NCBI GenBank assembly: GCA_963793595.1
Contig: CAWCBX010000072.1
Location: 13,769-77,768 of the forward strand
Source of the DNA: an uncultured Gammaproteobacteria bacterium
GTDB taxonomy: Bacteria; Pseudomonadota; Gammaproteobacteria; GCA-001735895
Reading direction: 5' to 3'
Length of the DNA stretch: 64,000 bases
Shown: in pieces, positions 1-64,000 of the stretch
Numbering within the stretch: the first letter of the stretch is position 1
Layout: the number at the start of each line of letters is the position of its first letter
The notes under the pieces: model-generated
What the model was told of the DNA's origin: nothing
Databases searched by the model: none
What the model saw: only the letters and a program-made list of their open reading frames with translations
Position numbers and translations under genes: made by a program

Positions 1-850
1 CTGCCGCCAGCACCTCACAGGCCGCTCTGGCTTCAAATTTGCGCGCGACAACGATGTCGGTGGGCAGCAAAATCTTGCATCCGGTGCGCTTGGCTTTCTC
101 GAGGATCTGCGCGGCGGTGCCGGACATGTCGTGTTCGCAAAGTGATTTGCCCACATTGATGCCCTGGGCGGCAAGAAACGTGTTGGCCATGCCACCACCG
201 ATCACCAGATGATCGACCTTCTCGACCAGGTTTTCCAGCAGCGCCAGCTTGGTCGACACCTTGGCGCCGCCGACCACGGCCACGACCGGGCGCTGCGGTT
301 TGCCAAGGGCGGCCTGCAGCGCGGTCAGCTCCGCCTGCATCAGCCGACCGGCGCACGCCGGCAGGTCATGGGCGATCCCCTCGGTCGAAGCATGGGCGCG
401 GTGCGCACTGGAAAAGGCATCGTTGCAATAGATATCACCCAATGCGGCGAAGGCTCGGGCCAGTTCGGGATCGTTTTTTTCCTCTCCCGGATAAAACCGT
501 GTGTTTTCCAGCAGTAACACCTGCCCGCGGCGCAGCGCTGCAACGGCTGCCTCGGCGGCGGGTCCGCGGCAATCGGCGCAGAAGATCACCGGGGCATCGA
601 AGGCAGCCTCGAGCGCGCCGGTCAGTGGACGCAGCGACAGGTCCGGAACCCGCTGGCCCTTGGGGCGGCCGAAATGCGACAGCAGGATCGGGGACCCGCC
701 CGCGTCGAGGATGTCGCGGATCGTCGGAGCCAGCCGCCGGATCCGGGTGTCATCGGTGACCTTGCCCTCCGCCACTGGGACGTTCAGGTCCGCGCGGACC
801 AGCACGCGTTTGCCTGCCAGATCCAGATCGTCCAGCGTGTTCCACCCCAT
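1..850 (-). CDS. pgk: Phosphoglycerate kinase, 3' end outside window
   Basis: Manual translation from ATG at 850: [25 protein letters not shown]...[10 protein letters not shown]...[16 protein letters not shown]...[10 protein letters not shown]...IGGGMANTF. Absent from the ORF track because it runs off the edge. Confidence 0.95.
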
Positions 851-977
851 GAATGGCCTCCTTGCCCTTTTGATCGTGGGTTCTGACCCGCATTTCGACC
901 CGAGGTCAATGCGTCACTTGGCTTTCTCCGCCGGGCGTCTTAGGTATCCGAAAAACTCATGACAACAGGAGTGCCCG

Positions 978-1484
978 ATGGCCGAAATCAAAGATCCTGA
1001 AAACACCATTCTGATGGAGCTCAAGGACGGCACCGTCACCATCGAGCTTTTGCCCGATGTCGCGCCCAAACATGCCGAGCGCATGAAGGCGCTGGCCCGT
1101 GCCGGAGCCTATAACAATGTTTGCTTCCACCGGGTGGTCGACGGATTCATGGCCCAGACCGGCGATGTCGAGCATGGCAACATGGAAGGTGACTTCAACA
1201 TTCGAAGGGCCGGAACCGGTGGTTCGGACCATCCCGATCTGCCGGCCGAATTCTCCAAGCTGCCGCATGATCGCGGTACACTGGGCGCGGCCCGGTCGCA
1301 GAACCCCGACAGCGCCAACTCGCAGTTCTTCATCAACTTCAAGGACAACCACTTCCTGAACGGACAGTACACCGTCTACGGCCGCGTGATCGACGGCATG
1401 GACCATGTCGATGCCATCGCGCGCGGCGAGCCGCCTGCAGCGCCGGACCGGATGATCAGCGTAAAGGTGGCAAGCGATGCGTAA
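978..1484 (+). CDS. Cyclophilin-type peptidyl-prolyl cis-trans isomerase (cytoplasmic)
   Basis: FHRVVDGFMAQTGD, SANSQFFI and YTVYGRVIDG motifs; AGGAG RBS upstream. Confidence 0.93.
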   Translation: MAEIKDPENTILMELKDGTVTIELLPDVAPKHAERMKALARAGAYNNVCFHRVVDGFMAQTGDVEHGNMEGDFNIRRAGTGGSDHPDLPAEFSKLPHDRGTLGAARSQNPDSANSQFFINFKDNHFLNGQYTVYGRVIDGMDHVDAIARGEPPAAPDRMISVKVASDA

Positions 1485-2025
1485 ACTGGCCGCCGCCCTT
1501 GCCCTGCTGGCCAGCCCCGCTCTGGCCACCGGCATCGAAATCGAGGTCGAAGGCGAAGGCGCCAACGGCACCATCACCATCGACCTGCTGGAAGACGTGG
1601 CGCCCGCTCATGCCGAGCAGATCACCGCGCTTGCGGCCGCAGGGGCCTATGACGGCGTCGTGTTCCACCGCGTGATCGACGGGTTCATGGCCCAGACCGG
1701 CGATGTGCAGTTCGGCAAAGTCGGCGGCGACATGCGCCGCGCCGGCATGGGTGCCTCGGACCGGGCCAACCTGCCGGCCGAATTTTCCGACATTCCCTTC
1801 GATCGTGGGGTTGTCGGAATGGCTCGCTCCCAGGATCCGAACAGCGCCAACAGCCAGTTCTTCATCATGTTCGAGCCCGGTTATTTCCTGAACGGCGACT
1901 ATACCGTGGTTGGCCGGGTGACGGATGGCATGGATGTCGTCGATGCCATCAAGCGTGGTGACGGTTCCAACGGATCGGTAATCGGCCAGCCGGACGTGAT
2001 GAAAAAGGTCACCGTCACCGACTGA
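1477..2025 (+). CDS. Cyclophilin-type PPIase with signal peptide (periplasmic paralogue)
   Basis: MRKLAAALALLASPALA signal peptide; FHRVIDGFMAQTGD, SANSQFFI; overlaps the upstream paralogue by 8 nt. Confidence 0.93.
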   Translation: MRKLAAALALLASPALATGIEIEVEGEGANGTITIDLLEDVAPAHAEQITALAAAGAYDGVVFHRVIDGFMAQTGDVQFGKVGGDMRRAGMGASDRANLPAEFSDIPFDRGVVGMARSQDPNSANSQFFIMFEPGYFLNGDYTVVGRVTDGMDVVDAIKRGDGSNGSVIGQPDVMKKVTVTD

Positions 2026-2130
2026 TCAGGACGAACCCTGCACGCACGGCTCCTCACATCCGCGTGTGGGGGGCTGGGCAGGCGCCGGTCTTGCGGTCAC
2101 CCTTGCGCTGTATCATCGCAGGAGGGGAAG

Positions 2131-3104
2131 ATGCGGATCTCATCTGTCTGTGGCGCTTTGGCCCTGGCCATCAGCGGTGCGACAGCTTCGGCCAGCCCGG
2201 AGTTCTGGCGCAACGAATGGCCGGACACGAACTTTGACAAGACCAGCGTTGGCAGCTGGGTCGAGATTCTGTCGGGCGGACCGCCCAAGGACGGCATTCC
2301 GGCGCTCAGCGCTCCGGCGTTCATCGCCGTTGCCGAGGAAACCCGAATCGGCGACCGCGAGCCAGTGATCACGGTCGAGATCGGCGACGCCACGCCGCGC
2401 GCCTATCCGATCCGCTATCTGACCTGGCACGAGATCGTCAATGACACCGTGGCGGCGTGCCGGTGGCGGTGACCTTCTGCCCGCTCTGCAATTCCGGCAT
2501 CACCTTCGACCGGCGGATCGCGCAAGGTACGCTGACCTTCGGGGTCTCGGGCAAGTTGCGAAACTCCGACATGGTGATGTACGACCGCGAAACCCAGAGC
2601 TGGTGGCAGCAGGCCATCGGCGAGGCAATCGTCGGCGATCTGACCGGCACCGACGCTGAAGACCCTGCCCACGTGGATGGAAAGCTGGGCAGAGTTCCGC
2701 GCGCGCAATCCCGATGGGCTGGTGATGGACGAACCCGCCGTACAACCGCAGCTATGGCCGCAACCCCTATCAGAACTACGACAGCTCCAGTCGTCCGTTT
2801 CTCTATAGTGGCGAAAGCCCGCCACATGGCATCCCGCCGCTGGCGCGTGTGGTTCGGGTGGGCGACCGGGCCTGGCCGCTGACCCGTTTGCAACAGGCGG
2901 GCCAGGTCACCGAGGCCGGCGTGACCATCAGCTGGGCGTGCGGGTCAGGCCTCGGCGTTGGATTCCGGCCAGATTGCAAAAGGCCGCGACGTGGGCTCGA
3001 TCCGGGTGCGCGACGCGCAGGGTCGCGACCTGCCGCACGACGTGATGTTCGCCTTCGCCTACGATGCTTTCTGGCCCGAAGGGCAATGGATGCTGGGCAA
3101 TTGA
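2131..3104 (+). CDS. DUF3179-family secreted protein (frameshifted)
   Basis: Signal peptide, GGPPKDGIPAL, RAYPIRYLTWHEIVND, then in a shifted frame TFCPLCNSG...SGKLRNSDMVMYDRETQSWWQQ, ending DVMFAFAYDAFWPEGQWMLGN* at 3104. Several frameshifts, first near 2452. Confidence 0.75.
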
Positions 3105-3108
3105 GGTT

Positions 3109-4140
3109 TCAGTGCGGCGCGCGATCCAGTTTGGAAATACTTTGAAACTTTCGCCGGTACGCGGTCGGCGTGAGCCCCGATTTGCGCCGGAACAACTGGC
3201 GGAACGAGGCAGGATCCTCGTAACTGGCCGAGGCTGCGATCTCGTCAAGTCCGAGATCGGACACCTCGAGCATGTGCTTGGCTTCCTCGATCCGCAACGT
3301 CTGAACGTAGTCGATCGGCTGATACCCCGTGGCCTGTCGGAACCGGCGCTCAAATGTGCGCGGATTGAGGCCGGAACGCTCCGCCATGCGCTGCACCGGA
3401 TTGTCGAGGCTGTAGTTTTCGGCAATCCAATTCTGGCATTCCGAAATCACCGCGTCTGATCCGGCTGCTGGCTGCTGCATGGCCGCATAGGGAAGCTGCC
3501 CGTCGTCGTGGGTCGCCAGCAGAAACAGCTTGGCGGTCTCCAGCGCCTGAAGCGGCCCGCAGAAACGCGCAATCAGCCAAAGCGCCAGATCCTGCCAGGC
3601 CGCCACGGCTCCGGCGGTCACGATCCGGTCGCCGACGCTGGACAGACACAGCACTTCGTCGGCACGCATCCGGACCTTGGGATAACAGCGCCGGAACAGG
3701 TCGCCATAGGCCCAGTGAGTCGCCACTTCCCGCCCGTCCAGCAATCCGGCTTCGGCGAGCACCAGTGATCCGGAACAGACCGAACAGATCAACGCGCTGC
3801 CCGCATGCATCTGTTGCAGCCACGCGAATTCGCGTGGGTATTTACCGGCTGGCGGTGTGGTCACCGGAGTATACATGTCACACACGATGACCACATCAGC
3901 GTTGTCCAAGGCGTCCAGAGACTGGTGCGGTTCGACCAGAACGCCGCCAGCACGGCGGAACGGCACGGCCTCGGCCGCAACGATCCGGACGTCCAGCGCA
4001 TCTTCGGCCGGTGGGCCCATCGTCATGTCCGGATAGACCGAGCCGACTGAATAGAGCACGTCATAGAGGCCAAAGAGAACCGAAGGCGATGTTTCGGCCG
4101 AAGCCAGCAGAGCCACGACAGGTTTGGATGTGCGGGTCAA
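3109..4140 (-). CDS. GlxA-family transcriptional regulator (DJ-1/PfpI domain + AraC HTH)
   Basis: ICSVCSGSLVLAEAGLLDGREVATHW in the N-domain; MAERSGLNPRTFERRF...FRQLFRRKSGLTPTAYR AraC HTH. Likely TTG start at 4140 behind GGGAG; the ORF is open to 4215. Confidence 0.9.
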   Translation of the reverse strand: MTRTSKPVVALLASAETSPSVLFGLYDVLYSVGSVYPDMTMGPPAEDALDVRIVAAEAVPFRRAGGVLVEPHQSLDALDNADVVIVCDMYTPVTTPPAGKYPREFAWLQQMHAGSALICSVCSGSLVLAEAGLLDGREVATHWAYGDLFRRCYPKVRMRADEVLCLSSVGDRIVTAGAVAAWQDLALWLIARFCGPLQALETAKLFLLATHDDGQLPYAAMQQPAAGSDAVISECQNWIAENYSLDNPVQRMAERSGLNPRTFERRFRQATGYQPIDYVQTLRIEEAKHMLEVSDLGLDEIAASASYEDPASFRQLFRRKSGLTPTAYRRKFQSISKLDRAPH

Positions 4141-4259
4141 AATCGCTCCCCTTGGGATTGCGGATGTCCAATATGCCTCGTTTCTGACAATTCCGCCACT
4201 CACATAACATGGCACCTCCGGATAAGGTGGGGCAGTTGTTGGATCAGGGAGATTTCAGA

Positions 4260-5686
4260 ATGAAAGTCGAGACACAAAGCCCGTTCGATGCGGCTGCGTC
4301 CTCCGCCGCACTGGATGCCCTGCGGTCTGCGTTGCGGGGCGCGATGTTGATGCCCGGCGACGACGGCTACGACAGCGCACGTGCCGTGTGGAATGCCATG
4401 ATCGACCGCAGGCCGGCGCTGATTGTTCAACCCAGTGGAGTTGCCGACGTGATCGATGCGGTGAACTTTGCGCGTGAAAACTGCCTTCCGGTCGCAGTCA
4501 AGGGAGGCGGTCACAATCTGGCGGGCCACGAGGTCTGCGACGGCGGCCTGATGATCGACCTTGTCGGGATGCAGTCCGTCCGCGTCGATCCAGAAGCCAG
4601 GTGCGCCAATGTCGCCGGTGGTGCTACCTGGGGAGATGTCGATCGCGAAACTCAGGCCTTAGGCTTGCCACCCCGGGCGGGTTGATATCAGACACCGGAG
4701 TTGCAGGCCTGACGCTTGCGGGCGGCATCGGATGGTTACGCAGCCGCTACGGACTCTGCATCGACAATCTGCTGTCCCTTGATGTCGTGACGTCTGACGG
4801 CCAGTTGATAACCGCGCGCGCCGACAGCCACCCCGACCTCTTCTGGGCCCTGCCCGGCGGTGGCGGCAATTTCGGCTTGGTGGTCAATTTTGAGTTTGCA
4901 CTGCATCCGGTGGGCCCGACTGTTATGTTTGCAGCCCCGATTTATCCGCTGTCTGCCGGCCCCGGTCCGATCCGGTTCTGGCGGGATTTTCTCGCGGACA
5001 AACATGATTGCGTCGGCTCTCTCGTCGAATTTTCAACCGTGGCCGCCTCCGCGGATTACCCGGAGGAATACTGGGGGCAGCGGTGCTATACCATCGCGGC
5101 CGTCTATCCCGGCGATGCGGATGAAGGCGAACGGCTGTTGCAGCCGCTGCGGGAACAGGGCCAGTTGATCACCGATTTTTCAGGGCAGATGCCATATTGC
5201 GAGGTGCAGACGCTTTTCGACGCTTTGTTTCCGGCAGGTGATTTCCGATGTTATTGTAAATGTCATTATCTTGCAGAACTGTCCGACGCGATGATCGATG
5301 CCGCGCTGGCCAATGCCGCCGCGGCGCCATCGGACAAGACGCTGAGTGCGCTTTGGAATTTCGGGGGCGCGACGGCGGCGGTGCCGGCAGAGGCAACCGC
5401 ACTGGGAGACCGGTCAATGGGCTGGATGTATTCGCTGGATTCGGTTTGGTCCGACCCTGGCGATGATGAAACCAACATCGATTTTACCCGAAAAGCCTGG
5501 GAAGAAAGCCGGATGTTCTCTCAGGACGGACGTCTCTATCTCAACTTCGCCGGCCACGGAGAGGACGGCGAGGCTCTGGTAAGGGACACCTACGGCCAGA
5601 CCTATGACCGCCTGTCCAAGGTCAAAGCCACCTATGATCCGGGCAACCTGTTCAGATTCAATCAAAACATTCGCCCGGCCTCCTGA
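4260..5686 (+). CDS. FAD-binding oxidoreductase, BBE/6-hydroxy-D-nicotine oxidase-like (one frameshift near 4670)
   Basis: VWNAMIDRRPALI, KGGGHN FAD-attachment motif, GATWGDVDRETQ then GLATPGGLISDTGVAGLTLAGGIGW in another frame; C-terminal YLNF...RLSKVKATYDPGNLF (BBE domain). Confidence 0.88.
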
Positions 5687-5818
5687 TCTGTTTGCGAGAA
5701 CCTGCGTCGCTGGTCCGGGGGTGTCAGCGCCGATCCGCCTTGGCCACTGGCGAACTTGGAAATCTCTTTGAACGCAAAGCGTGTGATGTCATGCTGACGC
5801 AGTGCAAGATCAAGGGAG

Positions 5819-7627
5819 GTGAAATTGCTCGATACTAGTTTGAATGATACCGTTGCCGCGTTTCTCGATGATTTTGGCAAGGCGCTCGAAAAGAGTGATA
5901 TCGATCGCGCGACCGGGATGTTTCTGGACGACTGCTACTGGCGCGACCTGGTGACCTTCTCCTGGAACATCAAGACAGTCGAAGGCAAGGACGAAGTCGC
6001 CGACATGCTGCGCCACCAGCTGGCCACGATCCGACCTGCGAACTGGCGGATCGCCGATGGTGAGGTGGCGACCGAAGAGGACGGCGTGACCACCGCATGG
6101 ATCACGTTCGAAACCGAGGTGGCGCGCGGCTATGGTCTGATCCGGCTGCGCGACGGCAAGATCTGGACCCTGCTGACCTCGATGGTCGAGCTCAAGGGAC
6201 ATGAGGAGCCGCTGGGCTATGACCGTCCGATGGGCGCCAAGCACGGCGCGGCCAAGCACCGCCCAAGCTGGAAGGAAGAGCGCGAGGCGGAAGCCCGCGA
6301 ACTGGGCTACACCAAACAGCCCTATGTGCTGATCGTCGGCGGCGGGCAGGGCGGCATCGCCCTGGGCGCGCGGCTGCGGCAGCTGGGCGTGCCGACGATC
6401 ATCGTCGAAAAGAACGACCGCCCGGGCGACAGCTGGCGCAACCGCTACAAGTCGCTCTGCCTGCACGATCCGGTCTGGTACGACCATCTGCCCTATCTGC
6501 CGTTTCCACCGAACTGGCCGGTGTTCTCGCCAAAGGACAAGATCGGCGACTGGCTGGAGATGTACACCAGGATCATGGAGCTGAACTACTGGACGCGGAC
6601 GACCTGCAAGTCGGCCAAGTACGACGAGGCCACGAAGGAATGGACCGTGGTCGTTGACCGCGATGGCGAAGAGGTCGTGCTGAAGCCCAAGCAGCTGGTG
6701 CTGGCCACCGGCATGTCGGGCAAGGCCGAACCTGCCCAAGTTTCCCGGAATGGAGACGTTCAGGGGCGACCAGCACCATTCCTCGAAGCACCCCGGTCCG
6801 GACGCCTACAAGGGCAAGAAGGCGGTGGTCATCGGGTCGAACAATTCGGCCCACGATATCTGCGCCGCGCTCTGGGAGAACGACGTCGACGTGACCATGG
6901 TGCAGCGCAGCTCGACCCACATCGTGCGGTCCGACACGCTGATGGATATCGGACTCGGCGCGCTCTATTCCGAAGAAGCGGTGCGCAACGGGATGACCAC
7001 CAACAAGGCCGACATGATCTTTGCCTCGCTGCCCTACCGGATCCTGCACGAGTTCCAGATCCCGCTCTACGACCAGATGAAGGAAACGGACAAGGACTTC
7101 TACGACGGGCTGGAAAAGGCGGGCTTCAGGCTGGACTGGGGCGACGACGGGTCGGGCCTGTTCATGAAATACCTGCGCCGCGGCTCGGGCTACTACATCG
7201 ACGTCGGCGCCAGCCAGCTGATCATCGACGGCAAGATCAAGCTTGCGCATGGCCAGGTCACGGAAATCGTCGAGGACGGCGTGATCCTGGAGGACGGCAC
7301 CAAGCTTCGAGGCGGACCTGATCGTCTATGCCACCGGCTACGGTTCGATGAACGGCTGGGCGGCGGATCTGATCGGTCAGGACGTGGCCGACAAGGTGGG
7401 CAAGTGCTGGGGGCTGGGCTCCGACACCACCAAGGATCCGGGCCCCTGGGAAGGCGAACAGCGCAACATGTGGAAGCCGACCCAGCAGGAGGCGCTCTGG
7501 TTCCACGGCGGCAACCTGCACCAGTCGCGCCACTATTCGCAGTTCCTGTCGCTGCAGCTCAAGGCGCGGATGGAAGGCATTGAAACCCCGGTCTACGGCA
7601 TTCCCGGAGGTGCATCACCTGGGATAA
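5819..7627 (+). CDS. Flavin-containing monooxygenase with N-terminal SnoaL-like domain (frameshifts near 6730, 7310, 7605)
   Basis: GGGQGG FAD motif, GDSWRNRYKSLCLHDPVWYDHLPY, FxGxxxHSS fingerprint (FRGDQHHSSKH), GSNNSAHD, ending ...TPVYGIPEVHHLG* after frame correction. Confidence 0.88.
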
Positions 7628-7665
7628 TGGGCCGAGGCGGTTCCGCGCGGCCATGGAGCTGAATG

Positions 7666-7698
7666 AAAAAGGCGCCGCGGGTCAGACCTGCGGCGCCT
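7666..7698 (-). terminator. Rho-independent terminator downstream of the bactofilin gene
   Basis: AAAAA-GGCGCCGC-N11-GCGGCGCC on +, i.e. a GC stem followed by a U tract on the minus strand. Confidence 0.7.
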
Positions 7699-7723
7699 CA
7701 AGATCCGTCCTGTCACGTTGCGA

Positions 7724-8251
7724 TCAGGACGCCTCGGCCTTTTGCGCCGGGGCGGCAGCCGGGTTGCCGTTGCCCGCGGCTTTTGCTGTACGTGCGCCGG
7801 TGGGGTTCAGCGGATCATCCTGACGCTGCACCGAGCCTTCGAAATGCGCGCCGCTTTCGATCGCGATGGTCTTGTGAATGATATCACCCTCGACGCGGGC
7901 GGTCGATGTCAGCCGGACCTTCAGTCCGCGTACGCGGCCGACGATCCGGCCATTGATCACCACGTCATCGGCGGTCACTTCACCCTTGATCGTGGCGCTT
8001 TCACCGATCGTCAGCAGATGCGCGCGGATATCGCCCTCGACTGTTCCCTCGACCTGGATATCGCCGGAGGTCTTGAGGTTGCCGGTGATGTGCAGATCCG
8101 ACGACAGAACCGATGCGGGCGGCTTCGGCTTGGGCGCGCTGTTTGACTTGAATTCGCTCGGCGACGGGGCCGACGGAGTGGCGGAGGGGGCAGCCGGTGC
8201 CGCGTCAGTGGCCTTCTGGCCGGGCTCGTTGATTTTGCTCTTAGAAAACAT
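7724..8251 (-). CDS. Bactofilin (polymer-forming cytoskeletal protein)
   Basis: SVLSSDLHITGNLKTSGDIQVEGTVEGDI...VEGDIIHKTIAIESGAHFEG beta-helix core with Pro/Ala-rich tails. Confidence 0.93.
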   Translation of the reverse strand: MFSKSKINEPGQKATDAAPAAPSATPSAPSPSEFKSNSAPKPKPPASVLSSDLHITGNLKTSGDIQVEGTVEGDIRAHLLTIGESATIKGEVTADDVVINGRIVGRVRGLKVRLTSTARVEGDIIHKTIAIESGAHFEGSVQRQDDPLNPTGARTAKAAGNGNPAAAPAQKAEAS

Positions 8252-9569
8252 TTCTCGCAGCCTTGATGTAGGTCATAGGGTTAACGGGATTGCCGTTCAC
8301 ACGGACTTCGTAGTGAAGGTGGGTGCCCGTGGATCGTCCAGAGCTACCCATATCAGCAATGTGATCCCCGCGCGAGACCCTTTGGCCTTTCTTGACGCGA
8401 ATACGGCTGTTGTGCGCATAGAGCGTTTCGATCCCGAATTCATGCTGGATCTTGACCAGACGACCAAACCCGGACTGCCAGCCTGCGTGTGTCACAACAC
8501 CGTCGGCGGTGGCGTAAATGTTGGTACCCGTCGATCCGGCGAAGTCTGATCCGTTGTGCATCCGGCGACCGCCGGTCTTGGGATCGCGCCTGTAGCCAAA
8601 CCCGCTGGTATATCGCACCGCGTCCCGGACCGGGCTGGCAAAGGGCGCTTTCTGAGCCGCGATTCGGTACAGGTTTAGCTGATCCATCTGGTTCATCAGG
8701 CGGCTGGCCCGGATCTCGTCCGCAGTTGGCTCTTCGCCGCGAGTCGAAAAGCTCAGCGGGGTCAGCGGGCCGCCTTGCCCGCTGTAGCCCCGCCGCACCT
8801 GCTCGATGATTTGGTCAGTGGGCATTCCAGCCGAGCGGAACATTTTGTCCAATGGTTCGACCGAAACCAGCATGGCTTCCTCCAGCTGGCGGAAGATCTG
8901 GTCGTTCTTCTCTTCCATCAACCGGATTTCATGCGCTAGCCGATCGGCCTCGATCAGTGCAGCCTGAGCATCGGCAACGACCTGGTCGCGCTCCTGCGCG
9001 GTGCGTTCAAGCGCTTCAGCCACGAGCGCGACCTGAACCGGCGCACTGGCTGCGGCAAAGGTCGTGGTCGCGCCGTCGTTTTGGGTCTGCTCGGCGGCGG
9101 CCACAGCTTCGCGCGCCTCTTCGCGTTCCTTCATCGTGTCGCGCAGCGTGGCCTGAATCACTTCAATTCCCGTTTCCAGCTCGTTTCGACGAATTTCCGA
9201 GGCGAGAAGTTCCGACTGAATGACTGAAATCTGGTCCAGTGCGGCGTTGAACCGTTGCTGGGCCGCGAGAGCTTCCTCCGCGCGCGCGTCGCGCTCGAAG
9301 GACAACAGGTTGAGCCGCTCCTGATATGTGCGCTGGTCCCGCTTCGCCTGATCCCGGAAATTTCCCGAGCCGATGCTGTCCATCAGAAGAATTGCAGTGG
9401 CCACGATGGCCCAGGCGACGATCAGCGTTACGCCGGAAAACGCGATCGCTTGGGTCGAAGAGCGGAGGCGGATAAACCGGGTGTCCGTGTCAGATTTCAG
9501 GAACAGGCGGCGTTCGGGAAACACGCGCTCGAGAATGGCGTGCGTCTTGATGGCCAATCTGGTTTTCAC
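8241..9569 (-). CDS. M23 family metallo-endopeptidase with N-terminal TM and coiled coil
   Basis: FPERRLFLKSD N-terminus, one TM, coiled coil, HNGSD (HxxxD) and HLHYEV (HxH) M23 motifs; overlaps the bactofilin start. Confidence 0.92.
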   Translation of the reverse strand: MKTRLAIKTHAILERVFPERRLFLKSDTDTRFIRLRSSTQAIAFSGVTLIVAWAIVATAILLMDSIGSGNFRDQAKRDQRTYQERLNLLSFERDARAEEALAAQQRFNAALDQISVIQSELLASEIRRNELETGIEVIQATLRDTMKEREEAREAVAAAEQTQNDGATTTFAAASAPVQVALVAEALERTAQERDQVVADAQAALIEADRLAHEIRLMEEKNDQIFRQLEEAMLVSVEPLDKMFRSAGMPTDQIIEQVRRGYSGQGGPLTPLSFSTRGEEPTADEIRASRLMNQMDQLNLYRIAAQKAPFASPVRDAVRYTSGFGYRRDPKTGGRRMHNGSDFAGSTGTNIYATADGVVTHAGWQSGFGRLVKIQHEFGIETLYAHNSRIRVKKGQRVSRGDHIADMGSSGRSTGTHLHYEVRVNGNPVNPMTYIKAARNVF

Positions 9570-9798
9570 GCGCCTATCCTTACGTATCCCGTCCCAACGG
9601 CGGCGCTCGATTTCCCCACAACGACGGCACCTTAGCCCGGATGAATACTGACCGCTTAAGCTTTGAGCAAGAGTCTTGCCCTGAATTTACCCGGCAACGC
9701 GGAAATCCGCAGCAAATGGGCGAAAAACCGCCGATATACAGGCGTTTGACCCTAGGTCCACCAGTGAACCGTTTCGTATGTTTTGCAGGCATGTGCGG

Positions 9799-10627
9799 TC
9801 AGTCGATCGCAGACGGTTCTTCTGAAAGCGGCCAGTAAAAGTCCGGAGGTATCCCGGCCTCCGCGCGTTTTTCTTCGTTGAAGGGCGGTTTCAGAGTGCT
9901 GTGGAAATAGTGGCGCACCAACGCATGGAAGACCTCTTTCGGATCCTGGTTGTTGCGCCCGCAAAGAAAATGGAACCATTTGGATCCATAGGCAACGTGC
10001 GAAACCTCTTCGGCATAGATGGTTTCCAGCGCTGCGACGGCTTGGTCCGCACCGGCCTTGCGAAAGACCTCGATCATGCCCGGCGTGACATCCAGCCCGC
10101 GCGCTTCCAGAACCATCGGCACCACCGCCAGCCGGCCCATCAGATCCTCGGCCGTGTCTTCGGCGGCGCGCCACATGCCGGCATGTGCGGGCAGGGCGCC
10201 ATAATGGCTGTCCAGAGCTTCAAGACAGTCGCACATCAGATTGAAATGTTTAGAATTCTTCATCTGCCGCCCGGACCCAGTCGTCGTAAAAGCCCATCGG
10301 CATCGGGACATCGGAAAACCGCGCAATGATGTCCCAGTGCAGATCGACGGCATTCAGCTCGATATGGGCCACCGCGTGCAGCAATGCGATCCGACCCGCC
10401 ACGCTGCCGGGACGGCGGCGCGGGACGTCGCGGGGGGACAGCAGTTCGGGGCGCGCCGGCCTCGCCGGATGCAGCGGCGGGTTGGCAGCACCGATCGGGA
10501 TAGGCCGAGCCTCACCAGCGCGCGCGGCCACCCATTGGGCGGCATGATGGTGCGAAAGAGCCGTCTTTTCGCGGCCATCGGCGGTAGAGAGCACCTCCAC
10601 CGCCATGTCCGCCAGCGTCAGGCTCAC
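9799..10627 (-). CDS. Ferritin-like DUF455 protein (frameshift near 10255)
   Basis: RIALLHAVAHIELNAVDLHWD...DEE then KHF...LAVVPMVLEARGLDVTP...EEVSHVAYGSKWF across two ORFs. Confidence 0.88.
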
Positions 10628-11085
10628 AGGGCTTTCACCGCATCCAGCACCTCTTCGACATGACCGGGCACTTTCACCTTGCGCCAGACCCGGGCGATTC
10701 TGCCATCGGCGTCAATCAGGAAGGTTGAGCGCTCTATGCCCATGAACTTCTTGCCATACATGCTCTTTTCAACCCAAATACCATAGTCTTCGCAGGTGCT
10801 GCCGTTCTCGTCCGAAAGCAGCGGAACGGTCAGCGCGCGCTTGGTCACGAACTTGTCGTGGCTCTCGACGCTGTCCTTGGAAATCCCGAACACCTGCGCC
10901 CCGGCGACACGAAATGCCTCCAGGGCTTCGGAAAAGCCAATGGATTCCTTGGTACAGCCTGAGGTATCATCACGGGGATAGAAAAACAAAACGACAGCGC
11001 TGCCGCGCTGATCGGACAAGGTGACCGTGTCGCCGCCATCGCGGGGCAGGGTAAAATCAGGGGCGGTGTCGGACATATCGAGCAT
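10624..11085 (-). CDS. bcp: Peroxiredoxin Bcp/PrxQ
   Basis: FFYPRDDTSGCTKE with peroxidatic Cys, CEDYG, GIERSTFLID; ATG 11085 behind GAGGAG. Confidence 0.92.
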   Translation of the reverse strand: MLDMSDTAPDFTLPRDGGDTVTLSDQRGSAVVLFFYPRDDTSGCTKESIGFSEALEAFRVAGAQVFGISKDSVESHDKFVTKRALTVPLLSDENGSTCEDYGIWVEKSMYGKKFMGIERSTFLIDADGRIARVWRKVKVPGHVEEVLDAVKAL

Positions 11086-11169
11086 GGGGCATCTCCTCGC
11101 ATTCTTAACAAAAGTCACTTTCAAATTAGATCACTGCGGGCAACAATAAAGGTTCTCACGAGCATTCGC

Positions 11170-14100
11170 ATGGCCAAGGATACGGCAAGCCAGAACACAG
11201 AGCGGCAAGACCCCGCCGGCGCGCCGAAAAGGCGCCGGCCCAGGCATCATGTCATCGGCCTCTGGACTGCCGCCGGACTGGTCCTTGGTGCGGCAGCGTT
11301 CAGCCTGCTGGTCATTCTCATCATCGGGCAAACCATGCAAGCGCCGGAGTGGGTGCGCGATCGGATCGAGGCCCGGATCGAGCAGAACCTGGGCGGGCTG
11401 CAGATTTCCTTCGGCGATGTTCAGGCTGTGATCAACAAAGGCCTGCGCCCACGTGCCCGGCTGCGCGATGTGGTCATCCGCGATCCCGCAGGCCGGGTCC
11501 TGCTGGAGCTCGGCGATGCCGAAGCCAGCCTCGCCATGCGTCCGCTTCTGCGCGGCATGGTGCAACCCAAGCAGATCACTCTCAACGGCGCATTTGCCAC
11601 TTTGCGCCGGAATACCGACGGCACCTTCGATCTGTCTCTGGGTGCCAGCAACGCTCCGGTCAGCCAAGCCGGCAGTCTGCCACAACTGATCGAGCGCTGG
11701 GACCAGATACTTCAGTCCGAAGCCCTGTCTGCGCTGGTATCGCTCGATCTCAAGTCGCTCAATCTGCGATACGAAGATGCGCTGTCTGGCCGGGCCTGGA
11801 CCGTGGATGGCGGTCAGATGCGCATGGAACGCGACGGCGACCAGATGCGGCTGTCGAGCCGGTTTGCCCTGCTCAGCGGCCGTGACTACGCAACCTCTCT
11901 GGAGATGAACTATACCAGCAAGATCGGAGAACTGGCCGCCGACTTCGGCATCTCGGTCGAAGATGTCGCGGCTCAGGACATTGCCGCCCAGGCCATCGCG
12001 TTGAAATGGCTTCAGGTTTTGCGGGCCCCGATCTCAGGCGCCTTGCGGGGCAACGTCGAGGCTGACGGCACTCTGGGACGCCTGAGCGCGACGCTGCAGA
12101 TCGGCGCCGGGGTGCTGCAGCCGACCGACCAGACACGGCCCATTCCGTTCAGCCAGGCGCGGACCTATTTCACCTATTCACCCGACCGCCAGGTCCTCGC
12201 TTTCGACGAATTGTCCGTCAGCAGCGACTGGGTCAGCGGCGTTGCCGATGGCACCGCGTATCTGGGCGGTGTCGATCAGGGCACCCTGACAGAACTGATT
12301 GGCCAGTTCAACCTGAGCGGCCTGGCACTGAACCCCGACGGCATGTATCCTGAACCGCTGACCTTCAATCGGGCCGCCGCTGATTTTCGCCTCGAACTCG
12401 ATCCGTTTCGACTGACCGTGGGGCAGATGCGGGTGGTCGATCCCAGTGCGACCGTTCGTTTGGACGGGACGCTTTCGGCTTCTACCGACGGTTGGGCGCT
12501 GGCCTTCGACGGCAAGATGGACGCGATCACGCCGAAGCGTCTGGTCTCTCTCTGGCCCGTCGGCGTGGCCAAGGGCCCGCGCGACTGGATTGCGACCAAA
12601 ATCTCCGGCGGGCGTCTGAGCGATATCAACTTTGCGCTGCGGACAAAACCAAACGAACGGCCGAACATTTATGTCGACTTCGATTACGCGGACGCGACGG
12701 TCAAGGTGCTCAAAACGATGCCACCGATGACGGCGGCAAAGGGGCAGGCGAGCCTCATCGGCAACCGGTTCGTGGTGACCGCGACGGCAGGACGGATGCC
12801 CGCAGAACAGGGCGGTTATCTCGATCTTGCCGGATCGTCGTTCATCATTCCCGACATCACGATCCGAAAGGCCGCGCCGGGGATCGTGCGTTTTGTCGCC
12901 CAAGGCCCGGTCACAGCGATCGTGTCATTGCTCAACCGTCCGCCCCTCTCGGTGCTGGCCAGCAGCGGGCTGCCAGTCGATCTGGCCTCCGGCCTGGTGC
13001 GGGCGAATGGCACGGTATCAATGCCGATAAAGAAGGGGCTGACCTTTGATCAGGTCGAATTTCACCTCACAGGAGCGGTTGATCGGGTCGAAAGCACGGT
13101 GCTGGTGCCGGGCAAGGTCCTGTCCGCGCAAACAATGGATTTGCAAGCGGATGAAACGCAGGTGGTGCTGTCGGGGCGTGGTCAGGTCGAAGAGGTGCCT
13201 TTCGATGCCGGATGGCGCAAACCCATTGGCAAGGGCGCTCCCCGCAGCAGCCGGGTCGAAGGACAGATAGAACTGTCACCGCTGCTGATCGATACCTTCG
13301 AAATCGGGTTGCCGCCGGGCAGCGTCAGTGGCACGGGTCTGGCCGATTTCTCGCTCGATCTCAACCCGGGCGAGCCACCCGTGCTGACGATGCGCTCCGA
13401 TCTGCAGGGGGTCGGGTTGCAGATCCCTGCGCTGCTCTGGTCCAAACCCGCCGCGTCCTCCGGACTGCTGGACCTGGCCGGGACGCTGGGCGCGCCATCG
13501 CGCCTCGACCGCCTGGTGCTGGAAGCGCCGGGACTTTCTGTAACGGGGACCGTGATCGGCCGGGAACAAGGCGGCCTCGAACGGGCGCTGCTCAGTTCGG
13601 TGCGGGTCGGCGACTGGATGGAGGGCACGGTTGAGCTTGTCGGGCGCGGGCAGGGCGCGCCGGATCTGCGGATCCTCGGTGGTACGCTTGACATGCGCCG
13701 GGCCACCTTCGGCTCTGCAGGCGGATCCGGTGGCACTGGCGCTCTTAGTGTGGTGCTGGATCGGCTTCAGGTCAGCGATACGATTGCGCTGACCGGCTTC
13801 AGGGGGGAGTTCAAGACAGCGGGGGTACTCGACGGGCCGTTCCAGGGACTCGTGAATGGCGGGACACCGGTAAACGGCCAGCTTGTTCCGCGGGGCGCGC
13901 GCAGTGCGGTTAGAATCCTGTCAGACGATGCAGGTGGGACCGTCCGCGACGCCGGGCTACTGAAACAGGCCCGTGGCGGAAGTTTTGATCTGACGCTGGT
14001 GCCCGTGCCTGAACCGGGCGAATTCGACGGCACGCTGCGCGTGACCGATGTCAAGATACAAGATGCGCCAGCAATCGCGGCACTGGTGAATGCCGTCAGC

Positions 14101-14544
14101 ATCGTCGGTCTGCTCGACGAACTTGCCGGCCAGGGGATCCAGTTTACCGAGGTGGACGCTAGGTTTCGGCTGAGCCCCTCGCGAGTGACGCTTTATGAAA
14201 GCAGTGCGGTGGGGCCGTCGATCGGGTTGTCCATGGACGGTGAATACGATGTTCCAAATGGCCAGTTGAACATGCAGGGCGTGATCTCGCCGGTCTACCT
14301 GATTAACCAAATCGGTAGTTTGCTAACGCGGAAGGGCGAAGGCATGTTCGGCTTTAACTACACGCTGAAAGGCAGCGCCCAGGCCCCGACCGTGCAAGTG
14401 AACCCGTTGTCGGCGCTTACCCCGGGAATGCTGCGCGACATCTTCAGAGAAGCGCCGCCAAGTGCCGAAGACTCGTCAGAGACCCCGGACAGGCGGCTTA
14501 AGCGCGCACCCTCTCTGTCCGACAGTGCCGAAGGCGGGCGCTGA
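11170..14544 (+). CDS. YhdP/DUF3971 AsmA-like bridge protein
   Basis: 1124 aa, N-terminal TM, beta-strand-rich body, C-terminal AsmA_2-type region ([13 protein letters not shown]...MQGVISP...[27 protein letters not shown]); sits between bcp and queA. Confidence 0.82.
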
Positions 14545-14587
14545 ACGAAGCTGGCCAATCGCGATCTGGCAGGCTAAGGCGCGCGCC

Positions 14588-15645
14588 ATGAACCTGTCTG
14601 ATTTCGATTTCGACCTGCCCGAGCATCTGATCGCAACGCGCCCCGCCGTGCCGCGCACTTCTGCACGGCTGCTGGTGGCCGAGGGCGACCGGATCACCGA
14701 TTCACGGGTCGCTCGACCTGCCGGAATGGCTGCGGCCAGGCGACCGGCTGGTCCTGAACGATACCCGCGTGATTCCGGCGCGGCTGTCCGGGCAGCGCCG
14801 CCGCTCTGGCCCGCAGGGCGACACTGCGGCCCGGATCGAGGTGACGCTGCTCGAGCCGCGGCCTGACGGTACTTGGTCGGCACTCATCAAGCCACTGAAA
14901 AAGCTGCGGGTCGGCGAAGATATTGCTGTTCGCGCAATGGGCTGAATGCGCGACGCTGATAGCGATGATCGATGGCCAGGCGGCCTCTGCGTTTCAACCT
15001 GGCCGGGGACGGCTTTCGATGCTGCGCTGGCCGAGGCCGGCGCGATGCCGCTGCCGCGCTATATCGCTGCACGGCGCGCCGCCGATGCGCAGGACATGAC
15101 CGACTATCAGACCGTCTTTGCCCGTCATTCCGGAGCCGTTGCAGCACCCACCGCGTCGCTGCATTTCGACACACCGCTGCTGGAGGCCATCCGAGACCGC
15201 GGCGTTGAGTTCACCTTCGTGACCCTGCATGTCGGCGCCGGAACCTTCCTGCCGGTAAAGGTCGAAGACGTTACGCGCCACCGGATGCACGCCGAGTGGG
15301 GGCAGGTCAACGCGGCGGCGGCGGCAGAGATTGCCGCGACCAAGTCCGCCGGCGGCCGCGTGATCCCGGTGGGCACCACGGCGTTGCGTCTGATCGAAAC
15401 CGCTGGCGCGAGGCGGGACAATCGAACCATGGGAAGGCGAAACGGATATTTTCATCTATCCCGGTTTCCGGTTCCAGGTCACCGATGCGCTGATGACAAA
15501 CTTCCACCTGCCGAAGTCGACCTTGATAATGCTGGTCTCGGCACTGATGGGCGCAGACCGAATCCGGCGGATCTACGATCACGCCATCCGCAGCGGATAT
15601 CGCTTCTTTTCCTATGGCGATGCCTCTCTGCTGATCCCGGAATGA
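14588..15645 (+). CDS. queA: S-adenosylmethionine:tRNA ribosyltransferase-isomerase (frameshifted)
   Basis: [92 protein letters not shown] spread over several frames. Confidence 0.92.
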
Positions 15646-15760
15646 CAGGATAGGCAGATGCGGTGATTCGCGACATCAGGTGTCGGCTACAAACATGACG
15701 GGCCGCGGCGATCCTGCTAGGATGGGCGCGACCGTACGGCACCCCAGTGGAGGCGACACG

Positions 15761-17043
15761 ATGTTTCAGGTTCTGTCGAGCGCCTGGGCGCTGCTTTTGG
15801 GCATGATGCTGCTGATGGTCGGCAACGGCCTGCAAGGCACGCTGCTGGGCGTGCGCGGCGAAATCGAAGGCTTTTCGACCCTGCAGATGTCCTTCGTGAT
15901 GTCCGCCTATTTCGTCGGATTTCTGGGCGGCTCGCGCATGGCGCCCGAAATGATCCGACGGGTCGGCCATGTGCGGGTCTTTGCTGCGCTGGCCTCGTTC
16001 ATTTCGGCGGTGATGATCCTCTATCCCGACGTTCACCGACCCCATCGCGTGGTCGGTGGGCCGGGTGATCATCGGATTTTGTTTTTCAGGCGTTTATGTG
16101 ACCGCTGAAAGCTGGCTGAACAACGCCGCCGACAACGAAAACCGCGGCCAGGCGCTGTCGCTTTACATGATCGTGCAGATGGTCGGCATCGTCAGCGCGC
16201 AAGGCCTGTTGCTGATCGGCCGATCCGTCGGGCTATGAAACCTTCGTGATCGCCTCGGTGCTGGTATCGATTTCCTTTGCACCGATCCTGCTGTCGATCA
16301 GCCCGACGCCGGCGTTTGACACCACCAAGCCGATGAACCTGCTGCAACTCATGCGGACCTCGCCACTGGGCTGCGTCGGCATGTTCCTGCTGGGCGGGGT
16401 GTTCTCGGCGCAGTTCGGCATGAGCGCGGTCTACGGCGCCGAAGCGCGGGCTGAGCCTGACCCAGATTTCCACCTTCGTGGCGACGTTTTATATCGGTGC
16501 GCTGCTGTTGCAGTATCCGCTGGGCTGGATCTCGGACCGCATGGACCGCCGCCAACTGATCCTTATCGCGGCGGTTGTCGGCGGAATCGGGGCGCTGGTC
16601 GGCATGCTGTTCGGGCGGCAGTTCACCGTCTTGCTGATTTCGGCCTTCGTGATCGGCGGGCTGTCGAACCCGCTGTATTCACTGTTGATTGCGCATACCA
16701 ACGACTACCTTGACCACGACGACATGGCCGCAGCCTCGGGTGGCCTGATCTTCATCAACGGGTTGGGCGCGATTGCCGGGCCGCTGATCACCGGCTGGTT
16801 GATGGGCAGGGGGTGTTCGGCCCGCCGGGGTTTTTCCTGTTGGTCGCTGCCCTTCTTTTCACGTTGGCCGCCTACGCGGTTTACCGGATGTCCCGCCGCC
16901 CGTCGGTAGCGTCGGCCGATACCGGCAAGTTGACCGCGTTGTCGCCGAGCCTGACCGTTGTCGGTGTCGAAGCGGCGCAAGAAGCCACGTTCGAATCGGA
17001 GCAGGACGAGCACGATGGTCAGAATGCGGCTTCAATACCTTGA
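15761..17043 (+). CDS. MFS transporter, YcaD-like (frameshifted)
   Basis: MFQVLSSAWALLLG...MSAYFVGFLGGSR...RVGHVRVFAA, ESWLN, QYPLGWISDRMDRR, NPLYSL; at least four frameshifts. Confidence 0.85.
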
Positions 17044-17137
17044 ATATGTCGCAAGTGAAGCAAATTGTTACTGTAAGATCTGTCTAAGGATATGGGTAAA
17101 GATACCATACATTGGGGGCGAGTTAAGGAGTTGACCT

Positions 17138-17719
17138 ATGATTGGTCCCGAAAGAGATATTGAGTTTCTGGCTGGATGAGATCGGGCCAAAGGGCTGGTA
17201 TGCAACCGATCCGGCATTGGACGCGAAGATTTCTGAAAAATTCCGGTTGGCCTGGGACGGTGCCTGCGAAGGCAAGCTTTTCCCTCTGGCTGACCTATCC
17301 CAGCGGTTCTTTGGCTTATGTGATCCTGACGGACCAGTTTCCACGCAACATGTTCCGTGGCACGGCGCAGGCCTTTGCGTCGGACAGGATCGCCCTGACC
17401 GCGGCCAAGTCCGCGATCGACAAAGGCTGGGACATGAAGATTGACGAGCCCGCTCGGCAGTTCTTTTACATGCCACTGATGCATTCTGAGAACCTTTGCG
17501 ATCAGGAACGCTGCGTGCGTCTCATGCTGAACCGGATGCCAGAATCCGGAGAAGGCAACCTGCTGCACGCCCGCGCACACCGCGAGGTGATCCGGCAGTT
17601 TGGGCGCTTTCCCTATCGCAACGATGCCCTGGACCGCGCCACGACCAGGTGCCGAGGCCAACTACGTCTCGTCCGGCGGCTACGGAGAAACGATGCGCGC
17701 CCTGCAGAAGGCCAGCTGA
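17138..17719 (+). CDS. DUF924 family protein (frameshifted)
   Basis: EILSFWLDEIGPKGWY, ILTDQFPRNMFRG, RQFFYMPLMHSENL, HREVIRQFGRFPYRN. Confidence 0.85.
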
Positions 17720-17730
17720 CGCTCCGAGGC

Positions 17731-18156
17731 TCAGGACGGCAGCGTGCAGCCACGCAGGTCGGCGACACCGCGCACCATCGCGTCCGCACCAGTTTCGATG
17801 GCATGATCGATCAGCTTTTCTGGCGTCTCGATCAGATCGGTCACACCGGATTGCATTGCGCCGATGCGCGCATCCAACGCGGTCACCCGCGCGTCGATGC
17901 GGTCAAGAACGTCCGGAACGATCTCGCCGCTTTGGCGTTTCAGGTCCGCAAGTTCGCTTCGTAGACCGGCCACTTCAGACCGGACTTCGCCGACGTTTTC
18001 GCGCAGGGGCGTCACGATCTGCAGATTTTCTGCAAAGCTCGCAGTAATTCCGCTGATTTCCGACGCCAGTTTCCAGCCCAGGAAAAGGCAGAGCGCCAGA
18101 AGGATCAGGGTCGCATTCAACAGCGCCAGAGCGAGGTTTTTCAGGGTGCTTGCCAT
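17731..18156 (-). CDS. Hypothetical membrane-anchored coiled-coil protein
   Basis: N-terminal TM (LALALLNATLILLALCLFLGW), then heptad-rich helix; intact ORF. Confidence 0.7.
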   Translation of the reverse strand: MASTLKNLALALLNATLILLALCLFLGWKLASEISGITASFAENLQIVTPLRENVGEVRSEVAGLRSELADLKRQSGEIVPDVLDRIDARVTALDARIGAMQSGVTDLIETPEKLIDHAIETGADAMVRGVADLRGCTLPS

Positions 18157-18395
18157 GGATCGGTTCCGACCTCCGTTGCAGAAATTCGCTCGATACGCCG
18201 CCGGCTTGTCGCCCGGTCGAGCTTTTGACCGAACCTGTGTAGCTATTTGAAACGCTCCGGTATAGGCTTTATCGCGGTCGATCCAGGGCCGCTTTGCGCT
18301 GCGTCCTAAATGTCGCGGAGCAGGCCCATTGATGCGTTTTGGAAAATAGTTTAACGGTAAACTAGTTTTCTGAATGCCTGAGCCGAGGGGATATC

Positions 18396-19793
18396 ATGGC
18401 TGCAAAATCCTTTGATGTAATCGTAATCGGCGCCGGTCCCGGCGGCTATGTCGCGGCAATACGGGCGCGCACAGCTCGGCCTGAACACCGTCATTGTCGA
18501 GCGCGAGCACATGGGTGGTATCTGCCTGAACTGGGGGTGCATCCCAACCAAGGCGATGCTGCGGTCGTCCGAGGTGTTCCACCTGATGGAACGCGCCAAG
18601 GATTTCGGGCTGAAAGCCGATGGCATCGGCTATGATCTGGATGCGGTCGTCAAGCGCTCGCGCGCGGTTGCGGGGCAGCTGTCGGGCGGTATCGGGCACC
18701 TGATGAAGAAGAACAAGATCACCACCGTCATGGGCGAGGCAACGCTGACCGGCAAAGGCAAGGTCTCGGTCAAGACCGAGAAGGGCGCCGAGGAGCTTAC
18801 GGCCCCGAATATCATTCTTGCCACTGGCGCGCGCGCCCGGGAGCTGCCCGGGCTGGAGGCGGATGGCGATCTGGTCTGGACCTACAAACATGCCCTGACC
18901 CCGAAACGGATGCCCAAGAAGCTGCTCGTGATCGGTTCCGGCGCGATCGGCATCGAGTTCGCCAGCTTCTACAACACGCTTGGCGCCGACACTACGGTTG
19001 TTGAAGTGATGGATCGCATCCTTCCGGTTGAAGATGCCGAGATAAGCGGCTTTGCCAAAAAGCAGTTTGTCAAACAGGGCATGAAGATCATGGAAAAGGC
19101 GACGGTCAAGAAGCTGGACCGCGCCAAGGGTAAGGTAACCGCCCACATCGAAAAAAACGGAAAGGTCGAAACGCACGATTTCGACACCGTGATTTCGGCC
19201 GTGGGCATCGTCGGCAATGTCGAAAACCTCGGACTGGAAGCACTGGGTGTGAAGATCGACCGCACCCATGTCGTGACCGACGAATACTGCCGCACCGGGG
19301 TCGAGGGGCTTTATGCCATCGGCGATATCGCCGGTGCGCCGTGGCTCGCGCACAAGGCCAGCCACGAAGGCGTGATGGTGGCCGAGATGATCGCGGGCGG
19401 ACATCCGCACCCGGTCAAACCCGAAAGCATCGCCGGCTGCACCTATTGCCAGCCGCAGGTCGCCAGCGTCGGCTATGACCGAGGCCAAGGCCAAGGAGCT
19501 GGGCTATGAGGTCAAGGTCGGCCGCTTCCCGTTCATCGGCAACGGCAAGGCGATCGCGCTGGGCGAACCCGAAGGCATGGTCAAGACCGTGTTCGACGCC
19601 AAGACCGGCGAATTGCTGGGCGCGCATATGGTCGGGGCGGAGGTGACCGAGCTGATCCAGGGCTATGTCGTGGCCGCCAGCTGGAGACCACCGAGGAAGA
19701 CCTGATGCACACCGTCTTCCCGCATCCGACGCTGTCAGCGAGATGATGCATAAGTCGGTGCTCGACGCCTACGATCGCGTCATTCACATGTGA
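18396..19793 (+). CDS. lpdA: Dihydrolipoamide dehydrogenase (frameshifts near 18470, 19480, 19680, 19740)
   Basis: GAGPGGYVAA, GGICLNWGCIPTK redox disulfide, GSGAIGIE, GDIAGAPWLAHKA, HPTLS active-site motif. Confidence 0.93.
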
Positions 19794-19812
19794 TCACCGT
19801 GCTCCGGTGCAA

Positions 19813-20076
19813 TCAGCGTCCGAACTCGAAATTCCGTTCGCGAACGCCGAAGGTCGTCTTGACGACCTGGCGATAGGCCTCGCCCGATTGCCGTTCCGGA
19901 AGCGCCGGCCAGTTCGACTCCCGGTTGTCGCTCAGCGACACACCCGGAACCGGATCTGCAGAGTTCGCTTTGCCATCCGTGTCGTTTCGGAACGCCGATT
20001 GGGTATCCGTGCAGGCCGCTGTGGTGGCGAGACCGGCCAATAGCGCGGCGAAAACAAGCAGCCAGCGATTTTTCAT
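19813..20076 (-). CDS. Small hypothetical lipoprotein-like protein
   Basis: [22 protein letters not shown] signal peptide ending in Cys; its ATG overlaps the TGA of the upstream ORF (20073-20076). Confidence 0.5.
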   Translation of the reverse strand: MKNRWLLVFAALLAGLATTAACTDTQSAFRNDTDGKANSADPVPGVSLSDNRESNWPALPERQSGEAYRQVVKTTFGVRERNFEFGR

Positions 20077-20655
20077 AGCAGAACCCTTTGCGGCTTATCG
20101 GTGGTCAGACGCCAATCTGGCGTGTTGACCAGCCTGCCAGCGAGCACATCCCGATGCAAAACACATCGGTTCACCTGTTTGTAGGCGGTCTGAGATGCCC
20201 GGCAATGGTTCTCGGCCTGCTTGCGCGTGGTGGCACCCGCATCAGGGCGGCAGACAGACCTTGCAGGCCTGCAACTGTTCGTTGACGCCGCATACATCGG
20301 CCCGTTCGGGCGTCACGTTGCAGGATGCGACCGCCTCGGTGACACCGGGATCGGTAAACGCATCCTCGCCCTAACCGGATGCAGGGCTTCGAGCTTTGCA
20401 ATGACCCGAGGCTGCCACTGGCGTGCGGCTTCGAGCGCGCCTGGTTTTCGTCGAGGATCTGTTCGTCGACGGCCGGTGCCGTCATGACGGCAGGTCTCCG
20501 TTCTGGCCGAAAGTGGATCGAGCGTTTCGGGCCGACCGTTCGTGCTCTTTCGGGCCCAGTGGGCGGTTCGCATCTGCCTGACAAGGGCCGGGGCGCATCC
20601 GGAGATCAGCGAAGCCAGACAGGGCCAGACAGGGCATGTCGGGCCAGGCGCGCAT
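20073..20655 (-). CDS. Possible frameshifted Cys-rich hypothetical (lipo)protein, divergent from uvrA
   Basis: Fragments in different frames: lipobox-like LASLISGC, Cys-rich ...[20 protein letters not shown]; stop coupled to the next gene. No family recognised. Confidence 0.25.
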
Positions 20656-20679
20656 GGAAAGGAGCGGGAGATGGCGGAT

Positions 20680-20694
20680 GTTCGCTTTCCGTTC
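20680..20694 (+). promoter_or_regulatory. Alphaproteobacterial LexA (SOS) box
   Basis: GTTC-GCTTTCC-GTTC is an exact GTTC-N7-GTTC, 66 nt upstream of the uvrA ATG. Confidence 0.85.
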
Positions 20695-20759
20695 TCAATT
20701 TCGAGTTGGAAACTGAGCTGCACTCGACTATCTATACCAAATTCCGTCCGAGGTGGGTT

Positions 20760-23631
20760 ATGGCCGAGCTGAAACATATCGAAGTGCGCGGCGCGCGCGA
20801 GCACAATCTCAAGAACATCGACGTGGATATTCCGCGCGATCAACTGGTTGTGATCACCGGACTTTCCGGGTCCGGGAAGTCGTCGCTGGCGTTCGATACG
20901 ATCTATGCCGAGGGCCAGCGCCGCTATGTGGAATCACTCAGCGCCTATGCCCGCCAGTTCCTCGACATGATGGAAAAGCCGGATGTGGATCATATCAGCG
21001 GTCTTAGCCCGGCGATTTCGATCGAACAGAAGACGACGTCGAAGAACCCGCGTTCGACCGTCGGCACCGTGACCGAGATTTACGACTACATGCGGCTGCT
21101 GTTTGCCCGCGCCGGCACGCCCTACAGCCCCGCCACCGGGCCTGCCGATCGAGGCGCAGCAGGTGCAGGACATGGTCGACCGCATCATGGCGATGGAGGA
21201 GGGGACGCGCGGCCTATCTGCTGGCGCCCATCGTCCGCGACCGCAAGGGCGAGTACCGCAAGGAATTCGTCGAGCTGCGCAAGCAGGGCTTTCAGCGGGT
21301 CAAGGTGGACGGCCAGTTCTACGAACTGGACGAGCCGCCGACGCTGGACAAGAAGTTCCGCCATGACATCGACGTGGTCGTTGACCGGATCGTGGTGCGC
21401 GAGGGGCTCGAGACCCGGCTGGCCGACAGTTTGCGCACCGCGCTGGATCTGGCCGATGGCATCGCCATTCTGGAAACCGCCCCGGCCGAGGGCGAGCCGG
21501 AGCGCCTCACCTTCTCGCGAGAAACTTCGCCTGTCCGGTCAGCGGCTTCACCATCCCCGAGATCGAGCCGCGGCTGTTTTCCTTCAACGCGCCCTTCGGC
21601 GCCTGCCCGGACTGCGACGGGCTGGGCATGGAGCTGTTCTTCGACGAACGGCTGGTGGTGCCGGATGCAGACGCTGAAGATCTACGACGGCGCGCTGGCG
21701 CCTTGGCGCAAGGGCAAGTCGCCCTATTTCCTGCAGACCATCGAGGCCATCGCCAAGCATTATGAATTCGACCAGCAACACCCGGTGGAAGGACCTGCCG
21801 GCCCATGTGCAGCAGGTGTTTCTGTACGGCTCGGGCGAGGAAGAGATCCAGTTCCGCTATGACGAGGGCGGGCGCGTCTATCAGGTGACACGCGTGTTCG
21901 AAGGCGTCATCCCCAACATGGAGCGGCGCTACCGCGAGACCGACAGCAACTGGATCCGCGAGGAATTCGAGCGCTACCAGAACAACCGTCCCTGTCGACA
22001 CCTGCGAGGGCTACCGCCTGCGCCCCGAAGCGCTGGCGGTGAAGATCGCCGGTCTGCACGTCGGGCAGGTGGTGCAGATGTCGATCCGCGAGGCCTATGC
22101 CTGGTGCGAGACCGTGCCCGAGCACCTCAGCGCGCAGAAGAACGAGATCGCTCGCGCCATTCTGAAGGAGATCCGCGAGCGGCTGGGCTTTCTGAACAAC
22201 GTGGGTCTCGAATACCTGACCCTCAGCCGCAACGCCGGCACGCTCTCGGGCGGCGAAAGCCAGCGCATCCGTCTGGCCAGCCAGATCGGCAGCGGCCTGA
22301 CCGGCGTGCTCTACGTGCTCGACGAACCCTCGATCGGGCTGCACCAGCGCGACAATGACCGTCTGCTGCGGAACGCTGAAGAACCTGCGCGACCAGGGCA
22401 ACACGGTGATCGTGGTCGAACATGACGAAGAAGCGATCCGCGAGGCGGATTATGTGTTCGACATCGGCCCCGGCGCGGGCGTGCACGGCGGGCAGGTGGT
22501 CAGCCACGGCACGCCGGCGCAGATCGCCGCCGACGCGGCCTCGATCACCGGGCAGTATCTGACCGGCACGCGCGAGATTCCGGTGCCGGCCAGAGCGCCG
22601 CACGGGCAACAAGAAAAAGGTCACCGTGGTCAAGGCCACCGGCAACAACCTCAAGGACGTGACAGTCGATTTCCCGCTGGGCAAGTTCGTCTGCGTCACC
22701 GGCGTGTCGGGCGGCGGCAAGTCGACGCTGACCATCGAGACGCTGTTCAAGACCGCCTCGATGCGTCTGAACGGTGCGCGGCAGACGCCGGCGCCCTGCG
22801 AGACGATCAAGGGGCTGGAGCATCTGGACAAGGTGATCGACATCGACCAGCGCCCGATCGGGCGCACGCCGCGGTCGAACCCGGCCACCTATACCGGGGC
22901 CTTCACGCCGATCCGCGACTGGTTCGCAGGGCTGCCCGAAGGCGAAGGCGCGCGGCTACAAGCCCGGGCCGTTTCAGCTTCAACGTCAAGGGCGGGCGCT
23001 GCGAGGCCTGCCAGGGCGACGGCGTGATCAAGATCGAGATGCACTTCCTGCCGGACGTCTACGTCGACCTGCGAGACCTGCAAGGGCGCGCGCTACAACC
23101 GCGAAACGCTGGAGATCAAGTTCAAGGGCAAGAGCATCGCCGACGTTCTGGACATGACGGTCGAAGACGCGCAGGAATTCTTCAAGGCGGTGCCGTCGAT
23201 CCGCGAGAAGATGGATGCGCTGATGCGCGTGGGTCTGGGCTACATCAAGGTGGGCCAGCAGGCGACGACGCTGTCGGGCGGCGAGGCGCAGCGGGTCAAG
23301 CTGTCGAAGGAGCTGAGCAAACGCTCGACCGGACGCACGCTCTACATTCTCGACGAGCCGACGACCGGTCTGCATTTCGAGGACGTGCGCAAGCTGCTGG
23401 AAGTGCTGCACGAACTGGTCGATCAGGGCAATTCGGTCGTGGTGATCGAGCACAATCTCGACGTGGTCAAGACCGCCGATTACATCATCGATATCGGCCC
23501 CGAGGGCGGCGACGGCGGCGGCGAGATCGTTGCCACCGGCACGCCCGAAGAGGTCGCCGGCGTTGTCGCACAGCCACACTGGGCGCTACCTGAAGCCAAT
23601 GCTCGATGCGCGGGCGGTCGCGGCCGAATAG
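20760..23631 (+). CDS. uvrA: Excinuclease ABC subunit A (many frameshifts)
   Basis: [84 protein letters not shown], ending [16 protein letters not shown]. Confidence 0.96.
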
Positions 23632-23859
23632 CGTCCACAACGTCGGAAGCTGACGACGGTGCAGGGTGCTTTGCTGTTCTGGTGCCCGGCCTCGCGCCTG
23701 CCATACAGTATCGGAACCGCAGGCAGGGCCGGAACGCCGATGTTCATCATCGCACAGAACCAGCCGCAGGCGCGGACCGATCGAAGGCTGTCGACCAGGA
23801 ATCAGAGCACCAAGGGAGGCAGAAGGATTGCGCGCCATGCGCCGGCGTCATTGGCATAG

Positions 23860-24090
23860 ATCCGATCGGTCACCATCCAGAACAATGGTTCCAAGCCGCC
23901 CGTTGTGTTGACACGCGACCCGATGGGCGACGCTGTGCTTTCGCTGTTTTCAACCTTCCCGCAGCGTGGCTCGGCCGAGGATTTCACCTTGTCGGATCTG
24001 CGTATAGAATTGATGTTTCCAGTCGATGAGACGACTCGCACGGCGCTCTCGGCACTGGTCGATCCCGGCCGACATGGTCCGTCAGGCGCC
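23860..24090 (+). pseudogene. Possible remnant of an XRE/MmyB-type regulator C-terminal domain
   Basis: [40 protein letters not shown] resembles MmyB ligand-binding-domain C-termini; in-frame TAG just upstream and no HTH part. Confidence 0.4.
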
Positions 24091-25659
24091 GATGGCCTGC
24101 AGGAGCGGCCTGGCTTCATACCGCTTCAGCATTGGCCGCACTGCCGGTCCGTAGCGGTCGTAGCCATGGTTCAGTTCCGGAAACAGTGCCAGAATCTCGG
24201 CCTGCGTTCCGGGGTCGAAATCGCGCATCGTCCGTTTTCCCGGAAGATAGCTTTCGGCGGCCAGTCCGTTGGCGGTGATGATCTGGTGACTGTCGAACAT
24301 CAGGTGTACATATGTGATCTGCTTCAGGCTGCGATCGCGCACCACCGTTGTGTCGTTTATCAGATCCTTGGCCTTGACCAGCACCTCGTTGTCGCCAAAC
24401 AGCAGCTCGGCCCAGGTGTCGCAGATCAGGATCCTGTGCTGTGGCGACACGACCAGATCGCTGGTCGCACCGAAGGTGCCCTTACGGATGCGGATTGGCT
24501 GGGCGGGACCCACGGCCGGCACCGTCCGGGCGCCGACCCAGCGCAGTGGCAGCGGGCCGTGGTCGCGGGTCAGGACCAGCGTGCCGGGCTGCAACTCTTC
24601 AACCGGCACGGCGCCGTCGACCGTGTCTATCAGCGTGCCTGCGGCAAAGCAGGGCACCTGTTCGATCTCGACGATGGCGGTGTCGGTGTTGCCGATCGTG
24701 TCTTCGATCGTATAGTTGAAATAGACCGTCTCATCATCGCTGTCCGAGGTGATGTCAAAAGTCCCGTCAGCGTTGAGCTTGACCGACTGGCCGGATCCCA
24801 GAACGACAGTCTGCTCCGCCACCACCGCCACGCCATTGATATGCGTGATTGTCAGCGTTCCGCCGGTCGAGCTGTCATTGTCCAGCACATCAAGGGTACG
24901 GGTCTTGTCGGTCGGCATCGAAATGGCGTCGTCCTGCGCCACGATCGTCGACTGCACCGACCCGCCGGCGATCAGCAGGTTGGTATCATAGCTGCTGTCG
25001 CCCACATCCGCGACACCGATGCGCAGCGTGTTGGGGACACCGGGATTGACCGGGGCCACAAAGGTCAGGGTGATGGTGAACCCGTCCATCTCGGTGTTGT
25101 AGTCGTCGGTGGTGTTGTCGAAGTACAGGTTCTCGGTGTCATCACCGTTGATGTTACCGATCGACGCCGAGCCGTCGCCGATGCTGACCGTGGCCTCAAC
25201 CCCGTTGACCCAAACGCCCACCACATCGTTGAAGGTCGAATTGATGTATTCGGGGAATTCCTCCGACGACAGCACAAAATCAAGGGTAATCATGTCGCCT
25301 GACGGGGTGAAATCGACTTCCAGGATCGACGCATCATAAGTGCTGGTTCCGGCCAACGCGTTGAACTGGGCGTCGTTGTTGCGTCCGGAAGTATTGGTCG
25401 AGGTGTTGGTGGCGGTGTTTGTGTTGGTGGTTCCGGAATTGTTGGTGAAATCCTGCGCGCGTCCTGTCGACAGGATCACGCCGGTGTCGCCGGGGGTCGC
25501 CTCGGGCGAAATCGTGTCTCCCTGCGTGTAGATACCTGAACTGCGGTTGTCGCCGATATAGTTGGCGCTGTTGACCGTGACGCCGCTGCCAAAGATCTCC
25601 ATCGCCATCTGCAGTGCAGTGGCGGCTATGTTGATTGGCAGTTCAGTTGCCGTTGGCAT
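24082..25659 (-). CDS. Choice-of-anchor L / Ig-like / Hint (bacterial intein-like) domain protein
   Basis: GVILSTG and SEEFPEY...FNDVVG (anchor L); AQDDA...DVLDND...YTIED (Ig/cadherin-like); PCFAAGTLI...SPQHRIL...YVHLMFDSHQIITANGLAAESYLPG (Hint_2, Cys1 at 24649-24651). Confidence 0.9.
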   Translation of the reverse strand: MPTATELPINIAATALQMAMEIFGSGVTVNSANYIGDNRSSGIYTQGDTISPEATPGDTGVILSTGRAQDFTNNSGTTNTNTATNTSTNTSGRNNDAQFNALAGTSTYDASILEVDFTPSGDMITLDFVLSSEEFPEYINSTFNDVVGVWVNGVEATVSIGDGSASIGNINGDDTENLYFDNTTDDYNTEMDGFTITLTFVAPVNPGVPNTLRIGVADVGDSSYDTNLLIAGGSVQSTIVAQDDAISMPTDKTRTLDVLDNDSSTGGTLTITHINGVAVVAEQTVVLGSGQSVKLNADGTFDITSDSDDETVYFNYTIEDTIGNTDTAIVEIEQVPCFAAGTLIDTVDGAVPVEELQPGTLVLTRDHGPLPLRWVGARTVPAVGPAQPIRIRKGTFGATSDLVVSPQHRILICDTWAELLFGDNEVLVKAKDLINDTTVVRDRSLKQITYVHLMFDSHQIITANGLAAESYLPGKRTMRDFDPGTQAEILALFPELNHGYDRYGPAVRPMLKRYEARPLLQAIGA

Positions 25660-25793
25660 CTAACACGTTTCTCCGGGCCTTCGGTGCCACAGGGCACAGG
25701 CCATGGCTCCAATAGACCGGAGAATTGTGGCCGGGACTTGGGTTTGTCTGTGAAACTATTGAGATGCGGGCAGGAAAATCGCGCCAAACATGG

Positions 25794-25868
25794 TTAATTG
25801 CGCATCTAAGAAAACGCAATTAAATCAATATACTAAAATGAATTTTTTCGGAAACTTCCGAAGTTTCC
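25794..25868. promoter_or_regulatory. Two inverted repeats upstream of the Hint gene (putative operators)
   Basis: TTAATTGCG-N12-CGCAATTAA (25794-25823) and GGAAACTT-CCG-AAGTTTCC (25850-25868) in an AT-rich intergenic stretch. Confidence 0.45.
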
Positions 25869-25976
25869 CGGCGGCAGCGCAGTTTGTGCCGCCGGTCCGC
25901 CACAATCGTTTCGGAAGCTACACTTTCTGGTTGTGGCGGGTGTTGTAGCACTCTGCCATCAAATTCGACGGTGATG

Positions 25977-26180
25977 CTATTTCTTCACCGGGCAGGTGCT
26001 CATCCCGAGCATCGAATAAAGCCCGCAGGTGCCCAAGAGCCCGGTCACCAGCGGAATGATCCCGATCAGATAGAGCCAGCGATACGCGGCTTCGGTGTTC
26101 AGAAAGAACCCGGCCAGCAATGCAAATCCCAGCACCACGCGGCCGATCCGGTCCCATGTTCCGACGTTCTTGGTCAACAT
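25977..26180 (-). CDS. DUF2892 (YgaP-like) membrane protein
   Basis: NVGTWDRIGRVVLG...IGIIPLVTGLLGTCGLYSMLGMSTCP. Confidence 0.92.
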   Translation of the reverse strand: MLTKNVGTWDRIGRVVLGFALLAGFFLNTEAAYRWLYLIGIIPLVTGLLGTCGLYSMLGMSTCPVKK

Positions 26181-26238
26181 TTCTTACCCTTTCACCCTTG
26201 AGATGAGATGACGATACTAGACATATGAAAACGGGAAT

Positions 26239-26252
26239 ATGATCTTGATCAA
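26239..26252 (-). promoter_or_regulatory. Putative FNR/FnrL box upstream of the DUF2892 gene
   Basis: TTGAT-CAAG-ATCAT on the minus strand (one mismatch to TTGAT-N4-ATCAA), with a TAGTAT -10-like hexamer at 26219-26214. Confidence 0.45.
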
Positions 26253-27130
26253 GTCCCGCTGCGGTTCCGCATTTCAAATCTTGGCAGCATGGCGCTGAAA
26301 TCGCGCCCGGCGCCGTCTTCTTCCTCGACGAAGCGGGTATAGAGCGCTTCGGCCAGCGCGCCCATCGGCGTGTCGGCATCGGCGCTGTCCGCCGCCTGCT
26401 GCGACAGCCGCAGGTCTTTCAGCATCAGGTCCGAGGCGAAACCGGGTTTGTACCCGTTGTCGGCGGGCGATGTCGGGCCGACGCCCGGGGCAGGGCAGTA
26501 GGCGTTCATCGACCAGCTGAATAGCCCGACGACGTGCTGACCACGTCGAACATCTTCTGACGGTCGAGCCCCAGCTTGTCGGCCAGCGCGAAGGCTTCGC
26601 AGGTGGCGATCATGGTCACGCCCAGGATCATGTTGTTGCAGATTTTCGCGGCCTGACCGGCCCCTGACGCGCCGCAATGCACGGCCTTCTGGCCCATGAT
26701 GTCGAAGAGCGGCCTGGCCTTGGCGAACGCGGCATCGGACCCGCCCGCCATGAAGGTCAGCGTGCCGGCCGATGCGCCGCCAATACCGCCTGAAACGGGC
26801 GCGTCCACGGTCAGAACGCCCTCTTGCGCCGCCTGCTCTGCGACAGCGCGCGCGCTGTCGACGTCGACGGTCGAACAGTCCACCAGCACCGCGCCCTCGG
26901 TCATCGCCGGGATCACATCTGGCCGCAACAGTGCGCAGGATCCCGCCGTTGGGCAGCATGGTGATGACCACGTCCGCCCCCTTGGCCGCCGCAGCGGCGC
27001 TGGCGGCGCGTGCGACGCCCTCGACCGCCACATCTGCGGTATCGAACCCGGTGACGTGATGTCCGGCCTTGACCAGGTTCGCCGCCATCGGCGCGCCCAT
27101 GTTGCCCAGTCCGATGAACCCGATGTTCAT
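26249..27130 (-). CDS. mmsB: 3-hydroxyisobutyrate dehydrogenase (compensating frameshifts)
   Basis: IGFIGLGNMGAPMAANL, DAPVSGG, GQAAKICNNM, SWSMNAYCPAPG, GFASDLMLKDL. Confidence 0.9.
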   Translation of the reverse strand: MNIGFIGLGNMGAPMAANLVKAGHHVTGFDTADVAVEGVARAASAAAAAKGADVVITMLPNGGILRTVAARCDPGDDRGRGAGGLFDRRRRQRARCRRAGGARGRSDRGRARFRRYWRRIGRHADLHGGRVRCRVRQGQAALRHHGPEGRALRRVRGRSGRENLQQHDPGRDHDRHLRSLRAGRQAGARPSEDVRRGQHVVGLFSWSMNAYCPAPGVGPTSPADNGYKPGFASDLMLKDLRLSQQAADSADADTPMGALAEALYTRFVEEEDGAGRDFSAMLPRFEMRNRSGT

Positions 27131-27145
27131 GGCCTTCTCCTCCCT

Positions 27146-28196
27146 TTCGAATGTCAGCGCGTCCGCGCCCAGCGGCGCCGAGCATCTCGGCGACCGCGTC
27201 GGCGGGCACCGCCATATCGGCGTATTGCCACTGCGGATTGCGGTCCTTGTCGATGATTGCGGCGCGGATGCCTTCCAGGAAATCGCCGTGCTCCATCGCC
27301 CGCCAGGTAAAGCGGTATTCCAGTTCCAGCGCCTTGCGGATGGTCAGCTTGGCCGGCCGCGCAGCCGGTCCATCATCTCGACCGTGCAGGCCATCGACAG
27401 CGGGCGAATTGCGCCGCATCAGCCTGTCAGCGTGTCGCGGGCAAAAGCGCTGTCGTCGGCGCTCAGGCTGGTCAGGATCGTCGCCCAGCGTCTCGCCGCG
27501 CGAAATGCGCGGTCGATGTCGGTCGCTGCAGCGGCGCCAGCGACGCCCTCCGGCGGCGTCTGGGCATGCGTGGCCACAAACCCGGCATCGCCGCTGGCTT
27601 CCAGCATCTGGATCAGGTCGTCCCAACCGCTCTTGCGGGATGAAGTGATCGGCAAACCCGGCCGTGATCGCATCCGCCGGCATTCATCCGCGCGGCGGTG
27701 GTGCCCAGGTATTCGCCCAGCCGCCCCGGCGCCAGCGCCAGCATGACAGCGAGCCGCCCACATCCGGCACCAGCCCGATGCCGCATTCGGGCATCGCGAT
27801 GTGGCTGGTGTCGCCGACCACCCGGTGCGAGCCGTGGCAGCCGATGCCGACACCGCCGCCCATGGTGAAGCCCTGCAGGAAGCTGACAACCGGCTTGGGA
27901 TATTGCGCAAGATCGGCGTTCATCCGGTATTCATCGCGCCAGAAGGTGCGGCCGATAGCCAAAATCGCCCTTTGTTCCCGTGTCATACAGCTCTGCGATG
28001 TCGCCGCCGGAACAGAACGCCTTGTCGCCCTCGGCGTCGATCACCACCAGCGTCAACCGTCGTCATCCTCGCGCCACAGGTTCAGCGCGGTTTCGATGGC
28101 CATGCACATCTCGTAGGTCATCGCGTTCAGCGCCTGCGGACGGGTCAGGGTGATGCGGCCGGCGCGGCCGGTGATGCGGATGTCGATATCGCTCAT
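27146..28196 (-). CDS. 3-hydroxyisobutyryl-CoA hydrolase (enoyl-CoA hydratase family; frameshifted)
   Basis: GRITLTRPQALNAM, EYRMNADLAQYPKP, MGGGVG, AMPECGIGLVPDVGGS, EYRFTWR, DFLEGIRAAIIDKDRNPQW; 3' end approximate. Confidence 0.85.
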
Positions 28197-28213
28197 GTCG
28201 GCTCCCCGGACGC

Positions 28214-29365
28214 TCAGCGTTCCGCCAGCATCTGCGCGCGCGACGATCACGCGCATGATCTCGTTGGTGCCTTCCAGGATCTGATGCACCCGCAGATCGC
28301 GCACCAGCTTCTCGATCCCGTAATCGGCGAGATAGCCATAGCCGCCGTGCAGTTGCAGACACTGGTCGACGACCTTCGATGCCGGTCTCGGTCACGAACT
28401 TCTTGGCCATCGCGCAGAACTTGGTGGCGTCCGGCGCGCCTTCTGGTCCAGCTTCCATGCGGCCTGGCGCAGGAAGGTGCGCGCCGCCTGCAATTCGATC
28501 TCCATGTCGGCCAGACGAAACTGCAGGCCCTGGAACTGGTCGATGCGTCTTGCCGAAGGCCTTGCGCTCGCCCATATAGGCCAGCGTCGCGTCCAGACGC
28601 GGTCTGCGCGGCGCCCAGCGAACAGGCGGCGATGTTCAGACGGCCGCCATCCAGCCCCATCATCGCATATTTGAAACCCTGACCCTCTTCGCCCACCAGA
28701 TTTGCGGCAGGAATGTGGCAATTGTCGAACTGTACCTGAGCGGTCGGCTGGCTGCGCCAGCCCATCTTGTCCTCCAGTGCGCCGAAACTCAGCCCCGGCG
28801 TGCCGTCTTCGACATAGACAGTCGAGACGCCCGCGCGGTCCGTCCTCGCCGGTGCGCACCATGACCACGTAGGCGTCGGAATACCCGCCGCCCGAGATGA
28901 AGGCCTTGGTGCCGTTGAGCGTATAGCCTTCGTTGGTGCGATCGGCGCGGGTGCGCAGCGCAGCGGCGTCCGAGCCCGAGCCAGGTTCGGTCAGGCAGTA
29001 GGACAGCACGGTCTGCATGCGACAGCACGCCGGGCATCACCCGTGCCTTCAACTCTTCGCTGCCGAAAGTGTCGATCATCGCGCGCGCACATGTTGTGGA
29101 TCGACAGAAACGCGGCAACCGACGGGCAGGCCATCGACAGCGCCTCGAACACCAGTGTCGCGTCAAGCCGCGCCAGACCCGACCCGCCGGTCTCCTCCGA
29201 GACGTAGAGCCCGCCAAACCCGAGGTCGGCGAGTTGCGGCCACAGCTCTTTCGGAATCGTGCCCTCGGCCTCCCACTGACGGGCGAAGGGGGCGATATGT
29301 TCCTGCCCAAAGGCGTATGCCATGTCGAAAATGGCGGTCTGTTCTTCGGTCAGTGCAAAATCCAT
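28214..29365 (-). CDS. Acyl-CoA dehydrogenase (isobutyryl-CoA dehydrogenase-like; frameshifted)
   Basis: [89 protein letters not shown]; upstream of HIBCH and mmsB. Confidence 0.9.
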
Positions 29366-29477
29366 GGCTGGCCCCCCCGGAGTTCGAATTGAACGCCTGT
29401 TTATTTCCCAATCCTTACAGGATTTTTGCAGCGCGGCGCAAATGGAACCGGCGTGTGAGGATAGCTGTGGGGCCATT

Positions 29478-29514
29478 AAAAAGCGGCGCCGGGTCGCGGC
29501 GCCGCTGCTTTTTT
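29478..29514. terminator. Bidirectional Rho-independent terminator
   Basis: AAAAA-GCGGCGCC-N7-GGCGCCGC-TGC-TTTTTT, downstream of the protease gene. Confidence 0.75.
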
Positions 29515-29534
29515 GTAAGGGTAGGGGGCCGTGG

Positions 29535-30692
<1,158 letters not shown>

Positions 30693-30754
30693 GTGCCGTC
30701 TCGCTCGATGTTAACCATGCCCCCACGGGGCTTTTTTTGGTCCAGAGATACGGC

Positions 30755-30783
30755 AAAAAAAAGGCGCCCGCTAGGGGCGCCTT
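30755..30783 (-). terminator. Rho-independent terminator after the VPLPA-CTERM gene
   Basis: A8 run then AAGGCGCCC-GCTAG-GGGCGCCTT stem-loop. Confidence 0.75.
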
Positions 30784-30809
30784 GCTTCCATCATACAAGA
30801 TGTAGTGTT

Positions 30810-31631
30810 TCAGGCAGATTTCCGCGCACGACGGTGCAGGAAGGCACCCAGACCCAGCGCGCTCAGCAACAGCGGCAGGCCCGCGGGCAGCGGGATTTCA
30901 CCCGGTCCACCGCCACCGCCGTTGCCTGACGTTCCACACCCGTCACTAAAGCCAGACAGTGGCTCGCTGGTGGTGCCACTGAACGATGTAACCACGCAGT
31001 CCAGACGCAGCTGTGCAGAAGCCGATGCTGTCCAGACCACTTTCGTCAAGTTGTTTGCTTGGAAAGGTGAAACGGTCGTCATGTCAAAAATATAGGGGGT
31101 ATCGAACGTTAAAACGCCAGCTGCTGATCCGTCAGAGTAGAGAGAGGCGTTGCCGTACGAGTTCCCGAGTTGATACGTTGCAGAACCCAGAGAGGTAGTA
31201 CCATTAAACCCTTCAATCATAAAGAAATTCGGATCGGCGCCTTTCCCCGTAAACTCAAGATAAAAGCTGTCGAGCTTGAAGAAAGGATCGTCATTGGGGT
31301 TTCTGTCGACGGTCTCATAATCCGGTGTGTTCGGAACGAAGCGCTCATTTGATGTGCTCCCGACCTGAGTGTCCAGATTTCGAGTTAGCGTTGTAAGTTC
31401 GCCGTTTCTTTGTTCAATGACGCAGCTACCGTTTCCACTGGTTGTTGAATCCGCACAGTTTCCCGACTGAAGGTTGGTTGGATCCAAAGTGAAGTTTCCG
31501 TCCGTTGTCGTGTATGACTTCCAGCCATTACTCGCGTCATCGAAATGGATCAACTGGGTCGCAGCTTGCGCTGCTGACACCGACAGGCCAAATGCCAGGG
31601 CCGCGCCAGCAATTGTCAATGATTTTGTCAT
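30810..31631 (-). CDS. VPLPA-CTERM (exosortase-targeted) surface protein
   Basis: Signal peptide MTKSLTIAGAALAFGLSVSAAQA; C-terminal IPLPAGLPLLLSALGLGAFLHRRARKSA (xPLPA + TM + basic tail). Confidence 0.88.
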   Translation of the reverse strand: MTKSLTIAGAALAFGLSVSAAQAATQLIHFDDASNGWKSYTTTDGNFTLDPTNLQSGNCADSTTSGNGSCVIEQRNGELTTLTRNLDTQVGSTSNERFVPNTPDYETVDRNPNDDPFFKLDSFYLEFTGKGADPNFFMIEGFNGTTSLGSATYQLGNSYGNASLYSDGSAAGVLTFDTPYIFDMTTVSPFQANNLTKVVWTASASAQLRLDCVVTSFSGTTSEPLSGFSDGCGTSGNGGGGGPGEIPLPAGLPLLLSALGLGAFLHRRARKSA

Positions 31632-32293
31632 CTATTTTCCTTATCCCCCGTGAAGGATCCCCGTGAAAAGATACTCGGGCGCAGTATTGCGCCTCGATCG
31701 CAACTCAGTAAATTGGCTCAGTGCGCCGGGCATGTTTTTGCCACATTTTCATATTCCACGCAAAGCATTCGTTAACTTTTGCAAGAAATTCATGCATGGG
31801 TTGCAGCGTCGCGCGCGCTCCGCCCGTTCATGTTGAATAACCGGAGACAAACGAAGCGATTTGCGGTTTTCGGGCGTCTTTCTGGAAACGGTGACCCCTT
31901 GGACAACCCTGAAAATTCCTTCCGCGCTTCGGATCAATGCCCGAGTCGCCGCACCCGTTGGTCGCGGCCCGGATCCGCGCCCGACGCCTTGGCCTCGGTA
32001 TGCACGTGGCGCTGGCGGGTGGCGTTCGTGGCGTCCTTGACGATTCCGCGCGGCGCGGCGATCTCCTTTAGCGTAGCCAGCGCCTCGGCGGTTCTTGCAG
32101 ACGGAAAATAGCCCACAGACGGAGCCAGGAACACTGCAAGGGGCACACCACGCGGGTCCGATCGGCTATGCCATTCCAGCTTGCCCCTAAGGGCAATAGC
32201 CGCGCCTTTTCAGATTGCGTATAATGATGATTAACCGGAGGCTCGTGGGTGCCGGGATGACACCAGGTTCTTGACAAGATCGGATACCTCGCC

Positions 32294-35170
32294 GTGCTGA
32301 GTTGGATAAAGAAAACCGCGTTTTGGGTACTTGGCGTGGCCGCCGTCTGTATCGCCTTGGGATGGCTCGTTCTGGTGGCCCCGTTCTTCGCAGATTTCCG
32401 GCGAACGTTTGTGCAGGATTTGCTGTCTCAGCAGATTGGCCAACCCTTGATCATCGAAACAGATGTGAGAGTTTTTGTTGCCCCGACCACCCACGTCACG
32501 GTCAGCGACGTTGCCATTCCCAGTGAGACGATCGATGGGCTGAACCTGGCAGAGCTGAACCTGTTGGAATTTGACCTCGACCTAATCTCGGTGATCAGGG
32601 GAAGAGGGCCCGGCATTGACAACATCAAGATCAACGGACTGGCCGTCAACATGATTACCCGCAGCGATGGCGTCAGGAGCTGGAGCCAATCGGCGCAGCC
32701 ATCGCCTGCGTCGGACGAACCGGCTCCGTTGACGGTTGACGAACAGTACGGGATCATTGCGTTTCTCAGCAACAAAACGGTGGATGTGAGTTCGGTGACC
32801 TGGAGAACCGAACACAATACAACGGGGTTTGAGTTTCTTTATGCGCTCGAAACGGCTCAGCTTGAACAGCTGGAAGGTGGTGCCGCCGTGGCTTTGTTCA
32901 GTCGCGGGACAGTCAACGATCAACCGATTGAAATTGAGGGATACTACCCCGAAGGTGCCCCGTTCACGACATCCGTAAGCCTTGGCGACATTCAGCTGAC
33001 ATTCGATGGCAACAGGCTTCCCGAGGATGCCGGCGGCGGGATTGCCGGCGATCTGACCCTCGACACAGGAGAGATTGGAGACATTCTGGAGGTCTTGAAG
33101 CTCAAACGATCATTGGAAGGATCAGCCCGACTGACAGCCCGGCTGGTGCGCCAGGGAACCGGATTGGCAGTCGAGGACTTTCGGACTGTCGCAGATTTTC
33201 CAAATGGACCGGCCGTCACCGTCGAGGGATCAGCTGAAGATCTTTTCAGGGCGCTGGATTTCGATGTGAGGATCAATGCTCAATTCTTCCCCGAAGGTCG
33301 GCTGCCCAGAAGAGCCACAGAACTCAGTGAACTGGAGTTGGTAAGCGTGGACACCTATGTGGTCAGCGAAGGGGAAAAAATCGAAGTCAAAGAGATTTTG
33401 CTGAAAACCAATCTATTCGAAGCGGGTCTCAACGAGATTGGTCCGATTTCCATCGGACGTGTCTTGCGGACAGAAAATGGTACGCTTGCCATGGAAGACA
33501 TCGAGGTGCAGACCGGACCAAAGGGTTCACCTTACCTCATAGCGACCGGTCACATCGAAGATTTGCTGGAACTGAAGGACCTGGATTTCACGGGCAGGCT
33601 GAACGCTCCGGCCAATCTGGTGATGCCCGAGTTCCGAAACGATATCGTTCAGGCTTTTGGAGGGATCGTGGCCGAGTTCGGGATATCGGACGAGAGTGGT
33701 CAACTGAGCCTGAAAAAGCTGGAGGCCCGTTCGGAGAACACAGATCTGTGGACAATGCGGGCGAATGCGTCGGCCCGCAGTTTCACGAGTGTGGATGATG
33801 TCGATTTCGAACTCGATCTGGATGTGCCGGACGGTGGTGCTTTCCTTGAGGCGCTGGATCTCGAGAAAGTGGACATCGGGCCGGTTGGCTTTTTCGCGTC
33901 GGCTGTGGGCAAAGACAAAGCGGTGGAAACACGCTTTTCGCTGAACGCTGGCGAGTCCAACATTGATACGGATCTTAACACAGCGGTGGACAAGGACGGG
34001 CGGCCGACCGTTCGCGGGCGAATTCACAGCAAGTTGCTGAACATGAACGACCTGGACAAAACGGGCGAGGCAGTTGTTCAACTGATGTCGCTTGACAACA
34101 AAAATGCGGATGCCGCTTCCGCGCAAGACGGATCCGCAAACGGAAAGCCGGGGCGAGAGGTACAGCCGCTTGTGCTGGAGGGCGGTGAAGATACGACAGA
34201 GCCGGAGTTGCCAAAGAAAGCTGAAGATGGACGCACCGTCCAACCCTTGGTGTTGGAACAACCGGCAGCCGACTTAGCAAAAAAAAATGCCGTCTCGGAA
34301 AATGGCGGCCGGACCGTTCAGCCGTTGGTTCTGAAGGATCAACCGGCAGATGGCAGTCCGCTCGACTTGTTGAATCCCGCCAAAGTCGGACGTGATCTCG
34401 ACCTTGAGATTGGCATTGAGGTTGAAAAGATCGTTGGTCAGGCGGGGGTGTCGAAGATCTCGAGCAAGCTGATGTCCAAGAATGGCAAAGCCGACTTGGG
34501 GCCTTTGGAGTTCAACTACGGCGGTGGCTATTTCAGAATTGGAGCAGCGGTAGATTTCATTGAGGCCCCGCAGCTGGCGCATGTCTTTGGTGCGACGAGC
34601 GGCTGGGACTTTGGCGAAATTCTCGAAGAAGTCGGGGCGGGCATCAAGGCCTATGGCAAGTTGCGTGCGGATTTCGACCTGACGGGCAACCATAGCTCTG
34701 CCCGCAGTTTCGTCGACTCGATGTATGGCTCGGTTACGGTTTCGATGGTGAATGGCAAAATCGCGAGCAGCTTGCTGGAACTGGCGGGCTTGGGTCTCTT
34801 CCCATGGCTGTTTTCCAAGGAGCGGCAACAGGGTTACACGGATATCGTCTGCTTTGTCGCGCCCTTGCGTATCAACTCTGGAAAAGTAACTTCGAATGCG
34901 ATCGTGGTCGAAACGAAAAGCGTCCAACTGGTGGCCGCAGGCTCAGTTGACTGGCGCAAAGACCAGATCGCGATCCGTGCGGAACCCAGACCAGTGGGCC
35001 GTCCGCTGGCTCGGACGGCCTGGCCTTTCGAGGTGAAGGGGCGACTTTCGAACCCGGATTTCAAAATCGGGGGCAGATCAAGGCAGAAATCCGAAAGCAC
35101 CGCACCTAAGCCCGCTCAGACCCCTGGAACCCGCAAACCTTGTAAACCGGATATTTTGCAGACGCAGTAG
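32294..35170 (+). CDS. AsmA-family protein
   Basis: 958 aa, N-terminal TM, AsmA-like beta repeats, C-terminal SMYGSVTVSMVNGKI...TDIVCFVAPLRINSG...LVAAGSVDW; intact. Confidence 0.8.
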   Translation: MLSWIKKTAFWVLGVAAVCIALGWLVLVAPFFADFRRTFVQDLLSQQIGQPLIIETDVRVFVAPTTHVTVSDVAIPSETIDGLNLAELNLLEFDLDLISVIRGRGPGIDNIKINGLAVNMITRSDGVRSWSQSAQPSPASDEPAPLTVDEQYGIIAFLSNKTVDVSSVTWRTEHNTTGFEFLYALETAQLEQLEGGAAVALFSRGTVNDQPIEIEGYYPEGAPFTTSVSLGDIQLTFDGNRLPEDAGGGIAGDLTLDTGEIGDILEVLKLKRSLEGSARLTARLVRQGTGLAVEDFRTVADFPNGPAVTVEGSAEDLFRALDFDVRINAQFFPEGRLPRRATELSELELVSVDTYVVSEGEKIEVKEILLKTNLFEAGLNEIGPISIGRVLRTENGTLAMEDIEVQTGPKGSPYLIATGHIEDLLELKDLDFTGRLNAPANLVMPEFRNDIVQAFGGIVAEFGISDESGQLSLKKLEARSENTDLWTMRANASARSFTSVDDVDFELDLDVPDGGAFLEALDLEKVDIGPVGFFASAVGKDKAVETRFSLNAGESNIDTDLNTAVDKDGRPTVRGRIHSKLLNMNDLDKTGEAVVQLMSLDNKNADAASAQDGSANGKPGREVQPLVLEGGEDTTEPELPKKAEDGRTVQPLVLEQPAADLAKKNAVSENGGRTVQPLVLKDQPADGSPLDLLNPAKVGRDLDLEIGIEVEKIVGQAGVSKISSKLMSKNGKADLGPLEFNYGGGYFRIGAAVDFIEAPQLAHVFGATSGWDFGEILEEVGAGIKAYGKLRADFDLTGNHSSARSFVDSMYGSVTVSMVNGKIASSLLELAGLGLFPWLFSKERQQGYTDIVCFVAPLRINSGKVTSNAIVVETKSVQLVAAGSVDWRKDQIAIRAEPRPVGRPLARTAWPFEVKGRLSNPDFKIGGRSRQKSESTAPKPAQTPGTRKPCKPDILQTQ
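34151..34336 (+). repeat. Three in-frame GR(E/T)VQPLVL motifs spaced 78 bp apart inside AsmA
   Basis: Motifs begin at 34151, 34229 and 34307; codons differ between copies. Confidence 0.85.
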
Positions 35171-35199
35171 CGGTGGGCCTTTGCGCTGTGGGTTTCAAA

Positions 35200-35712
35200 C
35201 TATCTCGACTGTTCCGCGTCGCAGTTCCGAACGGCATTGATGGCTTTCAGTGTACCGGTGAGCTTGAAGTTGAGAGCATTGCCTTTGTCGCCCTTGATCG
35301 ACACCTCGTTCCTTTTCCCAAATTCCTTGATGAATTCCGGATTGTTGAAGAAGGCGTAGCCGCCGGGAAGATCAGACTTGATCACACCCACATAATCGCC
35401 GCCAAAAAGCGACGGGCCGAAATCGAACTGAACCGTTCCGGCTGCCCCGTCTTCGATGTTCGTCCAGGCAGCATTGTAAGCGGCAAAGAAACCGCCGTTC
35501 CGATCCGGAACAATACCAACCTGCACGAGTGTGCCATCGTCCAGCGTGTCTTCCATGTAGCAGCCGTTCCCGACAGACGGGTCGATCATGATTACCCAGT
35601 TGCCGGACTCGCCCCACTTCGTATGCGGGGCATCGGCTTGTTCGGTCTGGGCGTTTGCTGTCCACGCGCAAGCTGAAACCAGCCCCGCAACACAGATAAT
35701 TCTTCGCAACAT
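35200..35712 (-). CDS. Secreted hypothetical protein (roseobacter-type)
   Basis: Signal peptide MLRRIICVAGLVSACAWTANA; WGESGNWVIMIDPSVGNGCYM...LTGTLKAINAVRNC; two Cys in the mature part. The longer ORF call to 36327 is probably over-extended. Confidence 0.7.
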   Translation of the reverse strand: MLRRIICVAGLVSACAWTANAQTEQADAPHTKWGESGNWVIMIDPSVGNGCYMEDTLDDGTLVQVGIVPDRNGGFFAAYNAAWTNIEDGAAGTVQFDFGPSLFGGDYVGVIKSDLPGGYAFFNNPEFIKEFGKRNEVSIKGDKGNALNFKLTGTLKAINAVRNCDAEQSR

Positions 35713-36063
35713 GGCACACTCTCCAGATCCAAAACACACAGACCAACCTGCAACACTAACTTCGATTCGGCCAAGAAAATCGGGACTGGGCGGCGAGGGC
35801 GGTATAGTTTCAATTATTTTCAGTTGCCCGCATTGGGGCCCCTGGCAAGCGAGCGCGGCGCGAAAAGGTAGCTTCAAACAACAAATCTGAAGGCAGATCG
35901 ACGGCTGCCGGGTAATTGCCGTTGCGGCCCACATGCGATCCATTGGCGGTCCATCGCGGACTTGCCCCTTGTGCTCTTTCAGACGGCTGCCCATCCTGTT
36001 GAACCAGAGAGCTCTGCTTTGCAGGATAACTTTTTCAGAATGGACAAACGGAGGCGTCGCGAA

Positions 36064-36528
36064 ATGTTGCAATTGGAGATCCACAACATGGCCGGGCACC
36101 TCATCCGGCGTCTCAACCAGATCTCCACCTCGGTCTTTCAGGATCGGATGAAGGCGCACGGGGCCGATCTGACGCCTGTCCAGTTTGCCGCGCTGAACGC
36201 GATCGCCGCCAATCCGGGTATCGACCAGGCAAGCCTTGCCGGACTTATCGCGTATGATCGGGCAACCATAGGTGGCGTGGTGGACCGGCTCGAAGCAAAG
36301 GGGCTCGTGTCTCGCGTCGTAAGCCAACGAGACCGGCGCGCCCGCGAAATTTCCCTTACCCCTGTCGGGGTGCGCACGCTGGACAAACTGGTGGGGGTGG
36401 TTCGCGATTTTCAGGACGACATCCTGGTCGGCCTCGATCCTGATGAACGGAAACTGTTTCTCGAACTTGCCAGAAAAGTCGCTACTGCTGGAAACAGTCT
36501 TAGCCGCGCTCCCTTGGTGATGCGCTGA
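36064..36528 (+). CDS. MarR-family transcriptional regulator
   Basis: GHLIRRLNQ, LTPVQFAAL, DRATIGGVVDRLEAKGLV, DRRAR; GGAGG RBS before ATG 36064. Confidence 0.92.
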   Translation: MLQLEIHNMAGHLIRRLNQISTSVFQDRMKAHGADLTPVQFAALNAIAANPGIDQASLAGLIAYDRATIGGVVDRLEAKGLVSRVVSQRDRRAREISLTPVGVRTLDKLVGVVRDFQDDILVGLDPDERKLFLELARKVATAGNSLSRAPLVMR

Positions 36529-36636
36529 ACCCAGGATGCATGGTGCCGACCTCCTCCTGTTTTGGAGCGGCTAATGTTCCAAGAACTCTGTCGTCTGCTC
36601 AGATCGAACGCGGCAAAGAAACGACAAGGCGCGTGC

Positions 36637-37245
36637 TCATTTTGTCTCGCCGCCTATGAGAAAACCGCCCACTGCCAGAGCAACCACGGCCAGCATCGAC
36701 AGGCTCATGAAGATGTTGATTGCTCTGTGCCGGCGCTCGGGCAGGTCGAGTTGGTGCAGGCGCATTCCGGCCCATAGCCACAGGAAATGGATTGGAATCC
36801 AGATCGCATTCATGATTGCGAACTTCAGTGCCGTTTCGGTTGCCAGATGCTGCGGTAGAAATGAAAAACCTGCAAACAAAGTCGTGTTGACCGCATAGGC
36901 CTTGGGATTGATCAACTGCAGGGCGATGCCGTTCAACGTGCCCGGTGCCTTGCGCGCTTCGATGAATGCAATTCGGCTGCCGGAAAGAGCGATCCTGAGC
37001 GCGAGATAGAGAAGGTAGGCCGTCGACAGGACAAAGAGAAGGCTTCGGATCCGGTGATCGGCGAGAATGACCGCCGCGATCCCGGTAACGACGGCCAAAG
37101 CAACCAGGTTCGTCCCGATGAAAAGGCCCAGCACGTAACGCGTTCCGGCCCGTCCGCCAAAAGCTGATCCGACACCGGCGGTCGATAACACGCCCGGCCC
37201 CGGCGTGATGATCAGAAAGAACACCGCAGCGGCAAAGGTCAGCAT
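36637..37245 (-). CDS. LysE/RhtB-family exporter
   Basis: ITPGPGVL, YLLYLALRI, QLINPKAY motifs. Confidence 0.9.
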   Translation of the reverse strand: MLTFAAAVFFLIITPGPGVLSTAGVGSAFGGRAGTRYVLGLFIGTNLVALAVVTGIAAVILADHRIRSLLFVLSTAYLLYLALRIALSGSRIAFIEARKAPGTLNGIALQLINPKAYAVNTTLFAGFSFLPQHLATETALKFAIMNAIWIPIHFLWLWAGMRLHQLDLPERRHRAINIFMSLSMLAVVALAVGGFLIGGETK

Positions 37246-37297
37246 GGCGTACCGTCGGGCGCAATGGCGTGTCTTGCGGTTGCGCGTCGATCCGAAT

Positions 37298-38212
37298 TCA
37301 TCTGTTCTCCTCGTGGCGCGGCATGATGGCGCCTTTGGTGCAGACGACTTGCCGGGCCAGCTGGTGACCCCAGCTCAGGCAGTCGCTTTCGGATAACCCC
37401 GTCAACCGCGCCGCCAGATAGGCACCATTGAAACTGTCGCCGGCGGCGGTGCTGTCAACCACGCGCTCCGCCGGTTCGAATGGGCCGGCTTGGGTTTCGT
37501 CCAGTGCCAGCGGGCCCAGCCCCCCGCGTTTCAGTGCACCGGAAGTCACACCGAACCCGCGCAGACGGGCGATTACGGCGTCTGCATCAGCGTCACCGAA
37601 CAGCGCGATTTCATCATCGAGACTTGGGCAGGCGATGTCGGTGTTTCGCCATGCATCTGAAATAGCCTTGCGGGCCGTTTCTGCATTCGGCCACAGGGCA
37701 GGACGGTAATTCGAGTCGAATGCCACCCGACCACCCTTGGCCCGATAAAGGGGCAGCCATTCAAGGAACGCTTGGCGATCGGCGATCGGCAGGATCGCTA
37801 GTGTAATCGCTGAAAAATAGATCAGATCGGAGGCCTCGAGGTTCGCCAGCGACACCGATGGAGCTACGAACATCTCTCGCGCGGCCGAAGCGTTGCGCCA
37901 GTAGATGAACGACCGCTCGCCGGTGTCATCGGTCGAAATGGCGTAGAGACCCGGGACGCTTTTTTCGCTGTAGGTCAACAAGCCCGTGGACAGACCTTCG
38001 GATTTCATGAACTCAACAATTTCATCTGACAACCGATCACGACCGAGTTTCGTTGCGTATCCCACATCGAAACCTGGGGCGGTTCGTTTGAGATAGATTG
38101 CGGTGTTCAGCGTATCTCCTGCAAACCCAACGCGGGCCGCACCGGGCAGACGATCTCCCAGTGAAACCTCGACCATGACTTCCCCGAGGCAGACGATCCG
38201 GGGGTGGCTCAT
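37298..38212 (-). CDS. kdgK: PfkB-family sugar kinase, 2-keto-3-deoxygluconate kinase-like
   Basis: CLGEVMVE, GFAGDTLNTAIYL, GERSFIYWRNASAAR, FDSNYRPALW, DSTAAGDSFNG. Confidence 0.82.
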   Translation of the reverse strand: MSHPRIVCLGEVMVEVSLGDRLPGAARVGFAGDTLNTAIYLKRTAPGFDVGYATKLGRDRLSDEIVEFMKSEGLSTGLLTYSEKSVPGLYAISTDDTGERSFIYWRNASAAREMFVAPSVSLANLEASDLIYFSAITLAILPIADRQAFLEWLPLYRAKGGRVAFDSNYRPALWPNAETARKAISDAWRNTDIACPSLDDEIALFGDADADAVIARLRGFGVTSGALKRGGLGPLALDETQAGPFEPAERVVDSTAAGDSFNGAYLAARLTGLSESDCLSWGHQLARQVVCTKGAIMPRHEENR

Positions 38213-39105
38213 CGCAGTCTCCGCAGGTTTTCGCGCCACCAGATCAGCAGGCCGGACAGCATGATGATCAGGGCGCCGATTACGGTGAAGAGGTCCGGCA
38301 CATCTCCGAAGACGAGGTAGCCGGTGATGGCAAGATAGACGATGAAGGAATATGCATAGGGCATCAGGGCATTCGCCTCTGCAAATCCGTGGGCACGGAC
38401 AAACAGTTCGTGACCCAGCCAGCCCCAGAACCCGAGGCCGAGAAACAGAAACCAGTCAAGATATGAGGCCGGAGGCTGCCAGACCCAAATGGCTGCCGGC
38501 AGCAAGACCGCAGCGCCCAAGGCCCCGGTGTAGAACTGCATCGTCTCCGACGGAATGACACCGGAAAGTTTCCGCGTGATAATCGAAAAGTTTGCCATCG
38601 CGACCGCGTTGTAGACGCTCAAGAGCGCAAACCATGTGAAGTTGGCGCCGAAGGGCCGGATCACGATCAGGACACCTGAAAATCCCAACAGAATTGCAAA
38701 CCAGCGCCAGGGACCTACTCGCTCTCCGAGCAAGGGGACCGACAAGGCCGATACTATGATGGGCGAGGAGAACATGATCGCCGAGGTCATCGTCAAGGAT
38801 AGGTAATTGAGTGCAATGAAGTTCGAAACCGTGGAGGATACCAGTAGGGCAGAGCGCAACAGCAATAGCCCGCGATGCGACCGGGGCGGACGAAAATTTT
38901 CGAGACCCGTTCGCGACAGGAGTGCACCTGATAAGAGAAAATGTACGAAGTACCGCATGAAGGATAACTGGAGCGCCGGAAGACCGGCGATCACCAGCCA
39001 TTTGACCGAGGTGTCGACGACCGAAAAACACAGCCAGGCCAGCAACATCATAGCGATACCAAGGCTGGCGCGATCTTCGCGCGGTCTTGCGGCGAGTTCG
39101 GTCAC
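38209..39105 (-). CDS. DMT/EamA-family transporter
   Basis: About 10 TM helices, LGERVGPWRW, LVFGDVP; stop overlaps the kdgK start (ATGA). Confidence 0.9.
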   Translation of the reverse strand: MTELAARPREDRASLGIAMMLLAWLCFSVVDTSVKWLVIAGLPALQLSFMRYFVHFLLSGALLSRTGLENFRPPRSHRGLLLLRSALLVSSTVSNFIALNYLSLTMTSAIMFSSPIIVSALSVPLLGERVGPWRWFAILLGFSGVLIVIRPFGANFTWFALLSVYNAVAMANFSIITRKLSGVIPSETMQFYTGALGAAVLLPAAIWVWQPPASYLDWFLFLGLGFWGWLGHELFVRAHGFAEANALMPYAYSFIVYLAITGYLVFGDVPDLFTVIGALIIMLSGLLIWWRENLRRLR

Positions 39106-39117
39106 AATTTGCTACGT

Positions 39118-40005
39118 TCAGTGCCGGAAGCGCCGAGAGTAGAAATCCACCATCTGCGGCACAAGGTCATCGCCGTTCCCTTCCTCGATTGCCGCCGCCA
39201 TCGCAGTCCGGGCGCATTTCGACATGATGAAGTCGGCCCCCAGAGAGTCGGCCATCTGTCCGTAATAACCGACGTCCTTGGCTGCATTACGCACTGAAAA
39301 GGCCAGAACTTCGGGATCGCCGTCGATTGCGTAGCTCTTGATGAAATCCATCATGCCGGATTTCAGTGGGCCGGCGGACATCACGTCATAGAGATCCTGC
39401 CGCGGAACTCCGGCCAGATCCGCCATCGCGAAGGCTTCGCTCATCGCATTCGCCGTCGTCATCGCAAAGAAATTGTTGATAAGCTTGATGGTGTGGCCAG
39501 ACCCCAGAGGACCGAGATGGAAGACGTTTTCTCCCAGGTCGTCGAGCACCGGGCGGACCCGGTCGAACGTCGCCTTGTCTCCCGCGCACATGATGTTCAG
39601 CAGCCCGTCTTTTGCGTGCATCGGCGTCCGCCCGAGCGGTGCATCCAGCATGACGCCCCCGGCGTCGGCAACTTCGGCACCCAAAGCTTTGGTCGATGCG
39701 GGCAGGGACGTTCCAAAATCGATGACAATACTCCCGGGGCGCAGTCCGCGGATCACCCCGTCCGGCCCGCGCATGCGGGATTCCACCGATTTCGAGGTAT
39801 CCATGCAAAGCATCACGATATCCGAAGCTGCGGCGAGTTCCTTTGCCTTTTTGGCTTCTATCGCTCCGCGCGCCACCGCCGCGTCGATACGCGGCCGGGT
39901 GACGTTGCCCATCACGGTCACGTCATAACCCAAGTCGAGAAGCCGGTTGACCATGGCCGCCCCCATCAGACCCAGCCCGATAAACCCGATTTTTGGTTTT
40001 TGCAT
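39118..40005 (-). CDS. NAD(P)-dependent beta-hydroxyacid dehydrogenase (HIBADH/GarR family)
   Basis: IGFIGLGLMG, DAPLGRTP, GHTIKLINN, KDVGY. Confidence 0.88.
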   Translation of the reverse strand: MQKPKIGFIGLGLMGAAMVNRLLDLGYDVTVMGNVTRPRIDAAVARGAIEAKKAKELAAASDIVMLCMDTSKSVESRMRGPDGVIRGLRPGSIVIDFGTSLPASTKALGAEVADAGGVMLDAPLGRTPMHAKDGLLNIMCAGDKATFDRVRPVLDDLGENVFHLGPLGSGHTIKLINNFFAMTTANAMSEAFAMADLAGVPRQDLYDVMSAGPLKSGMMDFIKSYAIDGDPEVLAFSVRNAAKDVGYYGQMADSLGADFIMSKCARTAMAAAIEEGNGDDLVPQMVDFYSRRFRH

Positions 40006-40017
40006 AGTACCTTCTCC

Positions 40018-40917
40018 TTACTTGCTGTCGAACGCGCGGTTCCGAAGTCCGCGCTGGATTTCGTAGATCGATCCGACCGTGTCGGGCGGGGGTAATGGCA
40101 CTCGAACCGGCACCGACACCAGCCGGGGGTGCAGGGTCGGTGCTCCGCAGAGCATGCGGGAATCGTAGTCTTCGATGCTGTCGAACCGGGTCATCGACCC
40201 CATGATCGGGAAGGCGTCCGCTGCCATGATTTCATAAAACAGCAGCCGTCGGTCCCGGTGCGAGGTGTTAAGCGCCGAGCCATGCACGATGCGGGCATGG
40301 TGGATCGAGATCGACCCGGCCGGTCCCGTCAAGGGGACAGCGTCGTCTGGATTCAAACCTGATGCGGCGAGGTCCATCGCGCCGACAAAGACGCCATTGC
40401 TGCGATGATCGAAAATGGGACCTTTGTGGGTGCCCGGAAAGACCAGGAGCGGGCCGTTTTCCTCGCGCATGTCGTCGAGGATCACCGCGACGGCGAGGAC
40501 ATCGTCATTGGTGTGGGGATAAAAGGCGAAGTCCTGATGCCATTCGACTGCTGCGCCGAAACCAGCTGATTTCATGTTGAGCTTGGTCGTATGCAGTCGC
40601 AGGTCGGGGCCGATCAGGTCGCGCGCCGGGCCGAGGACAAGATCGGAATACATCAGGTCCCGAGCGACATCGCTAATCAGGTGCGGCAGCTTGATGCGGC
40701 GCAGACGGGGCGCGTCCGGGCGGTGGCTGTCTTCAAGATCGATCCGATCGTTGGAGCGGGTCATGCTGCGTGCCTCGTCTTCGAAGCGCGCAATTTCGGT
40801 ATGTAGTGCCGTGATGATCCGGTCCGGAATGCGGTTTTCCAAAATCAGATAACCATTGGCCTTGTAGAATGCGATCTGGTCGGGTGTGAGAACGTGGGCG
40901 TCTGGCATGCCAATCAC
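40018..40917 (-). CDS. Phytanoyl-CoA dioxygenase (PhyH) family Fe(II)/2OG dioxygenase no. 1
   Basis: FYKANGYLIL, WHQDF (HxD), HARIVHGSALN (distal His), DRR (2OG-binding Arg); start at 40917 or 40908. Confidence 0.88.
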   Translation of the reverse strand: MIGMPDAHVLTPDQIAFYKANGYLILENRIPDRIITALHTEIARFEDEARSMTRSNDRIDLEDSHRPDAPRLRRIKLPHLISDVARDLMYSDLVLGPARDLIGPDLRLHTTKLNMKSAGFGAAVEWHQDFAFYPHTNDDVLAVAVILDDMREENGPLLVFPGTHKGPIFDHRSNGVFVGAMDLAASGLNPDDAVPLTGPAGSISIHHARIVHGSALNTSHRDRRLLFYEIMAADAFPIMGSMTRFDSIEDYDSRMLCGAPTLHPRLVSVPVRVPLPPPDTVGSIYEIQRGLRNRAFDSK

Positions 40918-41750
40918 TCCGCCGGTCGAAGCGCGCGCAGCGCAGTAAGGACGCGTGAGCGATCCGGCGATATTCCAGTGTAGGACCGAAACGACGACAG
41001 GGACATATGGCAGAAGAGGTCAAACCCGGTCATCACCGAAAGACCGCGATTGGCTGCGTCTTTCAAGAACGCCGTGTCGGTTGGGGTATAGACCGCGTCA
41101 AAGGCCCATTTCTGTTGGCCAATGAGATCCGGATCAAAGGCGGAACCGGGCATATGCGGCGTGCCCATCGGCGTGCAGTTCACCAAACCGTCGGCGGTTG
41201 CTATGACCGCCGCGCACTGATCCGGATCCACTGCTCGCGCGACCGGGCCGGCCCGCTCCGCCAATTCATGTGCCAGCTCCGCTTCGGAATCCCAGATCAC
41301 GATCTCTGTTGCGCCAAGCCGAACCAGGGCAGGTACGATGGCGCGTGCAACCCCTCCCGCACCAGCCATTGCGACACGGCCGGGTCTGCGGTCCCCAAAG
41401 ACGTCGTTCCAGGCATCGAGAAACCCAACGAAATCTGTATTGTGCGCGGCCAGCCGCGGCCGGAAGATCAGGGTATTGCAGGCGCCCAGTGCCTGGACCT
41501 CAGGCCCGGAAAAGGGCGCTGAATATACTGCAGCAGACTGTTTGAAGGGGTGGGTCACGCTCACGCCGTTCCAATCTGCGGAGCGGCAGGTCTCGACACA
41601 TTCCTGGAAGTCGAAGTTGGGCCGCTCGGCACTGTCGATCAGGTCGAAGTCCAGCGTCATATTCTGCGCCTCGCACAACAGCGCCAGTGCGGCCGAAAAG
41701 CGCGAGTGCGCGATGTGATCGCCAATCAGCCCGGCCCGGATTACCGTCAT
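40914..41750 (-). CDS. Shikimate/quinate dehydrogenase-like oxidoreductase
   Basis: IAHSRF, SVTHPFK (Lys), ACNT, HNTD (Asp), GAGGVARA, VNCTPMG, DAVYTP. Confidence 0.82.
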   Translation of the reverse strand: MTVIRAGLIGDHIAHSRFSAALALLCEAQNMTLDFDLIDSAERPNFDFQECVETCRSADWNGVSVTHPFKQSAAVYSAPFSGPEVQALGACNTLIFRPRLAAHNTDFVGFLDAWNDVFGDRRPGRVAMAGAGGVARAIVPALVRLGATEIVIWDSEAELAHELAERAGPVARAVDPDQCAAVIATADGLVNCTPMGTPHMPGSAFDPDLIGQQKWAFDAVYTPTDTAFLKDAANRGLSVMTGFDLFCHMSLSSFRSYTGISPDRSRVLTALRALRPAE

Positions 41751-42749
41751 CGCTGCACGCCTTCGGGCCACGTTTCGGATTCGATCCACAGCGTCGCGGC
41801 CAGCGTCTCACGTGCATCACGGGCGTCCACCACTGGTGTCGCCCGATGGGCGATCACGTCGGCAAAATGGTTAAGCTGGAGGACGAGTGGAATGCCATCC
41901 TCCACCTCGGTTTCAGACAATATGGGACGGTCGGTCCAGGTGTGCGCGCCGCTCCAGACCCTAAGCGACGGAAACTCGATGCTGCCTTCGGTGCAGGCGA
42001 TCCGCAGACTGTCCTGCCCGGACATCGGTATCGTCGGATTTTCGCCGGTTCCGGCCTCGAACCCCCAGGGGCTGGGGGTGGTATCTGCAAAAGCAATCGT
42101 CACAATTACCCCGCTGTCAAATCCCAGCACCGCTCCGCCGCTCTCGGTGCGCGCTGCGCCGCGAATGAAATCGGTCCCGAAACCTTTGACGTGAACGACC
42201 TCGCCAAAGCAGTGGCGCAAAGTGTCCACGTCGTGAATGAGGTTTTGCTTGACCGGTGCGCCATCCGCGCCCGCACGCCAGTCAACGTCGAAGTAACTGT
42301 CGGGCTTTCGCATGGCCCAGATAAGCGAGCCGAGAACCGGTTGCCCCAAGCGCCCGGAACTCAGAATTTCTTTCAGTTTCCGAATCCGGGGGTGATGCCG
42401 CCGATGGTGTCCGACCAGAAATCTTGATTCCGGCCGCGTCGGCGGCCTTGATCATCCCGTCGGCAGCCTCGAGGCTCTCGGCCACCGGTTTTTCCACCAT
42501 CACGTGCCAGCCCCGTCTGGCGGCTTCGGCCACCAACGGGGCGTGTGTTGCGGTTGGTGTAGCAATGACGATGCCGTCCGCTTCGACATTCACCTCTTCT
42601 ATGGATGCAAAGCCCGGCACATCGGCCAGGTCGCGGTTCTGGGTCACCGGATCGATGATCCCGGCCAACTCCAGATCCGGCAACTCGAGAATATGGCGCA
42701 GATGCCGGTGTCCGATCAGCCCGGTGCCGGCCAGCAGCAACCGTGTCAC
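41747..42749 (-). CDS. Gfo/Idh/MocA oxidoreductase (one frameshift near 42420)
   Basis: GTGLIGHRH, IATPTATH, VEKP, then VGHHRRH...NLIHDVDTLR in the other frame. Confidence 0.88.
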
Positions 42750-44258
42750 ATCACCGCTCCGATCTGCCAGGGCACGAATTCATAGTCGCCAAGACCCTGC
42801 GCCTCCGATTTCGACGGCTCGCCGGATGCCACGCGCAGGAAGAGGTCGTAGATTTCACGGCCTTTGGACGCCACCGTGGCCGATCCAGTCAGAATGTCAC
42901 CGGCATTGATGTCCATGTCCTCGGTCATCCGGGCGTACATCTCCGAATTGGTGGCGACCTTGATCGTCGGGGCCGGCTTGGAGCCGAAAGCCGATCCGCG
43001 TCCGGTGGTGAAACAAACCAGATTGCACCCGCCCGCGATCTGACCGGTCACGCTGGCCGGGTCGTATCCAGGACTGTCCATGAAGGTGAATCCGCGGTCG
43101 CGGACGACATCGGCGTATTTGTAGACCCCGGTCAGCGGCGTGGTGCCGCCCTTGGCGGCGGCGCCCAGTGATTTCTCGAGGATCGTGGTCAACCCGCCTT
43201 TCTTGTTGCCGGGGCTGGGATTGTTGTCCATCGACCCCTTGTTTCTGGCGGTATAGTCCTCCCACCAGCGGATCAGTCCGACCAGCTTCTCGCCGACATC
43301 GCGGCTGACGGCGCGCCGGGTCAGCAGGTGTTCGGCGCCGTAGATCTCGGGCGTTTCGGCCAGAACTCCTGTGCCGCCCTGGGCCACCAGCAAGTCGCAG
43401 GCATATCCCAGCGCCGGATTTGCGGTGATTCCCGACCAGGCATCCGAACCGCCACATTGCAGCGCCACTTTCAGCTCTGAGGCGGGGCAGGGTGTGCGGC
43501 GGGCTTCGTTCGCGAGCGGCAGCATGGCGCGCACCTTGGCGATGCCGGCGTCAATCGTCCGCTGAAGCCCCGCAACCGACTGGATGTTCATGGTCTGAAA
43601 CAACGGACCCTGCTTGAGCCCGTAGGCTTCAAGCAGCCAGTCGATCTGGTTCATTTCGCAGCCAAGCCCGACCATAACAACGCCGGCGTGGTTGGGATGG
43701 CGCGCGTATCCCCACATGACCCGCTGAAGGGCTTCGAAGCCCTCGCCGTCTCCGGCCATGCCGCACCCCGTTCCATGAACAAAGGCAACGACACCATCGA
43801 CATTGGGGTATTTGGCCAACTCTGCGGGTCCAAAAGCGTCAGCAATGCGTCGGGCGGCGGTAGCCGAACAGTTCACCGAGGTGACGACCGCGATGTAGTT
43901 TCGCGTCCCGATCGATCCGTTCTCGCGACGATACCCCATGAAGCTGTCGCGCTGGTCGTCCGGTCCAGCGACAGGTGCGCGCAGATTTGTTCCGAACTCG
44001 TAGGCCGTGTCGGTATTGCGGAATTCCACGTTGTGGGTGTGAACATGCGCGCCCGGCGGGATATCCTCCGATGCATATCCGATCAGTTGGGCGTATTTGC
44101 GGATCTCGCCGCCTGTCATGATCGCTGACGTGGCGATCTTGTGGCCCGTGGGGATCAAGGCCCGGGTTTCTACGCCGTCTATGATATTGCCGACGTCGAG
44201 CGCGCGAGTGGCGGTGACGACATTGTCGCTGGGATCGAGTTCTGACGAAGGGGTCCAT
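42746..44258 (-). CDS. UxaA-family (altronate/galactarate) dehydratase with SAF domain; one extra base near 44240
   Basis: MDPFVRLDPSDNV after correction, GHKIA, HVHTHN, GTRNYI, VNCSATAA, HGTGCG, LQCGGSD, NNPSPGNKKGGLTTI, FTTGRGS. Confidence 0.9.
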
Positions 44259-44267
44259 GGCGGGTCC

Positions 44268-45203
44268 TCAGGCGCAGGCGGGCGCGTCGGAGCGCCACCG
44301 ATGAATGTTGATATGCGGCCCAACCGCCAGGTCTGCGCGGGCCTGCTCCCACATCGCGCGCCAGCGGCGCCAGTCCCTGAGTGCACTGTCCGGCCGCGCG
44401 GCGGATCGCGCCACGAAATCGGGGAAATGGCTGCGCCCGGTTGGCTGGCCGGTCCGGTTGTAGCGAAGGTCGAAGGACCAACGGATACCGTCCGTCAGGT
44501 TGGGCAATGAAGCATGCGGCAAAATCGGATCCAGGATCACGACACCGCCGGAGGCGACAGGCAAAGGGATTGCACGTTGGGTATCCAGAACGCCATCGGC
44601 GATCGCGGTCTGCGATTTCGGGCAGTGCGGCAGCATTTCTGAAACTCGCGGCACCACCTGAAGGCAGCCGTTCTCGACCGTTGCATCGGTGACCGCGATC
44701 CAAACGGTGATCATGTCGGTGTTGTCCGCCTCTTCCAGAGCAACCGCGCGATCCTGGTGCCAGTCGGTCCCACCCACGTGAGCACGGATCTCGCCTGCTT
44801 TCAGATCGCGTTGAGGTGGTTTTATACGCACGTGCTGGATAGGGTTTGAGGTGATTTCAGGCCCGATCAGGTCCTCGACGAGGTCCAGAAGCCGGGGGGC
44901 GGTGATCATATCGAAGACGGCAGGCCCGAAATGCATCGGTGTGTCGCTCTGAATGGTGTCGCCGGGCAGCGATATGTCCATGGCTTGAAACCAGTCCTGA
45001 CCGGCACGATAGGCGGCGATCAGCTTTGCCTCAAAGGACTGGCCCGAGAGTGTGTCGGCTATGTGCCAATCGGTCAGCAAACCCTCCAGCACGTCGGAAT
45101 ACTCCGCGCGGACCGGGTCCAGCACCGAAATCTGATCCAGCACGTTTTCGACAACGAGATAGCCGTTGCTCCGGTAGGATGTGATCTGGCTTTCACTCAG
45201 CAT
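44268..45203 (-). CDS. PhyH family Fe(II)/2OG dioxygenase no. 2
   Basis: YRSNGYLVV, HVRIKPP, WHQD, ENGCLQVVP, PHASLPN, IRWSFDLRY. Confidence 0.88.
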   Translation of the reverse strand: MLSESQITSYRSNGYLVVENVLDQISVLDPVRAEYSDVLEGLLTDWHIADTLSGQSFEAKLIAAYRAGQDWFQAMDISLPGDTIQSDTPMHFGPAVFDMITAPRLLDLVEDLIGPEITSNPIQHVRIKPPQRDLKAGEIRAHVGGTDWHQDRAVALEEADNTDMITVWIAVTDATVENGCLQVVPRVSEMLPHCPKSQTAIADGVLDTQRAIPLPVASGGVVILDPILPHASLPNLTDGIRWSFDLRYNRTGQPTGRSHFPDFVARSAARPDSALRDWRRWRAMWEQARADLAVGPHINIHRWRSDAPACA

Positions 45204-45240
45204 ATCGACGGCTCCATGCACCCGGGTCGATCGGTCATCT

Positions 45241-46872
45241 TTATTTCAGTAGCACCTCGACGATCGGCGGCCAGATCAACAGCACAGTCAAGGCCAGAAT
45301 CTGGATGCCGATGAATGGCAGAAAACCTCTGAAGATGTCGGTCAGTGAAATATGCGGCGGGGCCACGGATTTCAGATAAAAGGCGGCCGGCCCGAACGGC
45401 GGCGACAGGAAACTGACCTGCATGTTCATACAGAACAGCACTCCGAACCACACCGACAGGTATTTCGGCTGCAATTCGCCGAACAGTCCGATCTCTTCGA
45501 TGGGCAGGCGCTGAACGATCGGCAGGAACACCGGGATGATCAGCAGCACGATGCCGACCCAGTCCATAAACGCGCCCATGAAAAGCAAGATGAACATCAT
45601 CATCAGCAGGATGCCCATTGTCGGCAGGTCGGCGCCGATGATCAGGTTTGCCACATAGGTCGGGCCGCCTGCGATGGTGTAGGCCCCGGCGAGCGCCGCT
45701 GCGCCGATGGTGACCCAGATGATGGTCCCGGTGGATTTCAACGTTCGCATCAGGCTTTCCCAGACCAGATCGAAGGATGCCTCGCCGCGCAGGATCGCGA
45801 TGATCAGGACCGAGATTGCCCCCATACCCGCAGCTTCTGTGATGCCGGTGATGCCGCCATAGATTGAACCCAGCACGACGCCGATCACAACGATCGGGGC
45901 CACCAGACCCTTGCCCATCTTCCAGCCCAGGGCGGAACGGTCTCGACCGAACGCAAATAGGGCAAGCAGCAGACAGATCGCGACAATGCCACCAAACCAT
46001 GGAACGTAGTCAGCTGTACCCCAGAAAATCGGATCGGTCCCATCACCGAGGTCAGTGTTCTGGCCCATGATCGTGAAGAACAGGGCGCGCAGGAACAGAA
46101 TAACTGAAAATCCGCAGAGCAGAATGTTCAGGAAGGCGCCGAACAGGGCCAGTTTCTCCAGGCCCTGCGGTTCTCCTGGAACCGGATCGGGCAGGGGGGC
46201 GTCGTCCGGGTTCATCTGAGTGCGCACGATGATGTAGATGATGATGAAACTGGCCAGCATGAACCCCGGCAGAAAGGCCGCGGTGAACAGCGCCTTGATC
46301 GAAGTCTCGGTGATCAGCCCGTAAATGATCAGCACGATCGAGGGCGGAATCATCGTGCCCAGCGAACCGCTTGCACAGATCGTACCGATGGCGAGATTCT
46401 GATTATAGCCAAGTCGCAGCATCTGCGGCAGCGCGATGAGCCCCAGAAGGACCACCTCGCCGCCGATGATGCCGGACATCGCCGCCATGATCACAGCCAT
46501 GATCGAGGTCACGATCGCGATCCCGCCACGCGTGCGATTCAGCCAGACATTGAGCGAAGAGTACATGTCCTTGGCGATACCGGATCGCTCCAGAAGTGCT
46601 GCCATGAAGATGAAAAGCGGAATGGATATCAGCACATAATCGGTGAGCAGCCCATAGATCTTCTGAGCCAGGATGTTCAGGGGTCCCGATCCCGGGCGTC
46701 CGGTCAGGATCCCGTCGCCGAAACTGAAGGGATCCAGCAGCAGCGCGGGCTCGAACTTCAACACCAGGACCAGAACGGCCAGGAAGGCCGATGCCATGCC
46801 GAGTGGCATGCCGATGGCCAGCAGAATGACAAGGCCCAGAAGAAGGACCAAAGAGATCGTTCCGATATCCAT
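45241..46872 (-). CDS. dctM: TRAP transporter large permease DctM (elongated, 543 aa)
   Basis: ISIPLFIFMA, MSGIIGG, SGSLGTMIPPSI, GITGITEAAG, FLSPPFG; extra hydrophobic insert in the middle. Confidence 0.93.
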   Translation of the reverse strand: MDIGTISLVLLLGLVILLAIGMPLGMASAFLAVLVLVLKFEPALLLDPFSFGDGILTGRPGSGPLNILAQKIYGLLTDYVLISIPLFIFMAALLERSGIAKDMYSSLNVWLNRTRGGIAIVTSIMAVIMAAMSGIIGGEVVLLGLIALPQMLRLGYNQNLAIGTICASGSLGTMIPPSIVLIIYGLITETSIKALFTAAFLPGFMLASFIIIYIIVRTQMNPDDAPLPDPVPGEPQGLEKLALFGAFLNILLCGFSVILFLRALFFTIMGQNTDLGDGTDPIFWGTADYVPWFGGIVAICLLLALFAFGRDRSALGWKMGKGLVAPIVVIGVVLGSIYGGITGITEAAGMGAISVLIIAILRGEASFDLVWESLMRTLKSTGTIIWVTIGAAALAGAYTIAGGPTYVANLIIGADLPTMGILLMMMFILLFMGAFMDWVGIVLLIIPVFLPIVQRLPIEEIGLFGELQPKYLSVWFGVLFCMNMQVSFLSPPFGPAAFYLKSVAPPHISLTDIFRGFLPFIGIQILALTVLLIWPPIVEVLLK

Positions 46873-47777
46873 CAGCTGTGGCCTTTCTGGTCACCTTGTA
46901 TCGCACCGCGGGTTACGTCCAGTTCGCCGACGCCCTGGGCCCCGACGGCTTGCCGGAGTTTTTCGAGCTCGTCCGCGTCGATATCATCCGCGGCTGTGTG
47001 TATGACAGGTTCGGCGTTCCAGTCTGATATCAGGTTGATTACCGACTGGATCGCGACCATCGCCACGACGAACAATACCATCGGTTTGAGTGTTGCCGGT
47101 ATCGGCGGGTCGAACGCGGTCCCGAACGTCTCCCAACGATAGAACTTGTCGAAGGCTTCGCCATATCCTCCGTAGATCAGTGCTCCGGCGAAGATCAGGA
47201 TCAGGGACACCGAAATGATATCAAACAGACGCTGTATGCCGCGCGGCATCACGTCGTAGAGCAGAAAGATCCGGATGTGGCTGCGCTGCTGCATCGCGTA
47301 GAGCCCGGCCCCCAGAAACACAAACCCGGCGAGCCAGAGCGATAACTCATTGGCCCAGAGCGTGGGAGCTTCGAATGCGTAACGCAGCACGACCTCGTAG
47401 AGCATCACACCGGTCAGCAGGACGATCATCATCATGATGACGCGACCAATGAACACCGCCAGCCGGTCTGCGGTGCGCCAATCTTCATATTCCATCGGGG
47501 CGCGCTGCACTGTAAACAAACCGATCACGCCGAAAACCGGTACGCCAATCAATGCAATCCAGTCGATGGCATCGGCAAAGCCCCCGAAAAGGCCGGGCAG
47601 TTCCGGCGTGATGTCGTTCCGTCGGAACAGGGCGCTGAGCTTGTCGACCTGCGATGGTTCATCCGGTGGAAACCAGTCGAGGATGAAGGCGGGTGCATGC
47701 CATGTCAGCCACCCCGCGCAGAAAACGAAAGCCAAGGGCACCAGCCATTCGACCAGGCTGCCGGATTTCTCGTGCAT
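46872..47777 (-). CDS. dctQ: TRAP transporter small permease DctQ with N-terminal extension (301 aa)
   Basis: YEVVLRYAFEAPTLWANELS, HIRIFLLY, WETFGTAFDPP core, preceded by about 95 extra residues with two TMs. Confidence 0.88.
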   Translation of the reverse strand: MHEKSGSLVEWLVPLAFVFCAGWLTWHAPAFILDWFPPDEPSQVDKLSALFRRNDITPELPGLFGGFADAIDWIALIGVPVFGVIGLFTVQRAPMEYEDWRTADRLAVFIGRVIMMMIVLLTGVMLYEVVLRYAFEAPTLWANELSLWLAGFVFLGAGLYAMQQRSHIRIFLLYDVMPRGIQRLFDIISVSLILIFAGALIYGGYGEAFDKFYRWETFGTAFDPPIPATLKPMVLFVVAMVAIQSVINLISDWNAEPVIHTAADDIDADELEKLRQAVGAQGVGELDVTRGAIQGDQKGHS

Positions 47778-47871
47778 GGGACTCCTCCCGGCGGTGGTTG
47801 GACCGGCGCGCCGTCAAGATCGGAGAAAAGGCGGCAAGCCCGAAACCGGGCTTGCCGAAGAACCCGTTAGA

Positions 47872-48891
47872 TTACTGGGAGACCAACCCGAGTTGGTTCA
47901 GATAGGCCAGATGCAACTCGACCAAAGCCTTGGCCTCGGGCGTGTCGGCAAATTCCGGCCATGTGGCCTGGGCCGCGTTGCGGAATTTCTGCAACTCCTC
48001 TGGCGACCATTCCGACAGAGTGATGCCGTCTGCACGCAGCTTCGCCGCCGCTTCGGCATTGGCCTTCTCAAAGGTCAGGGCCGTGCGCAGGGCCAGCGCT
48101 TCCATTGCAACTTCCATGATGCGGCGATGTGCCTCCGGCATGGCGTCCCATCTTTCCTTGTTGCACGCCAGATGGTCGGACGGCATCGAGTGGAATCCTG
48201 GAAAGTTGGCGTATTTCGCGATGTCATAAAGTCCCAGTCCGACGTTGTTGGACAGGCCGCTGGCATCAGCACCATCAATGATACCGGTTTCCAGCGCGGT
48301 GAAAATTTCGGTGAAATCCATCACGATCGGCTTGGCGCCTAGCTTTTCGAAGATCTTGGTCTCCATCCCCGGTGGCGACCGGAATTTCCAGTCCACCAGA
48401 TCGGCGGTCGATGCAATCGGCTTGGTCGAGGCAAAGCTTTCCTGACCGTAGACCCACCAGCCGACCAGCTCCATTCCGTATTTGTTGTACAGCGGCTGGG
48501 CTGCTTCTCTGCCGCCACCGTAGTAAAGCCAGCTCAACTGCTGGTACGGGGTGGCATACCCGCCCATAATGTCACCGACGAATTGAAACGCCGAGTTTTT
48601 CCCCGTCTGATAGGCGCCGCCCGTCATGTCGCAGTCCAGAATGCCAGTTGCGGCAGCGTCGAAAGTCTCAACCGATTTGACCACCGATGACGAATAAAAC
48701 ATCTCGACCTGAATTTCGCCATTCGACATGGTCTGAATGTCATCGATGTACTGGGCGGCCAGCTTCCCGGAGACGGTTTCCGGTGCGTAGTGGGTCTGAA
48801 TGCGCAGGGTTGTGGTCTCGGCCACAGCGGACGAGCCCGCCACGAGTGCCGTCGCGCTGACGGCAGCAGCGGCCAGTTTCAAAATTCTCAT
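47872..48891 (-). CDS. dctP: TRAP solute-binding protein DctP
   Basis: Signal peptide, KFRSPPG with the conserved carboxylate-binding Arg, EIFTALETGIIDGAD. Confidence 0.92.
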   Translation of the reverse strand: MRILKLAAAAVSATALVAGSSAVAETTTLRIQTHYAPETVSGKLAAQYIDDIQTMSNGEIQVEMFYSSSVVKSVETFDAAATGILDCDMTGGAYQTGKNSAFQFVGDIMGGYATPYQQLSWLYYGGGREAAQPLYNKYGMELVGWWVYGQESFASTKPIASTADLVDWKFRSPPGMETKIFEKLGAKPIVMDFTEIFTALETGIIDGADASGLSNNVGLGLYDIAKYANFPGFHSMPSDHLACNKERWDAMPEAHRRIMEVAMEALALRTALTFEKANAEAAAKLRADGITLSEWSPEELQKFRNAAQATWPEFADTPEAKALVELHLAYLNQLGLVSQ

Positions 48892-48982
48892 TGGTTTCCT
48901 CCCGGTTTCCATAAAGCATCACCGTCGCGGACCTTTTGCGGCCATTGTCTGCGGTGACGCCATGAGAGAGTAGCAACGACCC

Positions 48983-49049
48983 GGAATTCTGCCAATAACA
49001 ATCTGAAAATCATAATAATTTCAAAATTTTTTCCTTTTTGCAGAATTCC
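48983..49049. promoter_or_regulatory. Inverted 10-bp repeats in the dctP/gntR divergent promoter (putative operator)
   Basis: GGAATTCTGC (48983-48992) and GCAGAATTCC (49040-49049). Confidence 0.5.
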
Positions 49050-49083
49050 AGACTAGAGTTGGCTCAGTCTAAGAGGTCGCGAT

Positions 49084-49722
49084 ATGCGTGTGGAAACACC
49101 GGACATCTACAGAGATTTGCAGCGAAAACTGATGACGGTTGCGTTTCGCCCGGGTGAAAAACTGAAACCCAAAGCATTGCAGGGCCTCTACGGATGTTCG
49201 GCCAATACGGTTCGGGATGTTCTGTTGCGCCTGTCCAAGGTCGGCCTTGTGGAATTCGAGATGCAGCGCGGATTCCGGGCTGTGGCTACCTCAGCTGAAC
49301 GCCGCCGCGACGTCACCAAATTCCGAATCCTTCTGGAGCAGGAGGGCGCCCGCTTGTCGATCGAGCATGGTGGTGTCGATTGGGAAGCAAAACTGTTCGC
49401 CGCGCACCACAAGCTGAGCCATATCGAGACGCAGATCGCGAGCCAGAGTGTGGTGCAGCCTTTCATGGACCTTTGGTCCGATGCAGAGATTGAGTTTCAT
49501 CAGACCCTAATCTCGGAATGTCGGTCGCCGCTGCTACGGGAGACATACGGCAACATCTACGTCCAGTTTCGCCAGCAGATGGTCAGCCAGGAGCGCGATT
49601 TCGGCACTAACTACTTTGAGGCCATCATCTCCGAGCATCAGCGAATTCTAGACGCCGCGCTGGCCCGGGACATCGATGGCTGCAAACAGGCGATCTATGA
49701 TCACCTGAAGCGCAATCTTTAG
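49084..49722 (+). CDS. GntR-family (FCD) transcriptional regulator
   Basis: FRPGEKL...SANTVRDVLLRLSKVGLVE...RGF wHTH; C-terminal FCD (EFHQTL, SEHQRILDA). Confidence 0.92.
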   Translation: MRVETPDIYRDLQRKLMTVAFRPGEKLKPKALQGLYGCSANTVRDVLLRLSKVGLVEFEMQRGFRAVATSAERRRDVTKFRILLEQEGARLSIEHGGVDWEAKLFAAHHKLSHIETQIASQSVVQPFMDLWSDAEIEFHQTLISECRSPLLRETYGNIYVQFRQQMVSQERDFGTNYFEAIISEHQRILDAALARDIDGCKQAIYDHLKRNL

Positions 49723-50696
49723 CTACGTTTCAGGTCATCCGCGACGTAGGCCTCGATGATCGAGTGGAAATCTGTCTCGGCGCGGTAACCGAGCGAGAGG
49801 GCGCGCTTGGGATCGAAATCCTGCGGCCAGGCCGCAACCATGCGCATGATCGTCGGGTCCGGTTCCGGGCGGATCAGCGCGACGGTCTCGGATCCGGCAA
49901 TATTGCGCAGAGCTTCGATCTGCTCCTCGACGGTGCAGCTGATGCCCGGCAGGTTCAGCGCACGGCGTCCCTCAAGCCGCTCCAGATCCAGCAGGGCGGA
50001 ATGCCGCAGAAAACCAACTGCCGACCGGGGGGACGCGTGCCAGTGCCGGGTACTGGCGGGTACAGGCAGCACAGCTGGTTGTCCGTTCAGGGGTTCGCGA
50101 ATAATACCGGAAAAAAACGACGATGCCGCCTTGTTGGGCTTGCCGGGCCGGACGCAGATGGTGGGTAGCCGGATGGAGATCCCGTCGACGAATCCCTTTC
50201 GGCTGAAATCCCCCAGCATCAGTTCGCCGATCGCCTTTTGCGCGCCATAGGAGGTCTGTGGGGCGCTCAGGAAAAGGTCGTCGATCTTGTCGGGGTAGGG
50301 GCCTCCGAACACCGCGATCGACGAGGTGAAGACAACGCGCGGGCGGTATTTGCCACCACTTTCTTTGTGTTCCGACCGCAGAGCTTCCAAAAAGGTCCAG
50401 AAGGCCATCATGTTGGTCTGCCAGCCTTTGTCGAAATCCGCCTCTGCCTCGCCGGACACGATTGCGGCCAGATGAAACACCACGTCAGGCCGTGCAGAAA
50501 CCAGGGCTGTGACCGCCGCTGGATCGGTAATGTCCGCCGAAATGCGTTGCGCGGCTGGCGCGCCAGGTTCCGGGAAGTGGATATCGAACAGTGTGACCTC
50601 AGGAGACGGGTCATCGCCCAACCCGTCGGCGGCAAGCGAGGCCGCAAGTTTCTGCCCGATCATCCCGCCGCCGCCAATCACCAGAATACGTGTCAT
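49719..50696 (-). CDS. denD: D-erythronate dehydrogenase-like extended SDR
   Basis: GGGGMIG, FHLAAIVSGEAEADF, TSSIAVFG, SYGAQK, RLPTICVRPGKPNKAASSFFSGIIREPL. Confidence 0.75.
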   Translation of the reverse strand: MTRILVIGGGGMIGQKLAASLAADGLGDDPSPEVTLFDIHFPEPGAPAAQRISADITDPAAVTALVSARPDVVFHLAAIVSGEAEADFDKGWQTNMMAFWTFLEALRSEHKESGGKYRPRVVFTSSIAVFGGPYPDKIDDLFLSAPQTSYGAQKAIGELMLGDFSRKGFVDGISIRLPTICVRPGKPNKAASSFFSGIIREPLNGQPAVLPVPASTRHWHASPRSAVGFLRHSALLDLERLEGRRALNLPGISCTVEEQIEALRNIAGSETVALIRPEPDPTIMRMVAAWPQDFDPKRALSLGYRAETDFHSIIEAYVADDLKRS

Positions 50697-51586
50697 GCCG
50701 GATCTCCTTTCAGCCCGTTTTGCGCCCGCAGTTCGAGGTACAGGCCAGAGTGATCCTTGTCGGCGCCGTCAAGCTCCGCGCAGAAATACGCAAATCGGCG
50801 ACGGACGTTTTCCGACAATGGCAGCGTCAGTCCCAACTGTGCTGCCTCGTTCAGAAGATTGTCGAGATCCTTCAACTGAAATTTCGAAAGACCGCCGGGG
50901 ATGAAATTGCCGGTTGTCATCCGTTCGCCATGTTGCTGCAGGATCGTGCTGTCGGCAAACCCGCCCTTCAACGCCTGCCGAACGGCTGCCGGATCCGCAC
51001 CGCCCTGTTCGACCAGCAACATGGCCTCTGCCACGGCGCCGATGGTCACCGCGACGATGGCCTGATTGGCGAGTTTCGAAAGTTGCCCGGTGCCGGAAGG
51101 ACCCACACGGACCGGCCGGCCCATGGTTTCGAGGATCGGTTTCACCTGTTCGAACGTTTCCGGGTCGCCGCCAACCATGATGGCAAGGCTCGCCGCTTCG
51201 GCGCCCCGGGTTCCACCGGAGACCGGCGCATCCAGATGCGCGACGCCCAGTGTTGCCAGATCCGCCGCCTGCGTGCGCGCTTCATCGGGTTGGATCGATC
51301 CCATCTCGATCCAGGTCATACCGGGGCGCAACACCGCCCGCAGGTCCGGATCTCTCTGAACGCGCGCACTGGCTGACCCATCGCTGAGCATCGATATCAC
51401 TGCATCGGCGTCGCTCACGGCCCCGGCAGCAGTGTCGCATGCCTCTGCCCCGAACTCTGCAAGGGGTGCGGCCTTGGATGCGGTGCGGTTCCAAACGCGC
51501 AAAGGATAGCCTGCGCTCAGAAGGTTTCGCGCCATCGGTTGGCCCATCAGCCCGGTGCCCAGCAATGCGATCACTGGTTTGCCCAT
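50693..51586 (-). CDS. NAD(P)-dependent beta-hydroxyacid dehydrogenase (2-hydroxy-3-oxopropionate reductase-like)
   Basis: GTGLMGQPMARNL, DAPVSGG, GQLSKLANQ, QLKDL; start behind GAGGAG. Confidence 0.87.
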   Translation of the reverse strand: MGKPVIALLGTGLMGQPMARNLLSAGYPLRVWNRTASKAAPLAEFGAEACDTAAGAVSDADAVISMLSDGSASARVQRDPDLRAVLRPGMTWIEMGSIQPDEARTQAADLATLGVAHLDAPVSGGTRGAEAASLAIMVGGDPETFEQVKPILETMGRPVRVGPSGTGQLSKLANQAIVAVTIGAVAEAMLLVEQGGADPAAVRQALKGGFADSTILQQHGERMTTGNFIPGGLSKFQLKDLDNLLNEAAQLGLTLPLSENVRRRFAYFCAELDGADKDHSGLYLELRAQNGLKGDPA

Positions 51587-51596
51587 TCGCATCTCC

Positions 51597-52361
51597 TCAG
51601 ATTGAGGCGGTGATCCCGCCATCCACGTAGAGCGTGTGCCCATTGACGAAGGACGATCCCGACCCCGACAGGAACACGGCCGCACCGACCAGTTCATCGA
51701 CGTTACCCCAGCGGCCGGCGGGGGTGCGTTTTGCCAGCCATTCCGAAAACGTTGGATCATCCACCAGCGCCTGGTTAAGCGGGGTCTTGAAGTAACCCGG
51801 CGCGATGGCGTTGACCTGCAGGCCATGCCGGGCCCAATCGGTCGCCATGCCGCGCGTCAGATTGCGGATCGCGCCCTTGGTGGCGGTGTAGGGCGCAATG
51901 CCAGGACGCGCGAGTTCGCTTTGAACCGACGCGATGTTGATGATCTTGCCCTGACCGCGCGGGATCATCGCCCGGGCGACGGCCTGACCCACAAGAAATG
52001 CACTGGTGATGTTGGTGGACAAAAGCTGGTTCCACTGGGCCAGTGGAAATTCCTCGAGCGGCGCGCGGAACTGCATGCCGGCGTTGTTGATCAGAATATC
52101 GATCGGGCCTTCGGTTTCGATCGATGCGACGGCGCCCGTGACCGCATCGGAATCGGTGACGTCGAAGGCTTCCTCCGACACTGAATGCCCCTCTTCCCGG
52201 AGTTTCGCGGCCACAGTCCGAAGCCGCTCGGCCTGTCGCGCATTCAACACGACATGCGCCCCATGTTGCGCCAGCCCGCGGGCAAGGGCCAGCCCGATCC
52301 CCATGCTGGACCCCGTGACCAGTGCGCGGTGTCCGGACAAATCGAATAGTTGACTGGCCAT
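51597..52361 (-). CDS. idnO: Gluconate 5-dehydrogenase (SDR)
   Basis: MASQLFDLSGHRALVTGSSMGIG, NNAGMQFRAPLEEF, SVQSELARPGIAPYTATKG, RTPAGRWG. Confidence 0.88.
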   Translation of the reverse strand: MASQLFDLSGHRALVTGSSMGIGLALARGLAQHGAHVVLNARQAERLRTVAAKLREEGHSVSEEAFDVTDSDAVTGAVASIETEGPIDILINNAGMQFRAPLEEFPLAQWNQLLSTNITSAFLVGQAVARAMIPRGQGKIINIASVQSELARPGIAPYTATKGAIRNLTRGMATDWARHGLQVNAIAPGYFKTPLNQALVDDPTFSEWLAKRTPAGRWGNVDELVGAAVFLSGSGSSFVNGHTLYVDGGITASI

Positions 52362-52465
52362 GAATTCCCCCGGATCCAATTTCGTTTTCGACCCTAGAAT
52401 TTTGCAGACCTTTCGACTAGGCCTATCTGGCCGGGCAGCGCAATCGTGGCCCGAAAGGGGGGAAG

Positions 52466-53501
52466 ATGAGGGCCGTCGTCCTTCATTCGGCAGGAGATCT
52501 TCGGGTCGAAGACCGCGCTGTTCCGTCGCTGCCGGAAGACCTCGTGCGGGTCCGCGTTGAAGCCGGTGGAATCTGCGGATCGGATTTGCATTATTACAGG
52601 CACGGCGGCTTCGGCGCGGTGCGTTTGCGCGAACCCATGATCCTCGGGCACGAAGTCGCAGGGGTCGTGATGTCGGCGCCGTCTGACAGCGATTTCCATC
52701 CGGGAGACAAGGTTGCCGTTTCCCCCAGCCGACCCTGTGGCAAATGCAACTTCTGCAAAAGAGATCTGAAAAACCACTGTGAAAACATGCGCTTTTATGG
52801 CAGCGCGATGCCGATGCCGCACATCCAGGGTGCTTTCCGCGATGAGCTCTGGGTGATGCCGGAGCAATGCCAACGCGTCGCGCCGGACCTGCCAATCGAA
52901 ATCGCCGCATTCGCCGAACCGCTGTCCGTCGTTTTGCATGGGGTGCGCCGCGCGGGGCCGGTCGAAGGCCGGCGTGTGCTGGTCACGGGATGCGGCCCGA
53001 TCGGTGCGCTTGCGCTGGTCGCGGCCCGCGCGGCAGGAGCCGATGAAGTGGTGATCACCGACGTGATCGACAACGTATTGGCCCTGGCTGGCGATCTGGG
53101 TGCGAACCGAACCATCAACGTGGCCGCCGATCCGAGTTGGAGTGACGCCTATGCCGAGGGCAAGGGCTATTTCGACGTTCTGGTCGAGGCGTCTGGCAAC
53201 GATGCGGCTCTGCGGTCCGGCCTGGCAGCATTGCGCCCTCGTGGCGTGGCGGTTCAGTTGGGTCTGGGCGGAGACATGTCTATCCCGATCAATACGATCG
53301 TGACGAAAGAGATCGATCTGCGCGGGTCGTTCCGGTTTCATGAGGAATTTGCCGACGCGGTCGAAGCACTCAATACCGGGAGGATCGACGTCGCGCCACT
53401 GCTGACGGCGCGCTACCCCGTGTCGAGACTCACGCGCCGCGTTCGATCACGCGGGCGACAGAAATAGAGCGATGAAAGTGCAATTGGATTTTTTGGCATG
53501 A
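52466..53501 (+). CDS. idnD: L-idonate 5-dehydrogenase-like Zn-dependent dehydrogenase (3' frameshift near 53425)
   Basis: GGICGSDLHYY, GHEVAG, CGKCNFC...C, GSAMPMPHIQGAF, GCGPIG; corrected end AMKVQLDFLA* overlaps the next ATG. Confidence 0.85.
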
Positions 53502-54241
53502 CTGGACGACTGAACGGAAAACGCGCCCTGGCAACGGCTGCAGGTCAGGGGATCGGGCGGGCGACGGCGCTGGCGATGGCCCGCGAAGGGGCACATGTAT
53601 TTGCCACCGACATCAACGCAGAGACGTTGGCATCGCTGGCAAGCGACGCTGAGGGCAAGCTGGAGACCTTCGAGATGGATGTTCGCGACGATGCCTCTAT
53701 CGCGGCCGGCGTGGCGCGCGCCGCACCCGATATCCTGTTCAACTGTGCCGGTTTCGTCCACAACGGCACCGTTCTCGAGGCCACGCAAGAGGAATGGGAC
53801 TTCGCGTTCGATCTCAACGTGACCTCGATGTTTCGCACGATCCGCGTAGCCTTGCCGGGTATGATCGAGCGGGGAACAGGCTCGATTGTCAACATGTCGT
53901 CGGCTGCGTCCTCGATCATCGGTGCGCCCAACCGGTTTGTCTACGGAACGACCAAGGCGGCGGTGATCGGGCTGACCAAGTCCGTGGCCGTCGACTACAT
54001 CACCCACGGCGTGCGCTGCAACGCGATCTGCCCCGGCACGGTCGAAAGCCCGTCGCTTCATGACCGCCTGCGGGCCACCGGCGACTACGAAGCAGCGATG
54101 AAGGCCTTTATCGCGCGACAACCGATGGGCCGGATCGGCACGCCGGAGGAGATCGCCGCGCTGGCCGTCTATCTCGCGTCTGACGAAAGTGCCTTCACCA
54201 CAGGACAGACACAAATCATTGACGGTGGCTGGTCGAACTGA
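53498..54241 (+). CDS. SDR oxidoreductase, 2-keto-3-deoxy-L-fuconate dehydrogenase/BDH2-like
   Basis: TAAGQGIG, NCAGFVHNG, YGTTK, CPGTVESPS, RQPMGRIG. Confidence 0.85.
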   Translation: MTGRLNGKRALATAAGQGIGRATALAMAREGAHVFATDINAETLASLASDAEGKLETFEMDVRDDASIAAGVARAAPDILFNCAGFVHNGTVLEATQEEWDFAFDLNVTSMFRTIRVALPGMIERGTGSIVNMSSAASSIIGAPNRFVYGTTKAAVIGLTKSVAVDYITHGVRCNAICPGTVESPSLHDRLRATGDYEAAMKAFIARQPMGRIGTPEEIAALAVYLASDESAFTTGQTQIIDGGWSN

Positions 54242-54265
54242 CCGCCCCACATTCAGGAAAAGAGC

Positions 54266-55171
54266 ATGACCAGGAAAATCGAATTGCGCTCGCAGAAGTG
54301 GTTCAATAATCCCGACAACCGGGAAATGACGTCGCTCTACCTCGAACGTTATCTGAACTACGGGCTGACACGCGAAGAGCTGCAATCGGGCAAGCCGATC
54401 ATTGGTATTGCCCAGACCGGCAGCGATCTCAGCCCTTGTAACCGCCATCACATCGAGCTGACCAAACGGGTGCGCGACGGGGTGATCTCGGCAGGTGGCA
54501 CGGTGATCGAGATCCCGGTTCATCCGATTCAGGAGACCGGCAAGCGCCCGACCGCGATGCTTGACAGGAACCTGGCCTATCTGAGCCTGGTCGAGACGCT
54601 TTTCGGCTATCCTATCGATGGGGTCGTGCTGAACATCGGTTGCGACAAGACCACACCCGCGTTGTTGATGGCGGCAGCGACGGTGAACATACCCGCGATT
54701 GCACTGAGCGTGGGACCCATGTTGAATGGGTGGTTCCGGGGCGAGCGGACGGGCTCCGGTACCATCGTCTGGAAGGCGCGCGAGCTTTTGGCGGCAGGCG
54801 AGATCGACGACGAAGGCTTCATGGAACTCGTCGCGTCTTCGGCCCCGTCGGTGGGTTACTGCAACACCATGGGGACCGCCACGACGATGAATTCGCTGGC
54901 CGAGGCTCTGGGCATGCAAATGCCCGGATCCGCCGCGATTCCGGCCCCTTATCGGGAACGCGGGCAGATCAGCTATGCCACGGGCCAACGGATAGTCGAA
55001 ATGGTGCGCGAGGATCTGCGGCCATCGGCGATCATGACCCGCGCGGCCTTTGAGAATGCCATTGTCATCAACTCAGCCATCGGCGGGTCCACCAACGCCC
55101 CGATCCATCTGAACGCAATCGCTCGCCATCTGGGCGTGCCGCTGGACAACGACGATTGGCAGGGCGATTAA
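54266..55171 (+). pseudogene. IlvD/Edd-family sugar-acid dehydratase (XylD/AraD-like), truncated at about half length
   Basis: [52 protein letters not shown], then stops at DDWQGD* (301 aa; family members are about 580-600 aa). Confidence 0.88.
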
Positions 55172-55682
55172 TGGTTAATGTTGCTGTTTTTTCGTTTTTA
55201 AGTTTCCTCTTGTTAATGCTTTTGCCATCCGGCATTAAATAGACGTATTTTTCCCGACAAATTCTTGATAACAGCCAGCCACGCCAATTTTTGCATTTTT
55301 AACCTGATCTGTTTTTTACGTATGTGATTATTACACCTTCCACAGCCATCAGTTTTTACGCCTCATATATCGCCATTTTACGTCGATATAGCAATCAATG
55401 GCAATGGTTTTGTTTCGTTAAGTTATATTGTTACCAGCAGCAGCCTGTAATGATGCCAGCGGCATCATTAAACAGAACCGCCACCCGTGGTGCACCGTTA
55501 AATCCATTGGCATCAGCGGCGATAATGGTGGCGATCATAAACAGCCAACTCAGAATCCGGGTTTGATGGTGCTCGCCATTCCCAGAATTTCCGGCTTCCT
55601 GGTTGTGTGGCTCTGGCGATCCAGACGCGATCTCGCGAGATGATCTGTTTCGGCGATTGACCGAAAATCTGCTAAAGCTTCG
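55161..55682. other. Junction/spacer between alphaproteobacterial and gammaproteobacterial DNA
   Basis: GC falls from 36/60 (54781-54840) to 23/60 (55201-55260); no recognisable gene; truncated genes on both sides. Confidence 0.8.
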
Positions 55683-55802
55683 GTCAATCTGGACGAAGAA
55701 GCAGCTGACCTGGTTCGTTATCAACAGGCTTACGAGGCGTCCGCCCGCCTGATCAGTACGGCGCAGACCATATTTGATACTTTACTGGATAGCTTAAGGT
55801 AG
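55644..55802 (+). pseudogene. flgK: C-terminal fragment of hook-associated protein FlgK
   Basis: VNLDEEAADLVRYQQAYEASARLISTAQTIFDTLL* from 55683; in-frame TGA at 55641 upstream; 2 nt before flgL. Confidence 0.85.
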
Positions 55803-55804
55803 CC

Positions 55805-57004
55805 ATGAGAATTTCGACTCGACAGATCTATACCCAGGGAGTAGAAGCCTTTCAACAGCAGCAGCAGAAGCTGGCAAAGTTGCAGGAGCAGATTTCGACT
55901 GGCGTGCGCCTGAACAAACCTTCCGATGATCCGGCGGCGTCGGCAAAGGTACTCGAGCTCGAACAAAGCGTATCGCTTAATTTACAGTACCAGTCGAATA
56001 TCAATCTGGCTGAACAGCGCCTGGAACAACAGGATGCGGTACTGGCCAGTTATGATAATTTGTTGATCCGCGTACGGGAACTGGCGATACAGGGGAATAA
56101 TGCCCCGCTGGATACGGTATCCCGCAATGCCATCGCGGTGGAGATCGACGAGCGACTCAACGAGTTGTTGTCGCTAGCGAATACCATCGATGCCAACGGT
56201 GACTATTTGTTTGCCGGCTATCAGAATGACAGTGCGCCTTTTACCAAATCGACAACCGGATCCAGAGATCATGTCAACTTTAATGGTGACGCCGGCGTCA
56301 GGGCTATTCAGATCAGCCAGGTCCGACAGCTGGAGGTCGATATCCCCGGACAGGCGATTTTCATGGAGATTCCATCTGCAACGGCCCTGCGGGAACTGGT
56401 GGCTGCGGGTAATACCGGCAGCGGCGTCATGGCGCCTGCCAGCGTCGTAGATATGTCTGCCTACGCAGCCGGTGACTACGAAATTCGTTTCAGCGCACCC
56501 GGGGTATACGATGTATTCGATGTTGCCGGGGGTGTTAACATCGTTACCGGTGCTACCTATACCGATAGTCAGAATATCGACTTTCAGGGCATCAGGACTT
56601 CGATTACCGGTGCGCCCGCCGCGGGTGATGTTTTTACCGTCAGTGCCGGCCAGTTTGAGGATGTCTTTTCGATCGTCGCCAATTTATCGGAAACCCTGAA
56701 ATCAGGCTCGACCGATGCCGTCAGGGCCGCAAATATCGGACAAGCGCTGGCTGATCTCGATGCTGCATTCGAAGCTTCGCTCAATGCGCGCACTCAAATT
56801 GGCGGTCGGCTGAATACACTGGAAAGCCAACGCGATGACAACGATGCACAGGTACTGCAGACCCGGTCTACACTGAGCACGCTGCGCGATACTGATCTTG
56901 CGCAAGCCATCAGCCAGTTAACCCTTGAACAGACAACGCTGGACGCTGCGCAGGCCGTATTTGCCCGTATTACCAGCTCTTCGTTATTCAATTTCCTCAA
57001 GTAG
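55805..57004 (+). CDS. flgL: Flagellar hook-filament junction protein FlgL
   Basis: MRISTRQI...ISTGVRLNKPSDDP, DANGDYLFAG, C-terminal LRDTDLAQAISQL...SLFNFL. Confidence 0.95.
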   Translation: MRISTRQIYTQGVEAFQQQQQKLAKLQEQISTGVRLNKPSDDPAASAKVLELEQSVSLNLQYQSNINLAEQRLEQQDAVLASYDNLLIRVRELAIQGNNAPLDTVSRNAIAVEIDERLNELLSLANTIDANGDYLFAGYQNDSAPFTKSTTGSRDHVNFNGDAGVRAIQISQVRQLEVDIPGQAIFMEIPSATALRELVAAGNTGSGVMAPASVVDMSAYAAGDYEIRFSAPGVYDVFDVAGGVNIVTGATYTDSQNIDFQGIRTSITGAPAAGDVFTVSAGQFEDVFSIVANLSETLKSGSTDAVRAANIGQALADLDAAFEASLNARTQIGGRLNTLESQRDDNDAQVLQTRSTLSTLRDTDLAQAISQLTLEQTTLDAAQAVFARITSSSLFNFLK

Positions 57005-57016
57005 TAAATATATTCC

Positions 57017-57043
57017 TAAAGTTTATTCTCTGCCGGCCGCTAA
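57017..57043 (+). promoter_or_regulatory. Sigma28 (FliA) promoter of fliC
   Basis: TAAAGTTT-N11-GCCGCTAA, one mismatch to TAAAGTTT-N11-GCCGATAA. Confidence 0.88.
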
Positions 57044-57130
57044 AGTCCCTGAGCGGGAAATACAGGCGGTTTCTGAGTTCCCGGTAAATTAATTTTGACG
57101 CTTGTTGAAGCGTGTATTTAGGAGAGAATA

Positions 57131-58504
57131 ATGCCTCAAATTATTAACACCAACATAGCGTCGTTAACGGCGCAGAGAAACCTCAACACTTCTCAGAGTA
57201 GCCTGGCCACGTCACTGCAACGCCTGTCGAGCGGTTTACGCATCAACAGCGCGAAAGACGATGCGGCGGGTCTTGCGATTTCAGAGCGCTTTACCACGCA
57301 GATTCGTGGTTTGAACCAGGCAATCAGAAATGCCAACGATGGTGTTTCGTTTGCGCAAACTGCTGAAGGCGCGTTGTCTACCTCGGGTGACGCGATGCAG
57401 CGTATTCGGGAACTCGCGGTACAATCGATCAACGACACCAACTCGTCTTCAGACCGTCAGGCACTGAATAACGAGGTGAGCCAGCTGATTGCAGAAGTCA
57501 ACCGCATCGCGAACTCAACCCAGTTCAACGGGCAAAACATCCTCGATGGTACTTCAAGTACTTTGACCTTCCAGGTCGGTGCGAACCAGGGTCAGGTTAT
57601 CCAGGTATCCGGTGTCGACTCGCGTACCTCTCAACTCGGTGCAAGGATTTCGACCAGTGGTTCAATCAGTGCCACTAACCTGGCATTGGCTGTAACAGCA
57701 AATGATCTGGTGATCAATGGTAACGCTGTCGATCTGACGGGTGACGTTACCATCAATGATGTGATCGGATCGATCAACCAGGTGGCTGCCGACTCCGGTG
57801 TTCAGGCGCTTAAAGCGACCAGCGTAGCGACAGCGGCAGCCGGTCTCAGTGCGGCGGCCGATGGTACCGCCTCGATCAACGGTGTAACCATATCGCTCAC
57901 AGCCACCGCTACCGGTGGATCTGGTGCCCTGAATATTGCAGCGATCAATGCCGTATCCAATCAAACCGGTGTTACTGCATCGGCTGGTACTGGTGAGGCG
58001 GTTGTACTGTCAAACTCTTCCGGTGCAGATATTGTGATCGCAGACGGAACCACCACCTTTGGTGGCGGTCCTGAGACCTTCTCCGCCGGTATTGTGCTTG
58101 CGGGTGCGGTAGCCGATGGTGCTTTTACAGCTGCGGGTACATTTGCGGTTGAAGCAGCGAGCACGGCGCTTGGTGGCGTACAGGCAGACAACACGCTGTC
58201 AGGTGTCGACGTTCTCACTGGTGCCACCGCCAACGATGCACTGTTAACGCTGGACTTTGCCTTGCAACAGGTTTCCGGACTGCGTGCAGAGCTGGGTGCG
58301 GTACAGACTCGATTCGAATCTACCATTTCGAATCTGAGTATCAATACCGAGAACCTGTCGGCTGCTCGTTCACGGATTCGTGATGCAGACTTTGCAGCCG
58401 AGACTGCCGAGTTGACGCGTAGCCAGATTCTGCAGCAGGCCGGTATTTCAATTCTGTCGCAGGCTAACGCCCAGCCACAGAATGTTCTGGCTTTACTTCA
58501 GTAA
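57131..58504 (+). CDS. fliC: Flagellin
   Basis: MPQIINTNIASLTAQRNL...RLSSGLRINSAKDDAAGL; RAELGAVQTRFE...SRIRDADFA...QANAQPQNVLALLQ. Confidence 0.98.
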   Translation: MPQIINTNIASLTAQRNLNTSQSSLATSLQRLSSGLRINSAKDDAAGLAISERFTTQIRGLNQAIRNANDGVSFAQTAEGALSTSGDAMQRIRELAVQSINDTNSSSDRQALNNEVSQLIAEVNRIANSTQFNGQNILDGTSSTLTFQVGANQGQVIQVSGVDSRTSQLGARISTSGSISATNLALAVTANDLVINGNAVDLTGDVTINDVIGSINQVAADSGVQALKATSVATAAAGLSAAADGTASINGVTISLTATATGGSGALNIAAINAVSNQTGVTASAGTGEAVVLSNSSGADIVIADGTTTFGGGPETFSAGIVLAGAVADGAFTAAGTFAVEAASTALGGVQADNTLSGVDVLTGATANDALLTLDFALQQVSGLRAELGAVQTRFESTISNLSINTENLSAARSRIRDADFAAETAELTRSQILQQAGISILSQANAQPQNVLALLQ

Positions 58505-58515
58505 CAGGTAGATAG

Positions 58516-58545
58516 AAGACTGGCATCGCCGATGCCAGTCTTTTT
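58516..58545 (+). terminator. Rho-independent terminator after fliC
   Basis: GACTGGCATC-GCC-GATGCCAGTC-TTTTT. Confidence 0.85.
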
Positions 58546-58563
58546 ATCAAGCGGAGATAAATT

Positions 58564-58977
58564 ATGGCTAACGAGATTTCAAGCATAGCATCCAACAGAA
58601 CCTCGAGCGGTGCTGCGAAAAACTCACGACAGGTCGCGAAGACTGACGTAGCCACATTGCCGGGAAAAGGTGGCGAAGTATTGCCATCCAGAGGCAAAGA
58701 GCTGCCTGAACAGGCTGCTGATACTGCCCGGATCAGTGAAGCTGTCACCAGGATCAATGAAATCGTGCAGAGCGTTCAGCGTGATTTATCGTTCAACCTG
58801 GATGAAGACAGCGGGAAAACCATTATCAGGGTCGTCGACTCGGGAAGTGGTGAACTGATTCGGCAGATACCCTCGGAAGAAGCGCTGGCAATAGCACTGC
58901 AACTTCGTGACTTACAGAAAGAAACAGTTAGCGAGGGCGAAATAGGCCAGGGTTTACTGTTTTCAGACAGGACCTGA
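58564..58977 (+). CDS. flaG: Flagellar protein FlaG
   Basis: RDLSFNLDEDSGKTIIRVVDSGSGELIRQIPSEE...GLLF. Confidence 0.93.
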   Translation: MANEISSIASNRTSSGAAKNSRQVAKTDVATLPGKGGEVLPSRGKELPEQAADTARISEAVTRINEIVQSVQRDLSFNLDEDSGKTIIRVVDSGSGELIRQIPSEEALAIALQLRDLQKETVSEGEIGQGLLFSDRT

Positions 58978-58983
58978 CAAAAT

Positions 58984-58999
58984 TGGTCTGTTTCTTGCT
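58984..58999 (+). promoter_or_regulatory. Putative sigma54 -24/-12 promoter upstream of fliD
   Basis: TGGTCTGTTTCTTGCT: GG-N10-GC spacing with a TTGC -12 element. Confidence 0.6.
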
Positions 59000-59019
59000 C
59001 ACTAATTGTAAAGCATGCG

Positions 59020-59057
59020 TGAGAAGGGGTTAGGTAATGCTACCCCTTCTCATTTTT
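59020..59057 (+). terminator. Terminator-like hairpin between flaG and fliD
   Basis: TGAGAAGGGGT-N11-ACCCCTTCTCA-TTTTT. Confidence 0.65.
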
Positions 59058-59122
59058 ACTTAAGTGAACGGGTCTCCTGACCTGAACCCTATTAGCTCAA
59101 ATACAGTAACAGGAAGAAGTCG

Positions 59123-61168
59123 ATGGCCGCAATCAGTTCACTTGGTGTTGGATCCGGACTGGATCTGAGTTCCCTGGTTTCGGGTTTGCTCGAAGCCGAA
59201 CGCGCACCAACCGCGAATCGCCTCGCCACCAAGGAGCAGAATTTCAGCACCGAACTGTCCGGCTTCGGACTTTTGCGCAGTTCACTATCCCAGTTTCAGT
59301 CCGGCCTTAGTGCATTGCAGTCTTCGGATGCGTTCAACGCGAAGGAAATTTCCCTATCCGATACAAACGTATTCTCGGCAAGTGCGGAGAATTCGGCGGA
59401 TGTCGGCAATTACTCGATCGAGGTGACGGCGCTGGCCAGGGCACAATCGCTCGCCACCAACGCGGCTACCGCGTTTACTACGGTAAACGACACCATCGGT
59501 AGCGGCACCCTGACGGTTCAATTTGGCACCACTTCGACGACGGGTCCCTATGCGTTCACTCCCGATTTGGCCAGTACCGCGCAAACCATCGAGGTCAATG
59601 CCACCAACAACAATACTACGCTTGCCGGTCTGCGTGATTACATCAACGATAATAACTATGGAATCCAGGCGTCGATAGTCAATGACGGCAACGGCTATCG
59701 CCTGTTACTGACGTCGGAAAATTCGGGCGCAGCCAACAGCATGGAAATCACCTCAAGCGGTGACGCTGATGGTAACGACAACGATAATGCCGGACTGTCG
59801 CAACTGGCGTTTAACGCTGCGGCACAAACCAGCCTGACGCAGACGGTTGCTGCGCAGGATGCCGCCTTGTCGATCAACGGGCTCGCTATTAGCAGCGCGA
59901 CCAACTCGATCGACGGCGCAATTAACGGAGTCACAATCGATTTACTGAAAGCCGACCCCGGTAATTTCGTTGCGGTAGGCGTAAAAGAAAATCGCAATGA
60001 AATAACAGCCGCCGTTACTAATTTTGTAACCGCCTACAATGAGCTTGAACAAAATATTGATGCCCTGACGAGCTACGATCCTGAGACCGGTACCGGCAGC
60101 GCGTTGAGCGGTGACTTTACCGTGCGCAGTATTAGCGCACAGATTCGTAATGTCATTTTTGGCAGCCTTTCGACCGTGAACAGTAATGTCAGGTCGCTGG
60201 TCGACGTCGGTATCACCACCAATTCAAGCGGTAGCCTGAAACTCGACAGCAGTAAGCTGGCAGACGCGTTGCTCGACTACCCGGATGAAGTCGAGGCGTT
60301 GTTCACGCTGGCGGGTAGCACAACCGACTCCGGTATAGGCTATGTTTCGGTAACTGCCGATACCCAACCCGGGGATTACCCGGTTAACGTGATTTCTGTG
60401 GAATCGCAGGGCGTCATAACCGGTACGGGACCGGTTACCGACCTCAGGGTCACGAACAACAGTAACAACATGACGCTTATCGTTGACGGGTTCTCGACCG
60501 GGAGTATTACCCTGACCAACGGGGATTATGCTGACGAGGATGCGTTGGCGAGCGAAATTCAGACGCAAATCAATGCGGCTAGTACACTGGTAACGAATGG
60601 TGTATCGGTTACGGTGAGCTATGACGTTGCCAGCGACCGTTTCGTCATTACATCGGATAGCAGTGGATCCGCTTCGACGGTGGAAATTACCGCAATCGAC
60701 CCCCAGACTGATAATCGATATGGTCTGACGGTTGGCAATGGTGTCGATGGTACCGATCTCGTCGCGTCCATTGATGGTGTAAACGCATCGGTCGATGAAC
60801 AGGTATTGACCAGTCTTTCGGGTGACAGTAAAGGTTTGTCGATAGAACTCCTTTCTGGCGGAGCAGGTAATAGAGGGACAGTCTCGATCTCGCGTGGACT
60901 GGCTGACACACTCGATAGCCTGTTGAGCAATTTTCTTGATTCAGACGGGTTTATTGCATCGCGGGAAGAGAGTATCAATGACGGTCTCGACGAAATCTTC
61001 GATGAACGGATCAGGCTCGACGATCGAATCTCAAGCCTCGAGGCCCGCCTGATACGCCAGTTTTCGGCGCTCGATGCGCTGGTCGCCCAGTTCAACCAGA
61101 CCAGTAGTTTCCTGACTCAGCAGCTGGCAAACCTGCCCAGGCCCAACTCGATCAATAACAATAATTAA
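59123..61168 (+). CDS. fliD: Flagellar filament cap FliD (large, 681 aa)
   Basis: ISSLGVGSGLDLSSLVSGLLEAER, FVTAYNEL, GSLKLDSSKL, RLIRQFSALDALVAQFNQT. Confidence 0.96.
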   Translation: MAAISSLGVGSGLDLSSLVSGLLEAERAPTANRLATKEQNFSTELSGFGLLRSSLSQFQSGLSALQSSDAFNAKEISLSDTNVFSASAENSADVGNYSIEVTALARAQSLATNAATAFTTVNDTIGSGTLTVQFGTTSTTGPYAFTPDLASTAQTIEVNATNNNTTLAGLRDYINDNNYGIQASIVNDGNGYRLLLTSENSGAANSMEITSSGDADGNDNDNAGLSQLAFNAAAQTSLTQTVAAQDAALSINGLAISSATNSIDGAINGVTIDLLKADPGNFVAVGVKENRNEITAAVTNFVTAYNELEQNIDALTSYDPETGTGSALSGDFTVRSISAQIRNVIFGSLSTVNSNVRSLVDVGITTNSSGSLKLDSSKLADALLDYPDEVEALFTLAGSTTDSGIGYVSVTADTQPGDYPVNVISVESQGVITGTGPVTDLRVTNNSNNMTLIVDGFSTGSITLTNGDYADEDALASEIQTQINAASTLVTNGVSVTVSYDVASDRFVITSDSSGSASTVEITAIDPQTDNRYGLTVGNGVDGTDLVASIDGVNASVDEQVLTSLSGDSKGLSIELLSGGAGNRGTVSISRGLADTLDSLLSNFLDSDGFIASREESINDGLDEIFDERIRLDDRISSLEARLIRQFSALDALVAQFNQTSSFLTQQLANLPRPNSINNNN

Positions 61169-61224
61169 TATCGATTTCCGGCTAAAGAAAATCGGGTACG
61201 AGACGATAACCTAGACTAGAAGCC

Positions 61225-61644
61225 ATGGAGATAGAGCCAATGACAAACCTAGCACTCAAAGCCGTCGACCAGTACCAGTCGGCAGATAACAGTTCGATTG
61301 AATACGCGGACCCCCATGAACTAATCCTGCGTCTTATGAATGGCGCCATCGAACGAATCGCCCAGGCCAAGGGTGCCATCCAGCACGGCACTGTGAAACA
61401 GAAGGGTGAATGTATCGGTAAGGCTATTTCTATCATCGGGGGCCTCGATGGCTGTCTTGACCATTCACATGCAGGCGACCTGTCAAACAACCTTTCGGCC
61501 CTGTATGAGTACATGATTATTTCTCTGACCCAGGCCAATATCAGCGATGATATAGCCAAGCTCAATGAAACCAGCGACCTTTTGTTGCAAATAAAGTCAG
61601 CCTGGGAGCAGATTCCCGAGTATGCCCGGTCTACCGGCGCCTAA
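61225..61644 (+). CDS. fliS: Flagellin chaperone FliS
   Basis: ADPHELILRLMNGAI, KAISIIGGL...LD, NLSALYEYM, IKSAWEQI. Confidence 0.93.
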   Translation: MEIEPMTNLALKAVDQYQSADNSSIEYADPHELILRLMNGAIERIAQAKGAIQHGTVKQKGECIGKAISIIGGLDGCLDHSHAGDLSNNLSALYEYMIISLTQANISDDIAKLNETSDLLLQIKSAWEQIPEYARSTGA

Positions 61645-61660
61645 CCTGGCCTTCTTTAAA

Positions 61661-61969
61661 ATGGACAAACAGCAAGCCCTTAACGCGGCGATCGACTTGA
61701 CTGATGAAATTCTCGAGCTGCTTGACAGCGGTGAATTTGAACGTGTCGGTGAGCTTGAGGTGAAGAGAAAATCATTTATAGAACAGGCGTTTGCGGCGTC
61801 TATCGAACAAATAGATTTAATTAGGGCACAACATTTGCAAAGCTTGAATCAGCAGGTTGTCGGCAAACTGGAATTGTTTAAACAATCGGTAATTATGCAG
61901 CAGAATCGTCTTAGAACCTCTTCCAAAGCCTCGCAGGCTTACCTGAGTAACGACTCGGTCCCCAAATAA
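61661..61969 (+). CDS. fliT: FliT-like FliD chaperone
   Basis: Helical 102-aa protein between fliS and fleQ (LLDSGEFERVGELEVKRK...KASQAY); assigned mainly by position. Confidence 0.6.
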   Translation: MDKQQALNAAIDLTDEILELLDSGEFERVGELEVKRKSFIEQAFAASIEQIDLIRAQHLQSLNQQVVGKLELFKQSVIMQQNRLRTSSKASQAYLSNDSVPK

Positions 61970-62020
61970 AATCGGCAAAGATCGATTAAAATATTTAATG
62001 TAATAAAGTCACTTTTTACC

Positions 62021-62083
62021 GCCGAAATATTGTCGTCTTGGACTAAAATCTAGGTTAAATTCCGAGGCCGTCAAAATACTGGC
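62021..62083. promoter_or_regulatory. Two 14-bp FleQ-box-like sites upstream of fleQ
   Basis: GCCGAAATATTGTC (62021-62034) and GTCAAAATACTGGC (62070-62083); a similar GTCATTTTTATGGC lies at 63534-63547 before fleS. Confidence 0.3.
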
Positions 62084-62116
62084 TGGCAATTAACTCAGAA
62101 GCGGGAGTGACAGCAG

Positions 62117-63532
62117 ATGATGGAACATAGTGGGGGGCAGGACAACAACGAAGTACTCGTTGTCGATTCCAATCACACACGTGGACATTCTTTCCTCGCC
62201 GTACTCGGCTTCATCAAGGTCGAAGCCAAACTCATAACCCCTGAACAATTACCCGATATCCCACGCCGCGAACTATTTAGTTATCTCGCCATTTTCAGTA
62301 CCGGCAGTGACGATATTTCCAGATATTTCCTGGAGCGTAATAAAGAGGATAAATGCCAGTACCCGGTAATATTACTGGCCGATAAATCGGAATTGAGCTC
62401 GCTCGAAATCGTCGTGCAACTGCCGTTTATTTCCGGCCTGTGTTTTCAGTCCGATTACTATTCGCTATCACAGGTTCTCGATCAGGCGCGCAAGCATAAT
62501 AAGCGTGAGCGCCGCATGCAAAATCGCGAATGCCAGCCACTGATTGGTAATAGTAATGCGATCGAACGTATCAATTTAATGATCGACCAGGTTTCCGATA
62601 CGAATGCGTCGGTTTTAATCCTGGGGGATTCGGGAACTGGTAAAGAAGTCATTGCACGTAATATCCACGCGCAGTCATCCCGCAGCAATAAGCCGTTTGT
62701 GCCAATTAATTGTGGTGCTATCCCGGCTGAATTGCTTGAAAGCGAGTTGTTTGGTCACGAGAAGGGCGCGTTTACCGGGGCGATCAGCTCCCGCCAGGGA
62801 CGCTTTGAACTGGCCGAGGGTGGTGTTATCTTCCTCGACGAAATCGGTGATATGCCATTACCCATGCAGGTTAAACTGCTGCGTGTGCTGCAGGAACGCT
62901 GTTACGAAAAAGTGGGTAGTAACAAAACCATAAAATCCGACGTACGCGTGATTGCTGCCACGCACCGTGGGCTCGAGGAGTTGATTGCAGAAGGTAAATT
63001 CCGTGAAGACCTTTTTTATCGTCTCAATGTTTTCCCAATCGAAGTGTCACCACTGCGGGAACGTAAATCGGATATTCCGTTATTGATACATGAAATGATT
63101 TCCCGTATCGAACGCGAAAATCGCGGTTCGGTGCGACTCAGTAAGAAAGCGATTGCAATGTTGCAACAGTATCAATGGCCCGGTAACGTGCGTGAACTTG
63201 CGAATTTGATCGAGCGACTCGCAATCCTGTTCCCGCACGGCGTGGTCGATTCCAAGGATTTACCGGAGAAATATCAAACCGAGGGATTCCTTGAAGCGAC
63301 TGAAACAGCCGCAGATCAGCCAGAGGCGTCTCTGTCCGCAGCCGATGTCGATCAGTTGCCCAGCGACGGTATAGACATGAAGAAGTATCTCACCGATATC
63401 GAGATTTCACTGATTGAACAGGCCCTGTCAAAATCCAACAATATCGTCGCAAGGGCGGCGACCATGCTGAATATGCGGCGTACCACCCTCGTCGAAAAAA
63501 TGCGCAAATACGAAATAGAACGTAACGATTAG
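62117..63532 (+). CDS. fleQ: Sigma54-dependent master flagellar regulator FleQ/FlrA
   Basis: N-terminal FleQ-type domain, GDSGTGKE Walker [32 protein letters not shown]-terminal HTH ([18 protein letters not shown]). Confidence 0.92.
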
Positions 63533-63600
63533 CGTCATTTTTATGGCATCTCAAAACAAGCTTAATCGCAACTAATTGATATTTAAGACTTTGTTGTAAC

Positions 63601-63616
63601 TGGTTTGGCTTATGCA
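63601..63616 (+). promoter_or_regulatory. Possible sigma54 promoter upstream of fleS
   Basis: TGGTTTGGCTTATGCA has GG-N10-GC spacing and resembles the fliD site, but lies only 12 nt from the ATG. Confidence 0.35.
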
Positions 63617-63627
63617 CCCTTTACGGG

Positions 63628-64000
63628 ATGGAAAGCCAGAAACCACATAGTGACCAACCCGAGCTGCAGAATCTGCAACATGCGTTCGAGCAGTTCAATC
63701 GCCTGTCAGTCAGCCTCAACGCCAGCGTCGATCAGATCAACCAGAATGTCGATCGCCTCAATCCCCCTGATATGCTGGATCGGTATGACGCAAACCCGCG
63801 CTTACTTGACGCTATCCCCGGTGGCGTCGTGGTGTTGGATCGGCATGGCAAGGTTGCCGAAGCCAATGAAAGCGCGCGTCTGCTGCTGGGGGCGCCGGTT
63901 AATCAGCAAGCCTGGCGCGATATCGTGCGGCGGGTATTCTTGCCCGAACTCGATCAGGGCGAATTGAAAACCGCCGATGGCCGGCAGTTCAGCATCTCGA
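63628..64000 (+). CDS. fleS: Sensor histidine kinase FleS/FlrB, 5' part
   Basis: Manual translation: MESQKP...LQHAFEQFNRLSVSL...RLLDAIPGGVVVLDRHGKVAEANESARLLLG...WRDIVRRVF; runs off the window. Confidence 0.88.
   Translation, partial: MESQKPHSDQPELQNLQHAFEQFNRLSVSLNASVDQINQNVDRLNPPDMLDRYDANPRLLDAIPGGVVVLDRHGKVAEANESARLLLGAPVNQQAWRDIVRRVFLPELDQGELKTADGRQFSIS

Follow-up and report, generated by a model that had tools for sequence, protein, structure and literature searches.

An uncharacterised TRAP-linked operon of marine bacteria with two PhyH-family dioxygenases as accessory modules of a predicted sugar-acid pathway

Hexuronates and L-galactonate are degraded in E. coli by UxaC, UxaB, UxaA, KdgK and Eda, together with LgoD. 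In Zobellia, DauA-D form the route for carrageenan-derived 3,6-anhydro-D-galactose, and Gci is the galactarolactone cycloisomerase of the oxidative uronate pathway. In Vibrio sp. EJY3 and other agar degraders, 3,6-anhydro-L-galactose (AHG) is processed by an AHG dehydrogenase, a 3,6-anhydro-L-galactonate cycloisomerase (ACI), a 2-keto-3-deoxy-L-galactonate 5-dehydrogenase, a reductase yielding 2-keto-3-deoxygluconate (KDG), KdgK and Eda (PMC5943477). Within the PhyH family of dioxygenases, PHYHD1/FJS demethylate 2'-O-methyl nucleosides, a precedent for sugar O-demethylation (PMC12709175), and the metaldehyde oxygenases MahX/MahS open a cyclic acetal oxidatively (PMC9676059).

The window studied here, a stretch of 64,000 nucleotides from an uncultured gammaproteobacterium, carries eleven co-oriented genes on its minus strand. 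In order of transcription these are dctP (47872–48891; PF03480 at 7e-47), encoding a TRAP solute-binding protein of the TakP/lactate-binder clade; long forms of dctQ (46872–47777, 301 aa, PF04290) and dctM (45241–46872, 543 aa, PF06808), whose orthologues in related loci are 41–76% and 62–88% identical, respectively; phyH2, an Fe(II)/2OG dioxygenase gene (44268–45203; PF05721 at 6e-24); a uxaA/garD-family sugar-acid dehydratase gene (42746–44258; SAF, GD_AH_second and GD_AH_C domains); gfo, for a Gfo/Idh/MocA oxidoreductase (41747–42749), with its N- and C-terminal domains in different frames; an aroE-like gene of the shikimate/quinate dehydrogenase family (40914–41750; Shikimate_dh_N and Shikimate_DH domains); phyH1, the second dioxygenase gene (40018–40908; PF05721 at 2e-32); a HIBADH-type (beta-hydroxyacid/semialdehyde) dehydrogenase gene (39118–40005; NAD_binding_2 and NAD_binding_11); an EamA/DMT transporter gene (38209–39105; PF00892 twice); and a KdgK-like PfkB kinase gene (37298–38212; PF00294). 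A GntR/FCD-family regulator gene (49084–49722, plus strand; Pfam GntR and FCD) is divergent from the operon and is kept beside dctP in 30 of 80 related loci; its top NCBIfam match is CsiR-like, below cut-off. Coordinates, Pfam and NCBIfam uphold this layout and the family call of each gene, as given in a first-pass annotation of the DNA. Stop and start codons overlap at four junctions (dctQ/dctM, uxaA/gfo, gfo/aroE and eamA/pfkB), whereas a fifth overlap, aroE/phyH1, exists only with a GTG at 40917 as start; five overlaps had first been counted. The remaining gaps measure 9–37 nt, within the 40 nt first given for most of them, except for the larger gap of 94 nt 3' of dctP.

Finer assignments are less sharp. 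The uxaA product matches GarD (6u7l) with 318 bits and scores 370 against TIGR03248 (cut-off 730); the kinase, present in a single copy with no second homologue in the assembly, reaches 278 bits against the KdgK model NF052444 (cut-off 400). All NCBIfam matches of the AroE-like protein lie below cut-off, its top PDB match being QsuD (3jyo, 123 bits), and the top NCBIfam matches of the HIBADH-type enzyme, GarR/tartronate semialdehyde reductase, are likewise below cut-off.

The control region between gntR and dctP (48892–49083, minus strand) contains the repeats AATTTTGAAATT (49028–49017) and GATTTTCAGA (49011–49002), which are likely GntR operators, a promoter-like TTGGCA (48995–48990) separated by a 17-nt spacer from TACTCT (48972–48967), and a dctP ribosome-binding site, GGGAGGA (48903–48897); the dctP start codon was placed from this site and from the orthologues. 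Repeats of the AAATTTCAAAATT type and a TTGGCA-N17-TAGGCT box are found again between gntR and dctP in 26 related loci. The 94-nt dctP-dctQ gap holds a strong, GC-rich hairpin with an 11 bp stem (47832–47857, minus strand), probably an mRNA stabiliser or an attenuator favouring the binding protein. An upstream trio (49719–52361, minus strand) is probably a linked operon and adjoins the cluster, whole or in part, in many related loci; it encodes an SDR (51597–52361; PRK07523 score 453, above 413), HIBADH2 (50693–51586) and a DenD-type dehydrogenase (49719–50696; NF043036 score 366, above 325). The closest solved relative of DctP is 4pe3, listed in the search output with no ligand name and presumably an apo structure, followed by the lactate/keto-acid binders 2zzv and 7ug8. 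These features point clearly to a GntR/FCD-controlled operon with predicted small-carboxylate uptake by a TRAP system of the TakP clade whose membrane subunits are unusually long.

Families and layout also support the earlier proposal that these genes form one operon for a sugar acid imported by TRAP, with a UxaA-family dehydratase and a KdgK-like kinase as its last steps. The TRAP system, the UxaA/GarD-family beta-eliminating enzyme, the HIBADH-type and Gfo/AroE-type dehydrogenases, EamA and the kinase would most likely form a trunk that converts a six-carbon sugar acid to KDG and its phosphate and operates without oxygenases. With the AHG route it would share the KDG end point followed by KDG kinase, as well as the use of one beta-eliminating enzyme with dehydrogenases and a kinase. 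In contrast with that route, the window has a UxaA-family enzyme instead of ACI, and its dehydrogenases are of the HIBADH, Gfo and AroE types instead of a Zn-ADH and an SDR. It has no aldehyde dehydrogenase, takes up an acid through TRAP and has in addition two 2OG dioxygenases, enzymes not known from the AHG route. The E. coli pathways have in common with it a UxaA-family dehydratase and a KdgK-like kinase, and UxaC/UxaB stand beside the cluster in several related loci; however, the window's genome is without UxaC/UxaB, its dehydrogenases are of other families, its UxaA homologue is nearer to GarD, and the E. coli routes have no oxygenases. A full-text literature search turned up no described pathway with this gene set, in agreement with the initial statement that no characterised one is known.

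Relatives of PhyH1 number 236 in a species-genome collection, and synteny was compared in the best 80 of these 236 PhyH1-anchored loci. Most of the 80 have the same long-DctQ/DctM TRAP system, an adjacent HIBADH-type dehydrogenase and EamA (HIBADH 57, TRAP 51–53, EamA 51), with PhyH2 in 34, UxaA in 33, the AroE-like gene in 28, Gfo in 23 and PfkB in 11. The operon is real, widely shared among marine bacteria and uncharacterised. An unbiased, DctP-anchored sample was provided by 401 genomes from Roseobacteraceae, the family to which Ruegeria marisflavi belongs; 109 of them have the DctP transporter. Across these 401 genomes, 38 of 41 PhyH1 orthologues (odds ratio 52, p = 7e-21) and 63 of 66 PhyH2 orthologues (odds ratio 132, p = 1e-39) occur with DctP. 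PhyH1 and PhyH2 are tightly linked accessory modules that are almost never found without this transporter; their inclusion in the operon, as first annotated, is borne out by the 93–95% of orthologues confined to transporter-bearing genomes. Both are present in 31 of the 109 transporter genomes (28%), and 30 (28%) are without any PhyH. The PhyH-less operons (L132, L133, L135, L137, L138, L140, L142, L144 and L146) have otherwise the same gene set and retain HIBADH and EamA, which argues that the trunk handles a substrate needing no oxygenase. The idea of the oxygenases as obligatory steps is not supported by this result. Absence of the PhyH genes from most orthologous clusters and binding by DctP of a plain aldonate that needs no oxygenase had been named beforehand as counting against the first interpretation, and the result goes part of the way towards them.

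Related operons also give leads to the substrate. Enolase-superfamily genes take or join the UxaA slot and are of three types, ACI (523 bits to 5xd7), DauB/Gci (333 bits to 4ggb, 292 bits to 5olc) and 2ovl; a single DctP clade mixes UxaA-type and cycloisomerase-type operons. In L039-type loci and in L141, whose DctP is 82% identical to that of the window, the ACI-type enolase adjoins the orthologous transporter together with a Zn-ADH and an SDR; these genes correspond to the established route from anhydrogalactonate to KDG. Four loci have a DauB/Gci-type gene between dctP and dctQ, and L039-type loci have one as well, while in L094 a DauB-like enzyme accompanies the transporter, along with a kinase like DgoK and an aldolase like DgoA. 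The likeness to the Zobellia Dau and Gci systems is confined to related operons, the window itself being without this enzyme, and identity to DauB is moderate (292 bits), the function being putative. UxaC and UxaB flank the operon in 8 PhyH1-anchored loci; in the DctP-anchored set both occur at L133 and L138, and UxaC alone at L134. In related operons, the ring-opening cycloisomerases, the known downstream enzymes of anhydrogalactose breakdown or UxaC/UxaB point to hexonates from red algae, either of the galacto series or with a 3,6-anhydro bridge, and the best-fitting substrates would be the galacto-configured hexonates 3,6-anhydro-L/D-galactonate, L-galactonate and D-galacturonate. This link to anhydrogalactonate-type cycloisomerases was missed in the first-pass annotation.

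Both dioxygenases have a WHQD...H...R pattern that is invariant among orthologues, as the HQD...H...R noted earlier. In PhyH1 (W123-H124-Q-D126, H203/H204, H209 and R220/R221 invariant), the nearest sequences are 28–30% identical and the AF2 model (pLDDT 90) has GriE and the proline hydroxylase H11 as its nearest folds (Foldseek E about 1e-20). PhyH2 conserves TDWHQD, PH-S and RWSFD-R across 35 sequences and has weak PDB matches to EvdO2, PHYHD1 (E = 1e-7) and SyrB2. An EctD role was rejected (TIGR02408 score 79.9, cut-off 336.5; PhyH1 falls below this cut-off and is without the full EctD signature), as was a PhnY/PhnZ phosphonate role, the HD-domain partner being absent; both had already been considered unlikely. 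The phyH1 gene always stands directly upstream of the HIBADH gene, with a DAO gene intervening in 16 loci, and a paralogous PhyH clade (45–49% identity) likewise adjoins a HIBADH paralogue. Some PhyH1 copies, 75–77% identical, stand alone, two of them adjoining sarcosine oxidase genes.

Substituent removal would be a reasonable role for these modules, which would likely remove or open ether substituents oxidatively. PhyH1 and PhyH2 would act on a version of the trunk substrate that is decorated or closed to a ring, and hydroxylate a C-H that already bears an oxygen substituent; candidate targets are an O-methyl ether and, in anhydrogalactonate, the 3,6-anhydro bridge. Collapse of the hemiacetal would give a carbonyl, which the adjacent HIBADH-type reductase would then reduce. 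PHYHD1/FJS and MahX/MahS, which share Pfam family and cofactor set, hydroxylate a C-H beside the ether oxygen of a sugar or cyclic acetal, although they are only distantly related in sequence and have other substrates and gene contexts. GriE (an L-leucine 5-hydroxylase), H11 and EctD, nearest to PhyH1 in fold or sequence, are all small free-carboxylate hydroxylases, whereas the context of phyH1 is sugar-acid catabolism rather than amino-acid or ectoine metabolism.

The explanation that we tentatively favour, at somewhat less than an even chance, joins an oxygenase-free KDG trunk, PhyH accessory modules, galacto-series substrates and a window copy that was probably acquired horizontally and is possibly decaying. 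Several observations count against it. ACI, UxaC and UxaB were not found in the window's genome, where Eda is only a broken fragment on a contig resembling a contaminant; the nearest folds of PhyH1 are free amino-acid hydroxylases and not sugar oxygenases; and the stand-alone copies beside sarcosine oxidase, or the DAO-family flavoenzyme of 16 loci, could point to an amine substrate. We know of no UxaA-family enzyme that opens an anhydro ring, and in operons with both a cycloisomerase and PhyH1, the latter would not be needed to open the ring. No function is assigned to the 2ovl-type enolase, which also weighs against this explanation.

The state of the window copy bears on a reading in which, whatever the family's role, it is a horizontally acquired, non-functional relic now being lost; this is possible but doubtful. 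The cluster is rare in the lineage, where the transporter occurs in 2 of the order's 79 genomes and in 5 of a class-wide sample of 400, and the copy was probably acquired horizontally. Two frameshifts, which the first-pass annotation had not noticed, affect neighbouring genes. In uxaA, a +1 shift after codon 6 (codon 6/7; extra A near 44240) follows the true ATG at 44258, while the orthologous N-termini, intact in every case inspected (n=14), read M-x-P-F/Y-V-R-L-D-P-S-D; in gfo, a +1 shift at codon ~110 (~42420) splits a gene that is intact in 23 of 23 orthologues (~333 aa). Since the ORFs of at least 1000 aa elsewhere in the genome (n=27) look normal, the assembly is not prone to errors in general. 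The closest relatives have a gfoX2-gfoX1 segment and a DAO gene that are missing here, and no intact Eda was found in the assembly. On the other side, the nine remaining genes align at full length in a single frame, and regulator and control region are intact; the uxaA shift touches six N-terminal codons only, and initiation at a TTG or GTG further upstream could restore translation; each shift lengthens a short homopolymer run, as an assembly error could. The copy may be decaying, or the frameshifts may come from a local assembly error.

A plainer route, in which TRAP imports an ordinary hexonate or hexuronate (L-galactonate, D-galacturonate or D-altronate), the HIBADH, AroE-like and Gfo enzymes lead to D-altronate, UxaA forms KDG and KdgK phosphorylates it, with the PhyH enzymes off the carbon route and, for example, scavenging a minor analogue, is rather unlikely. 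It would suit the PhyH-less operons, the flanking UxaC/UxaB and the semialdehyde reductases matched by HIBADH, and a bypass leading from galacturonate to altronate in three dehydrogenase steps, with L-galactonate and tagaturonate as intermediates, would fit the gene count of a genome without UxaC/UxaB. However, PhyH1 and PhyH2 almost never occur without the transporter and lie within the operon, joined to their neighbours by overlaps or short gaps, anhydro-sugar-acid-type cycloisomerase homologues recur in the operon, and DctP belongs with the lactate/keto-acid binders rather than with known uronate/aldonate binders.

The original proposal, that the oxygenases are obligatory first steps that free a modified sugar acid or a quinate-like cyclitol acid of an O/N-methyl or amino group before redox adjustment, dehydration and phosphorylation, is now improbable. 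Two PhyH genes beside an AroE-like dehydrogenase, the PhyH-family O-demethylase precedent (PMC12709175) and the DAO-family flavoenzyme of 16 loci are in its favour, but 28% of transporter genomes have no PhyH and only 28% have both, and no cyclitol-specific enzymes were seen. The cyclitol idea is weakened further because the AroE-like gene, Gfo and PfkB are themselves variable (28, 23 and 11 of 80 loci). Least probable is an inversion in which PhyH1 oxidises a carbinol carbon (e.g. C5 of 2-keto-3-deoxy-L-galactonate) to a ketone that the HIBADH-type enzyme reduces with opposite stereochemistry to KDG, as an irreversible stand-in for the paired dehydrogenase and reductase of the known route from anhydrogalactose: strict phyH1-HIBADH adjacency, repeated in the paralogous pair, would fit, and minimal operons such as TRAP-enolase-PhyH1-HIBADH (L015) would be complete, but Zn-ADH and SDR alongside both PhyHs in L039-type loci would be redundant, HIBADH persists in PhyH-less operons, and 2OG use would be wasteful where NAD-dependent enzymes suffice.

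Under the favoured explanation, that of an oxygenase-free KDG trunk with PhyH accessory modules, the two dioxygenases would allow additional red-algal-type sugar acids to feed into the trunk.

The eleven genes of the operon lie on the minus strand at 37298–48891, in the order and orientation reported in the first-pass annotation, and all of the family assignments made there were upheld when the operon proteins were compared with Pfam and NCBIfam profiles. DctP, DctQ and DctM, encoded consecutively on the minus strand, form a TRAP-T transporter (PF03480, PF04290 and PF06808) in which both DctQ (301 aa) and DctM (543 aa) are unusually long. The uxaA product belongs to the UxaA/GarD family, with the SAF, GD_AH_second and GD_AH_C domains all detected (Pfam, E values of 1e-8 to 8e-102); it scores 318 bits against E. 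coli GarD (6u7l) and 370 bits against the GarD equivalog (TIGR03248), whose cut-off is 730.85. The same strand encodes a Gfo/Idh/MocA oxidoreductase, a HIBADH-type dehydrogenase and an EamA/DMT transporter. The AroE-like protein gives 18 NCBIfam matches, all below cut-off (the best at 174.5 vs 235), and its translation contains the motifs SVTHPFK and NTD. The kinase is a member of the PfkB family with KdgK as its best model, at 277.9 bits compared with the KdgK equivalog threshold of 400 (NF052444). A gene for a GntR/FCD regulator (49084–49722) is divergent from the operon.

With the starts set by orthologue alignment, four stop/start overlaps are certain and a fifth is possible; the remaining intergenic gaps measure 9–37 nt, except for one of 94 nt after dctP. 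This gap holds a strong GC-rich hairpin of 11 bp with a T-rich tail (47832–47857), which may set the ratio of the binding protein to the membrane subunits. Between gntR and dctP are AATTTTGAAATT-type repeats, the box TTGGCA-N17-TACTCT and, as ribosome-binding site, GGGAGGA; 26 related loci conserve all of these, and the repeats are putative GntR operators that overlie the presumed promoter of the operon. A trio of genes on the operon strand lies further upstream (49719–52361) and encodes an SDR scoring above the cut-off of PRK07523, a second HIBADH and a DenD-type dehydrogenase; the last (49719–50696) is a predicted D-erythronate dehydrogenase (equivalog NF043036, 366 bits vs a cut-off of 325). 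The trio recurs beside the cluster in many genomes.

Two +1 frameshifts in adjacent genes of this copy had been overlooked. The gfo gene is split at codon ~110 (~42420), so that the Rossmann part at the N terminus and the C-terminal part are read in different frames, while its orthologues are intact in 23 of 23 cases, at about 333 aa. In uxaA the orthologous ATG is at 44258, and after six codons an additional A near 44240 causes a +1 shift of the reading frame. Both shifts sit in short homopolymer runs that are lengthened (AGA to AGAA and ATT to ATTT), and they may reflect either real decay or a local assembly error. Very long ORFs occur in normal number across the assembly, so indel errors are no general feature of it; the nine other operon genes align over their full length in one frame, as do gntR and the upstream DenD-type gene. 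The window is also without three genes of its closest relatives (37245–37298 compared with L003:14673–16719, a related locus), namely a pair of further Gfo genes, spanning about 2 kb, that separates pfkB from lysE in those relatives, and the DAO gene that follows their phyH1 and precedes the HIBADH gene. The transporter was found in 2 of 79 genomes of the window's own GTDB order and in 5 of 400 in a class-wide sample, a rarity which argues that the cluster is foreign to the lineage. The copy in the window was probably acquired horizontally and is possibly decaying.

An IlvD/Edd-type dehydratase ORF in the window (54266–55171) ends early at ~55.17 kb, and from 55805 onward there are FlgL/flagellin-like genes whose proteins look foreign compared with the flanking genes. 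Further PhyH paralogues at C106:22468–23391 and C91:16993–17853, on other contigs of the assembly, were dropped as informative relatives of PhyH1, the proteins and their neighbour genes looking foreign to an alphaproteobacterial host. The only KDPG aldolase is one broken fragment on a further contaminant-looking contig (C145:5049–5231); these three contigs are probably a gammaproteobacterial contaminant, and DNA of two organisms seems to be combined in the assembly.

Both oxygenases are members of the PhyH family (PF05721; 113.7 bits for PhyH1 and 85.9 bits for PhyH2, gathering threshold 22), and both keep the WHQD...H...R pattern, which is invariant among orthologues. H124, D126, H203/H204/H209 and R220/R221 of PhyH1, which comprise the HxD...H iron triad and the 2OG-binding arginine, are invariant in 37 sequences; WHQD, PH-S and RWSFD-R of PhyH2 are conserved in 35. 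The AF2 model of PhyH1 is confident (pLDDT 90) and has a jelly-roll fold. The structures nearest to it are the L-leucine 5-hydroxylase GriE and the proline hydroxylase H11 (28–30% identity), followed by PHYHD1, PhyH and EctD, which marks PhyH1 as a probable hydroxylase acting on a small free carboxylate. The PDB matches of PhyH2 are weak: EvdO2 (an oxygenase of orthosomycin sugars), PHYHD1 and SyrB2. Ectoine hydroxylation and phosphonate cleavage of the PhnY/PhnZ kind had been considered unlikely, and this was borne out. The EctD equivalog (TIGR02408) scores 79.9 bits vs a cut-off of 336.5 and its signature FxWHSDFETWH is shared only in part, the motif here reading VEWHQDFAFYPH; no HD-domain partner gene is present in the operon or its flanks, and the NF052437 model gives 35 and 22 bits vs a cut-off of 500.

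The species-genome collection contains 236 relatives of PhyH1, and the best 80 of these, 66–78% identical and mostly from largely marine Rhodobacterales and Hyphomicrobiales, were compared as loci. A HIBADH gene lies directly downstream of PhyH1 in 57 of the 80. The same TRAP genes are nearby in 51–53 and EamA in 51, followed by PhyH2 (34), UxaA (33), GntR (30), the AroE-like gene (28), Gfo (23) and PfkB (11). Sixteen loci have a DAO-family flavoenzyme between phyH1 and the HIBADH gene, 17–18 have two or three further Gfo genes, and eight have UxaC together with a UxaB/UxuB of the mannitol-dehydrogenase family. Around a more distant homologue on a Skermanella plasmid (48% identical) there are enolase-superfamily genes, a TRAP system and a DHDPS-family aldolase. 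Two lone copies of PhyH1 (L005:10001–17434 and L021:9887–17434; 76–77% identical to that of the window) have no sugar-acid genes nearby and adjoin genes for a GlxA/AraC-type regulator and a heterotetrameric sarcosine oxidase (soxBDAG).

Since these 80 loci had PhyH1 as their anchor, the search was redone with DctP in 401 genomes drawn evenly from the family to which Ruegeria marisflavi belongs (labelled Roseobacteraceae). A DctP orthologue is present in 109 of them (about 27%). The oxygenases are nearly exclusive to these genomes: 38 of the 41 with a PhyH1 orthologue (at least 64% identity) also have DctP (odds ratio 52, p 7e-21), as do 63 of the 66 with PhyH2 (odds ratio 132, p 1e-39) and 29 of the 32 with a paralogous PhyH1-like clade (45–49% identity; odds ratio 35, p 5e-15). 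Among the 109 transporter genomes, PhyH1 or PhyH2 occurs in 70 (about two thirds) and both in 31, yet 30 have no PhyH at all. Twenty loci were inspected, 16 from genomes without a PhyH1 orthologue and four picked for a nearby PhyH1 paralogue or as extra examples. Nine have neither oxygenase in an operon that is otherwise the same, dctPQM-uxaA-(gfo)-(aroE)-(DAO)-HIBADH-eamA-(pfkB); three have PhyH2 only (L134, L139 and L145), and two have PhyH2 with the PhyH1 paralogue (L149 and L150). The oxygenases therefore depend on the system but are dispensable for it, and PhyH1 and PhyH2 are accessory modules, added to a trunk that itself has no oxygenase. The first-pass annotation had read the cluster as a sugar-acid operon with PhyH enzymes at its core; the sugar-acid assignment and the membership of the oxygenases stand, and their core role does not.

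In many roseobacter genomes a paralogous PhyH (45–49%) lies beside a HIBADH paralogue 10–17 kb from the same TRAP operon (for example L148:12914–14700, L149:14812–16600 and L150:18618–20000). This pair may be a second oxygenase-reductase module, and the repeated adjacency speaks for consecutive action of the oxygenase and the reductase.

Many UxaA-less loci, and some with UxaA, carry mandelate-racemase-type genes of three subfamilies inside the operon. The first, in 9 loci, matches the structure of the Vibrio 3,6-anhydro-L-galactonate cycloisomerase (ACI; 5xd7, E = 2.7e-156, 523 bits). The second, of DauB/Gci type, is found in 11–14 loci, often between dctP and dctQ, with best matches to 4ggb (333 bits), a proposed galactarolactone cycloisomerase, and 5olc (292 bits), the Zobellia 3,6-anhydro-D-galactonate cycloisomerase. 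The third, in 9 loci, sits exactly in the UxaA slot; it scores 440 bits against the Streptomyces protein 2ovl (identity estimated at about 59%) and is 44–45% identical to the ACI type. For a fourth enolase-superfamily type, of 431 aa, no functional relatives were found. In loci such as L039, genes for a Zn-dependent alcohol dehydrogenase and an SDR come after the ACI-type gene, a composition that matches the published route from anhydrogalactonate to 2-keto-3-deoxygluconate (KDG) (PMC5943477). In the DctP tree, operons of UxaA type and of enolase type are intermixed within one well-supported, short-branched clade; the ligand is therefore probably common to both, and the beta-eliminating enzymes are probably interchangeable or complementary. 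In one PhyH-less locus (L094:9786–12485), genes for a DauB-like enolase, a DgoK-like kinase and a DgoA-like aldolase accompany a DctP of 68% identity, an arrangement that resembles a variant of De Ley-Doudoroff type.

ACI-type genes are present only in the related loci. In the window's own assembly the search found no homologue of ACI (best match 27% identical), UxaC (at E <= 1e-5), UxaB or the DAO type, which gives no sign there of the anhydrogalactose-route cycloisomerase or of the canonical hexuronate isomerase route; the operon's UxaA and PfkB are the only copies.

We propose that the TRAP system imports a hexonate-type acid, which the UxaA-family enzyme would convert by beta-elimination to a 2-keto-3-deoxy acid; the HIBADH, Gfo and AroE-type dehydrogenases would adjust its stereochemistry, and it would then be phosphorylated as KDG. 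Each step of the proposed trunk has a counterpart, carried out by a non-homologous enzyme, in the known anhydrogalactonate route; alternatively, the parallel is with the conversion of L-galactonate to KDG by way of tagaturonate and altronate. PhyH1 and PhyH2 would act on a decorated or ring-closed relative of the substrate, hydroxylating a C–H next to an oxygen substituent, and the adjacent HIBADH would reduce the carbonyl so released. A neat case would be C6 hydroxylation of 3,6-anhydro-L-galactonate, giving D-galacturonate in its furanose form. Ether cleavage by hydroxylation has precedent in the PhyH family: PHYHD1/FJS remove the methyl group of 2'-O-methyl ribose (PMC12709175), and MahX/MahS open the cyclic acetal metaldehyde (PMC9676059). 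Since PhyH1 shares some operons with cycloisomerases, O-dealkylation is at least as likely as opening of the anhydro ring. The full version, in which PhyH1 and/or PhyH2 are ether oxygenases, one hydroxylating 3,6-anhydro-L-galactonate at C6 and the other O-demethylating methylated red-algal sugar acids, with HIBADH reducing the carbonyl, is a tentative suggestion that we consider rather unlikely to be correct as it stands.

An amine or N-methyl substrate has in its favour the soxBDAG genes next to lone PhyH1 copies and the DAO gene in 16 loci, and is kept as a caveat only, because sugar-acid enzymes dominate the context. The cyclitol acid that had been put forward beside a modified sugar acid is a weak candidate. 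The galactarate route (GarD and GarR) lacks a GarL aldolase and a glycerate kinase, and the proteins score below the equivalog cut-offs. A sulfonate or sulfate-ester pathway, with a SuyAB-like UxaA and EamA as sulfite exporter, was dropped, since genes for sulfonate metabolism are absent and known sulfite exporters belong to other families than EamA.

What emerges is a conserved operon with a dedicated TRAP transporter and a trunk that stays fixed, to which two optional oxygenases are tightly linked; cycloisomerase and hexuronate genes recur as neighbours. A full-text literature search returned no described pathway with this gene set, in agreement with the first-pass annotation, its only useful returns being the PHYHD1/FJS and MahX/MahS precedents, and we know of no Fe/2OG oxygenases in sugar-acid catabolism. 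Transporter and trunk occur in about 27% of the 401 family genomes, yet the ligand and the enzyme steps are undescribed; being common in roseobacters and uncharacterised, the operon family is a worthwhile target, and cultured strains exist (Ruegeria marisflavi, R. aquimaris and Litoreibacter spp.); Ruegeria and Litoreibacter have DctP proteins 86–89% identical to that of the window. Even if the galacto/anhydro-hexonate reading fails, the clean division into a constant trunk and accessory modules offers ligand screening and enzymology a well-posed target. For the genome studied here, the main outcome is a copy that was probably gained by horizontal transfer and may be decaying. Were the ether-oxygenase proposal true, roughly a fifth of the sampled family genomes (70/401, with the transporter and PhyH1 or PhyH2) would have such a route, an O2-dependent entry of agar- and carrageenan-derived anhydro and methyl sugars into non-agarolytic roseobacters. 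If the galacto/anhydro-hexonate reading holds, it would add Fe/2OG oxygenases to sugar-acid catabolism and would explain the cross-feeding of abundant non-agarolytic alphaproteobacteria on the products of red-algal galactans.

Follow-up and report, generated by a model that had tools for sequence, protein, structure and literature searches.

Gamma-type polar flagellar loci under FleQ/FleN control, as found in Pseudomonas and Vibrio, contain the genes flgK-flgL-fliC-flaG-fliD-fliS-fleQ-fleS in that order. In Rhodobacter sphaeroides, fla1 is a gamma-type flagellar system that was acquired by an alphaproteobacterium. On the technical side, the reported share of chimeric reads in ONT data is 1.7-8.2%, and chimeras between species have been observed in ONT metagenomes (PMC10025935). 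Chimeric reads with internal adapters account for roughly 2-3% of the reads (Xu et al. 2018, PMC6156371; White et al. 2017, cited therein). An adapter inside an ONT read is generally accepted as the mark of a chimera, and such chimeras may arise when consecutive molecules remain unsplit during sequencing (PMC6156371). The Meta-NanoSim paper warned that interspecies chimeric reads can affect both assembly and binning (PMC10025935).

The window (the whole 64-kb stretch analyzed here, C72:13769-77768) lies on contig C72 of an assembly of 233 contigs and 3.83 Mb. Between 55.6 and 64 kb, the same genes were found in the same order as in the Pseudomonas/Vibrio-type loci. Compared to those loci nothing is unusual here, and the gene order is conserved in the genus of the bin. 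The likeness to R. sphaeroides fla1 is superficial, consisting of alpha-like DNA beside gamma-like flagellar DNA, whereas the host here is a gammaproteobacterium and the juxtaposition is technical. As in the ONT chimeras with middle adapters that are checked for by Porechop (PMC6156371), an adapter was observed at the exact boundary of unrelated molecules and was followed by poor base-calls. In contrast to those cases, the present chimera is fossilised in a deposited MAG contig instead of being seen as a read, and it apparently consists of three segments with two scars. The interspecies chimeras described with Meta-NanoSim likewise carry segments of two species in one read (PMC10025935), but those were free of known adapters after trimming. 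The adapters in the present assembly were never trimmed, and therefore the artefact can be diagnosed from the sequence alone. Taken together, the data given below indicate that the junction is almost certainly a technical chimera derived from a chimeric ONT read, and not a gene transfer. The features on both sides of the junction and within it are listed in Table 1.

Table 1. Features of the window around the junction (positions are those of the window).
Feature	Position	Strand	Basis
Roseobacter-like (Paracoccaceae) chromosomal block	1..55163	.	~61% GC, tetranucleotide distance, collinearity
Truncated IlvD/XylD-type sugar-acid dehydratase	54266..55171	+	Pfam ILVD_EDD_N 8.6e-82, profile positions 1-259 of 316
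Putative adapter-like scar 1, end of molecule 1 and start of the next	55164..55215	+	Similarity to scar 2
AT-rich filler, ~174 nt	55216..55389	.	No match found
Adapter scar 2, 3'-end adapter remnant followed by ONT 5' ligation adapter	55390..55430	+	Adapter match, core 55411-55430
Garbled raw-read-quality copy of flgK codons ~510-598	55435..55651	+	Alignment to the reverse complement of C214
Clean 3' end of native flgK, 49 codons and stop	55652..55802	+	23-nt exact overlap with C214
flgL (hook-associated protein 3)	55805..57004	+	Pfam Flagellin_N and flgK_1st_1; single copy
fliC	57131-58504	+	Pfam
flaG	58564-58977	+	Pfam
fliD	59123-61168	+	Pfam
fliS	61225-61644	+	Pfam
ORF without assigned family	61622-61969	+	Between fliS and fleQ
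fleQ	62117-63532	+	Pfam; FleQ, AAA+ and HTH_8 domains, sigma-54 activator
PAS-domain ORF, fleS-like by position	from 63628	+	Pfam

The GC content was 0.61-0.62 at 51-55 kb of the window and 0.48-0.54 from 55 kb to its end, with the fall from 0.61 to 0.53 located at about 55.17 kb. Over the whole contig, the left 68.9 kb (window 1..55163 together with C72:1-13768) had a GC content of 0.612 and the right 67.7 kb one of 0.528. The other 232 contigs ranged from 0.46 to 0.60, mostly 0.50-0.56, and the bin as a whole was at about 53%. The far right end of C72 showed a GC content of 0.60-0.66 over its last 1.6 kb, and a search for the adapter at this end gave no match. Large GC steps were also present in four further contigs of the same assembly (C90, C54, C206 and C157), at which no adapter scars were found.

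The tetranucleotide distance to the bin centroid was 0.028-0.047 for the 10-kb chunks of the left part of C72 and 0.010-0.016 for those of the right part, compared to a scatter of 0.0144 ± 0.0045 among the other 232 contigs. This comparison, which the earlier note had proposed, separates the two sides clearly. Since the bin has a GC content of about 53% and was scored as 99.6% complete (with 4.1% contamination), these distances indicate that the flagellar side is native and the high-GC block is foreign. The genes flgL, fliC, flaG, fliD, fliS and fleQ are all intact, and in composition they are like the rest of the bin.

Of the ORFs in the left block, the 20 largest are common chromosomal genes of metabolism and the envelope, including an altronate/galactarate dehydratase, TRAP DctP and DctM, SDRs, AsmA/YhdP, M23/DUF5930 and an AraC regulator. 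No match to integrase or transposase families was obtained among these 20 ORFs, and no tRNA gene was found in the 64-kb window. The 6 kb upstream of the truncated dehydratase are collinear with Roseobacter-group genomes at 70-83% amino acid identity. The dehydratase ORF itself covers the N-terminal 301 of about 595 residues and is cut mid-domain. It tracks its intact relatives, which are 589-599 amino acids long, up to '...PLDNDDWQ' (about 55162-55169) and then diverges. The fragment is 87-93% identical at the amino acid level to Paracoccaceae/Roseobacter-group proteins, and its best match within the bin's own genus is 33-36%. When the C-terminal half of the dehydratase and the downstream Roseobacter genes were sought across the assembly, only paralog-level matches of 30-58% were obtained. 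The continuation would be missing in just this way if the alpha genome had been sorted into another bin. Beyond the flank next to the junction, the bin yielded no alpha-type sequence that matches the flanks of the Roseobacter relatives, and exact-protein look-ups of three alpha-side proteins against public assemblies returned no record. Both the composition and the identities, to Paracoccaceae on one side and to the bin's genus on the other, show that the two sides of C72 come from different organisms.

The earlier note, made from the sequence, had described an xylD-like gene stopping mid-protein, a sharp GC drop, flgK reduced to about its last 40 codons, an intact FleQ-type flagellar locus downstream, and a lack of visible integrase or tRNA. 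All of these descriptions were reproduced here, with the flgK remnant amounting to 49 clean codons and a stop before flgL. The note had also considered a recent transfer of the flagellar genes into an alphaproteobacterium, in which the host would have gained a gamma-type FleQ-controlled cluster as in R. sphaeroides fla1. There is general precedent for such an event in R. sphaeroides, and the flagellar locus is intact; however, the other 232 contigs resemble the flagellar side in composition and not the alpha side, members of the bin's own genus carry the flagellar genes in synteny and at 70-81% identity, and the bin holds no further alpha-type sequence matching the flanks of the Roseobacter relatives. 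With a gammaproteobacterial host bin and a native flagellar locus, this proposal did not hold, and we regard an acquisition by an alphaproteobacterial host as vanishingly unlikely.

The spacer of 480 nt between the two blocks is not featureless, since it holds adapter scars and a garbled copy of flgK that the earlier note had missed. The sequence AATGTACTTCGTTCAGTTACGTATTGCT, which we take to be the ONT ligation adapter of Porechop's adapter list, matched positions 55411-55430 in forward orientation with a score of 25, compared to 17.0 ± 2.6 for shuffles, and one of 300 shuffles reached 25. The match is noisy (25 of a possible 56), and the genome-wide background for scores of at least 25 is about 0.17% of 300-nt window-strands. 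The adapter core ends 4 nt ahead of the garbled flgK copy. The longer stretch 55390-55430 was compared to a theoretical read-through of 50 nt from end-adapter to start-adapter, which gave a score of 27 against 14.5 ± 3.1. Scar 2 also resembles an internal scar at C136:5416-5485 (score 31 against 15.8 ± 3.2), which sits at a GC step from 0.49 to 0.60 in that contig. Other adapters, namely ONT rapid, PCR adapters and tails, and PacBio SMRTbell, gave no significant match.

The adapter tail GTATTGCT was found within 80 nt of the tip at 25 of the 466 contig ends in read-start orientation, where 0.9 were expected, and at none of the 466 in the opposite orientation. This enrichment indicates that the ONT reads went into the assembly untrimmed, and it provides an internal validation of the adapter sequence used here.

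The first putative scar aligned to scar 2 with a score of 30 (shuffles 18.2 ± 3.2), which was reached by none of 500 shuffles. Aligned directly to the adapter sequence, it scored 13 against 15.1, which is not significant; it is through its similarity to scar 2 that this stretch may be taken as an adapter scar. The filler between the two scars was considered as a noisy continuation of the dehydratase, and this was rejected at scores of 18-21 compared to 18-19 for shuffles. The spacer 55172-55410 was also considered as a noisy copy of other sequence in the assembly, and no significant match was obtained: the best score was 37 among 2,136 chunks (mean 23.3, SD 2.9), which is within the extreme range. 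A short unrelated molecule or junk base-calls are the candidate readings of the filler.

The region 55435-55651 aligned locally to the last 293 nt of the reverse complement of contig C214 with a score of 71, compared to 23.7 ± 2.4 for shuffles. The alignment contains 184 matches and 24 mismatches, with an identity of 66%. Relative to C214, 62 bases are missing in 34 events and 9 are extra in 8 events, giving 42 indel events over the 270 nt of C214 that lie ahead of its overlap with the window. This rate of about one indel per 6 nt is confined to about 220 nt, and the flanks on both sides are clean. The error pattern is that of an uncorrected, deletion-biased long read and not of pseudogene decay.

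A blastn search of the junction against the assembly gave a match at the extreme end of C214, and apart from this overlap the junction region matched nowhere else in the assembly. The reverse complement of C214 carries flgJ followed by flgK codons 1-598 from the start codon, ending in '...AIDRKSA'; the final 23 nt of this reverse complement match window 55652-55674 exactly. On C72, the clean flgK codons occupy 55653-55799 and are followed by the stop at 55800-55802, with flgL starting at 55805. When the reverse complement of C214 was continued with the window from 55675, a single open FlgK of 640 amino acids resulted. As the assembly contains only one copy each of FlgL, the FlgK C-terminus and FliD, C214 cannot continue anywhere else.

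Even without a chimeric read, an assembler or scaffolder could have joined the two sides wrongly, either at a repeat present in both or by an error in the graph. Metagenome assemblers do err at repeats, and the other contigs with large GC steps that lack adapter matches would fit such errors in this assembly. However, no repeat common to the two sides was found, and a graph error would not create a 490-nt bridge of raw-read character with adapter scars, so we consider this kind of mis-join very unlikely and a chimeric read remains the preferred origin.

The restored flgK was also found in an independent contig from ENA (ERZ21832195 NODE_51941, here L089; 4,555 bp, with a SPAdes-style name), which encodes an intact FlgK of 640 amino acids upstream of a FlgL identical to that of the window. 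L089 aligned to the in-silico join along its entire 4,555 nt, across the join point and without gaps (98.5% identity), whereas its match to the window as assembled begins only at about 55642. In six genomes of the same genus, FlgK residues 1-640 are contiguous within open frames of 642-662 amino acids at 70-81% identity. Five of these six were checked for their flanks, and all five showed collinearity with the join to its left and to its right. Nothing in the same five genomes matched the 6 kb to the left of the assembled junction, and the junction string had no match in a public collection of metagenome contigs. The earlier note had suggested looking for intact copies of both broken genes elsewhere; this was successful for flgK (C214 and L089) and not for the dehydratase, as the bin lacks the remainder of the alpha genome.

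These results bear on a further explanation, according to which about 69 kb of Roseobacter-group DNA integrated very recently and genuinely into the gammaproteobacterial flgK, with the junction poorly resolved through few reads. Both blocks are indeed on one contig, and in both the sequence is clean except for a few hundred bases next to the join. Against an integration are the adapter scars within the junction and the duplication of a flgK segment, which is clean on C214 and garbled on C72, with C214 stopping exactly at the merge point. In addition, flgK is uninterrupted in the 98.5%-identical independent contig and in the six congeners, the dehydratase is cut mid-domain with its other half nowhere in the bin, and the bin reaches a completeness of 99.6% without the block. 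The 20 largest ORFs of the left side include no integrase or transposase, the window has no tRNA gene, and the junction string is absent from public metagenome contigs, all of which also argues against it, and a real integration is therefore highly improbable. A last reading, in which a minority of the cells do carry the junction, is exceedingly unlikely. In this case a marine gammaproteobacterium would have taken up about 69 kb of Roseobacter DNA into its flgK, and the adapter-like strings and the garbled flgK would be coincidental poor base-calls of one genuine spanning read.

Hence, three independent lines support the chimeric read: the raw-read patch with its adapter scars, the restoration of flgK by C214 and by the independent contig, and the composition and taxonomy of the two sides. 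The adapter lies inside the contig at the boundary of the two parts and in read orientation, the unpolished raw-read error profile is confined to the bridge, and the true continuation of the broken flgK is present elsewhere, in C214 and L089. Besides the noise in the adapter match and the indirect support for scar 1, two observations count against a chimera. The 66% identity of the garbled copy is poorer than that of typical ONT reads, and no split-frame alignments, hence no frameshifts, were obtained in the 7 kb of the alpha block nearest the junction, so that frameshift density was uninformative as a proxy for coverage and gave no indirect sign of a step in quality or coverage. The earlier note had preferred a misassembly over a transfer, and this preference is borne out by the adapter scars, the raw-read errors, the continuation on C214, L089 and the six congeners. 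The junction is not a real feature of a genome, and the Roseobacter-like block is a contaminant that was linked to the flagellar side by a chimeric read.

In the mechanism we propose, one nanopore read would have held at least three molecules back-to-back, with adapter remnants between them. The first molecule would be a fragment from the Roseobacter group that breaks off within the dehydratase gene, the second a piece of about 174 nt without a matched origin, and the third a gammaproteobacterial fragment starting inside flgK. The long-read assembler would then have used this chimeric read to link the alpha contig to the gamma flagellar contig. The bridge 55164-55651 (490 nt) would have had no other supporting reads, so that it was never consensus-corrected and kept its raw-read quality. 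The genuine flgK reads would support C214, which would have come to a dead end where the chimeric path merges with the true sequence, at 55652-55674. A single read was presumably responsible for the junction. Since remnants of both an end-adapter and a start-adapter are present and the base-calls are very poor right after the adapter, we favor a concatenation that took place during sequencing or base-calling, at the pore, and not by ligation during library preparation.

For the curation of this assembly, C72 should be split at about 55164 and at 55652, and the bridge 55164-55651 should be discarded. C214 and the right half of C72 should be joined, which restores flgJ-flgK-flgL. The 68.9-kb Roseobacter-like block, which probably contributes to the contamination estimate of 4.1%, should be removed from the bin. 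Because many contig ends carry untrimmed adapters and there is at least one further internal scar (C136), any inter-phylum "transfer" suggested by this assembly should be distrusted until the reads are checked. The combination of adapter scars and a patch of raw-read errors also provides a recipe for diagnosing read-level chimeras in a finished assembly without access to the reads. The junction thus has no biological significance, and the value of the finding is curatorial. The 69-kb block at 61% GC is an orphan, whereas the flagellar locus is native to the gammaproteobacterial bin and, once C214 is joined and FlgK is restored, is an ordinary intact gamma-type flagellar locus regulated by FleQ.

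The tail of the ONT ligation adapter (ending in ACGTATTGCT) was found at 25 of the 466 contig ends in the whole assembly, in the read-start orientation and 5-40 nt from the tip, whereas 0.9 would be expected by chance. In the opposite orientation, the tail was present at none of the 466 ends. The assembly was therefore made without prior adapter trimming, and the contig tips consist of adapter and low-quality sequence.

An internal adapter scar was also observed in contig C136, located at a GC step from 0.49 to 0.60. The string preceding the adapter is the same as that of the second of the two scars at the junction in the window (55390-55430), and C136 probably holds another chimeric join made at read level.

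Four larger GC steps were found outside the window (0.18-0.20 difference between adjacent 4-kb blocks), all exceeding that of the studied junction. No adapter match was found within 700 nt of any of them, and they could be genomic islands or chimeras of other kinds. The final 1.6 kb of the contig that holds the window reaches a GC of 0.60-0.66, and a search of this segment for adapter gave no match. The chunk with the most deviant tetranucleotide profile among the other contigs, at the start of C30, has a GC of 0.621 and a tetranucleotide distance of 0.040; the bin may here include more DNA that is non-native or a contaminant.

Coordinates of the features (C, contigs of GCA_963793595.1)
Feature	Location	Strand	Remark
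Adapter scar (…TGTATGTACCTTTGCTTGGCTCAGTTACGTATTACT)	C136:5416-5485		outside window
GC step	C90 ~21050
GC step	C54 ~77650
GC step	C206 ~16600
GC step	C157 ~39850
High-GC contig end	C72:135001-136602		outside window
Outlier chunk	C30:1-10000		outside window
Two ORFs	window 45241-47777	-	meeting at 46872
115-aa ORF between fliS and fleQ	window 61622-61969	+	no Pfam match
Independent contig	ENA ERZ21832195 NODE_51941		4,555 bp; flgJ-flgK-flgL-fliC

In the Roseobacter-like block, window positions 45244-47454 align in one frame, at 76%, with a protein of 747 aa from a relative (L010), whereas the window carries two ORFs there, the first of 543 aa with a Pfam DctM match. An in-frame stop could account for the break, as could an error in sequencing. 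Among the public genome contigs searched, the Roseobacter-type dehydratase is encoded on short contigs of three MAGs at 88-89% identity: L080, L058 and L065, labelled Granulosicoccaceae, Nitratireductor and Rhizobiaceae. This could reflect either bin contamination or real gene spread in other public MAGs.

On the flagellar side, the ORF separating fliS and fleQ occupies the position of fliT-like chaperone genes in gamma-type loci. The independent contig is 98.5% identical to the corresponding region of the bin, with 69 substitutions and no indels; its FlgL is identical to that of the bin, and the two FlgK sequences have 5 differences over 640 residues. This near-identity implies that a close strain is present in another public assembly.
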